DNA of 64,000 nucleotides from Pseudomonadota bacterium (lineage in GTDB: Bacteria; Pseudomonadota; Alphaproteobacteria; Rhodobacterales; Rhodobacteraceae), in contig JBCCSY010000012.1 in the NCBI GenBank assembly GCA_039199335.1, forward strand, positions 28,973 to 92,972. Reading direction: 5' to 3'. The notes below the pieces were generated by a model. That model was given only the letters and a program-made list of their open reading frames with translations, searched no databases and had not been told where the DNA came from. The stretch's first letter is position 1. Each line of letters starts with the position of its first letter. This document shows, piece after piece, positions 1 to 64,000 of this stretch. The translations under genes were made by a program, and so were the position numbers.

Positions 1-86
1 ATGGCTGCGACGGCTAGCGAGACCAGCGCCTCGGCCAGGGCAAAGCCCCGCGCGCCAGGGCGGCGTCTTTGGACACGCCGTCTCAT
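1..86 (-). CDS. minor pseudopilin (GspJ-like), N-terminal 28 codons only; gene continues left of the window
   Basis: Reverse strand from ATG at 84-86 reads MRRRVQRRRPGARG/FALAEALVSLAVAA: an Arg-rich leader, a G/F cleavage site, Glu at +5 and a hydrophobic helix (prepilin N-terminal methylation motif). ATGA overlap with the stop of the upstream pseudopilin. Confidence 0.6.
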   Translation of the reverse strand, partial: MRRRVQRRRPGARGFALAEALVSLAVAA

Positions 87-493
87 AACGGTGTCTCCAG
101 GTAACGGATGCCGCGCAGGGTTACGGCGGCTTCACCCGTATCCGGGTCGGCAACCTGCACGTAGATGAAGGCCAGCATGTCGGGGTCGGCCACGCCCAGG
201 GCGATGTCCGATGTAGGTCTGTCGGAAATGGTGAGTGTCCAGTCGAGGCCGTCGAGCTGGCCGTTCTCCGTGAGCCCCGGGTTGAGCGGGTAGTCTGGTC
301 CGACACGGTCCAGAATCATCGTCGCGACGGATACGTATCTGGCCTGTTGATCGGCGCGTTTGCCAAGTTGCAGGCCCGTCGACATGGCCGAATAGAAGCC
401 TGCCAGGGCCGTCGTCGCGACCACGACGGCGACCAGGGATTCGATCAGCGTGAAACCGCGGCTTCGATGGGTTCGGCGCAGGCGGCGGATCAT
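83..493 (-). CDS. T2SS minor pseudopilin (GspI-like)
   Basis: 136-aa ORF starting MIRRLRRTHRSRG/FTLIESLVAVVVATTALAG (prepilin-type cleavage/methylation motif). ATGA overlaps with both neighbours, and it sits in the gspG-H-I-J position. Confidence 0.75.
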   Translation of the reverse strand: MIRRLRRTHRSRGFTLIESLVAVVVATTALAGFYSAMSTGLQLGKRADQQARYVSVATMILDRVGPDYPLNPGLTENGQLDGLDWTLTISDRPTSDIALGVADPDMLAFIYVQVADPDTGEAAVTLRGIRYLETPL

Positions 494-915
494 CGTACGA
501 CCTCCACCCGCCCGGTGAGCCAGTCCAGGGTCACCGCCACCCGCTCGGCTTTGCGCTGAAGATCGACCCGCATCCCGTCGTTTTCGCCAGAGGGCGATAT
601 GCGAATCCGGGAGGGAGCAGCTTGCGCGTCGATCCGGCTGCCGATTGGATGCGTGGCCGGTCCGGCGGTGAGTTGGCGCGCCTCGGCGTCATAAGTGACC
701 AGCACGTCGCGCCCGCTTTCGGTCGCGCGGAGGCGTGCCCGCTGCAGGAACAGCGCGATTTCTGCCGCCTCCGACTGGACCAGCGTCTTGTCCCGTCCGC
801 CCAGCGTCAGGAAGCCCAGCGTGCCGACAAGCGCGACGACGGCGACGGCGACCAGGATTTCGGTCGTCGCAAACCCGCGCGCCTGCCCGCCGCGTCTAAC
901 CCGCGATATCGGCAT
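490..915 (-). CDS. T2SS minor pseudopilin (GspH-like)
   Basis: ORF 490-942. Internal ATG at 913-915 gives MPISRVRRGGQARG/FATTEILVAVAVVALVG (prepilin motif with E5). The alternative start at 942 would give an unusually long leader. Confidence 0.7.
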   Translation of the reverse strand: MPISRVRRGGQARGFATTEILVAVAVVALVGTLGFLTLGGRDKTLVQSEAAEIALFLQRARLRATESGRDVLVTYDAEARQLTAGPATHPIGSRIDAQAAPSRIRISPSGENDGMRVDLQRKAERVAVTLDWLTGRVEVVR

Positions 916-1336
916 CGTTGCCCTGTCCACCGGGCTGGCCATCGGCCCCGAAGGAAATCACGCGAGGCCCGCCATCCGCGCGGGCATAGCCATAGGCATT
1001 GCCCCACGGGTCGAGCGGCATCTTCCCGTCACGCAGATACGGGCCATTCCAGCCAGGAATGCCGAGGTTTGGATCGAGCAGTGCGTTCAGTCCCTCCTGC
1101 TCGGTGGGCAGGCGACCGGTGTCGATTTCAAAAATGTCGATGGCCGCGCGAAGCTGCGCGATCTGCGCTTCGGTCGCGGTGATGCGCGAGGATTGGAGTT
1201 GCCGCAAAGCCGCCGGACCCACCAGCCCGACCAGAAGGCCGACGATGGCGACGGCCACGAGCATTTCCACCAGGGAGAAGCCTTTTGCTGCGCGGCGACG
1301 GCTCAGGTGACGGCGCCGCTTAGAACGAAATGGCAT
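896..1336 (-). CDS. gspG: T2SS major pseudopilin GspG
   Basis: KG/FSLVEMLVAVAIVGLL prepilin motif followed by the GspG-typical ...GWNGPYL...PLDPWGNAYGY... C-terminal region. ATG at 1334-1336 chosen over 1366 for the shorter leader. Confidence 0.9.
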   Translation of the reverse strand: MPFRSKRRRHLSRRRAAKGFSLVEMLVAVAIVGLLVGLVGPAALRQLQSSRITATEAQIAQLRAAIDIFEIDTGRLPTEQEGLNALLDPNLGIPGWNGPYLRDGKMPLDPWGNAYGYARADGGPRVISFGADGQPGGQGNDADIAG

Positions 1337-2585
1337 TGACGGAAACGATGGCTGAGAAGAGCGCATAGAGACTGACTCCGATCATGAGGCCGACGCCGAC
1401 GATGAGGGCGGGCTGGAAGAGAAGAAGGATGCGTTCGAGGCTGCGGGTCGCCATCTCGCGCTGTTCTTGGGCGGCGCGGCTGACCATTTCCGGCAGGTTC
1501 CCGGCCTCTTCGCCGATGCGGATCATCTCCAGAACATCGGCAGCGACAAGGCCGTTCTGCGACAGAGCCGTAGAGAGAGAATCGCCACTGGACACAGCCT
1601 CCGAGGCTGCTTGAAGGGCATCCTGGATCGGTCCGGGACTGGCAGAACGCCGGACGACTTGGAGCGCATGGCTCAGGGTAATCTCGCGCGTCAACAACTC
1701 GCCCAGGATGTGAAGGACCATCGTCACCTGATTGCGCTGCACGACCTTTCGCAGGCCGGGCAGGCGTTGTGCCCTTTCCCAGATCGGGGCGAGGCCGCCG
1801 CGACGGATGAGGTACCACAGCGCCCCTGCGGCCAGCAGCGTCGCAGCCGCAATGATCGGCCAGAGCGCGCTGATGAACGCAGACAGGGCGAAGATCGTCC
1901 GGCCCAGAAACGGAACGAGGTCCATGCGGTCCTCGATCAGGGGGCGGAATTGCGGGATGATCGCGATCATGATGATCCCCACCGAGATGATGGCAATGCC
2001 GAACAGGATCGCCGGGTAGAGAAGCGACGTTGTCACGCTGCGGATTGCCGCAAGCCGCGTTTCCAAAATACCGCTGGCCGTCTTCAGGGCCTTTGCCATA
2101 TCGCCGGAGACTTCGGCACCTTGCAGCAGCGCTGCGATCGCCGGATCGGCTAGTCCAGGTGTCTCTGCAACGGCGGCCGAAAGTGGGGTGCCCTCGCGCA
2201 CCGCGCGGCGCATGACGGATGCCTTCGCCGCGATCCCGTCCTTTCCATCCCCTTCCGCGATAATGCCAAGTGCGCGGTCCACGCTGATCTGTTGCTCCGT
2301 CAGCTTCGCCAGTCGGGCCATGAACCGGGCCGCTGCGGCACGTGTCAAAGGGCGTTTCGGATCAGACGCCTTGCGCCGAGAGAGGGTCGGCGTGCTGGCC
2401 GGCCGTGCCTCGGCGGTCGCCGTTTCGATGGAGATTGGGAACAGGCCCTTTTGCTTGAGCTGGAGAGCTGCGTCGTTCCGATCCCGCGCGTCCAGGCGAC
2501 CCGAGACCCGCTTTCCGGCAGAGTCGCGCGCACGATAAAGATAGGGGCCTGCGGTTCGGGCCTCCGTGGCTGTGATCATGTTCAT
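1320..2585 (-). CDS. gspF: T2SS inner-membrane platform protein GspF
   Basis: 421-aa ORF with two repeated GspF/PilC-type cytoplasmic domains and three hydrophobic segments (LLYPAILFGIAIISVGIIMIAII, IFALSAFISALWPIIAAATLLAAGALW, FQPALIVGVGLMIGVSLYALF). Located directly downstream of gspE. Confidence 0.9.
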   Translation of the reverse strand: MNMITATEARTAGPYLYRARDSAGKRVSGRLDARDRNDAALQLKQKGLFPISIETATAEARPASTPTLSRRKASDPKRPLTRAAAARFMARLAKLTEQQISVDRALGIIAEGDGKDGIAAKASVMRRAVREGTPLSAAVAETPGLADPAIAALLQGAEVSGDMAKALKTASGILETRLAAIRSVTTSLLYPAILFGIAIISVGIIMIAIIPQFRPLIEDRMDLVPFLGRTIFALSAFISALWPIIAAATLLAAGALWYLIRRGGLAPIWERAQRLPGLRKVVQRNQVTMVLHILGELLTREITLSHALQVVRRSASPGPIQDALQAASEAVSSGDSLSTALSQNGLVAADVLEMIRIGEEAGNLPEMVSRAAQEQREMATRSLERILLLFQPALIVGVGLMIGVSLYALFSAIVSVNAISF

Positions 2586-4288
2586 CGCCGTAGACGCTCC
2601 AACCCGAGGACGTTGATCAGTTCCTCAAGTGTGGTGCGGCCTTCCGCGACATGGCGAAGACCTTCGACCCACATAGTTCGATAGGACGCCTTCTTGTCCG
2701 CCCGGACACGATCCAATTCGGCGGCATCAAGGGCCTCATAGACGGCGAGGCGACCGCGGAAGCCGGTATTCGAACAGGACTCGCACCCCACCGGTCGGTG
2801 CAGATGCCAGGTGTCCGGTGCGCCAAGCTCCGGATCCAGCGTCGCGATCTTGCCAAGAAGAGCCTTCGCGCGCGCGGACCCACCGCCGGTTTCGTCGGGC
2901 GCGGCGCAATGGGGGCATAGGCGCCTGACAAGGCGTTGGGCCGCGCTCATCCGCAGGACCGATGCCAGAAGGTAGTCCGGAACACCCATATCCACCATTC
3001 GGAGCGGGGCATCCACGGCCCGGTTCGTGTGCAATGTCGATAGGACGAGGTGACCGGTCATCGCGGCGCGGACGGCAAGTTCCGCCGTTTCCCCATCCCG
3101 GATCTCACCGACCATCAGGATGTTCGGATTATGGCGCAAAATCGTGCGGAGCGCGCTTGCAAAGGTGAAGCCCAGCTCTGAATTGACCTCGATCTGGACC
3201 AGACCCTCGCTTTGGATTTCGACGGGATCCTCGATCGTCATGATCTTGCGTGTGGGCGTCTTGATCGCGTTGAGCGCAGCATGGAGCGTCGTCGTCTTGC
3301 CGCTGCCTGTCGGGCCGGTAATCAGGATCAGGCCGTTGGGCTGGCGGAGTGCCTTCTTGAACGTGCCCAGCACACCATCCGGCATCTCAAGCTCGTCCAT
3401 GGCGCGCGGCGCCGTGCTGCTGTCGAGAAGGCGCAGGACCAGCGATTCACCATGGACGGTGGGGGTGGACGCGACGCGCATATCAACCTCGCGTCCGGCA
3501 AGCTTCTGCCGGATGCGACCGTCCTGCGGCAGCCGTCGCTCGCTAATGTCCATTTCGGCCAGGATCTTCAGCCGTGATACGACGCCTTGATAGATCGCTT
3601 CATCCGGCGCTTCGGCCGAGACCAGTTCTCCGTCGATCCGCAGACGGATTTGCGGGCCGCTGCCCAGCATTTCCACATGGATGTCGGTCGCGCGGGCCTT
3701 CACGGCAGTGGCGAAGAGCCGGTTCAAGAACTGCACGGTCGGCGCGTTGTTGGCGAGTTCGCGCAGACGTTCGGCGTCGAAGTCGAAAATCTCGGCGCCC
3801 GAGGCGGGAAGGTCGTCGGCCATAGCCTCGCCACTGGCCGCGGCCTTGGCCTCGACACTTCGGGCAAGGGCCGCTTCGATGTCGCGATCGGTCGCCACGA
3901 CAAGCTCCAACCCCTGCCCGAACAGCATGCGCAGGCCCGTCATGGCATGGTCGTTATAAGGGTCCGCCACCGCAAAGCGGGCCCGGTTCGGTCCGATCTC
4001 CAGGGGCGCGATGGCGTTTCGTTGCAGATAGCTGTCCGACAGTCGCGGGTCCGTCGGAAGAGAAACCGGCATGTCTGCCAGCGCGACTAGCGGCATGCCC
4101 GTTTCGCTAGCACAGGCCGCCGCCCAGGACGATTGTTGGACCAAGCCGAGACGGTCGAGCATCACGCGGATCGGCTGACCAGCCTGTCGCGCCGCGGCCA
4201 CGATCTCACGCATATCGTGGTGGTCGATACCGCCGGGCCCCAGCAGTGCCTTCGGGACCGCGCCGATCTGATCTGGCTCGCTCAACAT
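2582..4288 (-). CDS. gspE: T2SS ATPase GspE
   Basis: Walker A GPTGSGKTTT, the MVGEIRD / TGHLVLSTLHTN boxes, a tetracysteine CPHC...CESC Zn motif and an N-terminal T2SS-E_N-like domain. ATG at 4286-4288 is preceded by AAGGA. The ORF track extends to a GTG at 4450. Confidence 0.9.
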   Translation of the reverse strand: MLSEPDQIGAVPKALLGPGGIDHHDMREIVAAARQAGQPIRVMLDRLGLVQQSSWAAACASETGMPLVALADMPVSLPTDPRLSDSYLQRNAIAPLEIGPNRARFAVADPYNDHAMTGLRMLFGQGLELVVATDRDIEAALARSVEAKAAASGEAMADDLPASGAEIFDFDAERLRELANNAPTVQFLNRLFATAVKARATDIHVEMLGSGPQIRLRIDGELVSAEAPDEAIYQGVVSRLKILAEMDISERRLPQDGRIRQKLAGREVDMRVASTPTVHGESLVLRLLDSSTAPRAMDELEMPDGVLGTFKKALRQPNGLILITGPTGSGKTTTLHAALNAIKTPTRKIMTIEDPVEIQSEGLVQIEVNSELGFTFASALRTILRHNPNILMVGEIRDGETAELAVRAAMTGHLVLSTLHTNRAVDAPLRMVDMGVPDYLLASVLRMSAAQRLVRRLCPHCAAPDETGGGSARAKALLGKIATLDPELGAPDTWHLHRPVGCESCSNTGFRGRLAVYEALDAAELDRVRADKKASYRTMWVEGLRHVAEGRTTLEELINVLGLERLRR

Positions 4289-4694
4289 AAAGCCGTCCTT
4301 CTTCGCATTGGACGCGAGGTCGCAAAGGACCGTGGCAGGATGCGGGCGATTCCAAGATTTCTGGAAAATTGCGATGGTATTTGGCCAATCGCGGCAACGA
4401 TTGGGGCCAATGGCCTTGTATACAGGGCATTGATCCACTTTCGCGGACACAGAACTCCCAAATGCGGCGATGAGTCTTGCCGCATTTCATGCCGGGGCCG
4501 TGTCGATACGGCATGAGGTCAGAAGCTCTAAGTCACTCTATAGGAAGACGAAATTCTTGAAATGACGTTGCGTCCAAGCGCGTGTCCGCCGACGGCTACG
4601 ATGTGCCTCAAAGTTTCTATAAATTTGCCCGGTTCTCTTGGTCTGCCTGCGTCAGAGCCTGCCATTGCGCCAGAACCGACTGGGGAAATCGATT
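4289..4694. promoter_or_regulatory. divergent control region between gspE and the DUF1800-led operon
   Basis: 406-bp non-coding spacer, visibly AT-richer than the flanks, between two outward-facing operons. Contains a perfect 9-bp inverted repeat AAATGCGGC-N10-GCCGCATTT at 4460-4487. No promoter consensus could be assigned by eye. Confidence 0.4.
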
Positions 4695-7511
4695 ATGTCT
4701 TTTCACAATATCCGTCACGGGATCGTTGCGTCCGCCTGCCTCCTGGGAACGACCGCACTGGTCTCAGCGCAAGGAACCGAGGTTCCGGCGCCGATGCTGC
4801 CCGCAGCGTCCGAGGCAGCTGCTGCACTCCCGACGCCAGTCAGCGCCGAAGCGGATATGCGCGAGACCTTCTACCGCGTGACCGCGCCGGCCGCCGGTAC
4901 CTATGTGCTGGCGGTGCCCACGACCTTGGCCGTTCGGATCCGCGTGGATGGCGAGATTGTAGTCGATCAAACGGAGCAGCGCAGCCTCGGCTCGCAGGAT
5001 TTCACGCGGGCGCTTTTCGCGCTCAACGCCGGTGAACACGTCGTTACCGTGAGCGGCAGTGGTGCGGCCATGCGGTCTTTCGGCGACGTTCTGTTCAACA
5101 AGGTCGGTGGGCTTCCGCAGAACTTTGCTGCCGTCGCACAGGTGATCGATGGTGATGTCGCGGCACAGGTCCTGACTGCGCGCGCCCAAGCCGGGTCTGC
5201 CGCGCCGGGTCAGCCTGCGGGTGGGCAGTTCGGATCAGCAAACCGCACCCCGTTCACGATTGGCGGAAGCGGAGCGCGTGCGACCCGGATGGCAGCGAAA
5301 ACGGCTGCCGGTGGCGCTGCCTCTGCGGGCATGACGTCGCCCGCGCCGATGCAGATGGCCGGTCTCTCTCAATCGGCCGGCCGGATGGGCGGCGGTTCTT
5401 CGGGCGGCGGAAGCGCAAACGCAGATCGGGTCGCTCTTGGCGGTGGCGTTGCCATCGGTTCCGGCAGCAACAACGATAACGATGGCGGGATGCCCGTGGC
5501 TGGCAACCCGACGACCGGTGGCGGCACGCCGCCCACCAGTGGTGGCACCCCAACCGCACCGGCGCCGACCCCGCCCGCACCGACACCCAACCCCGTGACG
5601 CGTCCCGTGACGCCGATCCCGACGCCAACGTCGCCGGCGCCAACACCCACACCCACCCCCACACCGACGACACCCCCCACGACACCGCCGACCACGCCTC
5701 CGACGACACCGCCGACGACCCCTCCAACGACGCCACCGGCGCCGCCGCCAAGCGGCACCGCCTCTTCTAGCCCGCTCCTTCCGCCGGCGGATGTCGCGGT
5801 GACACAGGCCGTTCAGTTGACGGCAGGCGGAACGGCTGAAGGCGCCGTGGCCGTCTCGGGTCAGACGCTTTTCGGCAAGGTCCAGAGCCCAGAGATGTTC
5901 GACACGGTTCGCGTCCAGCTTGCCCCGTCGGGGCGCACGACGGATGTCGATGTCGGGCCAACCACCGGCCAATTCGCCGTCCGTCTCAACGCTGAAGACA
6001 TGGCCGCTGGCCCGGTTACGGTCACGTTGAGCGGGATGCTGTCCGGTAACTCCGAGGTCACCACCGAAACGGTCAGCTACGAGTTCACGCCGGGATACAC
6101 CTCTGACGGCCTCGTACAGGCGCTGTCCCGTATCTCATATGGCGCCACGCCCAACTTGTATGCGCGCGTGCAGCAGATCGGCTTCCAGGCCTACCTCGAT
6201 GAGCAACTGTCGCCGGAGACGATCAACGACTCCTTCTTCGAGTCGATGAACGCCGACGCGCTTCTGGATCGGACGACGAAGAACCGGAACAGAATGTTCG
6301 AGACGATGCGCGCGCACAACCTGGCCCATGCTGCCTATTCCGAACGGCAACTTCAGGAAGTGATGGGGTCCTTCTGGTCAAACCACTTCCATGCCTCGAA
6401 CAAGGACAGCAACATCTACGAACAGTCGATCGTCGATCGGGAATATTTCCGTGACAATGCGTTCGGCAAGTTCGGCGACCTTCTGATCTACAGCGCGGCA
6501 AGCCCGTTGATGTCGCAGTTCCTGGACAACGATCAGAGCCGCCGCGGAAACATCAACGAAAACTACGGCCGTGAGATCCTGGAGCTTCACACCGTCGGGG
6601 TGACCGCGCCCTATACCGATGATGATGTCATCGCCGTCTCGCGTGTCTTCACCGGCTGGCACTACACGCGCACGAATGAGGGCGCAGACGACGTTGCACA
6701 GACCTACGGGTTCGATTTCAAGGCCGACCGGCACGATGAAGATGACAAGGTCATCCCGTTCCTGAACACCACGATCGTCGGCCGGTCCGGTCCCGAGGGG
6801 GTTCAGGAGGGCGCAGAGCTGATCGGCATCCTGGCCAATCACCCCCTGACGATGAACTACGTCTGCGGGAAGATCGTGCAGAAGTTCGTTGCCGACCAAC
6901 CCCCCGCGGCCTTCGTCCAGACCTGCGTCGATGCCTGGGCTGCAACCGAGGGTGACAGCCGTGAAATCTTGCGCGCGATCCTTTCTCGCCCGGATTACAT
7001 CAGCACGGTCGAGTTCCAGCGCGCGAAGGTGAAGACCCCGTACGAATATGCGGCGTCGGTGATCCGGGCCCTCGGCATCTTCCCGGTTCAGGACCACAAC
7101 GTCGACTTCTACGAGCGTTTCGCCGATGCGGCCGCCAACGCCGGTTGGGTGCCGAACTACTTCCCCGCACCGACCGGTATGGCCGAAGTCGGCAGCGCCT
7201 GGACTGCGTCGGCTGGCATGATCGCGCAGTATCAGCAGGTCGTTCGGGTCGTCGACTCGAACAATGACCGCTACGGCCTGAACCTACAGGATCAAATTCT
7301 CGATGCGGGTCTTGAGACAGCCGAGGAGGTGGCTGCGTACTTCCTGGCCGTCGGTACGGGCGACCATTATCGCGGCGACGAGTTCGAGCAGCTCGTCGAC
7401 ACATTGAAGGGAGAGGACGGCATCTTCGAACCCGCCGTCCAAGATGAAGGCGCGGCTCTCCTGCGCGCGGCAACCGTGCTGGTCGTGATGCCCAGCTTCC
7501 TTCTCCAGTAA
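4695..7511 (+). CDS. secreted multidomain protein with C-terminal DUF1800 domain
   Basis: ATG at 4695 (GGGGAAA upstream) gives the Sec signal MSFHNIRHGIVASACLLGTTALVSAQ/G. Next come a ~470-aa extension with a Gly/Ser/Ala-rich low-complexity region and a Pro/Thr linker, then a DUF1800-like core (WSNHFHAS..., REILELHTVGV...). Confidence 0.8.
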   Translation: MSFHNIRHGIVASACLLGTTALVSAQGTEVPAPMLPAASEAAAALPTPVSAEADMRETFYRVTAPAAGTYVLAVPTTLAVRIRVDGEIVVDQTEQRSLGSQDFTRALFALNAGEHVVTVSGSGAAMRSFGDVLFNKVGGLPQNFAAVAQVIDGDVAAQVLTARAQAGSAAPGQPAGGQFGSANRTPFTIGGSGARATRMAAKTAAGGAASAGMTSPAPMQMAGLSQSAGRMGGGSSGGGSANADRVALGGGVAIGSGSNNDNDGGMPVAGNPTTGGGTPPTSGGTPTAPAPTPPAPTPNPVTRPVTPIPTPTSPAPTPTPTPTPTTPPTTPPTTPPTTPPTTPPTTPPAPPPSGTASSSPLLPPADVAVTQAVQLTAGGTAEGAVAVSGQTLFGKVQSPEMFDTVRVQLAPSGRTTDVDVGPTTGQFAVRLNAEDMAAGPVTVTLSGMLSGNSEVTTETVSYEFTPGYTSDGLVQALSRISYGATPNLYARVQQIGFQAYLDEQLSPETINDSFFESMNADALLDRTTKNRNRMFETMRAHNLAHAAYSERQLQEVMGSFWSNHFHASNKDSNIYEQSIVDREYFRDNAFGKFGDLLIYSAASPLMSQFLDNDQSRRGNINENYGREILELHTVGVTAPYTDDDVIAVSRVFTGWHYTRTNEGADDVAQTYGFDFKADRHDEDDKVIPFLNTTIVGRSGPEGVQEGAELIGILANHPLTMNYVCGKIVQKFVADQPPAAFVQTCVDAWAATEGDSREILRAILSRPDYISTVEFQRAKVKTPYEYAASVIRALGIFPVQDHNVDFYERFADAAANAGWVPNYFPAPTGMAEVGSAWTASAGMIAQYQQVVRVVDSNNDRYGLNLQDQILDAGLETAEEVAAYFLAVGTGDHYRGDEFEQLVDTLKGEDGIFEPAVQDEGAALLRAATVLVVMPSFLLQ
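5667..5738 (+). repeat. 12-nt tandem repeat x6 encoding (TTPP)6 inside a Pro/Thr linker
   Basis: Codon-by-codon reading gives ACG ACA CCC CCC / ACG ACA CCG CCG / ACC ACG CCT CCG / ... The wider P/T-rich tract spans about 5520-5750. Confidence 0.9.
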
Positions 7512-7538
7512 GACAGACCCTCGTCGAAAGGTGATCTC

Positions 7539-8837
7539 ATGACCACGCGTCGCGATTTTCTCAAGAACAGCGCCCTTTTCACCGCCGCCTCCATGGTGGG
7601 CGCGGCGGGCGCACCGAACTTCTCCTTTGGTCAGACGGCTGGTGGGAAGACCTACATTAAGGTGTTCATGCGCGGCGGCGCAGACGGCCTTCATCTCTTC
7701 CCGGCTGTCGGCGACCCGCTTTACTACACCTACCGGCCCGGCATCGCCATTCCGGCCCCCAACCAATCCGAGTCGGAGTCGGCCATCGACATCGGTCAGA
7801 CATATCGCGCGATGAACCCGAACTTGGCGCCGCTGATGGAGATCTGGGATGCCGGTCGAATGATGGTGTCTCCAGCGACGTTCTTCGACGGCGGGGGGCG
7901 TTCGCATTTCGACAACCAGCGGTGGATCGGAAATGGGGCACGAAACAACCTGATCGACGGATATCTCAACCGGTATCTTCAGGAATTGCCCGGTGTGAAC
8001 CATCCCGTCCGTGGCGCGGTGCTGGGTAAGACCGGCATCAGCGGAGAGCTCAAAGGGGCGCTTGCTGTGCCCGCCGTCGGTTCCGCCAATGGCTTCTCTC
8101 TGCAGAGCAACGACTTCTGCGAGGGCCAAGGCTGCCAGGATAATCAGCTTACGGAATACATGCGTGAGGTCGCCTCGCACCCGGTCGTCGAGTCTGCGGT
8201 CGAAGGCAGTGTGCGCGAGAACCAGTTGATCATGCTCGACACGATCGACGAGATCAAAGCGGCTGGTGCGGATTACATGCCCTCTGCCGGTGGCATGGAC
8301 TATTCCGGCAGCCCGCTGGGCAAAGGGCTGCGTCTTGTGGCGCAGCTGCTGAAGGCGGGTGTCCCGTTGGAAGTGGCGGCCATTGACTGGAACATTGGCT
8401 GGGATACACACTCCAACCAAATCTCGACATCGGCCCAAAGGTTTACGGATCAGGAGAAGGGCTACCACCGAAAGATGCGCGAGGGATCGCTCGACTTCGT
8501 GACCTTCTTCCGGGACATGGGCGCGCTCATGGACGATGTCGTCGTACTGGTCTGTACCGAGTTCGGACGGACCGTCGAAGAGAACGGAAGCTCGGGAACG
8601 GATCACGGCAATGCCGGCGCATGGTTCGCGTTCGGTGGTCCGACCCGACCCGGATTGGCTGCGGATGTGAGCAGCCTAGAGGAGAGAGAGCGAAACTATC
8701 TGCCGATGCGTGTCGATTACCGCGACATCGTCGCTGAGATCATGATCCGTCATATGGGCATGTCGGAGAATCTGGTTTCGACCATCTTCCCGAACCATAC
8801 CCTGACCAATCAGAACCTCTTCTCGCTGAACGCCTGA
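7539..8837 (+). CDS. Tat-exported DUF1501 family protein (sulfatase/phosphatase-like fold)
   Basis: N-terminus MTTRRDFLKNSALFTAASMVGAAG is a canonical twin-arginine motif (T-R-R-x-F-L-K). The C-terminal TEFGRT...NGSSGTDHG is typical of DUF1501. It lies 27 nt after the DUF1800 gene, the usual pairing. Confidence 0.85.
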   Translation: MTTRRDFLKNSALFTAASMVGAAGAPNFSFGQTAGGKTYIKVFMRGGADGLHLFPAVGDPLYYTYRPGIAIPAPNQSESESAIDIGQTYRAMNPNLAPLMEIWDAGRMMVSPATFFDGGGRSHFDNQRWIGNGARNNLIDGYLNRYLQELPGVNHPVRGAVLGKTGISGELKGALAVPAVGSANGFSLQSNDFCEGQGCQDNQLTEYMREVASHPVVESAVEGSVRENQLIMLDTIDEIKAAGADYMPSAGGMDYSGSPLGKGLRLVAQLLKAGVPLEVAAIDWNIGWDTHSNQISTSAQRFTDQEKGYHRKMREGSLDFVTFFRDMGALMDDVVVLVCTEFGRTVEENGSSGTDHGNAGAWFAFGGPTRPGLAADVSSLEERERNYLPMRVDYRDIVAEIMIRHMGMSENLVSTIFPNHTLTNQNLFSLNA

Positions 8838-8870
8838 CCCGACCCCTGCAAATCCGGTGATCGCTTAACA

Positions 8871-9941
8871 ATGACTGACGTGATGACACATTCCCCCGAC
8901 CGCGATCTGAACGGTCGGGGCGTTGTGCGCCAACTGCGCCGCCTACGCCTGCTGCTCGATGCCACGTTCGAGCAGATGGCACAGGAGGTGCGGCCTGTTT
9001 CGATCATGGCGGAAGCCGAGGTGATGCTGGACGCCAAAGGATGGCATGTCACGGCGGAAGATCAGACAGCGGGGCCATTCACGGCCTCGGAGGCCGTTGA
9101 TGTTCTGCGAGAGGTCGATCTGCGGGATATCGACCTTGTTCTACAAGACCGGGCTGTGTTGGATCTGTCTTTCGAACTCCCGTCAGCGCCGTTGGCGGAA
9201 CTTCGGGCGATGGTCGAGGCAGAGATCGCGTTTCATTCTCCTTTCGATCCAAGCCAGGCGGTCAGCATCTGGGCCGGAGAAGAGCAGGAGGACGGCCTTT
9301 GGTCCGTCCAGGCGGCGGTTCTTCTGAAAGCGAATGTGCAACCGTTTCTCGACGCCGCAGAAGCCGGCGATGTCCGGATCGCAAATGTCCGGCGTGAGGA
9401 TGCGGACAGTCATCCGCTGGTCGAAGGTTTGCCGATTTGGGCCGACCCTTCTGCGTCCCCGGTAACGGTCGGCAAGGGGCAGGCCAGCCTTCTCGCGCGG
9501 ATCCCAAAGATCATGCGGCCCGTGATCTTTGCTGGCGGCGCGTTCTTGGTCTCGTTTCTGGGCCTCTCGATCGTTCAAGGACAGGTACTGTCGGGTCTGC
9601 GCGCAGAGGCCGATGGCCTTCAGGGTCAGATGGCACGCACGGCCAGCCTTCAGGCCGCCAGTCGCGACTTCGCCGTTGAACGCGCGGCCAGCGCGGAGCG
9701 GATTTCCCTCGTCGCAGAGTTGACCGCGCTTCTGCCGGACGACACCTGGTTGGATCAGTTCACGATCAAAGGCGACGAGTTGATCATCGTCGGATTCGGT
9801 CCGTCGGCTGCCGCCGTGACAGAGCTTCTGTCGATCCAGGCTGGGCTGACCGATGTGCGCTACGGCTCACCGGTGTCGCGGGACAACAGTCAGAACCTGG
9901 AGCGCTTCAGGATCGTCGCGACCTTGGGGGCGGCGGAATGA
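8871..9941 (+). CDS. GspL/PilN-like T2SS assembly protein
   Basis: 356 aa with a cytoplasmic N-domain, a single TM segment (IMRPVIFAGGAFLVSFLGLSIV), a coiled segment, then a PilN/GspL-like periplasmic end (DDTWLDQFTIKGDELIIVGFGPSAAAVTELL). Position is consistent with the gsp locus. Confidence 0.6.
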   Translation: MTDVMTHSPDRDLNGRGVVRQLRRLRLLLDATFEQMAQEVRPVSIMAEAEVMLDAKGWHVTAEDQTAGPFTASEAVDVLREVDLRDIDLVLQDRAVLDLSFELPSAPLAELRAMVEAEIAFHSPFDPSQAVSIWAGEEQEDGLWSVQAAVLLKANVQPFLDAAEAGDVRIANVRREDADSHPLVEGLPIWADPSASPVTVGKGQASLLARIPKIMRPVIFAGGAFLVSFLGLSIVQGQVLSGLRAEADGLQGQMARTASLQAASRDFAVERAASAERISLVAELTALLPDDTWLDQFTIKGDELIIVGFGPSAAAVTELLSIQAGLTDVRYGSPVSRDNSQNLERFRIVATLGAAE

Positions 9942-10474
9942 CCGGCCAGCTCGTCTTTTCCGAGACCCGCACGATCCAAAGGATGCGCCAAGGCCTTCTG
10001 GTGGCGTCTGGCGTGATCCTGGCGCTGATCGTCATGCTGGCCTGGATGAAAGTCGCCGGTCAGCGCAGCGAGATGGCGGAACTTCGCGGCTATGTCGCCA
10101 TGGCGGAGACGCGGATGGAGGGCGCAATCGCCCCCGAAGCCGCCCAGTTCTATTCCGGCGCGACGCTGCAACTTGCCCAGACCGAAGTGCAGACCGACCT
10201 GCAGGAGATCGCGGGCGGCCATGGGAGCAGGATCGAGACGGTACGGACCGACCAGATCGAAGAGAAGGGTGGCAACATCCGCCTGGGCTTGATCGTCAAC
10301 GGCGTCGTGCCCGAAGCAGCCGTCGGCGCCTTCTTGGCCGAGATCGCCGGACATCAGCCCGCCCTCATCGTCGAGGACCTCGCCCTGCGTCGGGCGCGCA
10401 GTTCCGGCATTGGCCAGCGCGATCAGCGGATGATCTCTTTCCAGATGACCCTGAGCGGATACGCCACGCGATGA
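9938..10474 (+). CDS. GspM-like T2SS protein
   Basis: 178 aa with a short cytoplasmic N-terminus, one TM segment (LLVASGVILALIVMLAWMKV) and a periplasmic domain. ATGA overlap with the gspL-like gene. Assignment rests mainly on topology and position. Confidence 0.5.
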   Translation: MTGQLVFSETRTIQRMRQGLLVASGVILALIVMLAWMKVAGQRSEMAELRGYVAMAETRMEGAIAPEAAQFYSGATLQLAQTEVQTDLQEIAGGHGSRIETVRTDQIEEKGGNIRLGLIVNGVVPEAAVGAFLAEIAGHQPALIVEDLALRRARSSGIGQRDQRMISFQMTLSGYATR

Positions 10475-10959
10475 GCACGACGATTTCCTTCGAGGCGGCC
10501 AGGAAGGCCAAGGGCGGTTCCGAGCGCCGGACCTATCTGATGATGGCTTTGATTGTGGGCGTCCTGTCCCTTGCGCTTTGGGTGCCGGTCGGTGCCGGGG
10601 CCGTCAGCGACGCCGCGCCTGCGCAGCCGCAATCCGTGGTGCCACAGAACGCGGCCCTCGACGCGGACGCGATCGCGAAGACGATCAGTGAACGTCCGCT
10701 CTTCAATGCTTCGCGTCGACCACCGCAGGAGGCCGCACCCGCGCCGCCGCCGGTCGTTACCATTTCCTTGGTGGGCGTGATCAACGACAACCAGACGGAG
10801 ATCGCGTTGCTTCGGATGTCGAATGCACCGGGCGTCCACCGCCTCGCCGTGGGTGAGCAACTTGGCAAATGGCGCGTGACAGCGATCACCAAAGCGTCGG
10901 TCACGGTGATGGATGACGAAGGGAAAGTCAGCGTCATGGCTCTGGACGGTAAGGGCTGA
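10471..10959 (+). CDS. small bitopic T2SS accessory protein (GspC/GspN/PilP-like)
   Basis: ATG at 10471 overlaps the gspM-like stop (ATGA). One TM segment (YLMMALIVGVLSLALWVPV), a Pro-rich linker and a small beta-rich C-domain (ISLVGVINDNQTEIALL...GEQLGKWRVTAITKASVTVMD). No PDZ domain. Confidence 0.4.
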   Translation: MSTTISFEAARKAKGGSERRTYLMMALIVGVLSLALWVPVGAGAVSDAAPAQPQSVVPQNAALDADAIAKTISERPLFNASRRPPQEAAPAPPPVVTISLVGVINDNQTEIALLRMSNAPGVHRLAVGEQLGKWRVTAITKASVTVMDDEGKVSVMALDGKG

Positions 10960-10962
10960 CCC

Positions 10963-11406
10963 CTACCGACCGCCGCTGAAGGTTACCCGCATCTCCCGCA
11001 GGACCGGAATTGCTGCGCGGGTCCGTTCTTCCCCGATCTCTCGGACGGCTTCGGTCATGATGGGCCGGATTGCCGCCAGGGCGGTTTCCCGCGCGGCGGA
11101 GCCCGCTTTAGAGATCGCCACGCGCTTGCGGCGTGCATCATCCCAATCCGGCCGGACATGGATATGTCCCGCCCATTCCAGCTTGTTCAATGTGTTGGTC
11201 ATGGCCCCGCGCGTCACATGGAAGATACGCGCCAGTTCCGCGGGCGTTCGCTCCTCCCGATGTTCGGCTAGGAAATTTAGCACCGTGAAGTGGCTTAGCT
11301 CCATTCCTTTGGGCAGCGCCCGCGACAATCGTGCCCGGACAAGCTGATCGGCCGTTAACATCTCAGAAAACAGCGCGACGGCCAGCTTTGCGGCATCGTC
11401 GCTCAT
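10963..11406 (-). CDS. MarR family transcriptional regulator
   Basis: 147 aa from the ATG at 11404-11406, with a winged-HTH region HFTVLNFLAEHREERTPAELARIFHVTRGAMTNTLNKLEWAGHI. ATGA overlap with the upstream CN-hydrolase stop. Confidence 0.85.
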   Translation of the reverse strand: MSDDAAKLAVALFSEMLTADQLVRARLSRALPKGMELSHFTVLNFLAEHREERTPAELARIFHVTRGAMTNTLNKLEWAGHIHVRPDWDDARRKRVAISKAGSAARETALAAIRPIMTEAVREIGEERTRAAIPVLREMRVTFSGGR

Positions 11407-12233
11407 GGGCCGGTCCAGCGGGCGTCGGAATGCAAGGAACGAACCCGCCCGCGCGCGGCCGCTACTTCGCCGAGATCGAGATCGACAAGGTGCACCCCCG
11501 TCGCCGTCCCCGCATCCAGAAGCACCTCGCCCCAAGGGGCGACAACCAGCGAATGACCATGGGTTTTGCGCGTCCGCCCGGTGGTCGCGGTATGTGTGCC
11601 CGTCTGCGCCGGAGCGAGAAGGAAGCAGCCCGTCTCGATTGCCCGTGCCCGCAGAAGTGGCTCCCAATGGGCGGCCCCGGTGACCGGTGAGAAGGCGGAA
11701 GGCACCGTCAAGATCGACGCGCCCGCTTGTGCAAGTGCGCGATAGAGCGCCGGGAAGCGCAAGTCGTAGCAGATCGTCAGACCAATCTTACCCCACGGGC
11801 TATCCGTCAGAACGGCCCTGTCGCCGGGCCGATAGCCCGCGCTTTCTCGGTAGGTCTCGGTTTCCGAGACGCTGACATCGAACATATGGATCTTGTCGTA
11901 GCGGGCGCAGATCTCACCGTCCGGCCGAAGCAGGAAGGAGCGATTCACGAACCGTCCGTCTTCGGTCGAGCCCCGCAACGCAAGGCTTCCGATCAGGAGC
12001 CAAACCTGCTGCTCCGCGGCGACTTTCCGAAACGCTTGAAGGGACGGATCCTCTTCCTCCGGCTGAAGAACCTTTGCCTGATGTGCCCGGTCGGTAGAGA
12101 CGCAATTGGTTACTTCCGGCGTCAGAACCAGATCCGCGCCGCCATTCGCGGCCTCCCGGATCAGTGCACACGTGATGGAAAGGTTCGCCTCCGGGTCATC
12201 CGAGGCCGTCATCTGGACGAGGCCCGCCCTCAT
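11403..12233 (-). CDS. carbon-nitrogen hydrolase family protein (nitrilase/amidase superfamily)
   Basis: 276 aa reading MRAGLVQMTASDD...TPEV...YDKIHMFD...GLTICYDLRFP (the Glu-Lys-Cys triad context of the CN_hydrolase fold). Conserved grxC-adjacent position in alphaproteobacteria. Confidence 0.85.
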   Translation of the reverse strand: MRAGLVQMTASDDPEANLSITCALIREAANGGADLVLTPEVTNCVSTDRAHQAKVLQPEEEDPSLQAFRKVAAEQQVWLLIGSLALRGSTEDGRFVNRSFLLRPDGEICARYDKIHMFDVSVSETETYRESAGYRPGDRAVLTDSPWGKIGLTICYDLRFPALYRALAQAGASILTVPSAFSPVTGAAHWEPLLRARAIETGCFLLAPAQTGTHTATTGRTRKTHGHSLVVAPWGEVLLDAGTATGVHLVDLDLGEVAAARGRVRSLHSDARWTGP

Positions 12234-12490
12234 TCCTGCGCGAGAAGAGCGTCGAGCTTGCCTGCATTCTCAAGGGCGAAAAGGTCATCGCAGCCGCCCA
12301 CATGCGTCTCGCCGACGAAGATCTGCGGTGTCGTCCGACGCCCTTGGGCACGCTGGACCATTTCCGCCCGCTTTTCAGGTGCGCCCGATACGTCATATTC
12401 CACCAGTGCCGCCCCCTTCGAGCGGAGCAGACGGATGGCTGCGGTACAGAAGCCGCAGAGGGGTTGCGTGTAAATCTCGACGTTTGCCAT
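12230..12490 (-). CDS. grxC: glutaredoxin 3
   Basis: 86 aa. MANVEIYTQPLCGFCTAAIRLLRSKG carries a CGFC active site, followed by TTPQIFVGETHVGGCDDL. Confidence 0.9.
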   Translation of the reverse strand: MANVEIYTQPLCGFCTAAIRLLRSKGAALVEYDVSGAPEKRAEMVQRAQGRRTTPQIFVGETHVGGCDDLFALENAGKLDALLAQE

Positions 12491-12526
12491 GGCGATCCTT
12501 CGCGCTGATCGCTCTGATATATAGCC

Positions 12527-13258
12527 TCAGAGGTCCTTCGCAACGCGCGCGAGGACAAGGACCGAGACCCGTTCCGCCCCGGCACCGTGCAGCGCATCCG
12601 TACAGGCTGCGAGGGTTGCGCCCGATGTCATCACATCATCTACGAGCACCACCTGTTCCCCCGACAGATCGAGGTCCGGCGCAGCGGAGATCGCGCCGGC
12701 GATATTGGCGAAGCGGTCGGCAACGCTGCGATGGTCTTGCGACGGTGTCGACCGACCGCGCTGCAGATCCGCAGGGGCAAACGTGCCTCCGCATCTCTGG
12801 GCCAGTTCAGCGGCGAGAAGCGCTGATTGGTTGTAGCGGCGCTTGAGCAATCGCCAACGATGCAGCGGCACCGGCACAAGCCGGGTTCTCGCCGTCAAGA
12901 GATCATGCGACCGACGATGCATCCACGCGGCTGCGCCTTTTACCAGTTCGGTCCGGTCGCCATGCTTGAGTGCCAGGACAAGCCTTCGGCCGCCCCCGGC
13001 ATAGACCAGTGCTGCCCGTCCTTCGTTCCATGGCCGCGCTAGCGTCAGGCAATCGTCGCATCGAGACGGCCCATCGTCATCGCCGGGCAGAGGCGTCCCG
13101 CACATCTGACAAGCGGCGCCCGTGATGAAGGGCGTCGCCGCCCAGCATGTCGGACAAAGGCCGCCGTCTTCCTGCACACGCGCGTCGCACATCATGCAGG
13201 TGGGCGGATAGAGCGCATCCTTCAGGCCCTGTCTCACCCTTTGCAACGCAAGCCCCAT
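12527..13258 (-). CDS. comF: ComF family / amidophosphoribosyltransferase-like protein
   Basis: N-terminal Cys pairs (CMMC...CPTCW...CQMCG...CDDC) and a C-terminal PRTase loop VVLVDDVMTSGATL. Confidence 0.85.
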   Translation of the reverse strand: MGLALQRVRQGLKDALYPPTCMMCDARVQEDGGLCPTCWAATPFITGAACQMCGTPLPGDDDGPSRCDDCLTLARPWNEGRAALVYAGGGRRLVLALKHGDRTELVKGAAAWMHRRSHDLLTARTRLVPVPLHRWRLLKRRYNQSALLAAELAQRCGGTFAPADLQRGRSTPSQDHRSVADRFANIAGAISAAPDLDLSGEQVVLVDDVMTSGATLAACTDALHGAGAERVSVLVLARVAKDL

Positions 13259-13274
13259 TGCCTAAATCCCCTCC

Positions 13275-14087
13275 ATGTCTAGACCGACCTTGACGGATCG
13301 CGCGGCCCTCGCCGCCCATCGCGCGCGCGCAAATGGGACGGCCTGGTTCCTCCACGAGGAGGCGCTGGATGAGGTTCAGGAAAGACTCAGAGACGTTAAC
13401 AGGGCGTTTACCGCACCGGCGATCGTCTCTGCCGTTCCGGAGGTCTGGAGCAATCTGCTGCCCGAGGCGCGTTTGATCCCAGATGCCGACGTCCTGGCAT
13501 TGGACGAAGGGGCGCATGATCTGATCGTGCATGCCATGTGTCTGCATTGGGCTGATGACCCGATTGGTCAGCTGATCCAATGCCGCCGGGCGCTGCGGCC
13601 CGATGGTCTGCTTCTTGTCGCCACGTTCGGGGGGGAGACCCTACACGAGCTTCGTGCCGCCCTTGGTGAGGCGGAGGTGAGGGCGACCGGCGGTTTGTCA
13701 CCGCGGGTCGCGCCCATGGGCGAGGTGCGCGATCTCGGCGGTTTGCTGCAGCGCGCGGGCTTGGCCTTACCGGTTGCGGACGTGTTGACGCGGCCGGTCC
13801 GCTACCGGGATGCATTCCACCTGATGGCCGATCTGCGTGCCATGGGAGAGACGAATGCCCTGGCAGATCGCCATCGCCGCACCCCGTCACGTGATCTTTT
13901 CTCCGAAATGGCCCGTATATATCAGGAGGCCTTCCCGGATGGCGACGGGATCCGCGCGACGTTTGAGACCATCTTTTTGACCGGATGGGCCCCGTCGGCG
14001 GATCAACCGAAACCGCTCAGACCGGGATCGGCGAAGACAAGACTGGCCGATGCGTTGGGTGTGGCGGAATGGGGGACCAAGCGATGA
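13275..14087 (+). CDS. SAM-dependent methyltransferase (class I-like)
   Basis: 270-aa ORF divergent from comF, as commonly seen in alphaproteobacteria. Methyltransferase-like core (LALDEGAHDLIVHAMCLHWADDPIGQL...LRPDGLLLVATFG). Specific substrate unknown. Confidence 0.7.
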   Translation: MSRPTLTDRAALAAHRARANGTAWFLHEEALDEVQERLRDVNRAFTAPAIVSAVPEVWSNLLPEARLIPDADVLALDEGAHDLIVHAMCLHWADDPIGQLIQCRRALRPDGLLLVATFGGETLHELRAALGEAEVRATGGLSPRVAPMGEVRDLGGLLQRAGLALPVADVLTRPVRYRDAFHLMADLRAMGETNALADRHRRTPSRDLFSEMARIYQEAFPDGDGIRATFETIFLTGWAPSADQPKPLRPGSAKTRLADALGVAEWGTKR

Positions 14088-15139
14088 ACATGATGCAAGA
14101 GATCGAGCTGACGCAGGCGCCGGCAGACCACCCCAAGGTCCGTATGGGCAAGATCGGTGTCCTCTTGGCTAATCTCGGCACGCCGGACCATTACACCTAC
14201 TGGCCCATGCGCCGGTACCTCAACGAGTTCCTGAGCGATCGACGGGTGATCGATTATTCCCCGTTCCTCTGGCAACCACTCTTGCAGGGGATCATCCTCA
14301 CCAAGCGACCGTTCAGTTCCGGCGCGGCCTACAAATCGATCTGGAACGAGGCGCAGGGCGAAAGCCCGCTGGCGACCATCACCAAGGCGCAGACGGCGAA
14401 GATGGCCGAGCGGATGCAGGCCGCCTTCGGCGACAGGGTCGTGGTCGATTACTGTATGCGCTATGGCAATCCCTCGACCAAATCGAAGGTGGAGCAGATG
14501 CAGGCGGCGGGCTGCACGAAAATCGTCTTCTTCCCGCTTTATCCGCAATATGCCGGTGCTACGACGGCCACTGCCAACGATCAATTCTTCCGCGCGTTGA
14601 TGGAGGCGAAGTGGCAGCCTGCCGTGCGTACGGTGCCCGCCTATTCCGACGACCCCCGCTATATCGACGCCCTCGCGCAGTCCGTGGAGCGGGCCTATGC
14701 CGCGTTGGAGACGAAGCCCGACATCCTCGTCTGCTCCTATCACGGGGTGCCGAAACGCTACCTGATGGAGGGCGACCCCTACCATTGCCAATGCCAGAAG
14801 ACGACGCGCCTATTGCGGGAACGGTTGGGTTGGTCCGAAAGCGAGATCGTCACCACCTTCCAGTCCAAGTTCGGTCCTGAGGAATGGCTGAAACCCTACA
14901 CCGTCGAGGAAGTCGCGCGTCTGGCCGAAGAAGACGGTAAGAAGAACATCGCCGTGATCGCACCCGCCTTCTCGTCCGATTGCATCGAAACGCTCGAAGA
15001 GATCAACGAGGAGATCAAGGAAAGTTTCGAGGAAGCTGGGGGCGAGGTCTTCACCTACATCCCGTGTCTCAACGACGACGACGCCCATATGGATGCGCTT
15101 GCGGACATCGTGAAGGAAAACCTGTCGGGCTGGACCTGA
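14084..15139 (+). CDS. hemH: ferrochelatase
   Basis: KIGVLLANLGTPD..., YPQYAGATTA and HGVPKRY...GDPYHCQC motifs. ATG at 14084 overlaps the upstream stop (ATGA). Confidence 0.92.
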   Translation: MNMMQEIELTQAPADHPKVRMGKIGVLLANLGTPDHYTYWPMRRYLNEFLSDRRVIDYSPFLWQPLLQGIILTKRPFSSGAAYKSIWNEAQGESPLATITKAQTAKMAERMQAAFGDRVVVDYCMRYGNPSTKSKVEQMQAAGCTKIVFFPLYPQYAGATTATANDQFFRALMEAKWQPAVRTVPAYSDDPRYIDALAQSVERAYAALETKPDILVCSYHGVPKRYLMEGDPYHCQCQKTTRLLRERLGWSESEIVTTFQSKFGPEEWLKPYTVEEVARLAEEDGKKNIAVIAPAFSSDCIETLEEINEEIKESFEEAGGEVFTYIPCLNDDDAHMDALADIVKENLSGWT

Positions 15140-15159
15140 GTTTGGGTCCAGCCCGACAG
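15122..15159. terminator. perfect 15-bp-stem hairpin overlapping the hemH stop (possible bidirectional terminator)
   Basis: CTGTCGGGCTGGACC (15122-15136), loop TGAGTTTG, GGTCCAGCCCGACAG (15145-15159). No clear U-tract on either side. It sits between the 3' ends of hemH (+) and the 40-codon ORF (-). Confidence 0.5.
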
Positions 15160-15163
15160 CTGG

Positions 15164-15286
15164 TTAGACGGGGCGCCCGGTAAAGACCTGCGTCCCAACG
15201 CGAACCTGCATCAGGCCGCTTTTCAGCATTTTGACGAAGATACCTTGAATGGAAAGGTGTCTTCCGATCGTGACAGTCCGCAGCAT
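15164..15286 (-). CDS. 40-aa small protein candidate, too short for the supplied ORF track (MLRTVTIGRHLSIQGIFVKMLKSGLMQVRVGTQVFTGRPV)
   Basis: My own reverse-complement translation. The ATG at 15284-15286 is preceded by GGAGGAGGAG with a 4-nt spacer, and the TAA at 15164-15166 lies 5 nt from the 15-bp hairpin. GC3 is about 70%. It sits in a 258-bp AT-rich spacer downstream of mutT. Confidence 0.35.
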   Translation of the reverse strand: MLRTVTIGRHLSIQGIFVKMLKSGLMQVRVGTQVFTGRPV

Positions 15287-15397
15287 CAGTCTCCTCCTCC
15301 GCTGCCTCGGAACACATTCAGGCTATGACTGAAATGTGGGCATCGTCAGGCATCATGTGAAGGAATCGTCACCAAAATGTAAACAGTAACAGAAATG

Positions 15398-15796
15398 TTA
15401 CAGCCAAGCGCGAAGTATCGGAATGAGCGGAAGATCGGCTTCGGGCATCGGATATCTGCTAAGATCTTGTGATTTAACCCATTTCATCGATTGGCCCTCT
15501 TGCCCGACCGGGATGCCCTCCCATTTTCGGCAGGCGAAGAGGGGCATCAATAGGTGGAACGTTTCATAGGCATGTGACGCGAAATTGAGCGGTGCGAGAC
15601 AGGATTTCCACGTGTCGATGCCCAATTCCTCGCGCAATTCGCGGATTAAGGCAGCTTCTGGGCTCTCTCCGGCTTCCACCTTGCCGCCCGGGAACTCCCA
15701 GAGACCGGCCATCGACTTTCCCTCCGGCCGCTGTGTCAGCAACACCCGCCCGTCCCGGTCGATCAGGGCAACGGCTGAAACCAGGACCAGTTTCAA
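15398..15796 (-). CDS. mutT: NUDIX hydrolase, MutT-type (8-oxo-dGTP diphosphatase)
   Basis: 132 aa with the Nudix box GGKVEAGESPEAALIRELREELGI and LWEFPGG upstream. ATGA overlap with argJ. Confidence 0.85.
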   Translation of the reverse strand: MKLVLVSAVALIDRDGRVLLTQRPEGKSMAGLWEFPGGKVEAGESPEAALIRELREELGIDTWKSCLAPLNFASHAYETFHLLMPLFACRKWEGIPVGQEGQSMKWVKSQDLSRYPMPEADLPLIPILRAWL

Positions 15797-17175
15797 GACC
15801 GGTAATCCGCGTTGATCTCGATGTAGCGTTTGGTCAGATCACAGGTCCACATCACGTCCGAAGCCGTGCCGAGACCAAGATCGACCGACAGGACGATGTG
15901 ATCCCCTTTCATATGGTCCGCACCGTGCGCTTCCTTGTAATCGGGTGCCATCTGACCGTTCTCGGCGACGCGCACGTCCCCGAACCGGATGGCCAGGCGG
16001 TCGCGGTCGGCTTTGGCGCCGGATTTGCCCACCGCCATGACGACCCGGCCCCAGTTGGGATCCGCTCCGGCAATGGCCGTCTTGACCAAGGGCGAGTTGG
16101 CGATGGATCGGGCGACCTTTCTTGCATCTGCCGCGCTGGCCGCGCCGTCGATACGGATCTCGATCAGCTTGGTGGCGCCTTCTCCATCCATGACGACCTG
16201 AAGGGCCAGGTCTTGCAAAACCTCCCCCAATGCGGCTTTGAAAGCCCGTCCCGCCCGCGTCCGCGCCGTGGCAATCGGGGCATGGTCCGCCTTGCAGGTG
16301 GCCGCGGCGATCAGCGTGTCCGAGGTGGATGTGTCGCCATCGACCGTGATGGCGTTGAAGCTGCCTTTCACCAGGTCCGACAACATGCTTTGCAATGCGG
16401 CATCGCTAATCGTCGCGTCGGTAAAGACGTAGGACAGCACGGTGGCCATATCTGGCGCGATCATGCCGGACCCCTTGGCGATCCCCGCGATGGTCACGGG
16501 CACGCCGTCGATCTCAAGCGTTCGCAAAGCGCCCTTGGCAAATGTGTCCGTGGTCATGATCGCCTTAGCCGCATCTTCCAGCTCGTCGGGCGCCAGGGCG
16601 GCCCCCAGCTTGGTTAGGCATGCGGTAATGCGATCATGGGGCAACGGCTCTCCGATGACGCCGGTGGAGGCCGTGAGCACGCGGGAAGCGGGAATCTTCG
16701 TCGCTTCGGAGACTGCCTTGCTGATTGCGCTCACGCTTTCAAAGCCCGCTGCGCCGGTAAACGCATTCGCGTTCCCAGAATTGACAAGGATCGCCCAGCC
16801 CGACTTTCCGCGCTTCCCTTTCAGCTTCGCCTCGCAATCGAGCACGGCAGCAGAGCGCGTCGCGGATGTTGTGAAGACGCCAGCCACTTGGCTTTCTGCG
16901 TCCAGAACGGCGAGCATTACGTCTGTTCGATCCTTGTACTTCACGCCTGCCTTGCCCACAGCGAGGCGCAGGCCGGCAATCTCCGGCAGGGGCGGCAAGG
17001 GACGTGCAAGGGGCGAGACCGTTGGCCCGGAAGAAGTAGCTTGCGCTTCGAGTTCGGCGATACGCGCCAAAAGTTCCTTCTTCTTAGGAGCCCCCTTGGC
17101 GGCGAGCGCGTCCTTCTTCGGCGATTTCTTCCCGGACTTGGCCTTCTTGCCTTTCCCCTTGCCGTCCTTCGCCAT
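15793..17175 (-). CDS. argJ: bifunctional ornithine acetyltransferase / N-acetylglutamate synthase ArgJ, with a Lys-rich N-terminal extension
   Basis: ArgJ core (LVNSGNANAFTG, autoprocessing-site context ATVLSYVFTDA, and C-terminal TCDLTKRYIEINADYRS). The ATG at 17173-17175 has GGAG 6 nt upstream and lies 3 nt after the ppiC-like stop. Confidence 0.9.
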   Translation of the reverse strand: MAKDGKGKGKKAKSGKKSPKKDALAAKGAPKKKELLARIAELEAQATSSGPTVSPLARPLPPLPEIAGLRLAVGKAGVKYKDRTDVMLAVLDAESQVAGVFTTSATRSAAVLDCEAKLKGKRGKSGWAILVNSGNANAFTGAAGFESVSAISKAVSEATKIPASRVLTASTGVIGEPLPHDRITACLTKLGAALAPDELEDAAKAIMTTDTFAKGALRTLEIDGVPVTIAGIAKGSGMIAPDMATVLSYVFTDATISDAALQSMLSDLVKGSFNAITVDGDTSTSDTLIAAATCKADHAPIATARTRAGRAFKAALGEVLQDLALQVVMDGEGATKLIEIRIDGAASAADARKVARSIANSPLVKTAIAGADPNWGRVVMAVGKSGAKADRDRLAIRFGDVRVAENGQMAPDYKEAHGADHMKGDHIVLSVDLGLGTASDVMWTCDLTKRYIEINADYRS

Positions 17176-17178
17176 CGC

Positions 17179-18042
17179 TTACTCCAGCAGCTCGGTTTGA
17201 CGGATGAGCGCTGGGTCGATCTCGATCTCGATCTGCTCGATCTCTGCCGCGGCCCGCAGCCGTTCGACTTCTGCATCCACCATTTCGGTGCGAACCTGCT
17301 GCTCCACCTGGGCGCGTACCTGCTCCAGCGGAGGGGCCGCTTTGTCGCGCGTCTCGTTCAGCTGAATGACGTGCCAGCCAAACTGTGTCTGCACCGGCCC
17401 GCCGATCTCGCCCGCCTGCAAGGCAGTGACGGCATTCTCGAATTCCGGAACCATCATGCCCGTTCCGAACCAGCCCAGATTGCCACCGCTCGGACCGGAC
17501 GGACCGGTGGAGCGTTCTTGCGCCAGCTCCGCGAAATCACCGCCGTTCTCCAGGTCAGACAAGACCGCACGCGCCTCTTCTTCCGTCTCAACGAGGATGT
17601 GCGACGCATTGTACTCGGTCTCCGGCTCGGTCGCGCCGTACTCCGCGTCGTAGGCGGCTTGAATCTGCTCGTCGGTCACCTCTGCCGAAGCAGCCCCGTC
17701 GATGATCCGCCCTGCCAGAAAAGCCCTGCTTTCGTTCTCAAGCCCCAGCGCATCGGCGGTGCTCAGGTCGGCGCGGGCCGCATCGGCAAGAACCTGTTGC
17801 TGGATCAGCTGGTCCAACATCCCGTCATAGAGAGCTCGGTCCGGCAGCTGCTGGTATTGCTGCGGCAGCCGGGCCCGCATCGCGATCAGATGTCCCAGGG
17901 TAATGTCCGTGCCGTTGACCGTGGCTAAGACTGTATCCGCACCGGCCTCGACAGTTGGTGCGGTCTCTGCCTCGGTCTCTTGCGCGATCACAGGCTGCGT
18001 CAGCATCAGCGCCATCGCGGCGCCCGTCAGAAATCGGGTCAT
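17179..18042 (-). CDS. periplasmic parvulin-type peptidyl-prolyl isomerase (SurA/PpiD-like)
   Basis: Signal peptide MTRFLTGAAMALMLTQPVIAQ and a PpiC domain (ASHILVETEEEA...GGNLGWFGTGMMVPEFE...GPVQTQFGWHVI). Confidence 0.85.
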   Translation of the reverse strand: MTRFLTGAAMALMLTQPVIAQETEAETAPTVEAGADTVLATVNGTDITLGHLIAMRARLPQQYQQLPDRALYDGMLDQLIQQQVLADAARADLSTADALGLENESRAFLAGRIIDGAASAEVTDEQIQAAYDAEYGATEPETEYNASHILVETEEEARAVLSDLENGGDFAELAQERSTGPSGPSGGNLGWFGTGMMVPEFENAVTALQAGEIGGPVQTQFGWHVIQLNETRDKAAPPLEQVRAQVEQQVRTEMVDAEVERLRAAAEIEQIEIEIDPALIRQTELLE

Positions 18043-18228
18043 GGGTGATCCTTCGTCAGGGCAACATTGCCCGGTGTTTCCTCGGTCCCTCAGGGGCGTT
18101 CGTTGACACCCGTAAAGGCGGGTCTTAAGTGCCGGTGAACCGATTTTTCACCGCGCCCGCCCCGTTTTTCGCCCCTTGTGATATGGGCCCTTTCGACGGT
18201 CGGCAAGGGCGCGAAGGGCAGGATGCAG

Positions 18229-21048
<2,820 letters not shown>

Positions 21049-21383
21049 CTGGGCTCTCGAGGCGCTGATCCAATCAGGCGCTTAGCGCGTCGCGGCGATA
21101 CCGCCTGCCTTGGACCGATCTTCAAAGAGCCGCGCTAGCGGGCATTCGCGCCGCGTCCATCGGCAGCCAGTGGCGGACAATCGCCGATGTCGCTCGGTGG
21201 CGGAGCGCCGTCGTGCCGGGCTTACCCTAAAGGTGTAGCCGGACGTGCCACGCGGGAATAGCTGCCTGCGTCCCGGCGCGTTTTCCTTTGTACCTCAGTC
21301 GAACACCATTTTCCTTTCCGTCCCTTGGGGCGGCACCGAATGCTGACATCGAAGGGTTTTCCGATGCCCGTGGCAGAACGCCC

Positions 21384-23324
21384 ATGAAGTACCGGCCGGA
21401 GATCGACGGCCTCCGCACGATTGCGGTCGTTCCAGTCATCCTCTTTCACGCGGGCTATTCTGCGTTTCAGGGCGGATATGTCGGCGTTGATGTTTTCTTC
21501 GTCATCAGCGGCTTCCTCATCACCGGCATTCTACACGATGATCTGACCGCAGGGCGCTACAGCCTGCTGACATTCTACGAACGCCGGGCCCGGCGTATCC
21601 TGCCCGCTCTCTTCTTCGTCCTGGCAGTCACGCTAATCGCTGGCTGGTTGATCCTCTTGCCCGAGGATCTGGAAGAACTCGGCCGTGCCATGGCAGCGAC
21701 GACCGTGTTCGCGTCGAATATCTATTTCTACCTCAACACCGGTTACTTTGGCGCGGCCGCAGAGCTCAATCCGCTCCTCCACACCTGGAGCCTGGCGGTG
21801 GAAGAACAGTTTTACATCATCATGCCGGTTTTGCTCGCGGCGCTCTGGGGCAGCTTTCGGAGCCGTATCTTTCTCGTGATCGGGTCGTTGACGGGGCTCA
21901 GCTTCCTGGCGGCGGTCGTGATGGACAACGTCAGCACGTCCGCCAATTTCTATCTGCTCCCGTTCCGGGCCTGGGAACTGGGTGTCGGCGCGCTTCTGGC
22001 GCTGCGCCTGAAGATAGCGCCGCCTCGCCTCTCGCCGCGCGTTGGCGACGCGCTCGCCACGCTTGGCTTCGGGATGATCCTCTGGGCGGTGTTCTTTTTC
22101 GATGAGGGAACGGCCGTGCCGGGGATCCCAGCACTTCTTCCGGTTCTGGGGACCGCGATGATCCTGGCTTTCGCGGTGTCGGATCGCGGATTAGGGCGGT
22201 TTCTCTCCGTCCGCCCGATGGTCGCCATCGGCCTGCTCTCCTACAGTGCCTATCTCTGGCACCAACCGCTCTTTGCGCTTTACCGCCACTGGCGGGTTCT
22301 GACGCCCGGACCGCTCGAATATGTGCCGTTGATCCTGGTGACCTTCGCCCTTGCGGCCATCTCTTGGCGCTTTGTGGAGCAGCCGTTCCGAAACCGGGCG
22401 TTCCTAGCGCAGCGGACGGTCCTGGCGACGTCCATCGTAGCTTTGGCTGCGCTGGGCGGGACGGGCATGCTGCTCCGTCAGGAACAGGGCTTTCCAGAGC
22501 GTCGGCCGGAATTCGTCCTTGCCGCTCAGGTTGTCGAAGGGTGGAGAGACGGCAATACGTGCGCCTTTAGCGGCAAAACCGATCGCGCCGAGATCGAAGC
22601 CTGCTACGTTCCCGGGCGAACAGTCTACCTGTTCGGGGACAGCCATGCGGCCTCTCTCTCCAAGGAGTTGCGGGAGGTCTTGCAAGGGCATGACGTCCAA
22701 TTGATCGCCTGGACGGCAAACGCTTGTATGCCCGTGCCAGGAACACGATTGGAGCATCGCTCGCAAAATGCCTGCGTCGCGTTCAAAGAACAGTCTTATG
22801 CCTTCGCGCAGGAGTTCCCGGGACCGGTCATCCTGTCATCCCGCTGGCGTCTGAACTTGACCGGGGAGCGCTTTGACAATGGGGAGGGGGGCGCCGAGCT
22901 TGGCCCCGACGAGGGCGTTTTCGTTTTCGAGGATCCCCTCGCCGATCCAGCGCTTCACGCAGCTGATAAGATCGTCGATCTGGCCGAGAATGTACCTGTC
23001 GTCGTCGTGGACCAGATACCGGAAGCGGGGTGGGATGCCTATGCCTTGACGGTGCGTCGACAGATCACCGATCCAGACGGCCCGCTTCCCTCCACCTCGC
23101 TGGCGACCTATCGGTCGGCGAACGCGCCCGTGGAAGAGATGTTGTCCGATCTGGTGGACAAGGTCGCGATCGTCGAGACCGCACCACTGATTTGTGACGA
23201 GGCGACGGGTCGGTGCGCAAATTCCCTCGAGGGGGTACCGCTCTATCGGGATGACGACCACCCGTCGCGTCTGTTTGCACGGATGATCGCCGAGGAGATT
23301 CTGGATGCACTTCCGCGGGACTAG
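21384..23324 (+). CDS. acyltransferase-3 family O-acetyltransferase with C-terminal SGNH domain (OafA/OatA-like)
   Basis: MKYRPEIDGLRTIAVVPVILFHAG (AT3 signature), about 10 TM segments, then a soluble domain with YLFGDSHA (SGNH block I-like). Confidence 0.85.
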   Translation: MKYRPEIDGLRTIAVVPVILFHAGYSAFQGGYVGVDVFFVISGFLITGILHDDLTAGRYSLLTFYERRARRILPALFFVLAVTLIAGWLILLPEDLEELGRAMAATTVFASNIYFYLNTGYFGAAAELNPLLHTWSLAVEEQFYIIMPVLLAALWGSFRSRIFLVIGSLTGLSFLAAVVMDNVSTSANFYLLPFRAWELGVGALLALRLKIAPPRLSPRVGDALATLGFGMILWAVFFFDEGTAVPGIPALLPVLGTAMILAFAVSDRGLGRFLSVRPMVAIGLLSYSAYLWHQPLFALYRHWRVLTPGPLEYVPLILVTFALAAISWRFVEQPFRNRAFLAQRTVLATSIVALAALGGTGMLLRQEQGFPERRPEFVLAAQVVEGWRDGNTCAFSGKTDRAEIEACYVPGRTVYLFGDSHAASLSKELREVLQGHDVQLIAWTANACMPVPGTRLEHRSQNACVAFKEQSYAFAQEFPGPVILSSRWRLNLTGERFDNGEGGAELGPDEGVFVFEDPLADPALHAADKIVDLAENVPVVVVDQIPEAGWDAYALTVRRQITDPDGPLPSTSLATYRSANAPVEEMLSDLVDKVAIVETAPLICDEATGRCANSLEGVPLYRDDDHPSRLFARMIAEEILDALPRD

Positions 23325-23339
23325 CGCGGATCGGACGGA

Positions 23340-24761
23340 CTACATGAGTTCGCGCACATCCGTCAGGCGTCCAGTGACCGCTGCTGCGGCCGCCATCGCC
23401 GGGGACATCAGGTGGGTCCGCCCGCCGCGACCCTGACGCCCCTCGAAATTGCGGTTCGACGTGGCCGCGCAGCGCTCGCCCGGCTTCAGCTGGTCGGGGT
23501 TCATTGCCAGGCACATCGAACATCCGGCCAGCCGCCACTCGAAACCCGCCGCCTTGAAGATGTCGGCGAGCCCCTCTTCCTCAGCCTGCGCCCGCACAAG
23601 GCCAGAGCCCGGCACGACCATGGCGCGCATCCCGTCCTTCACCTTTTTGCCCTTCAGGATCGCCGCGGCGGCGCGCAGATCCTCGATCCGGCCGTTCGTG
23701 CAAGAGCCGATGAAGACCGTGTCGATCTCGATCTCCTTGAGCGGCGTTCCCGCCGTCAGGCCCATATAGTCCAGCGACCGCTTGGCTGCGTCCACCTTAC
23801 CGCCTTCGAAATCGCCGGGTGCGGGAACTGTTGCAGTGATCGGCAACACGTCCTCGGGGGAGGTGCCCCAGGTCACCACGGGGGCGATATCTTCGCCCGC
23901 AATCGTCACCACCATGTCCCAATGGGCGTCGTCATCTGATTTGAGCGTCTTCCACCAGTTCAGCGCTGCTTCCCATTGCGCGCCCTTCGGCGCATGGGGT
24001 CGACCCTTGCAATACTCAAACGTCTTTTCATCGGGCGCGATCAGGCCCGCTCGCGCACCGCCCTCGATGGCCATGTTGCAGACCGTCATCCGGCCTTCCA
24101 TGCTGAGGTCGCGGATCGCCTCGCCGCAATACTCGATCACATAACCTGTGCCGCCTGCCGTGCCGGTCTTTCCGATGACCGACAGGGTGATGTCCTTGGC
24201 GGTGACGCCGGGGCGCAGCTTGCCCGTGATCTCCACCTTCATGTTCTTGGACTTCTTCTGGATCAGCGTCTGCGTGGCCAGCACATGCTCTACCTCGGAC
24301 GTCCCAATCCCATGGGCCAGGGCGCCGAACGCGCCATGCGTGGCCGTATGGCTGTCACCGCAGACCACCGTCATGCCCGGCAGGGTCCAGCCCTGTTCGG
24401 GCCCGACGATATGCACGATGCCCTGCCGTACGTCGGTTACGGGATAATAGTGGATGCCGAATTCCTTGGCGTTCTTGTCGAGGGCCGCGACCTGGATCGC
24501 GCTGTCTTCGGTCATGTTCGCCGGATCTTCACGCCCCGCCGTGGTGGGCACGTTATGGTCCGGCACGGCGATGGTCTTGTCCGGGGCGTGTACCTTGCGC
24601 CCCGCCATCCGAAGCCCCTCGAAGGCTTGAGGACTGGTCACCTCATGCACGAGGTGCCGGTCGATATAGAGCAGACAGGTGCCATCTTCGGCCTCATGGG
24701 CGAGGTGAGCATCCCAAATCTTGTCGTAAAGCGTCTTGCCGGAACTGGTCGGGCCGGTCAT
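23340..24761 (-). CDS. leuC: 3-isopropylmalate dehydratase large subunit
   Basis: 473 aa. [11 protein letters not shown]...[25 protein letters not shown] and the GSCTNGR aconitase-family Fe-S ligand motifs. Confidence 0.95.
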
Positions 24762-25009
24762 GGCGGATATCTCCCACGGAAGGGGTGGTCGGTCAGTGGT
24801 TCGAAAAGGTCGTCATACCCACCGACATCAAGCGTTGGCGCGGGCTCCATAGGCGCGACCGAAGAACCGCCAGGGCAAGAAGGCGTGATCGCTGAGATCG
24901 TGGACCCGTATCATGGGGCGCAAAATACGGGTGCCGGTCGCCGCCCGCAAGGTGGCACTGGGCGGATTGGGGCAAGTATGCCAACGTGATCCCACAATTT
25001 GAGGGGGCC

Positions 25010-26335
25010 ATGGACGAAGAAGCCGAGTACGCGATCCTTCCGATCGAGAGCGAGTTGCTGACGATCTGGGCCCAGATCTCGACCTACGCGCAGGATCTTT
25101 TGCGGCCGGGATGGAAGCTCTGGCAGGTCCTGATCATCCTCGGCTTGATCGCCGTGGCATGGCTGTTGAAGCGCTGGGCAGCGGACCGGATGACCGCCTG
25201 GATGCGGTCTCAGACGGGACGCCCGAAATGGCAGCTGCGTACGCTCGTCATGATCCGCAATCGGTTGTGGCTGATCGTGTTCGCCGCACTGGCCTGGATC
25301 CTCTACCTCGCCATGCAAGAACTGACCTGGCCGTCGCGCAGTTACCTGATCGGTCTGGCAGCGACCATCGGCACCGCCTGGACGGCCGTCAGTTTCGTCG
25401 CCCGCCTCGTGCGCAACGCGTTTTTGCGGAAGATCGTCAACTGGGGCCTGTGGATCTACGTCACGCTCTTCTACCTCGACATCTGGGACGAGACGCGCGC
25501 GGCGTTGGACCGTCTGGCCCTCGAATTCGGCGAGGTCCGCATCTCCGTCCTGGGTATTCTCACGGCCATCGTCGTGATCGGGATCCTGTTCTTCTTCGCC
25601 CGCTTCATCTCGAACACCACCTCCGCGCGGATTCAGCGCAACGAGGACATCAGCCCCTCCATGCGGGTCCTCGTGGTCAAAGTCCTGCAGATCATCCTCT
25701 ATGCCGGGGCGTTCTTCATCGGCCTGAAAGCCGTGGGCGTGGACCTGACCGGCCTCGCCGTCCTGTCGGGCGCCATCGGCGTGGGCCTGGGCTTCGGTCT
25801 GCAGAAGGTGGTGTCAAACCTCGTCTCGGGCGTCATCATCCTGCTCGACAAGTCGATCAAGCCCGGCGACGTGATCTCATTGGGCGAGACATTCGGCTGG
25901 GTGACGACCCTGACCGCCCGTTATGTCAGCATCACCACGCGGGACGGCAAGGAATACCTCATTCCGAATGAGGACCTGATCACCGGGCAGGTGGTGAACT
26001 GGTCCCATTCCAACAGCTTCGTCCGTCTCGATATCTTTTTCGGTACGGCTTACGGCGACGACCCGCACCTGGTGCGTAAGGTCGCGATCGAGGCCGCGTC
26101 CGGGACGGACCGTGTCCTCGCATCCCGTCCACCGGTTTGCCATATCGTCGGGTTCGGCGATTCCTCGGTGGATTACATTCTGCGCTTCTGGATTAGCGAT
26201 CCGACCGGCGGACTGACCAACATCCGGGGTAACGTCTATCTCGCGCTGTGGAACGCCTTCCAGGAGCACGGTATTTCCATTCCGTTCCCACAGCGCGAAG
26301 TGCGCATGTTGGAGCCACCGGTCGTTCAGGATTAA
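25010..26335 (+). CDS. mechanosensitive ion channel family protein (MscS-like)
   Basis: Several N-terminal TM helices, then the MscS core (AIGVGLGFGLQKVVSNLVSGVIILLDKSIKPGDVI...). ATG at 25010 preceded by GAGGGGG. The ORF track starts at a GTG at 24986. Confidence 0.85.
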   Translation: MDEEAEYAILPIESELLTIWAQISTYAQDLLRPGWKLWQVLIILGLIAVAWLLKRWAADRMTAWMRSQTGRPKWQLRTLVMIRNRLWLIVFAALAWILYLAMQELTWPSRSYLIGLAATIGTAWTAVSFVARLVRNAFLRKIVNWGLWIYVTLFYLDIWDETRAALDRLALEFGEVRISVLGILTAIVVIGILFFFARFISNTTSARIQRNEDISPSMRVLVVKVLQIILYAGAFFIGLKAVGVDLTGLAVLSGAIGVGLGFGLQKVVSNLVSGVIILLDKSIKPGDVISLGETFGWVTTLTARYVSITTRDGKEYLIPNEDLITGQVVNWSHSNSFVRLDIFFGTAYGDDPHLVRKVAIEAASGTDRVLASRPPVCHIVGFGDSSVDYILRFWISDPTGGLTNIRGNVYLALWNAFQEHGISIPFPQREVRMLEPPVVQD

Positions 26336-26371
26336 AGCCGTCTTCAGATTTCGCCCCTATGGCTCGGCGAT

Positions 26372-27124
26372 ATGAGTGCCTATGACCCGTCCTTCGAGAT
26401 CGAGCTTTCCCCCGACCTTCTAGGCCATGGGGATCCTGCAGCCGCGCTAAGGGCGGCATTTCACCTCCCCTACCTGATGCGAACCCATGGTTTGCGGATC
26501 ATCATGTTCCTTGGCGCCTATATCGCGACCGAAGAAGACGACATGCGCCAGGGTGCTTTGGAAGGGGCCCAACGCGCATTGACCGGGTTCGATACGATTC
26601 ATGACTTCTTCAAGTCGTGGAGTGAACAGAACAATCTTCATCCGCAGGTTCGCGAGGTTCTCGAAGACACGCGCGATGCGCAGCGTGATGCGCTCGAAGC
26701 GCTGACCGAGTTCCGTCGGGTGGCGGAGCTGGCGATGGGCGTCATGGCGCGGGGCGCAGACATGAAGGGTTCGGACTATGATCCCGTCATGTCGTCCGCC
26801 TACCGGGTCTTCCATCCCGCCATGATCGCGCTGAACGATCAGATGACGAAGGCGGGCGATACGGCCCGCAACCGTCTCGAGGCGGCGGCCGAGGCGGCGC
26901 GCAAGCGCGCTGCCGAGTCGCGAGCCCGCATCGACAGCATCGCCCGCACCGTACGCCTGATTTCGCTCAATGCGCGGGTTGAAGCCGCCAGGGCCGGCGA
27001 GGCAGGCCGTGCTTTCGGTGTCATCGCCGAGGAGATCAAGGCCCTGTCCGAACAGACGGAGGCCGCCAGCGCAGAAATGGGCGCCAGCGTCGAAGAGATC
27101 ATGCGGAATTTCCGGGTGGCATGA
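26372..27124 (+). CDS. soluble protein with a short MCP-signalling-tip-like segment
   Basis: 250 aa with no TM segment. The C-terminal IARTVRLISLNARVEAARAGEAGRAFGVIAEEIKALSEQT matches the highly conserved hairpin tip of methyl-accepting chemotaxis proteins. The rest is not recognisable. Confidence 0.6.
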   Translation: MSAYDPSFEIELSPDLLGHGDPAAALRAAFHLPYLMRTHGLRIIMFLGAYIATEEDDMRQGALEGAQRALTGFDTIHDFFKSWSEQNNLHPQVREVLEDTRDAQRDALEALTEFRRVAELAMGVMARGADMKGSDYDPVMSSAYRVFHPAMIALNDQMTKAGDTARNRLEAAAEAARKRAAESRARIDSIARTVRLISLNARVEAARAGEAGRAFGVIAEEIKALSEQTEAASAEMGASVEEIMRNFRVA

Positions 27125-27204
27125 TCCCGCTTGATCGCAACCTGTGCGATCCCCAACTCACGTAGGAATTGCCCGGTTCAGACGCCGGTGCTACCCTTTA
27201 CGTG

Positions 27205-27648
27205 ATGGCGACACAGGCCATTCGAAACCCGGAGGATCGGACACTGACTGCCGAAACCGTCGCGGCCGATATGGCGGCCGCTTCCGCCCGATCGGGCAAC
27301 CAGGCCAGCGACGAAACGCTGGCACTCATCCTGCAATCCCTGAACGACGACAAGGCCGAAGATGTTGTGCAGATCGCGCTGCGCGGCAAGTCCGCCGTGG
27401 CCGACCACATGGTCGTCTGTTCGGGCCGCTCATCGCGTCAGGTGACAGCCATCTCCGAGAAGCTGGCAGATCGCCTGAAGCCCATTCTTGGGCGAGCGCC
27501 GCGGATGGAAGGGAAGTCCCAGGGGGATTGGGTGCTGGTCGATGCCGGTGACGTGATCGTCCACATCTTCCGCCCCGAAGTGCGTGAGTTCTACCAGCTC
27601 GAGCAGATGTGGCTGGACCCTTCGGATCAAGCGCCGCGCCCGAACTGA
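27205..27648 (+). CDS. rsfS: ribosome silencing factor RsfS
   Basis: ADHMVVCSGRSSRQVTAISEKL...GDWVLVDAGDVIVHIFRPEVREFYQLEQMW. ATG at 27205. The ORF track starts at a TTG at 27169. Confidence 0.85.
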   Translation: MATQAIRNPEDRTLTAETVAADMAAASARSGNQASDETLALILQSLNDDKAEDVVQIALRGKSAVADHMVVCSGRSSRQVTAISEKLADRLKPILGRAPRMEGKSQGDWVLVDAGDVIVHIFRPEVREFYQLEQMWLDPSDQAPRPN

Positions 27649-27649
27649 G

Positions 27650-28105
27650 GTGAAGCTGCACCTCGTGGCGGTGGGTCGTCTGCGCAAGGGGCCCGAGAAG
27701 GCGCTTGTCGACGACTATCTCGACCGCTTTGCAAAATCGGGCCGCACGCTGGGTCTACCATCTGTGACGATGACCGAGGTCGATCCACGCGGTGGCTCCG
27801 AAGCCCTCGCCATCGATCGCGCTTTGCCCGATGGCACGGCAATTGTGGCGTTGGACGAACGTGGCAAGCAGCTCTCTTCTCCCGCCTTTGCCGACTTGCT
27901 GGCCGCCTATCGGGACCGGGCACAGGACGTGGCCTTCGTGATTGGCGGCGCGGATGGCCTGACCGACGATCTTCGGGGGCGTGCCGATCGGCTTCTGGCG
28001 TTTGGCCCCATGGTCTGGCCCCATATGCTGGCGCGAGTGATGCTGAGCGAGCAGCTCTACCGCGCTGCGTCCATCCTGGCGGGGTCCCCCTACCATCGCG
28101 CGTGA
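27650..28105 (+). CDS. rlmH: 23S rRNA (pseudouridine1915-N3)-methyltransferase RlmH
   Basis: A GTG at 27650 (1 nt after the rsfS stop) gives VKLHLVAVGRLRKGPEKALVDDY...VFVIGGADGL...SFGPMVWPHMLARVMLSEQLYRA (SPOUT RlmH pattern). Confidence 0.85.
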   Translation: MKLHLVAVGRLRKGPEKALVDDYLDRFAKSGRTLGLPSVTMTEVDPRGGSEALAIDRALPDGTAIVALDERGKQLSSPAFADLLAAYRDRAQDVAFVIGGADGLTDDLRGRADRLLAFGPMVWPHMLARVMLSEQLYRAASILAGSPYHRA

Positions 28106-28144
28106 CGCTGCCGTAAACCGGCTCAGCATCACGATGGAGCGGAC

Positions 28145-29656
28145 ATGAAAAGAAAGCCGGTCATCCTCTGTATCCTGGACGGCTGGGGCCTCTCCGGCCG
28201 CCCGGAACAATCCGCACCGGATCGTGCGGAGACGCCCGCGATGGACCGGCTCTATGCCACCTGTCCCCATGCCAAACTCACCACCTTCGGCCCCGATGTG
28301 GGCCTGCCGGAAGGCCAGATGGGTAATTCCGAAGTCGGGCATATGAATATCGGAGCCGGCCGCGTGGTGCGCATGGACCTGGGTCTGATCGACCATGCCA
28401 TCGAGACGGGCAGTTTCGAGACCGAAGCGGCGCTGACTGAATGGATCGAGACGCTCAAGACAGGGGGCGGCACGGCCCATCTGTTCGGCGTGATTTCCGA
28501 TGGCGGTGTCCATGGTCACATCGACCATGTCCTTGCGGCTTGCCGCATCGTGGCAGGGGCTGGCGTGCCGGCCGTTCTCCATGCGGTGACCGACGGGCGC
28601 GATGTGGCCCCGCGCTCGGCGGAGGATTTCGTCGCGACCCTGATGTCCGATCTGCCGGAGGGGGTGACGGTCGGAACGCTGACGGGGCGCTATTTCGCAA
28701 TGGACCGCGACCAGCGGTGGAGCCGGGTTGAACGCGCCTGGAAGGCCATCGTCCGAGGGGAGGGCGAGGCGGCAAAAGATGCGGCCGACGCCGTCTCTAA
28801 TGCACGGGATAGAGACGAATCCGATGAGTTCATCCAGCCGACCGTCCTTGGTGACTACGATGGCATGGCATCGGGCGACGGGGTCTTCTGCCTGAACTTC
28901 CGTGCCGACCGCGCGCGCGAGATTCTGTCGGCCTTGGCGGAGCCCGGTTTCGACGGTTTCGACACCGGGGACCCGCCGGACCTGCACATGCTGGGCATGG
29001 TGGATTACTCCGAAAAGCACGACCGCTTCATGACGGCCGTTTTCCCCAAGAAGGTGGTCGAGAACACGCTTGCGGCCTGGGTTGCCGCGAAGGGTCTGCG
29101 GCAGTTCCACTTGGCCGAGACCGAGAAATACCCACATGTCACCTTCTTCCTGAACGGCGGGAAAGAAGCACCTGAGCCGGGTGAAGACCGGCACATGCCG
29201 AAATCCCCCGATGTCGCCACCTACGACCTGCAGCCCGAGATGTCCGCGCCCGAGGTCACCGCCAAGTTCATCGAGGCGATCCATGGCGGCTATGACCTGA
29301 TCGTGGTGAACTACGCCAATCCGGACATGGTGGGGCATACTGGCGATCTGGATGCGGCGACCCTGGCCTGTGAGGCCGTGGATCGCGGTCTGCAGGCCGC
29401 GCTCGACGCGCTGGAGGGCACCGAGGGCGCGATGATCGTCTGCGCGGATCACGGGAATTGCGAGACCATGCTCGATCCCGAGACGGGCAAGCCGCACACG
29501 GCACATACCCTGAACCCGGTTCCCGTCATTCTCTGGGGCGGACCCGAGGGCGCATCGTTGCGGGACGGGCGCCTCGCCGACCTGGCGCCCACGCTTCTGG
29601 ACCTGATGGGACTGGACCGCCCGAGCGAGATGACGGGCGAGAGCCTGATCCGGTGA
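28145..29656 (+). CDS. gpmI: 2,3-bisphosphoglycerate-independent phosphoglycerate mutase
   Basis: 503 aa. PVILCILDGWG, MGNSEVGHMNIGAGR, VSDGGVHGH and ADHGN motifs. Confidence 0.95.
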   Translation: MKRKPVILCILDGWGLSGRPEQSAPDRAETPAMDRLYATCPHAKLTTFGPDVGLPEGQMGNSEVGHMNIGAGRVVRMDLGLIDHAIETGSFETEAALTEWIETLKTGGGTAHLFGVISDGGVHGHIDHVLAACRIVAGAGVPAVLHAVTDGRDVAPRSAEDFVATLMSDLPEGVTVGTLTGRYFAMDRDQRWSRVERAWKAIVRGEGEAAKDAADAVSNARDRDESDEFIQPTVLGDYDGMASGDGVFCLNFRADRAREILSALAEPGFDGFDTGDPPDLHMLGMVDYSEKHDRFMTAVFPKKVVENTLAAWVAAKGLRQFHLAETEKYPHVTFFLNGGKEAPEPGEDRHMPKSPDVATYDLQPEMSAPEVTAKFIEAIHGGYDLIVVNYANPDMVGHTGDLDAATLACEAVDRGLQAALDALEGTEGAMIVCADHGNCETMLDPETGKPHTAHTLNPVPVILWGGPEGASLRDGRLADLAPTLLDLMGLDRPSEMTGESLIR

Positions 29657-30753
29657 CCTTTCTGCGCGGCCTTCTGCTTGGCGCGCTTTTGACGCCCGGC
29701 GCCTGGGCCCAGAGCGCGCCAGAGGCCGCCCGCGCGGCATCAGCAGAGCTTGAGCGCGCCGCCATCGCGCTGGACGCGGCCGGGACGGCCCTGGATCGCG
29801 TCTCTGCCCTGACCGATGTCGTGCGTGCTTACGAAGACGGCCTCGCGGCGCTGCGCCTCGGTCTGCGGAACGTCACGGTACAGGAACGGACCCTCGCTCG
29901 CGACCTCGAGGCCCGGCAGGACCGCCTTTCGCGCCTTCTAGCTGTCTTGCAGCGGATGGAGCGCCTACCGAGCACGCTTCTTCTGGCTCACCCATCCGGT
30001 GCACTCGACACCGCGCGTGCGTCGATGCTCCTCTCCGATGGCTTGCCCGCATTGGAGGCCGAGGCTGCGGAACTCCGCGCCGATCTGGCGACCCTCGCGG
30101 CCCTTCGCGCGGCCCAGACGGCGGCGGCGACCGACCTCACCGCGGGTTTGTCCGGGATCGCGTCGGCGCGTCTTGCCCTCTCCGAAGCCATCGCAGACCG
30201 AACCGCCCTGCCGCGTCCCCTGGCCGAAGACCCGGCGGCCGCCGAGGCGCTGGCGGCACGGGTCGCCACGCTGGATGCCTTTGCCGAGGGGTTGTCCGAA
30301 CTTCCGCGCGTGCGCCCCGCCCCGGTGAGCGGCCCATTCGATCTGCCGGTTCGGGGCGACCTGATCCGGGCCTTCGGCGCCGCCGATGCCTCGGGCACCG
30401 CGCGACCCGGCATCATCCTCGAAACCGAAACTCAGGCCCTGCTCACAGCCACGGTGACCGGCACGATCCGCTATGCCGGCCCGCTCCTCGATTACGGGAA
30501 CGTGATCATGCAAGAGCCTCGGCCGGGGCTTCTGCTGGTGTTCGCGGGCCTTCGCGACGTCTACGTATCATCCGGAGAGATCGCCACGCGTGGCGCCGCC
30601 TTGGGCATGATGGGCGGCAGTGCGCTGGAAACAGAGGAAATTCGGCCGCAAGGCCGCGCGACAACTGGCGCTTTGCGGTCCGAGGCGCTTTATGTGGAAG
30701 TAAGGGAGGCCGGAAGGCCCGTGGACCCGGCGACCTGGTTCGCCATGGAGTAG
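29653..30753 (+). CDS. EnvC-like murein hydrolase activator (coiled coil + degenerate LytM/M23 domain)
   Basis: A GTG at 29653 overlapping the gpmI stop gives the signal peptide VTFLRGLLLGALLTPGAWAQ. A long Ala/Leu/Arg-rich coiled coil follows, then a C-terminal LytM-like domain (PVRGDLIRAFG...GIILETE...). Conserved gpmI-envC-ctpA order. Confidence 0.75.
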   Translation: MTFLRGLLLGALLTPGAWAQSAPEAARAASAELERAAIALDAAGTALDRVSALTDVVRAYEDGLAALRLGLRNVTVQERTLARDLEARQDRLSRLLAVLQRMERLPSTLLLAHPSGALDTARASMLLSDGLPALEAEAAELRADLATLAALRAAQTAAATDLTAGLSGIASARLALSEAIADRTALPRPLAEDPAAAEALAARVATLDAFAEGLSELPRVRPAPVSGPFDLPVRGDLIRAFGAADASGTARPGIILETETQALLTATVTGTIRYAGPLLDYGNVIMQEPRPGLLLVFAGLRDVYVSSGEIATRGAALGMMGGSALETEEIRPQGRATTGALRSEALYVEVREAGRPVDPATWFAME

Positions 30754-30762
30754 GGGAACGAG

Positions 30763-32106
30763 ATGAAGAAATTCGCACTGGCCGCTGGCGTCGGCGTGCT
30801 GGCAGGGATCGGGGCGACAACGCAGATTGCGGGTCCGCTTCTGGCGCAAGAGCGCGCGGACGAGGCCACGGTCTACGAACAGCTTGACCTGTTCGGCATC
30901 GTTTTTGAACGTATCCGCAACCAATATGTCGAGGATGTGGATGAGGCCGACCTGATCGAAGCGGCGATCAACGGAATGCTCTCATCGCTGGATCCGCATT
31001 CCGGCTACCTGCCGCCACGCGATTTCGAGGACATGCAGGTGGACACGCGCGGTGAATTCGGCGGCCTTGGCATCGAGGTGACGCAGGAAGACGGTTATGT
31101 GAAGGTCATTACGCCCATGGACGGCACCCCGGCCTATGAGGCGGGCGTGGAAGCGGGTGACTTCATCACCGCCGTCGATGGAGAGAGCATACTTGGCCTG
31201 ACCCTTGAGGAATCGGTCGAGTTGATGCGCGGCCCCGTTGGTTCGGAGATCTTGGTGACCATCGTCCGGGAGGGTCTGGAAGAGCCCATCGACATCACGA
31301 TCACCCGCGACACGATCAAGCTGACCGCCGCCCGCGTCCGGCAGGAAGGCGACAGCGTCGTCATCCGCGTCTCAACGTTCAACGACCAGACCATGCCCAA
31401 CGTGCGCGATGGTTTGGAGGATACGCTGGAAGAGATCGGTGGCCTCGAGGGGATCAACGGCGTCGTTCTGGACCTTCGGAACAATCCGGGGGGTCTGCTG
31501 TCGGCGGGTGTCGATTTGGCCGATGCCTTCCTGGAGCAGGGGGAAATCGTCTCCACGCGCTCGCGCGATCCCGGTGAAGGCGACCGGTTCAATGCCCGCA
31601 GCGGCGACATCATCGAAGGCCTGCCCATGGTGGTGCTGATCAATAGCGGCTCCGCTTCCGCCTCCGAGATCGTGGCCGGTGCGCTGCAAGATCATCGCCG
31701 TGCGGTGGTCGTCGGCACCAAGAGCTTCGGCAAGGGCTCGGTGCAGACCATTATGCCGGTTCAGGGCGACGGCGCCGTTCGCCTGACGACCTCGCGGTAC
31801 TACACCCCGTCCGGACGCTCGATCCAGGCATTGGGCATTTCGCCCGACATCGTGGTGCAGCAGCCGCCGCGCCGTCCGGAGACCGAGGCCGCAGAGGACG
31901 AGCCTCGGCGCCAGAACAACCGGTCCGAAAGTTCTCTGCGCGGCTCGCTTGATAATGACAGTCTGACCGACGACCAGCAGGAGCAGATCCGGCAGGAGCA
32001 GGAAGCGGCCGAACAGGCGGCGGAACTTCGGGACGACGACTATCAGCTGGCCTATGCCATCGACATCCTGAAGGGGCTGTCGGCCATCGAGCTGGCGGCG
32101 GAATGA
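30763..32106 (+). CDS. ctpA: carboxy-terminal processing protease (S41 family)
   Basis: Signal peptide, a PDZ region (GGLGIEVTQEDGYVKVITPMDGTPAYEAGVEAGDFI) and the S41 catalytic region (LINSGSASASEIVAGALQD...GTKSFGKGSVQ). Confidence 0.9.
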   Translation: MKKFALAAGVGVLAGIGATTQIAGPLLAQERADEATVYEQLDLFGIVFERIRNQYVEDVDEADLIEAAINGMLSSLDPHSGYLPPRDFEDMQVDTRGEFGGLGIEVTQEDGYVKVITPMDGTPAYEAGVEAGDFITAVDGESILGLTLEESVELMRGPVGSEILVTIVREGLEEPIDITITRDTIKLTAARVRQEGDSVVIRVSTFNDQTMPNVRDGLEDTLEEIGGLEGINGVVLDLRNNPGGLLSAGVDLADAFLEQGEIVSTRSRDPGEGDRFNARSGDIIEGLPMVVLINSGSASASEIVAGALQDHRRAVVVGTKSFGKGSVQTIMPVQGDGAVRLTTSRYYTPSGRSIQALGISPDIVVQQPPRRPETEAAEDEPRRQNNRSESSLRGSLDNDSLTDDQQEQIRQEQEAAEQAAELRDDDYQLAYAIDILKGLSAIELAAE

Positions 32107-32140
32107 CATCGGGGGCGGGCCGCGCGGCCCGCCTGACATC

Positions 32141-32632
32141 ATGACACCCGATCAGATCGCCAAGCTGCCGTATCGTCCCTGCGCGGGCATCTGCCTGACC
32201 AATCCGGCCGGGCGGGTCTGGGCCGGCCGCCGTGTGGACGCACCCGCCGACCAGCCGCCGGCCTGGCAAATGCCACAGGGCGGGATCGACAAGGGAGAGC
32301 GGCCCGAGGAGGCCGCTTTGCGCGAATTGCGGGAAGAGACCGGTCTGACACCCGATCTTGTCCGAAAGGTTGGTCAGCTGCGGGAACCGGTGACCTATGA
32401 TCTGCCGGACGAGCTGATCGGGAAGGTCTTCAAGGGGCGCTACCGGGGGCAAAGCCAGCACTGGTTCCACATGGTCTATGACGGCCCCGACGACGCCGTC
32501 GATTTGGACTATCACGAACGGGAGTTCTCGGAATGGCGCTGGATGGATGTCGAGACGTTGCTTTCGCGCATCGTCCCGTTCAAGCGCGAGACCTATCGCA
32601 TCGTCTTCAGCGGGTTCGGGTTGATGCCATGA
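32141..32632 (+). CDS. rppH: RNA pyrophosphohydrolase (NUDIX)
   Basis: YRPCAGICLTN...WQMPQGGIDKGERPEEAALRELREETG (Nudix box), matching the RppH-type N-terminus. Confidence 0.9.
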   Translation: MTPDQIAKLPYRPCAGICLTNPAGRVWAGRRVDAPADQPPAWQMPQGGIDKGERPEEAALRELREETGLTPDLVRKVGQLREPVTYDLPDELIGKVFKGRYRGQSQHWFHMVYDGPDDAVDLDYHEREFSEWRWMDVETLLSRIVPFKRETYRIVFSGFGLMP

Positions 32633-33126
32633 TGCGGTTGCCGATCTTTGCCTCTCTCGCCATCTCGCTCGCCGGTCCGGCTGCCGCACTCTCCTGCCTG
32701 CGGCCCACCGTGGAGACCAGCTTCGCGGCGGCCCATGAGGCGGCGGAAGAATACGTGATCGCCGTCGGATCGATCCGCGTCGATCCGGGGCAGAAGGCCC
32801 CGCCCGTGGTCGGTGGCGTACAGGGCGCGCGCGATCTTTCCCTGACCGGACGCGTTACCGGACGTCTGGCGACTCTGACCGGGTTCGACCGGTCGTTGGA
32901 CGCGCCAGTCACGGTCGAGATCGGTTGCGCCGGGCCCTGGTGCGGAAGCGCGCCGTCGGAGCCGTCGATCCTGTTCCTGCAGCGAACAGCCGAGGGCTAT
33001 GTACTGCCGGAAGGCCCATGCCCGGTCTTCAGCCTGCCGTTGACGCTTCAGGACGACATGGAAGGACGGGCGATGGCCTGCCTGACGGGGACGACGCGCT
33101 GCGACAGCCTCGTCCCCGCGGAGTGA
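32629..33126 (+). CDS. hypothetical secreted Cys-containing protein
   Basis: ATG at 32629 overlaps the rppH stop. Signal peptide MMRLPIFASLAISLAGPAAALS. No recognisable domain. Codon bias is consistent with coding. Confidence 0.55.
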   Translation: MMRLPIFASLAISLAGPAAALSCLRPTVETSFAAAHEAAEEYVIAVGSIRVDPGQKAPPVVGGVQGARDLSLTGRVTGRLATLTGFDRSLDAPVTVEIGCAGPWCGSAPSEPSILFLQRTAEGYVLPEGPCPVFSLPLTLQDDMEGRAMACLTGTTRCDSLVPAE

Positions 33127-34863
33127 TCATTCCCCGATCGCGACGCCTTCGCGTCTCGGATCGGCGCCCCCGCTCAGCCCGTCCGGCGTGATCGCGATGA
33201 CGTGCAAGCCGGAATTGAGGTCGCGGATATTGGTTTCGAACCCCATGGCGCCCAGCGGTTCGGCCAGGGTTTCCGCCCCGGTTCCGGCTTCCAGGTCATA
33301 GGTGCCGAACCGGTTCACGAGATGGGGCATCGCCACGGCGGCCTGGACATCCATGCCCCAATCCATATGCGCGACGATGGTCTTGGCGACATAGCCGATG
33401 ATCCGGCTGCCGCCAGGTGAGCCCACGACCAGGATCGGCGCGTCGTCCTGCATCACGATGGTGGGCGCCATGGACGAGCGGGGGCGCTTGCCGGGCTCGA
33501 TCCGGTTGGCGATGGGCACGCCCTCGTCATGGGTGCGGAAGCTGAAATCGGTCAACTCGTTGTTCAGGAGAAATCCGCCCGGTGCCATCAGCCGTGCGCC
33601 GAAACCGTTCTCGATGGTCGTCGTCATCGACAGCGCGTTGCCATCCGCATCCACGATGGAAATGTGTGAGGTGGAGGGCAGTTCCAGGCTTTGATCGTCG
33701 GCCCAGAGCTGGGCGTGATCCCAGGGCGGCTCTCCGGGGGCGGCTTCGGGCAGGGCGTCATCGCCTTCCAGCAACCGCGCCCGGCTGGCCAGGTATTCCG
33801 CGTTCAGAAGGCCGCGGGTCGGCATGGGCACGAAATCGCTGTCGGCCATGTAGCGGCCGCGATCCGCGAAGGCGAGGCGGGAGGCGTCGCCGATGATCCG
33901 CCAGGCATCGGCGGAATCGGGGCCCAGCCCGGCCATGTCATAGGGCTCGATCATGGCGAGGATCTGCCCGACCGTCAGCCCACCGGAGGAGGGCGGGCCC
34001 ATGCCGCAAACCTCCGCCCCGCGATAGGGGGCGCAGACGGCATCACGCTCCACCACCTCGTAGGCGGCCAGGTCCGACATGGCCAGGCGACCCGGCTGGG
34101 CGGCGCCGCGCACCGTGGCGACGATGCCCTCGGCCACCTCACCGGAATAGAAGGCCGACGTCCCTTCGGCTGCCATGGCGCGTAGTGTGTCAGCATAAGC
34201 GGGATTGGTCAGGCTCATACCCTCGAAGATCGGCAGGCCGTCGGGCACAAAGTAGTCCGCGGTGGTGGAGGAGACGGACAACCGCTCCAGATCGTTTGCA
34301 ACGGCATTCGCCAGCCGTGGCGATACGGCAAAGCCGTCTTCGGCCAGCAGGATCGCCTCGTCGAAGAGGCTGCCCCAGTTCGCCTGCCCCCAGCGGCGAT
34401 GGGCCGCTTCCATCAGCGCAGGCGTGCCGGGCGTGCCGACCGACAGGCCCCCGACCACTGCGTCGAAGAAACCCATGGGTTCGCCATCCGCCTTCAGGAA
34501 CAGCTTGGGCGTCACGTCCATTGGCGCGGTCTCGCGCCCATCCAACGTGGTGATCTCTCCGCTTTCGGCATCGTACCAGACCAGGAAGGCGCCGCCGCCC
34601 AGTCCGGAGCTTTGCGGTTCCACCAAACCCAGCACCGCCTGCACCGCCACCATGGCATCGGCGGCATTGCCGCCCTCGCGCAGGACGCGGGCGCCCGCCT
34701 CCACCGCCAACGGGTTGGCGGCGGCGACCATCCAGTTTTCGGCCGTGACGGGGGCCGCCACTTCTGGGGTCAACCCGGTGCCGGTTTCGGGGGCGACCGC
34801 ATCGGCGGCCTGTTGCGCCGCGGCGGGGGAGGCGAGGATGGCAAGGACGAGTAGCGGGCGCAT
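33127..34863 (-). CDS. ggt: gamma-glutamyltransferase
   Basis: 578 aa with a signal peptide, GGNAADA, and the autoprocessing-site context PGKRPRSSMAPTIV with Thr nucleophile. GSPGGSRII follows. Confidence 0.92.
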   Translation of the reverse strand: MRPLLVLAILASPAAAQQAADAVAPETGTGLTPEVAAPVTAENWMVAAANPLAVEAGARVLREGGNAADAMVAVQAVLGLVEPQSSGLGGGAFLVWYDAESGEITTLDGRETAPMDVTPKLFLKADGEPMGFFDAVVGGLSVGTPGTPALMEAAHRRWGQANWGSLFDEAILLAEDGFAVSPRLANAVANDLERLSVSSTTADYFVPDGLPIFEGMSLTNPAYADTLRAMAAEGTSAFYSGEVAEGIVATVRGAAQPGRLAMSDLAAYEVVERDAVCAPYRGAEVCGMGPPSSGGLTVGQILAMIEPYDMAGLGPDSADAWRIIGDASRLAFADRGRYMADSDFVPMPTRGLLNAEYLASRARLLEGDDALPEAAPGEPPWDHAQLWADDQSLELPSTSHISIVDADGNALSMTTTIENGFGARLMAPGGFLLNNELTDFSFRTHDEGVPIANRIEPGKRPRSSMAPTIVMQDDAPILVVGSPGGSRIIGYVAKTIVAHMDWGMDVQAAVAMPHLVNRFGTYDLEAGTGAETLAEPLGAMGFETNIRDLNSGLHVIAITPDGLSGGADPRREGVAIGE

Positions 34864-34919
34864 GGGAGACCTCCTGTGATTGTTCTTCGGAGGATGACGC
34901 GCCTTGCCCTGGCGTCAAG

Positions 34920-36176
34920 TCAGGCCCGAAGCGCCGCCTCCGCCCGCTGGCCCAGCGGTGTCTCGTTCACCGGCAGGTGCACGATGGCCGACAGAAGGCC
35001 GACGCCCACGCCCACCCACCAGACCGCCTCATAAGACCCGGTGGAATCGTAGAGCGTGCCGCCCAACCAGACGCCCAGGAAGCTGCCCAGCTGATGGGAG
35101 AAGAAGATGATCCCGTAGAGCGTGCCCATGTAGCGCAGCCCGTAGATATGAGCGACAAGGCCGCTGGTCAGCGGGACCGTGGCGAGCCAAAGCGCGCCCA
35201 TGGCCACCGAGAACAGGATCACCGAAAGCGGCGTGATCGGCATCATGATGAACAATGCGGCGGCGATGGTCCGACCCACATAGATGCCCGCCAGCAGGTA
35301 TTTCCGGCTGAAGCGCTTGCCCAGCCACCCGGCATAGAGCGTCCCCGCGATATTCGCGAGCCCGATCAGGGAGATCGCTACGGCGCCCAGGGCCGAGGTT
35401 GTCGTGATGCCCATGGAGTAGAGCGTGCTGCCCGGCGCGATGGGGCCGCACATCTCGGTCACCAGGGCGGGAAAGTGGGCCGTGACGAAGGCCAGTTGAT
35501 ACCCGCAAGAGAAAAAGCCCACGAAGATCAGCGAATAGGATGGATCGCGGAAGGCTTTCAGAAGGATCGCACCCATGCTCTCCTCCAATTCCGCACGGGT
35601 GGCGGGTTCAGGTGAGCGCATCATCGGCAGCGCGGCCAGCGACAGGACGACGATCCCGGCGAAGATCAAGAAGACCTCCTGCCAAGAATAGATCCCCAAC
35701 AACCACTCGGCCAGGGGTGCGCCGAAGACCTGTCCCAGCGACCCGGCCGCCGTGGCGATGCCCAGCGCCATGGAGCGGTTCTCGTCGCTGGCGGCCCGGC
35801 CCACCACGGCGAGGATTACGCCGAAGCCCATCCCTGCAATGCCGAAGCCCACGAGGATCTCCAGCAATTGATGTGCGCCGGGCGTCACGGCGAAGGACGA
35901 CAGGACGAGCCCGGCCGCATAGCAGATCACGCCCAGCACGATGGCCTTCCGGTCTCCGAACCGTTCCGCGATGGCCCCGAAGATCGGCTGGCCGATCCCC
36001 CAGGCCAGATTTTGGATTGCGATAGCCAGGCTGAACTCCGCTCGCGGCCAGCCGAATTCGCTTGCGATTGGGATCTGGAAGACCCCGAAGCTGGCCCGGA
36101 TGGCGAAGCCCACCATCAGGATGATGCAGCCCGAGATCAGGACCGGCGTGATGAGCGGCGCGGGGCGGGACGTCAT
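34920..36176 (-). CDS. MFS transporter
   Basis: 418 aa with about 12 hydrophobic segments and an MFS-like loop (GAIAERFGDRK) between TM2 and TM3. Confidence 0.85.
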   Translation of the reverse strand: MTSRPAPLITPVLISGCIILMVGFAIRASFGVFQIPIASEFGWPRAEFSLAIAIQNLAWGIGQPIFGAIAERFGDRKAIVLGVICYAAGLVLSSFAVTPGAHQLLEILVGFGIAGMGFGVILAVVGRAASDENRSMALGIATAAGSLGQVFGAPLAEWLLGIYSWQEVFLIFAGIVVLSLAALPMMRSPEPATRAELEESMGAILLKAFRDPSYSLIFVGFFSCGYQLAFVTAHFPALVTEMCGPIAPGSTLYSMGITTTSALGAVAISLIGLANIAGTLYAGWLGKRFSRKYLLAGIYVGRTIAAALFIMMPITPLSVILFSVAMGALWLATVPLTSGLVAHIYGLRYMGTLYGIIFFSHQLGSFLGVWLGGTLYDSTGSYEAVWWVGVGVGLLSAIVHLPVNETPLGQRAEAALRA

Positions 36177-36321
36177 GACTTTCCTCCGGCCCCGATTGTC
36201 TGCGCACGGGCGCCTGCCGCGTCAATCGAGATGTCCTTATGCCCGCATCAAGATCCCTTATCCGATGGTCGATGGGGCGAGATGCGTTAACCTTCTGCGC
36301 AGACACCGAATGGAGGTTCCG

Positions 36322-37263
36322 ATGGCCGACACGTCCTGGCCCGTCCTGTCCTGGACAGATTGGCGGGAAACCGGCGACGCCCTGCATCTGATGTTGCAGA
36401 TGGCGGGCAAATACCGCTTGGCCCATACGCCTTGGGCGATCCATTCTTGGCACGCGACGTTCTACGTGACGCCGACGGGTCTGACGACCGGACCTGTGCA
36501 CGAGGCGGGCGGATGCTTTGAGGTCGTCTTCGATCTGCAGGTAGGCCGCGTGGAGGTGCGGGGCGATCGGCGGCCGGTCACCGGCTTCGCGCTGGGTCCG
36601 ATGTCCATCGCGGAGGCCCATGAGAAACTGCGCGCGGCGGTCGAGGCGGCTGGCGGGACCTTCGCGATCCATCCCCGCCCTTCGGAGCTTGCCGTCGTCA
36701 CCCCTTTCGCGGAGGATAACCCGCCCCGACCCTGGAACGCCGAGGCCGTGCTGGCTTGGCACGGCGCCCTTCTGCGGATCGTCCCCGTCTTCGAACGCTT
36801 TCGCACTGGATTCCTTGGAAAATCGAGCCCGGTGCATCTGTTCTGGGGCGCGCTCGATCTGGCCGTGACGCGGTTTTCCGGCCGCCCTGCACCGCCGCAT
36901 CCCGGCGGCATCCCGAACCTGCCCGACGCCGTGACGCAAGAGGCCTATAGCCACGAGGTCAGCTCTGCCGGGTTTTGGCCCGGCGGGAACGGTGCGGAGG
37001 AGGCGATGTTCTACAGCTACGCCTATCCGACGCCGGACGGGTTTTCGGCTGCCAAGATGCGGGTCGAGGCCGCATATTGGAACGCGGATCTGGGAGAATT
37101 CGTGCTGCCCTATGCCGCGGTGCAGGCCGCACCGGATCCGGCTAAGATGCTGATAACATTCTTGGAAGATACCTATGGCGCGGCGGCCGACCTGGGAGGA
37201 TGGGACCGGGGGGCGCTGGATTGTGCGCTGGGTGAATTGGGGCGCCCCCGATCCCTCGGCTAG
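36322..37263 (+). CDS. conserved hypothetical protein (DUF5996-like by memory)
   Basis: MADTSWPVLSWTDWRETGDALHLMLQMAGKYRLAHTPWAIHSWHATFYVTPTGLTTG... Soluble, 313 aa. The family assignment is from recollection only. Confidence 0.6.
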   Translation: MADTSWPVLSWTDWRETGDALHLMLQMAGKYRLAHTPWAIHSWHATFYVTPTGLTTGPVHEAGGCFEVVFDLQVGRVEVRGDRRPVTGFALGPMSIAEAHEKLRAAVEAAGGTFAIHPRPSELAVVTPFAEDNPPRPWNAEAVLAWHGALLRIVPVFERFRTGFLGKSSPVHLFWGALDLAVTRFSGRPAPPHPGGIPNLPDAVTQEAYSHEVSSAGFWPGGNGAEEAMFYSYAYPTPDGFSAAKMRVEAAYWNADLGEFVLPYAAVQAAPDPAKMLITFLEDTYGAAADLGGWDRGALDCALGELGRPRSLG

Positions 37264-37296
37264 CGCAACGGTCGATGGCTCGGTAAGCACGACCGA

Positions 37297-38343
37297 ATGA
37301 CCTTGGACGAGATCTATGCCGCCCGCGTGGCCGATGGTGTGCTGGAGCCGGACCCGGCCCAGGAGGCCGCCCTGACGCCGTTAGAGGAGATCCGGAAAAA
37401 GCTCGCAAGCCCCGAAAAACGTGGAATTTTTGGCAGGCGCAAGGCGCCAGACGGACCGATGGGCGTCTATCTCTGGGGCGGGGTTGGGCGCGGGAAATCC
37501 ATGTTGATGGACCTCTTCCACGAGGCCGCGCCGGTGCCGTCGCGCCGGGTCCATTTCCATGCCTTCATGCAGGAGATGCATGACGGGCTGCACGAGGCGC
37601 GGATGCAGGGCGTGCGCGACGCGATCCGGCCCGTGGCCGACCGCGTGATCGGGGCGACGAAGGTTCTCTGTTTCGACGAGATGCAGATCACGGACATCAC
37701 AGATGCGATGCTGGTGGGCCGCCTGTTCGAGGCGCTTTTCGCGGGAAATGTACATATTGTCACAACTTCAAACCGTGTTCCCGACGATTTGTACAAAGAT
37801 GGACTCAACCGTGCGTTGTTCCTGCCGTTCATCGATCTGCTCAAGGATCGGATGATCGTCCATGAGCTGGCCAGCCCCCGCGATTGGCGGCAGGACCGGT
37901 TGGCCGGGGAGCCGGTCTATTTCACTGACGGCGACATGGCGCTGGACGCCGTCTGGCAGCGGCTGAGCGACGGGCGCGCTGACGGGCTGACGCTGCGGGT
38001 GAAGGGCCGCGATCTGCGGCTGGAGGATTACGCGGCGGGCGTGGCGCGGGCGACGTTCCGCGATCTTTGCGGCAAGCCGCTGGGCGCGGCGGATTACCTG
38101 GCATTAGCCCGCGCCGTGCGCGTGCTGATCCTGACCGACGTGCCGATCCTGAGCCGCGCCCATGCCAACGAGGCGCGGCGCTTCGTGACGCTGATCGACG
38201 CGCTTTACGAGGCCCGCACCCGCCTGATCATCAGCGCGGAGGCCGATCCCAAAGGTCTTTATCCGGAGGGGGCAGGCACGTTCGAATTCGCCCGCACGGC
38301 CTCCCGCCTGCGAGAGATGCAGGCGGCGGATTGGGGTTTGTGA
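37297..38343 (+). CDS. zapE: AFG1-like ATPase / cell division protein ZapE
   Basis: Walker A GGVGRGKSMLMD, Walker B LCFDEMQITDITDAM, and TSNRVPDDLYKDGLNR. Confidence 0.88.
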   Translation: MTLDEIYAARVADGVLEPDPAQEAALTPLEEIRKKLASPEKRGIFGRRKAPDGPMGVYLWGGVGRGKSMLMDLFHEAAPVPSRRVHFHAFMQEMHDGLHEARMQGVRDAIRPVADRVIGATKVLCFDEMQITDITDAMLVGRLFEALFAGNVHIVTTSNRVPDDLYKDGLNRALFLPFIDLLKDRMIVHELASPRDWRQDRLAGEPVYFTDGDMALDAVWQRLSDGRADGLTLRVKGRDLRLEDYAAGVARATFRDLCGKPLGAADYLALARAVRVLILTDVPILSRAHANEARRFVTLIDALYEARTRLIISAEADPKGLYPEGAGTFEFARTASRLREMQAADWGL

Positions 38344-38373
38344 CGCCAGCGATGGCACGCAGAGAGGCCTTCT

Positions 38374-39126
38374 TCACGTGACCACGAGGGCAGTCGCGAG
38401 TGATGCGGTGCTGGCAGCAGCGGCGGCAATGGACGTGGCTGGCCGTTTTTTGATCCATGCTCCTACGACGATGCCAGCGAGACCCCAGAAGGCCGAAGAG
38501 GCGTAGACCCATGACGTGGTCCAAACTGACAGAGTGGTCACGACAAGACAGGCGGCAGCGATGAGCGGGACCGCGAACCTTGTCTGACGAGGGTCGAGGG
38601 GCGCGCGACAGAGAACTAGGGTCGAGGACAGGCTTGCGAAGACGGCAACGGATAGCCATCCGGCGAAGAAATAAAGGGGCGCTGCACCGAGCCAATAGGC
38701 TATGCCGTAAAGCTGCGTGACGAAAGACTGAAGCTTGGCGAGCAGCGCGACCGCAAGGGCGAGCTCGAGGATGATCAGGAATACGCTTGGCCATTTGAAA
38801 CCATAGCGCGGCACATAGGCTTCCCACGCGATGTTTCCCGCAAACAGTGCGGCGGCGAGCCAGCCGACACTTCGCAGATATGGATCGTCGAGATTCTCCG
38901 GCAAGGCGTGCCAGATCGCGAAGACGATGCAGGAGCCAAAGATGATGAGCCAGATGGCGAAGAAGGGTCCGAAGGGCACGACAAGCGTGTCGAGCGCCGC
39001 GGATCTGCCTGAGATCGTGTGGTCCCACTTTCGTATTTCGGGCCAGTAGGCGACGAATGCCTGCCCGACGGCAAGAACGAGAAGAAGGATGGCGCGCACC
39101 CCGTCGGCTGAGACATAGTCTTGCAT
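38374..39126 (-). CDS. hypothetical polytopic membrane protein
   Basis: 250 aa with about 7 hydrophobic segments, Trp/aromatic-rich. Divergent from a TetR gene. No family recognised. Confidence 0.6.
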   Translation of the reverse strand: MQDYVSADGVRAILLLVLAVGQAFVAYWPEIRKWDHTISGRSAALDTLVVPFGPFFAIWLIIFGSCIVFAIWHALPENLDDPYLRSVGWLAAALFAGNIAWEAYVPRYGFKWPSVFLIILELALAVALLAKLQSFVTQLYGIAYWLGAAPLYFFAGWLSVAVFASLSSTLVLCRAPLDPRQTRFAVPLIAAACLVVTTLSVWTTSWVYASSAFWGLAGIVVGAWIKKRPATSIAAAAASTASLATALVVT

Positions 39127-39147
39127 GGTCCTGATCGCTCTATAAAT

Positions 39148-39191
39148 TTGATCGAGTGATCCACAAATAATTTAATTGATCAAACGATCAA
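39148..39191. promoter_or_regulatory. two operator-like palindromes in the TetR/membrane-protein divergent spacer
   Basis: TTGATC-GAGT-GATCCA (39148-39163, one mismatch) and a perfect TTGATC-AAAC-GATCAA (39176-39191), 28 bp apart, in a 72-bp AT-rich spacer immediately upstream of the TetR start. Confidence 0.4.
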
Positions 39192-39198
39192 GGAAAAA

Positions 39199-39825
39199 AT
39201 GCCACGGAAGAAGGGTGCAGCCAACAGGAACAGCGCGGATCGCAAGCGCGAGATCCTCGACCGCATTTGGGCGGTGATGCGGAGCGGCGCTGGAAAGCCC
39301 CTGTCGTGGCGCGAAATGGCGGCGGCTGCGGGTGTGGGCCCCGCGACGCTTTCGCATCATTTCGGGAAGCGGGACGACGTTGTCTCGGCGGTGTTCGAGG
39401 CCAAGCGCGAGGACGGCGCGGATCCGTTGCGCATTCTCGCCGAGCCATCGTCGCGCGATCTGGAAGAATCGCTCAACGCAGCGCTTCGGCACATGATCAT
39501 CGGGCTAACGGAATACGATGTCGGCGACCTGGTCGCCTTGGGCCTGGCCGAAGGAATGTATCACGAAGCGATCGGGCCGCTTTTCGTGCGCGATGGCCTG
39601 GAGCCGATCCTTGCGGGGGTGGAGGCGCGGTTGCGGGCGCATGAGGAGAGGGGCGATTTCCCAGCCGGGAAGAACCTGCGTTACGCGGCGATCATCCTCG
39701 CCAGTCCGGTGTTGCTGACCTACGCCCACCAACAGCCCCTGGGTGGTCGCGCGAGCTATCCGACGGCCTTGGAAGACCTGGCCGCGCAATCCGCCAAGAC
39801 CGCCGCCCAATACCTTGGTGTGTGA
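39199..39825 (+). CDS. TetR/AcrR family transcriptional regulator
   Basis: N-terminal HTH region RKREILDRIWAVMRSGAGKPLSWREMAAAAGVGPATLSHHFGKRDDV. Confidence 0.8.
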   Translation: MPRKKGAANRNSADRKREILDRIWAVMRSGAGKPLSWREMAAAAGVGPATLSHHFGKRDDVVSAVFEAKREDGADPLRILAEPSSRDLEESLNAALRHMIIGLTEYDVGDLVALGLAEGMYHEAIGPLFVRDGLEPILAGVEARLRAHEERGDFPAGKNLRYAAIILASPVLLTYAHQQPLGGRASYPTALEDLAAQSAKTAAQYLGV

Positions 39826-39857
39826 AGACGGGGTGGAACCAGCCTTCGAGACCGGCC

Positions 39858-40376
39858 TCAGCCGTGGCGGTGCGATTGCGGAAGGGCGCTCATGGGGAAG
39901 GGGCCGCAGGGATTGGTGAGTTGCGGTTGCACGCGCAAGGGCGTGTCGGGGTCGATCCCGCTTTCGTCGATGAAGATGCCGTTCACACAGATATCCTGCG
40001 CCCGGTTGCCGCCGTTGAAGCCGAAGCCCGGATTGCCGCAATCATTGGCATATCCGTTGGCGTTCCATTCCTGATAGGTGTCGTTTTCGCGAAAGCCGCC
40101 CATGGGAAATTCCAGCCGGTCGGCATCGAAGCGCAGGGTCCAGGATGTCCCCTCGGTCGCGTCGCGCATGGACCATTTGCCGAGGAAGGCATCGTCCTGC
40201 CAGCCCATGATCTCGAACCCCACGAGGTCGTCCTCGGTCAGAACGCCCTGGGCGCCGCCGGGCACCGTGATCCAGCCCTCGATGCGGTAGCCCTCGTCCC
40301 CCCGCCAGCAAAAGGCGTAGGTGCTGGCCTGGGCCGGGGCCGCGAGCGCGGCAAAGAGCAGGACGGCGCGGATCAT
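39858..40376 (-). CDS. hypothetical secreted protein
   Basis: Signal peptide MIRAVLLFAALAAPAQA/S. ATGA overlap with the folC stop, so it is the last gene of the accD-folC operon. No recognisable domain. Confidence 0.55.
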   Translation of the reverse strand: MIRAVLLFAALAAPAQASTYAFCWRGDEGYRIEGWITVPGGAQGVLTEDDLVGFEIMGWQDDAFLGKWSMRDATEGTSWTLRFDADRLEFPMGGFRENDTYQEWNANGYANDCGNPGFGFNGGNRAQDICVNGIFIDESGIDPDTPLRVQPQLTNPCGPFPMSALPQSHRHG

Positions 40377-41635
40377 ACGTTTTCCTGCAACACCTTTCCG
40401 GCAAGGTAAAGCGAGCCGCAGATCAGGATGCGGGCCTCGGGCGACGCGGCGACGATACGATCGACGGCCGCCGATAGATTGGGCGCCGTCTCTGCGGCGA
40501 TGCCTGCTTGACGCGCAGCCTCGCTGGTTTCGGCGGCGCTGAGCGTGTTCGTCTCGCCGGGGATGTCGACGGCCTGGAGCGCTGCGGCCTGGCCCGCCAA
40601 CGGACGCAGGAAGCCCGCGGCGTCCTTCGTTCGGAGCATCCCGCAGATCAGGTGCAGCGGGCGGTCCGGCAATCGAGAGAGACCTTCGGCTAAAGCCTTG
40701 CCAGCAGCGGGATTATGACCGCCATCGAGCCAGATTTCAGCCGGGTGCGCACGGGCGACCAGGGGGCCGCGCGACAGGTGCTGCAGCCGGGCGGGCCAGT
40801 GGGCGTCGCGCAACGCCGCCTCGGCCCCGTCGGCCCGGTCCAGGGCCCGCAAGGCGGCGATGGCGGCCCCGGCATTGGCCACCTGATGGGCGCCGATCAG
40901 GCGGGGCATGGGCAGGTCCATCAGGCCGGTTTCGTCCTGGAAGATCAGGCGCCCATGCTCCTCGCTGACATGCCAGTGTTGTCCATGGACCTGCAACGGT
41001 GCGTTGAGGCGTGCGGCACGATATTCGATCACGTCCAGCGCGGGTTCGGTCTGCGGGCCGACGATACAGGGCACGCCTGGCTTGAGGATCCCGGCCTTTT
41101 CGGCGGCGATGGCCTCGATCGTGTCGCCCAGGAACGCCTCGTGATCCATGGCGATGGGGGTGATGACGGTGAGCCGGGGATTGACGACATTGGTGGCGTC
41201 GAGCCGCCCGCCCAGGCCGACCTCCAGCAGGGTCCAGTCGGCGCGCGTGCGGGCGAAGGCCAGGAGCGCGGCGCAGGTGGTGATCTCGAAATAGGTGATG
41301 GGGGCGCCGCCATTGGCGGTCTCGCATTCCTCCAACAGACCGATCAGGGCATCGTCCCGGATCAGGTGGCCCGCCACGCGGATCCGTTCGTTGAAGCGCG
41401 CCAGATGGGGAGAGGTGTAGGCGTGGCAGCTTTCGCCCAGCCCCTCCAGCCCGGCGCGCAGCATGGCCAGGGTGGAGCCCTTGCCGTTGGTGCCCGCGAT
41501 ATGGACCACCGGCGGCAGCTGCGTTTCGGGATGGCCTAGCGCGTCCAGCAGGCGGTGGACGCGGTCGAGGACCAGGTCGATGACCTTGGGGTGCAAGCTC
41601 ATCAGACGGTCGAGGACCGCGTCGGGCGCGGTCAT
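40373..41635 (-). CDS. folC: dihydrofolate synthase / folylpolyglutamate synthase
   Basis: P-loop VHIAGTNGKGST and a Mur-ligase-like middle and C-domain. Classic accD-folC pairing. Confidence 0.9.
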   Translation of the reverse strand: MTAPDAVLDRLMSLHPKVIDLVLDRVHRLLDALGHPETQLPPVVHIAGTNGKGSTLAMLRAGLEGLGESCHAYTSPHLARFNERIRVAGHLIRDDALIGLLEECETANGGAPITYFEITTCAALLAFARTRADWTLLEVGLGGRLDATNVVNPRLTVITPIAMDHEAFLGDTIEAIAAEKAGILKPGVPCIVGPQTEPALDVIEYRAARLNAPLQVHGQHWHVSEEHGRLIFQDETGLMDLPMPRLIGAHQVANAGAAIAALRALDRADGAEAALRDAHWPARLQHLSRGPLVARAHPAEIWLDGGHNPAAGKALAEGLSRLPDRPLHLICGMLRTKDAAGFLRPLAGQAAALQAVDIPGETNTLSAAETSEAARQAGIAAETAPNLSAAVDRIVAASPEARILICGSLYLAGKVLQENV

Positions 41636-42561
41636 TCCTCCGCCGGCTCCGGCGTCGGTTCGGCCGGTTGGGTGGTTTCCACCGGCTTTGGCAGGTCGCC
41701 GCGGATCACGGGGCCGGCGCCCGTCAGCATCCGGATCACGGTGGCCAGTTCGTCCTTCAGCTCGCCGCGCGGCGTCACGCGGTCGAGCATGCCGTGATCC
41801 AGCAGATACTCGGCCCGCTGGAAGCCCTCGGGCAGCGTCTCGCGGACGGTCTGTTCGATGACGCGGGGACCGGCGAAGCAGATCAGCGCGTTGGGCTCGG
41901 CGATCTGGACGTCGCCCAGCATCGCGTAGGAGGCGGTGACGCCGCCGGTGGTCGGATGGGTCAGGACGACGATATAGGGCAGGCCCGCTTCCTTCAGCAT
42001 CTCCACCGCCACCGTGGTGCGCGGCATCTGCATCAGGGACAGGATGCCTTCCTGCATCCGCGCGCCCCCGGCGGCGGAGAAGACGATCAGCGGCAGCTTG
42101 CGCGCCAATGCGCGTTCGGCCGCAGCGACCATGGCATTGCCGACATACATGCCCATGGACCCGGCCATGAAGCCGAAATCCTGGCAGGCAGCGACGACGG
42201 GCGTGCGGTGGACTTCCCCTTCGGCCACCAGCATCGCTTCATGGGCGTCGGTGGCCTTGCGGGCCTCGCGCAGGCGGTCGGGATAGCGCTTCTGGTCACG
42301 GAATTGCAGCGGATCGGCGATGGGATCGGCGACCGGCACTTCGGTGAAGACGCCGCCATCGAAGAGCGCCTCGAAGCGTTCGCGGGCTGGAATATACATG
42401 TGGTGGCCGCAATTGGTGCAGACCCGCTGATTGTCCTTGAGTTCGCGGTGGAACAGCATCGTCCCGCATTCGTCGCACTTGGTCCAAAGGTTGTCCGGCA
42501 CTTCCCGGCGCGAGAAGAGCGAGTTGATCTTCGGACGGACGTAATTGCTGATCCAGTTCAT
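41632..42561 (-). CDS. accD: acetyl-CoA carboxylase carboxyltransferase beta subunit
   Basis: MNWISNYVRPKINSLF, the Zn ribbon CDECGTMLF...CTNCGHH, and GGARMQEG. Confidence 0.95.
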   Translation of the reverse strand: MNWISNYVRPKINSLFSRREVPDNLWTKCDECGTMLFHRELKDNQRVCTNCGHHMYIPARERFEALFDGGVFTEVPVADPIADPLQFRDQKRYPDRLREARKATDAHEAMLVAEGEVHRTPVVAACQDFGFMAGSMGMYVGNAMVAAAERALARKLPLIVFSAAGGARMQEGILSLMQMPRTTVAVEMLKEAGLPYIVVLTHPTTGGVTASYAMLGDVQIAEPNALICFAGPRVIEQTVRETLPEGFQRAEYLLDHGMLDRVTPRGELKDELATVIRMLTGAGPVIRGDLPKPVETTQPAEPTPEPAEE

Positions 42562-43114
42562 CGGACACCCTTGCTATCGCGTGCCGAGATAGGCGGACGG
42601 GCAGGTATTTGCAATTCGTGCCGCGCGGTGACGGCATGAGCGGGGATCGCGGCTAGCTTGGCTCAGATATCAGTCGTCGGGCGACTGGCATGCTGGCTGA
42701 CGGCGTGCCCGGTCGGCGCGGGGGCGCGTGTCCTGTGGGCCGTTCGAAGGTCGGCTTCGTGAGCCAAGATGACAGATGCTGCGGAACGGATGAACGACCG
42801 CTTCGGGTGTCTTAGATGGGTCTCGGCCCGCCAGCTGCCCTGTTTCAAATCGCAAGAACCACCCTTTTGGGATAGACGTTGTGTCCCGTGGCGACGTGCC
42901 GCGAGCGTACGCCATCGGCAACGGGGCCTCATCTGCTGCTCTCCTAGACGACGACCGCGCGGGGCTGCCGGATCATCCTGCCTATGATCCGCTTTCGCCC
43001 TTTCAGCGCCCGCGCACCGTGCCCACGCAGGCCGTTGCGTAGTCCCTTTGATTGCGCGCGGGTGGGGGCGGCGGAGACCCTAGAGAGCGCACCACCTATC
43101 CGGAGACGCCCCCT

Positions 43115-46100
43115 ATGAGCGAGCCCAAAATCGAGACTAACATCGCCACGGGCTGGGTCTGGGACGCGACTATGGATGACGCGGCCTTCGGCTTCGACGT
43201 CAGCGGCCATGCCGAGAATCCCGAAGGCGAGGGCGGCCTGCGCTCAGCCGACGTTCCGGCCGCTGACAATCCCACCGTGGACCCCCGGCTGAATAGCGCG
43301 GTGGACGCGCTCGGCGCGCGCTTGACGACGATCGCGCAAGAGAACCCGGCACGCCTGCGGCGCCTGTTGGGTGCGGCGTTCGGTGTGGACCTGCGCGATC
43401 CACAGAGCGCGGCGCGCATCGATGCGCTCGTGGCGCGCATCGCGGGCGGCGACGGGCCCTTGGGCAACCTAGCCCTGCCCGCAATTCGCCTTGTGGGCGA
43501 CGTGCTGCCCGAGGGACGTTGGGGCGCCTACGACGCGGGGGCCGAGGGCGGGGCAGGCGCGATCCTCCTCCACCACGACCTCGTGGGCGATCCGTCCACC
43601 CTGCCCGACGGCGCCCCCAGCTTGGACGCGGTGCTCGCCGAGGAGATGGGCCATCACTTCGACCACGTGCTCAACGGCGGCCCTGGCGGCCCTGGAGACA
43701 CACCCGGCGACGAGGGCGAAGCGTTTGCGCTGCTGCTCGCGGGGGCCGATCCGAACGACCCCGCCGTGCGGGCGACACGGGGGGAGGACGATTGGGGGCA
43801 GTTGGGGGATGGGACATGGGTGGAGTTCTCCAATGGGGAGACCATCGCCGCCAACGGCGAGGACGTGGAGACCTCCGATGCGGATGGAACAAGCGCCGAC
43901 CCCGAAGATGACCCGGACGTCGAACTGATCGATACCGTATCGGTGGAGGTACTTGAAGGAACCACTACGGGCGCAAACACCTACGTGCTGAGCGCGCCGG
44001 TCTACAAACGCGACACCGGGGGGCCGCTGAGCCCGTTCCGGGGCTACTTCACCGTCGACGCGAACGGCAACGAGGTGCCGCTGTCTGTCGTGTCCCCCGC
44101 CGCGGCGGAGGGCAGAACGATCGATGGCCTGCGCTCCGGCGCGTTCGAGGCACCGCAGATCGATTTCTACGAGAACACCCATAGGCTACGCGCTGGTGCC
44201 CAAGAGAACCGCAACAGCCCCCTGCGCGACGCCAATGCGCTGATCCCCAACGCCCGAGCCGACAGCACCGATGGTGCTGAGCTCTTCCACGCCCTCGACA
44301 ACGCTGGCTTCGACACCGATCCCGTGACGGTTCTGACCTCCAACGATAACCCTGAGTTCAGGCGGGGCTACGAGGACGCGCGTGACGGTCGGATCGTGCT
44401 AAACTGGCTGGAAGGTGCACAGATCGGCCTCGACCTCTTCGACAACGTATCTCCCCTCATCCAGGCGTCGCGGAACCGGGGGCTGGTTCGGACGCAGGAC
44501 TTCGACCCCGACGTCGGCGTGAAGCGATCAAGATCGGGCGGAAATTCGGACAGCGATTATATCACACCCGATCAAGATATTGCCAATACACCCACAAACT
44601 TTGACGGGGATCAGTTTGACACGAACGGCGGTTATATAACTCGGACAAATGATAGCGGAAGAAGAAGTCATTTTTCGCTCGACCTTGTGAATGGAACGTT
44701 CGGCGGCCTTTCGATCGTCGATGGTCCACCACCCTTCGTTCAAGCCGCAATCGCTGGGGACACGCCGGGAAGCAAAATCGCCGATGCGGTCGACTGGTAC
44801 TATCGCACCGACGATGACGCGACGAATACTCTCGGGGTTAGTAGGGAAGAAGCCGAGGATTTCATCTACGAGATGGAGAATGAGCCGCCCTATGCACAGT
44901 CGCCGGAAGCGCAGGAGTTCTACGCCGACTTCCAGAGTGCCGTTGGGGTCGCCGGTGCGTCCGTCGTGCATGCGCAGGACGCGAACGGCAACTACGTCGA
45001 ACTGTCGGACCCCCAGTTGGCGACCATCCTACGACTTCAACCGCAGGTTGATCTATCGTCGGATCAACAACAGCGACTGCAAGAGATTTGGGTCGAAGAG
45101 TTCGGTCCCGATGTCGAGTACGTCCCCTACGATGACCAAGACCTCGCGGACCTCCAGGCTCTGCTAAGTCCCGGGGCATCCGCGTCCTTCGACACGGTGA
45201 CGGATTGGTCGGCAGCGATCGGAAGAACGCTTTCGAACATGAGCAGCGGGTTGGGGGGCGCGGACGGGATTGCACCCGAACTGTCGGTGACGCTTGTCCG
45301 GAACGGGGACCAATGGCAGGCAGTGCCCAACCTCGCTGTGGGCGAGCCCGGCTCAATCGACACGAGCCTCAATTTCGGGGGTGCAGGCCAAGACGCCCTG
45401 GGCGGCGATGAGTTCTATGTCATTCACACGCATCCCGTGAATGACGGCGCGAATTTCGCTTTCGGATTATCATCCGGCGATTTCAGCGATACTCGCAAGG
45501 ACTATCTTGGCCTGCAGAAGCCCGTGACCATCGTCTCCGTGCAAGACAATTATCCGGATGCATTATCTTTTGCCCGTTTTGACAGTGATAGCGACGCACC
45601 GTCTCAGTTTGGTATCATAATCGGGAATGCGGATGATTTTGGCGGATCAATTCCAGATGTGATCCAACGTCCCTCAACATCCGATGCCCCACATAACGGT
45701 GTAGATGGTCTAGGCAACGATTTTATCCAGACCCGTGATCTTGATGGGATAGGAAAACTTCACGTTTATCGCCGAGACGGGAGTGAGGCGGTCCAGTTCT
45801 TCATTGAGCCGGACGGAACGGCACTGGCGCTAGAGGGCTTCGACGGTGCGGACCAGACAGCGCTTTCGGAGGCCGCGGGAGAAATACTGACCGATCTCCT
45901 GGATCCCGAAGCCGTCCAAGACGCCCTAGGCGACATAGATGCGTTGAATGGGTTGATCAACGAGGTGGAGGAGAGGCTCGAAGGCGATCTTCCCGAAATC
46001 AAGGATGATCTGCGGGACGGGGATCAGATTAGCCAGCACATCTTCTTGCAAGAGAACGGCATTACTCCCGACGGCGAGTACGCCATCGCCTCCAACGGTA

Positions 46101-49100
46101 CGGTCTCCGGGATAGGTCTCGTTTCCTTCCTCCCCGAGCCGGGCGAGGACGGCGTCTTCGCGGTGAACGAGAACGGACTGTTCGAGAACCTTGAGGACAT
46201 CATTCCGCGCGACGACGAGATCATCACCGGCCCCTTCCCACCCGAGCCCGTCTCGATCCTCACGCCTGACCAGCAAGCGTTCGCGGAGGACTACGACGCC
46301 TTTATCGCCGCGGGTGACACGCCCGAGGTGGCGTCGAGCAAGGCGTACGCGAACTACCAGATCGCCGTGCTCGACGGCGAGGGTGAGGGGTTCACGAACG
46401 ACGCGTACTTCGACGGGCGGGTGTCGGCGCGCGCAGATGATGCGCCGCCGATCGACGACGCGAGCCGTCCGGCCTACAACACCCTCTACGGCTACTACGC
46501 AGGGCTCGTCACGGAGGGGGCGGCGGGCGAGCCGGGGGCGCGCGCGACCCTCGAAGCCGCTGGCGTCCAGTACAACGAGGACGGTACGATCGATGAGACC
46601 GAGGGGTCGGTCGTGGCGCAGATCTCCAGAGCGGCCTTCGACATGGCCGTCGATCCAGCCATTGCAGCCGCCGTGCAGGGCATTTTCGACAACCCTGAAT
46701 TGTCGGCGGCCGAGAAGGACGCGGCGATTTCGGATCTGGTGGTGTCTGGGGGTGTGCCGGGCGCATCGGGGGATGGGAACCTGATCCTGGGGCAGCCGCG
46801 CGAGGAGGTATATCGTCAGCTTGATGAGGCCATCGGCAACGCTTTCGACGAGTCCAGCGAGAACTTCAGCCCGACGACGGGTTTCTTGCTGACGGGTGTG
46901 CGCAACATCATCCAATTTGCCGAAGATGAGGGTTTAGACAGCGCGTTCTTCGCTGATCTTCTGGACGGCAATTCACCGGCCTTAACCAATCTTCTCGGTC
47001 GGATCGGAGATGGGGAATATGCAGCCTTCGGCGAACTTGTTCCGGAGGTGGCGGAAGGGCTGAGGGATGCCGGTCTCGATCTGAGCGAGACAGATATTCT
47101 CAGCCTGACGGGGGCTTCTCTGGGGGGAGAGGCCGTTCGGCTCATCGGGTTGCAGGCGAATGACGGCGAAGGGGACGACGCGCTCGTCACAAGTGGCATC
47201 CTTGCTGAGGCGACCTCGGAGATCTGGGTGGAAGCCATCCGAGGGTCGGTGCGCGACGTCCCCGTGAGGGATCGGAATGGCGATATCGTAGTCGACGAAT
47301 TCGGCGAGGCCGTGACCGAGGAAGTCAGGGTCGATCTGACTGTTCAGATCGGCGACATCGTCGCCGACGCCGGCAATGAGCTTCTGAACTACTTCGGGAC
47401 CAAGTATGAAGAGCCGGCCCTGATCCAGGTCGGCGCTGGGGGGGAGTTCGGCTGGGAACTCTTCAAGGTCCTCGACGGCAGGCAAGGCGGCAGCGTGAAT
47501 AGCGCGGTCCAGGCTGGCGGTGCGTTCATCGCGTCATTCTTCGACGAAGAGACGGCGGCCGACATACGGGAAGGTTTCCGGGTCGGCGGCCAGATCTATG
47601 CCCTTGCTTCGGGCTCGACCGGCATCGGTGGAGCGGGCGTCGTCGCCATCGATGTCGTCGAGCTGTTCGGCGTGGATGTTTCGCCAGAAGTCGAATTCGC
47701 AGCCACGACAATCGCCCACTTGGCAAGCGGGCCCGTCGGCTGGGTCGCGCTGGGCGCCGATATCCTGGGTCGTATCCTTAGCATCGATACTTGGACGGTC
47801 AGCACACCCTATTGGGTGGATTTTGACGCCGACGGCGATTTGCTGATGGACGATGACAGCTTCATCGACACAGATTTCGGGACCAACTTCTTCCGTGAGG
47901 TCCATACCCTCGGCGGTGAGATCCGCTACGAGGTGAACGGGGTGAACCCGGACCTTTTGGAGGAGGCCACGTTCGAGCTGAAGTCGGATCCAGTGGTCGG
48001 TATCAGCGTGTCCTACGATTCTTCTTATGGGTATTCAGCAGCCCTGACTGTCAACGGCGAGAGGATCGATGGAAACTTTAGAACACCGTCGAGGGGGCGA
48101 GGTGGTGGAGACCCCACATCCGGAACCTTCACATCGCACGACGGCTCCATCTCGGTCGCCGTAGATATCTCCCATAGTGACGACGGCGGCGGAACGACGT
48201 ACCGCCTCAGGGATGGTGAAGCGGATCAGTTCGCGCCCAACTACCGGATCGAGATCGACGCCGATTATGGCGACCTCAATCCTGAAACCGGGCCGGAGAA
48301 TGTCTCGGAGACTGTTGGTCTGACGCGGGAGCAGTACGACGCGCTTGTCGTGGAGATCGGAGCGGATGGGCCGGTTACGCTGCAAGGGGACGATCCGTTG
48401 CTGAATGCCGGTCCGGGCTTCCCGCCTGGCACGCCCACCGGAAGCGTCTTGGCGGAAGTCATGGGCGGTCTCCAGGTCGACTTCAACAGCGACCGTCGCG
48501 TGGCCAATATCTACCAGTACCGCGATGTGAACGGCGACGGGAACGTCGACCTGATGCGATATGGGATCAATCAGGGCGGCGATGGCCTGAATGCCGGCGA
48601 CGAGCGCTATGAGATCACCCTTCTGGACGAAAACCGCGAACCGCTGGCGATCTACGATGCCGACGGCAATCGCCTGCAGAACCTGCCGACGATCAAGACA
48701 GCGACCGAGGAGGAGGCCGTCATGATCGGCGGGCTCACACCCTACCTCTTCCGTTGGGCCACAGCCCGGCCGGAATTGGGGGCGGCGGGACGCGATCCGG
48801 TTTCCATCTACAATGCCGTGGAGGAAGCTGGCCATCTCGATGAGATGATCGAGTTGCGCGATCTCGACTACCAGGCCAGCCAGACGGCGCAGACGCTTTC
48901 ACAGTTCGGCGATGCCGATGCGCTGGCGTCCGACGACCCCGATGTCTCGCAGGCTGCGGCCAACGACTTCGCCGCTAACTTGACGGCCGATCCCGAGACG
49001 GCACCGTTGCTCGACATCTTTGGCGGGATCGGAGACGCTGACCGCATTGAGGAGCTCCGCGCCGAGCTGGGCCTGTTCGACACCGCCGCCTATAGCGCAG

Positions 49101-64000: not shown

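Follow-up and report, generated by a model that had tools for sequence, protein, structure and literature searches.

The window, as we call the whole 64,000-nucleotide (64-kb) stretch of DNA analysed, contains on its forward strand an 8.26-kb frame that is free of interruptions and encodes a giant protein of 2753 residues (290 kDa). The protein is identical to AAF919_14970 at NCBI, which is annotated as a hypothetical protein of a Pseudomonadota MAG. The maximal frame spans 43052-51376, and the start codon at 43115 is preceded by GGAG at a spacing of 9 nt, which bears out the uninterrupted ORF (43115-51376, + strand) with a good Shine–Dalgarno sequence that the earlier note had described. The features of the locus are as follows:

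43102..43105, + strand: Shine–Dalgarno-like GGAG, 9 nt from the ATG at 43115, read off the sequence
43115..51376, + strand: giant ORF of 2753 codons and a stop; the protein is acidic and has neither Cys nor a signal peptide
43115..43264, + strand: variable N-terminus, aa 1-50, predicted disordered (pLDDT <40; dN 0.90)
43265..43855, + strand: domain N1, aa 51-247, putatively zincin-like (AF2 pLDDT ~90+; conserved GAY...EExGHHxD...GDEG)
43928..44464, + strand: domain N2, aa 272-450 (phmmer matches to P0010, P0015, P0026, P0027 and P0033 at 32-36% identity)
44465..45259, + strand: low-complexity, low-confidence stretch followed by a helical region, aa 451-715 (sole homologue P0002)
45260..45829, + strand: putative JAB/JAMM-like alpha/beta domain, aa 716-905 (from motif, Foldseek and a dN/dS of 0.074)
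45425..45481, + strand: JAMM-type motif H771-T-H773-x12-S786-S-G-D789, with E722 as candidate catalytic Glu
45830..46138, + strand: acidic linker with long helices, aa 906-1008, variable among homologues; boundary of the high-dS and low-dS halves
46139..48166, + strand: conserved central module, aa 1009-1684; helical at first, with Gly-rich amphipathic helices next and a beta part containing DADGD last
47624..47767, + strand: helix-GPxGW-helix region, aa 1504-1551 (hydropathy ranks 1 and 3 among the 19-residue windows of the giant)
48167..49234, + strand: aa 1685-2040, beta-rich with DVNGDGNVD (nt 48524-48550) as an EF-hand/dockerin-like loop and continuing into a helical linker
49250..49630, + strand: MMBL domain 1, aa 2046-2172 (PF01453, E 9.6e-7)
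49748..50092, + strand: MMBL domain 2, aa 2212-2326 (PF01453, E 1.1e-3)
50144..50488, + strand: MMBL domain 3, aa 2344-2458 (PF01453, E 2.7e-7)
50534..50878, + strand: MMBL domain 4, aa 2474-2588 (PF01453, E 4.2e-6; near-canonical QDNGDLVLY)
50966..51349, + strand: MMBL domain 5, aa 2618-2745 (by alignment; the only exact QxDxNxVxY, aa 2682-2690, nt 51158-51184)
51350..51373, + strand: C-terminal tail ...AAGKIGRAEQNA, without the aromatic dyad of Llp bacteriocin tails
52138..52512, − strand: XRE/HigA-like antitoxin ORF whose start resembles a C-terminal remnant of a Gp49/HigB-type toxin (assigned by eye from the translation)
52510..52750, + strand: pseudogene of a serine recombinase (resolvase), reduced to a C-terminal fragment (matching only positions 102-144 of Pfam Resolvase)

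The giant is as Asp/Glu-rich as had been stated (D+E 17.8%, pI 4.05), with only 0.6% Lys and not a single Cys, the latter having a probability of ~4e-10 when the expectation is taken from the Cys frequency of 22 neighbouring genes. Two exported neighbours, an S41 protease and a gamma-glutamyl transpeptidase, are likewise acidic and Lys-poor. This composition is of the extracytoplasmic type and supports the reading that the protein is exported. No Sec signal, Tat signal or transmembrane segment was found, in agreement with the missing N-terminal export signal reported earlier: aa 1-50 have neither a hydrophobic core nor a twin-arginine motif, and the top 19-residue hydropathy window of the whole protein reaches 1.70 with D and E inside it. 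Nor can a signal peptide be hidden ahead of the ATG, since just 21 codons, which are non-hydrophobic, separate it from the upstream stop.

Other export and delivery markers were scanned for in the giant with the same outcome. The RTX nonapeptide GGxGxDxUx has no match, there is no tandem array near the C-terminus, and no C-terminal type I signal is recognisable; the absence of an RTX array thus stands, whereas the single GGxGxD of the earlier note is in fact two isolated copies, GGAGQD at aa 755 (nt 45377) and GGSGSD at aa 2105. PAAR, VgrG, Rhs, MIX, FIX, DUF4123-adaptor and two-partner markers are all missing, consistent with the lack of type V or type VI markers noted before, and the DVNGDGNVD loop was recovered at aa 1804 (nt 48524). 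Pfam yielded no Ig-like or cadherin-like repeats, internal repeats being confined to the lectins, and no recognised trafficking domain or repeat stalk in aa 1-2040. The sole accepted Pfam match is B_lectin and the PDB sequence matches all fall within the lectins, leaving around three quarters of the protein without a curated match; matches to NCBIfam PuhC and to Pfam PQQ_2, RAMA, DUF1521, 3D and tRNA_int_end were sub-threshold and were set aside as beta-repeat or chance similarity. The giant matches no characterised family over its full length, as the earlier note had supposed.

Upstream of the giant gene and in divergent orientation lie accD (41632-42561, − strand) and folC, and downstream are non-coding DNA and mobile remnants with no cognate immunity gene. 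The flanks are those described previously, with the mobile debris now identified as a resolvase fragment and a toxin–antitoxin remnant. The downstream small ORFs were considered as immunity genes and rejected for their Arg- and Pro-rich, atypical composition, the toxin–antitoxin remnant being the exception. Scans of the DNA surrounding the gene for promoters, terminators and tRNA genes gave nothing informative. Pfam scans of the main ORFs in the 64-kb window detected no ABC/MFP/TolC, two-partner, T6SS or immunity-like gene, which agrees with the claim that partner genes are absent, and no linked transporter, holin or lysis gene lies in the window. A missing immunity gene is unusual for enzymatic antibacterial toxins and counts against reading the giant as a toxin, as does the lack of an identified export marker or linked transporter. 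The proposed horizontal acquisition is backed by circumstantial evidence only, namely GC dips to 55-57% within the gene compared with 63-70% in the flanks, the adjoining mobile debris, and one relative that adjoins a Tn3 fragment.

The C-terminal ~700 residues, on which the earlier note was silent, form an array of five tandem bulb-type (MMBL/B_lectin) domains (aa 2041-2753). With a cut-off of 32.4 bits, Pfam PF01453 scored 61.3 in the tile covering aa 2081-2530 and 46.2 in the one covering aa 2341-2753. Domain 5 gave no Pfam match when scanned alone; it shares 36% identity with the one lectin domain that the L016 relative has, in which the sugar site is kept as QADGNLVIY. Across the five domains, each of which terminates in LW, 15 subdomain motifs can be aligned; 14 of these subsites are degenerate and one is an exact QxDxNxVxY. 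PDB sequence matches of the array include pyocin L1, putidacin L1 and plant agglutinins. Domain 4 matches the M. smegmatis lectin 4oit and pyocin L1, with the pyocin L1 alignment covering aa 2526-2693 of the giant.

At the other end of the protein, N1 and N2 lie, as in other proteins that carry them, near the N-terminus of a signal-less protein with variable downstream parts. N1 is found in ~40 other signal-less proteins that share its conserved polar residues. The taxa in which these N1 relatives occur are marine or associated with seaweed (e.g. Granulosicoccus) or are cyanobacteria, and some of the relatives contain Ig-like or RTX-like segments. N2 is likewise common to the N-termini of other signal-less proteins with varying C-termini. 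Pfam scans of 18 relatives returned stray or sub-threshold matches only. The high-confidence AF2 model of N1 has strands at 123-153 and helices at 170-187 and 200-208, and its site is E176-E177-x-x-H180, with EExxH replacing HExxH throughout the N1 family. Its active-site strand and helix weakly match the M48 peptidase 3c37 (profile E 0.2), and Foldseek aligned it with deuterolysin 1eb6 at a non-significant E of 0.07 (TM 0.42). N1 may thus be weakly assigned as a zincin-like domain, a sub-threshold assignment with no Pfam peptidase match, and it may be catalytically dead, since the first His of HExxH is missing.

The region aa 716-905 is the most constrained part of the giant in comparison with P0002, in which E722, H771, H773, S786 and D789 are all invariant. 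In the AF2 model, strand 767-772 terminates in the HxH and helix 787-791 begins at the SxxD. The best four Foldseek matches of this region are all BubCD, a JAB peptidase–E1 fusion (probability 0.54-0.96; model pLDDT 35-84 there), the first at E 6e-3 with a probability of 0.96 and the other three at E 9e-3 to 6e-2; the MPN proteins Prp8, CSN and BRCC36 are also among the matches at E ~0.5-1. The model used for both the JAB and the zincin comparisons has a mean pLDDT of 56, with low confidence in the S786/D789 loop. Pfam JAB and DUF4329 (Tox-JAB-2) do not match the giant, and a PDB sequence search with the JAB region returned nothing usable. The Tox-JAB-2 signature has been listed as 'E, H[ST]H, S, D' (PMC3482391), and the E722/HTH/S/D residues of the giant fit it. 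Together these observations suggest a putative JAB/JAMM-like metallo-(iso)peptidase domain, its assignment being sub-threshold. The earlier statement that no metalloprotease-type marker is present is correct for HExxH, which a motif scan of the whole protein did not find, but misleading in view of the JAMM motif with JAB-fold matches and of the zincin-like N1 with its EExxH.

The central module (aa 1009-1684) aligns with P0006 at 30% identity over 739 aligned columns, and also with P0003/L016 and with P0004 (aa 1444-1684 of the giant). Neither Pfam nor the PDB matches it, and no known translocation domain is homologous to it; PDB sequence searches with the central-module profile and with P0004 gave nothing usable. 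An AF2 model of aa 1005-2060 built from five sequences was unusable (pLDDT 39.6), and its Foldseek matches, including alpha-pore-forming toxins (probability 0.01), were discarded as noise at E >1. When 19-residue hydropathy windows were ranked in the giant, P0002, P0004 and P0006, the same conserved helix-GPxGW-helix region was in the top four in P0004 and P0006, and GP[VI]GW is conserved across family members. The hydrophobic segments of the module, which include the top two of the whole giant, reach just 1.3-1.7 on the Kyte–Doolittle scale and contain acidic residues. Judged from sequence, aa 1504-1551 is a candidate membrane-interacting hairpin. The following region, aa 1685-2040, is 36% identical in the L016 relative, which keeps the loop as DVNRDGNPD and also terminates in a lectin.

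Only four relatives of the giant were found among 1.84 billion representative proteins, and this family of large signal-less proteins is very rare and undescribed. A word-indexed homologue search with the full protein returned the giant itself and one relative, and the central-module profile returned P0003 only; with the lectin array the result was empty, and this null is uninformative since the search missed the query's own entry, as did the central-module search. No relatives came up in two scans of metagenome contigs, one using conserved central-module peptides and the other aa 1440-2060. The closely related P0002 is 80% identical, with a dN/dS of 0.20 overall and of 0.07-0.19 in most domains at dS values of 0.3-1.8. 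The gene is under purifying selection and hence reads as functional. Its dS is 0.9-1.8 over aa 1-1008 compared with 0.28-0.44 over aa 1009-2600, and this mosaic, about threefold between the halves, points to recombination. N1 and the central module of the giant also occur in P0003/L016 and P0004, which have in addition Tlde1_dom/YkuD-like domains (E 9e-5 and 6e-4), so that in two of the four relatives a Tlde1-like (L,D-transpeptidase-like) domain occupies the JAB-like slot of the giant. Tlde1 is a T6SS effector that targets peptidoglycan (PMC9638812); here the domain is evidence from the relatives, not from the giant itself. A 99-aa gene after the L016 relative was considered as an immunity gene and rejected, as it is a frameshifted continuation of that relative. 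With a Tlde1-like domain in the JAB slot of its sisters, the family looks like a delivery chassis carrying swappable enzyme domains.

Based on the five lectin domains and on membership in a rare signal-less family with exchangeable enzymes, the most likely single reading, which we hold tentatively, is that the giant belongs to an undescribed family of modular toxins or effectors and is secreted, guided to its target by its lectins and able to translocate itself. The 'glycan binder' and 'bacteriocin-like' labels of the earlier note are reasonable in light of its five MMBL domains and of the relatives that carry a Tlde1-like domain. We infer that lysis, or a type I system encoded elsewhere, would release the protein. 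The five C-terminal lectins would then bind a mannose- or rhamnose-type glycan on the target surface, most likely lipopolysaccharide or exopolysaccharide of competing bacteria and possibly an algal or host glycan. The acidic amphipathic helix-GPxGW-helix of the central module would engage the target membrane and the module would help the N-terminal part across, where the N-terminal half, with its JAB/JAMM-like metallo-(iso)peptidase domain, would act as the enzymatic payload, and the zincin-like N1 may process or release it. If the match between lectin and glycan sets the specificity, an immunity gene would be unnecessary, as in lectin-like bacteriocins. If this scheme holds, the bacterial protein toxins would gain a new chassis that delivers itself, killing guided by lectins would no longer be confined to the small LlpA proteins, and there would be a testable case of a JAB/JAMM domain acting outside the cell.

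A wider claim, which we regard as unlikely, is that the giant is the founder of a novel class of giant toxins, Gram-negative, independent of Sec and without immunity genes, which combine glycan targeting by bulb lectins, a self-crossing central module and exchangeable envelope-attacking cargo. In the cell envelope, this cargo would attack isopeptide bonds or L,D-peptide bonds; the giant would bring an extracellular JAB/JAMM isopeptidase, its sisters a Tlde1-like L,D-transpeptidase fold. If true, this would be a bacteriocin resembling the large clostridial toxins, in which a new module for translocation is paired with a secreted JAMM enzyme, the first to serve as a weapon.

The strongest alternative, possible if somewhat unlikely, is a non-toxic surface or matrix protein, i.e. 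a multivalent lectin adhesin of giant size by which the cell would attach to surfaces rich in mannose (algal walls, exopolysaccharide or biofilm matrix), its peptidase-like domains serving maturation, release or matrix remodelling rather than killing. Multivalency would follow from the five tandem lectins, and the acidic, Cys-free and signal-less protein resembles type I-secreted adhesins in composition. The Ca-binding-like loops DFDADG and DVNGDGNVD, the missing immunity gene, and the marine, seaweed-associated and cyanobacterial N1 relatives with their occasional Ig-like or RTX-like segments also agree with this reading. However, the giant has no Ig-like or cadherin-like stalk, retention module, or cell-wall or outer-membrane anchor, and neither an RTX block nor a linked type I system; moreover, its sisters carry a Tlde1-like antibacterial effector domain, and constraint is strongest on the JAB-like domain, not on the lectins. 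Even this more modest reading would describe a new surface-attachment architecture in marine Pseudomonadota.

It is quite improbable that the giant is instead an effector that travels as cargo of a contact-dependent machine encoded elsewhere (type VI or the like), with N1 and N2 as loading or adaptor domains, and the 'contact-dependent' label of the earlier note found no support. While the fixed N-terminal position of N1 and N2 ahead of variable parts, and the Tlde1-like cargo of the relatives, typical of type VI effectors, would fit, no PAAR, VgrG, Rhs, MIX, FIX or DUF4123-adaptor signal was detected, the window holds no T6SS or immunity gene, and a 290-kDa protein with a C-terminal lectin array would better suit a diffusible receptor-binding toxin than a spike-loaded one. 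An oversized LlpA/LlpB bacteriocin, whose lectins would bind LPS and BamA and whose C-terminal peptide would block BAM with the N-terminal 2000 aa as accessory, is very improbable. The giant does share with most LlpAs the lack of both signal peptide and immunity gene, and its tandem MMBL domains have pyocin L1 and putidacin L1 among their best PDB and NCBIfam matches. Llp tails, however, are defined by [aromatic/hydrophobic]-x-[aromatic/hydrophobic]-x-[aromatic/His], a beta-signal mimic (bioRxiv 10.64898/2026.09.25.754295), and the tail NTAAGKIGRAEQNA lacks this motif; NCBIfam LLB_putidacin (NF033557) scores 65.2 bits against a cut-off of 275, and 74% of the giant is non-lectin sequence conserved under selection, whereas Llps have nothing beyond one or two lectins. 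A decaying, horizontally acquired relic that is non-functional or cytoplasmic is hardly credible, as the degraded mobile genes alongside, the failure of a simple scan to find a promoter-like site near the gene, and the rarity in databases are set against an intact 8.26-kb frame, dN/dS values of 0.20 overall and 0.07-0.19 in most domains (at dS 0.3-1.8) and a GC3 typical of the genome.

Read as a secreted, lectin-guided toxin, the giant would resemble both ABCD-type toxins and lectin-like bacteriocins in logic, being a member of neither. ABCD toxins run from N-terminal enzyme(s) and peptidase through a central delivery region with hydrophobic helices to a C-terminal repetitive carbohydrate- or receptor-binding region, the same order of functions as proposed here, although this is an architectural analogy only. 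Clostridioides TcdA/TcdB and Photorhabdus Mcf1 are also of similar size (2400-2900 aa) and have no signal peptide (PMC11124097; bioRxiv 10.1101/2023.08.14.553178). Unlike in these toxins, the binding repeats of the giant are bulb-type lectins rather than CROPs, its peptidase candidates are JAB-like and zincin-like instead of a cysteine protease domain, and it has no holin neighbour. Pfam, PDB sequence and Foldseek searches linked no part of it to the glucosyltransferase, cysteine protease, delivery or CROP domains of these toxins.

LlpA-type bacteriocins are mostly without signal peptide and without immunity gene (PMC6240691), and LlpA, pyocin L1 and LlpB share with the giant MMBL domains with a QxDxNxVxY sugar site. 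Llps are, however, ~28 kDa proteins of one or two lectin domains and a beta-signal-mimic tail, whereas the giant places five lectin domains behind 2040 aa of other conserved domains and lacks the tail motif. RTX and LapA-like adhesins differ from it by their RTX array, Ig- or cadherin-like repeats and type I genes, none of which occurs in the giant or, for the genes, in the 64-kb window.

Among the individual domains, N1 as modelled may share with the gluzincins and aspzincins (M48, M35 deuterolysin) an edge strand leading into an active-site-like helix and a later helix that opens with a conserved acidic residue (GDEG), but has Glu for the first His of their HExxH. As a well-populated, confidently foldable and uncurated family (EExxH...GDEG), N1 merits its own description, and, like N2 and the central module, it recurs in marine bacteria and cyanobacteria as part of signal-less proteins. 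The candidate JAB domain resembles the JAB/JAMM metallopeptidases (BubC of BubCD, Rpn11, AMSH) in its strand-end HxH, the SxxD at the start of the next helix and the upstream Glu; it differs in a longer HxH–SxxD spacer (12 residues), in lacking a Pfam JAB match, and in a setting that is probably extracellular and has no ubiquitin-like partner. Finally, while its variable slot lies in the N-terminal half and not at the C-terminus, and it carries no trafficking domain, Rhs or filamentous repeats or adjoining immunity gene, the giant is comparable to the polymorphic toxins (Zhang et al. 2012; Tox-JAB-2, Tox-LD-peptidase/Tlde1) in its apparently exchangeable toxin-type domains, its conserved chassis and its signs of recombination.

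The giant acidic protein is best supported as a secreted, glycan-targeted, modular toxin, in which a C-terminal lectin array would provide binding, the central module (aa 1009-1684) may mediate membrane engagement or translocation, the N-terminal half would carry an enzymatic payload in the form of a candidate JAB-like (iso)peptidase, and domain N1 (aa 51-247) could act as a processing peptidase. Its gene and start are placed as follows.

43102-43105, forward strand: GGAG preceding the ATG
43115-51376, forward strand: giant ORF, from ATG 43115, 2753 aa

The reading frame is unbroken from 43052 to 51376, as expected from the earlier reading of an uninterrupted 8.26-kb ORF with an SD. Only 21 codons, non-hydrophobic, lie between the previous stop and the ATG, so a missed upstream signal peptide is excluded, in agreement with the earlier claim that an N-terminal signal is absent. 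The protein has a pI of 4.05, 17.8% Asp+Glu and 0.6% Lys, and its top hydrophobic 19-residue window (1.70) has Asp and Glu within it. It contains no Cys in 2753 residues (P ~4e-10 vs 0.79% Cys in 22 neighbouring genes). Among the neighbours, the two that are clearly exported (an S41 protease and a gamma-glutamyl transpeptidase) are as acidic and Lys-poor as the giant. Indirectly, this composition speaks for a protein that functions outside the cytoplasm. Motif searches recovered GGAGQD at nt 45377 and DVNGDGNVD at nt 48524, both named in the earlier note, and agreed that HExxH is absent.

The lectin part is unremarkable. Its array of five bulb-type (MMBL, B_lectin) domains spans aa 2041-2753 and scores 61.3 bits against Pfam PF01453 (cut-off 32.4); domains 1-4 each match when scanned singly. 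Sequence matches in the PDB are pyocin L1, putidacin L1, a mycobacterial lectin and plant agglutinins. Aligned with one another, the five domains each show three subdomain motifs and end in LW, and a perfect QxDxNxVxY occurs at one site (QWDGNLVIY, aa 2682-2690). A short motif of the type 'Y..ANP.L...G.....HY...G..E' lies before the lectins (aa ~1990-2020, window ~49080-49175) and recurs in several copies after the lectin of the relative at locus L016 (9466-10065); no Pfam family matched it. The main rival reading, a multivalent lectin adhesin or matrix protein, would draw on this same array; we consider it unlikely, if still a serious contender.

Evidence for the payload of the proposed toxin comes from the N-terminal half. 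The model of N1 is predicted with pLDDT >90, and ~40 homologues were found among 1.84 billion representative proteins, always with N1 near the N-terminus and in proteins without a Sec signal. The family keeps GAY...EExGHHxD...GDEG. In a profile search of the PDB, N1 aligned weakly (E 0.2) with an M48 peptidase over its edge strand and HExxH helix, Glu standing in for the first His, and Foldseek returned deuterolysin at a sub-threshold level (E 0.07, TM 0.42). We read N1 as a putative zincin-like domain with an altered metal site. Domain N2 (aa 272-450) is found again at the N-terminus of other proteins that lack a signal and have Pro-rich linkers and varied C-termini. Further along, aa 716-905 form the most constrained region of the giant (dN/dS 0.074). 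They contain H771-T-H773-x12-S786-S-G-D789, preceded by E722, and the homologue keeps every one of these motif residues; in the predicted model the HxH closes a strand and the SxxD opens the next helix. The same signature, 'E, H[ST]H, S, D', is given for the polymorphic-toxin domain Tox-JAB-2 (PMC3482391). [quoted passage not shown] The MPN proteins Prp8, CSN and BRCC36 are also among the matches. Pfam JAB models gave no match in aa 716-905, and both the JAB-like and the zincin-like assignments are sub-threshold.

The central module is family-specific: it is 30% identical to that of the relative P0006 over 739 aligned columns, is partly common to the relatives P0004 and P0003 (locus L016), and matched nothing known in the PDB profile search or Foldseek. 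It holds the giant's hydrophobic windows ranked first and third, and windows from the top four of P0004 and of P0006 also fall within it; the windows flank a conserved GP[VI]GW turn. Structure prediction, among the checks proposed earlier, gave a confident N1 model and no usable one for the central module (pLDDT 39.6). The EF-hand-like loop falls in aa 1685-2040, a stretch that is first beta-rich and then helical and has a conserved counterpart in L016.

Only four relatives were found among the 1.84 billion representative proteins. A word-indexed protein search missed the query's own database entry, both with the central-module profile and with the lectin array, so where it returned nothing for so acidic and repeat-rich a protein, homologues are not taken to be absent. 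P0002 is 80% identical to the giant. Its called gene stops at L001 8135; however, tblastn shows the same frame running on to the equivalent of aa 2753 (L001 8135-8426), so the 'missing' fifth lectin is an in-frame stop or assembly error rather than a difference in architecture. P0003 is a frameshifted gene that lies beside a Tn3 transposase fragment on a 2x-coverage contig. It combines N1 and the central module with a different middle part, the 1712-2040 region and a single lectin whose site is canonical. P0004 shares N1 and the end of the central module, and its middle part is likewise different. P0006 contains the central module. P0004 and P0006 differ over most of their length and have an essentially identical C-terminal stretch of ~130 aa (…EREMTFSERHIEVDG[FY]ADNRETETFG…DLGLDYELSTEWKA); they probably represent paralogues or recombinants, either of a single organism or of close relatives. 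In P0003 and P0004, the interval that runs from N2 through the JAB-like domain in the giant is occupied by a domain that matches Pfam Tlde1_dom (E 9e-5 and 6e-4) and YkuD; the type VI effector Tlde1 targets peptidoglycan and has an L,D-transpeptidase fold (PMC9638812). Compared with P0002, the giant shows a dS of 0.9-1.8 over aa 1-1008 and of 0.28-0.44 over aa 1009-2600, so the two halves differ in history, and this roughly threefold break sits at the acidic helical linker aa 906-1008, which indicates recombination between lineages there. Because the Tlde1-like domain takes the place of the N2/JAB-like part and dS is mosaic, the family behaves like a conserved chassis on which enzymatic modules can be exchanged.

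Gene scans of the 64-kb window agree with the earlier description of accD upstream, mobile debris downstream and no dedicated partner genes. Divergently oriented accD and folC lie upstream, and the surroundings hold an AFG1 ATPase, TetR and LysR regulators, an SDR and other housekeeping genes. About 760 bp directly downstream are without a credible gene, and the debris comprises two features.

52138-52512, reverse strand: XRE/HigA-like antitoxin ORF, 124 aa, recognised by eye
~52510-52750, forward strand: C-terminal fragment of a serine recombinase (resolvase), Pfam Resolvase positions 102-144, within ORF 51739-53352

In the first, ~25 initial residues (MLHVFEKKAQKTPKRDLDLA...) resemble by eye the C-terminal end of a Gp49/HigB-type toxin and precede 90 C-terminal residues that look like an XRE/HigA-type antitoxin, pointing to a toxin-antitoxin pair that has decayed or fused. 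The second is a recombinase pseudogene; its long, spurious ORF holds just the C-terminal third of the recombinase plus an HTH. Three further ORFs lack a Pfam match, at 38374-39126, 39858-40376 and 57750-58922 (all reverse strand; 250, 172 and 390 aa), and the last overlaps the over-extended start of an ilvD-type dehydratase ORF (58387-60663) whose Pfam domain starts only at residue 212. GC falls to 55-57% at 44.4-46.2 kb vs 63-70% in the flanks; the horizontal acquisition claimed earlier is plausible.

Among the main ORFs of the window, Pfam scans turned up no ABC/MFP/TolC, two-partner, type VI or immunity-like genes. A contact-dependent cargo effector, the other form that the earlier note had allowed beside an extracellular one, could invoke the Tlde1-like domain of the two relatives, and seems improbable beside this gene content. 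The homologue search and neighbourhood catalogue proposed earlier gave a similar picture in other genomes: N1-domain proteins have no consistent partner and no secretion gene alongside. In a Phycisphaerales locus (L014 11029-12126) the N1 protein adjoins a DUF1521 protein, and an Oleiphilaceae locus (L008 9602-12963) has an N1-DUF4214 fusion with an FGE-sulfatase-like gene after it. Within the window, a gene set resembling type II secretion (or type IV pilus) genes lies at 83-10474, 33-43 kb upstream of the giant gene.

83-493, reverse strand: pseudopilin with N-methylation motif
1320-2585, reverse strand: GspF-like
2582-4450, reverse strand: GspE-like ATPase
4638-8837, forward strand: DUF1800/DUF1501 gene pair, splitting the set
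9938-10474, forward strand: T2SS protein M subtype b

Type II secretion depends on Sec or Tat signals, which the giant lacks, so the set is probably unrelated to it; candidate export routes for the proposed toxin are type I secretion by an unlinked system and release through lysis.

Full-length homology to a characterised family was sought in Pfam and PDB searches, and only the lectin domains match; as the earlier note had it, the architecture fits no known family. Outside the lectins, 2040 aa are made up of uncurated domain families, and no description of the architecture was found. A relic, to which the decayed genes downstream might point, is very hard to credit beside the constrained JAB-like region. 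The large ABCD toxins TcdA/TcdB and Mcf1 are signal-less proteins of 2400-2900 aa with an N-terminal enzyme and peptidase, a central hydrophobic delivery region and C-terminal carbohydrate-binding repeats, and the giant parallels them by analogy in logic, size and functional order. None of their domains matched. Lectin-like bacteriocins likewise mostly lack signal peptides and immunity genes, and their release route is still not known (PMC6240691). An LlpA-type BAM inhibitor, despite the related lectins, is highly doubtful, since the Llp family HMM gives a score of 65 where 275 is required and the protein lacks the Llp tail motif. The giant is a member of neither group, while its overall logic fits that of known modular toxins.
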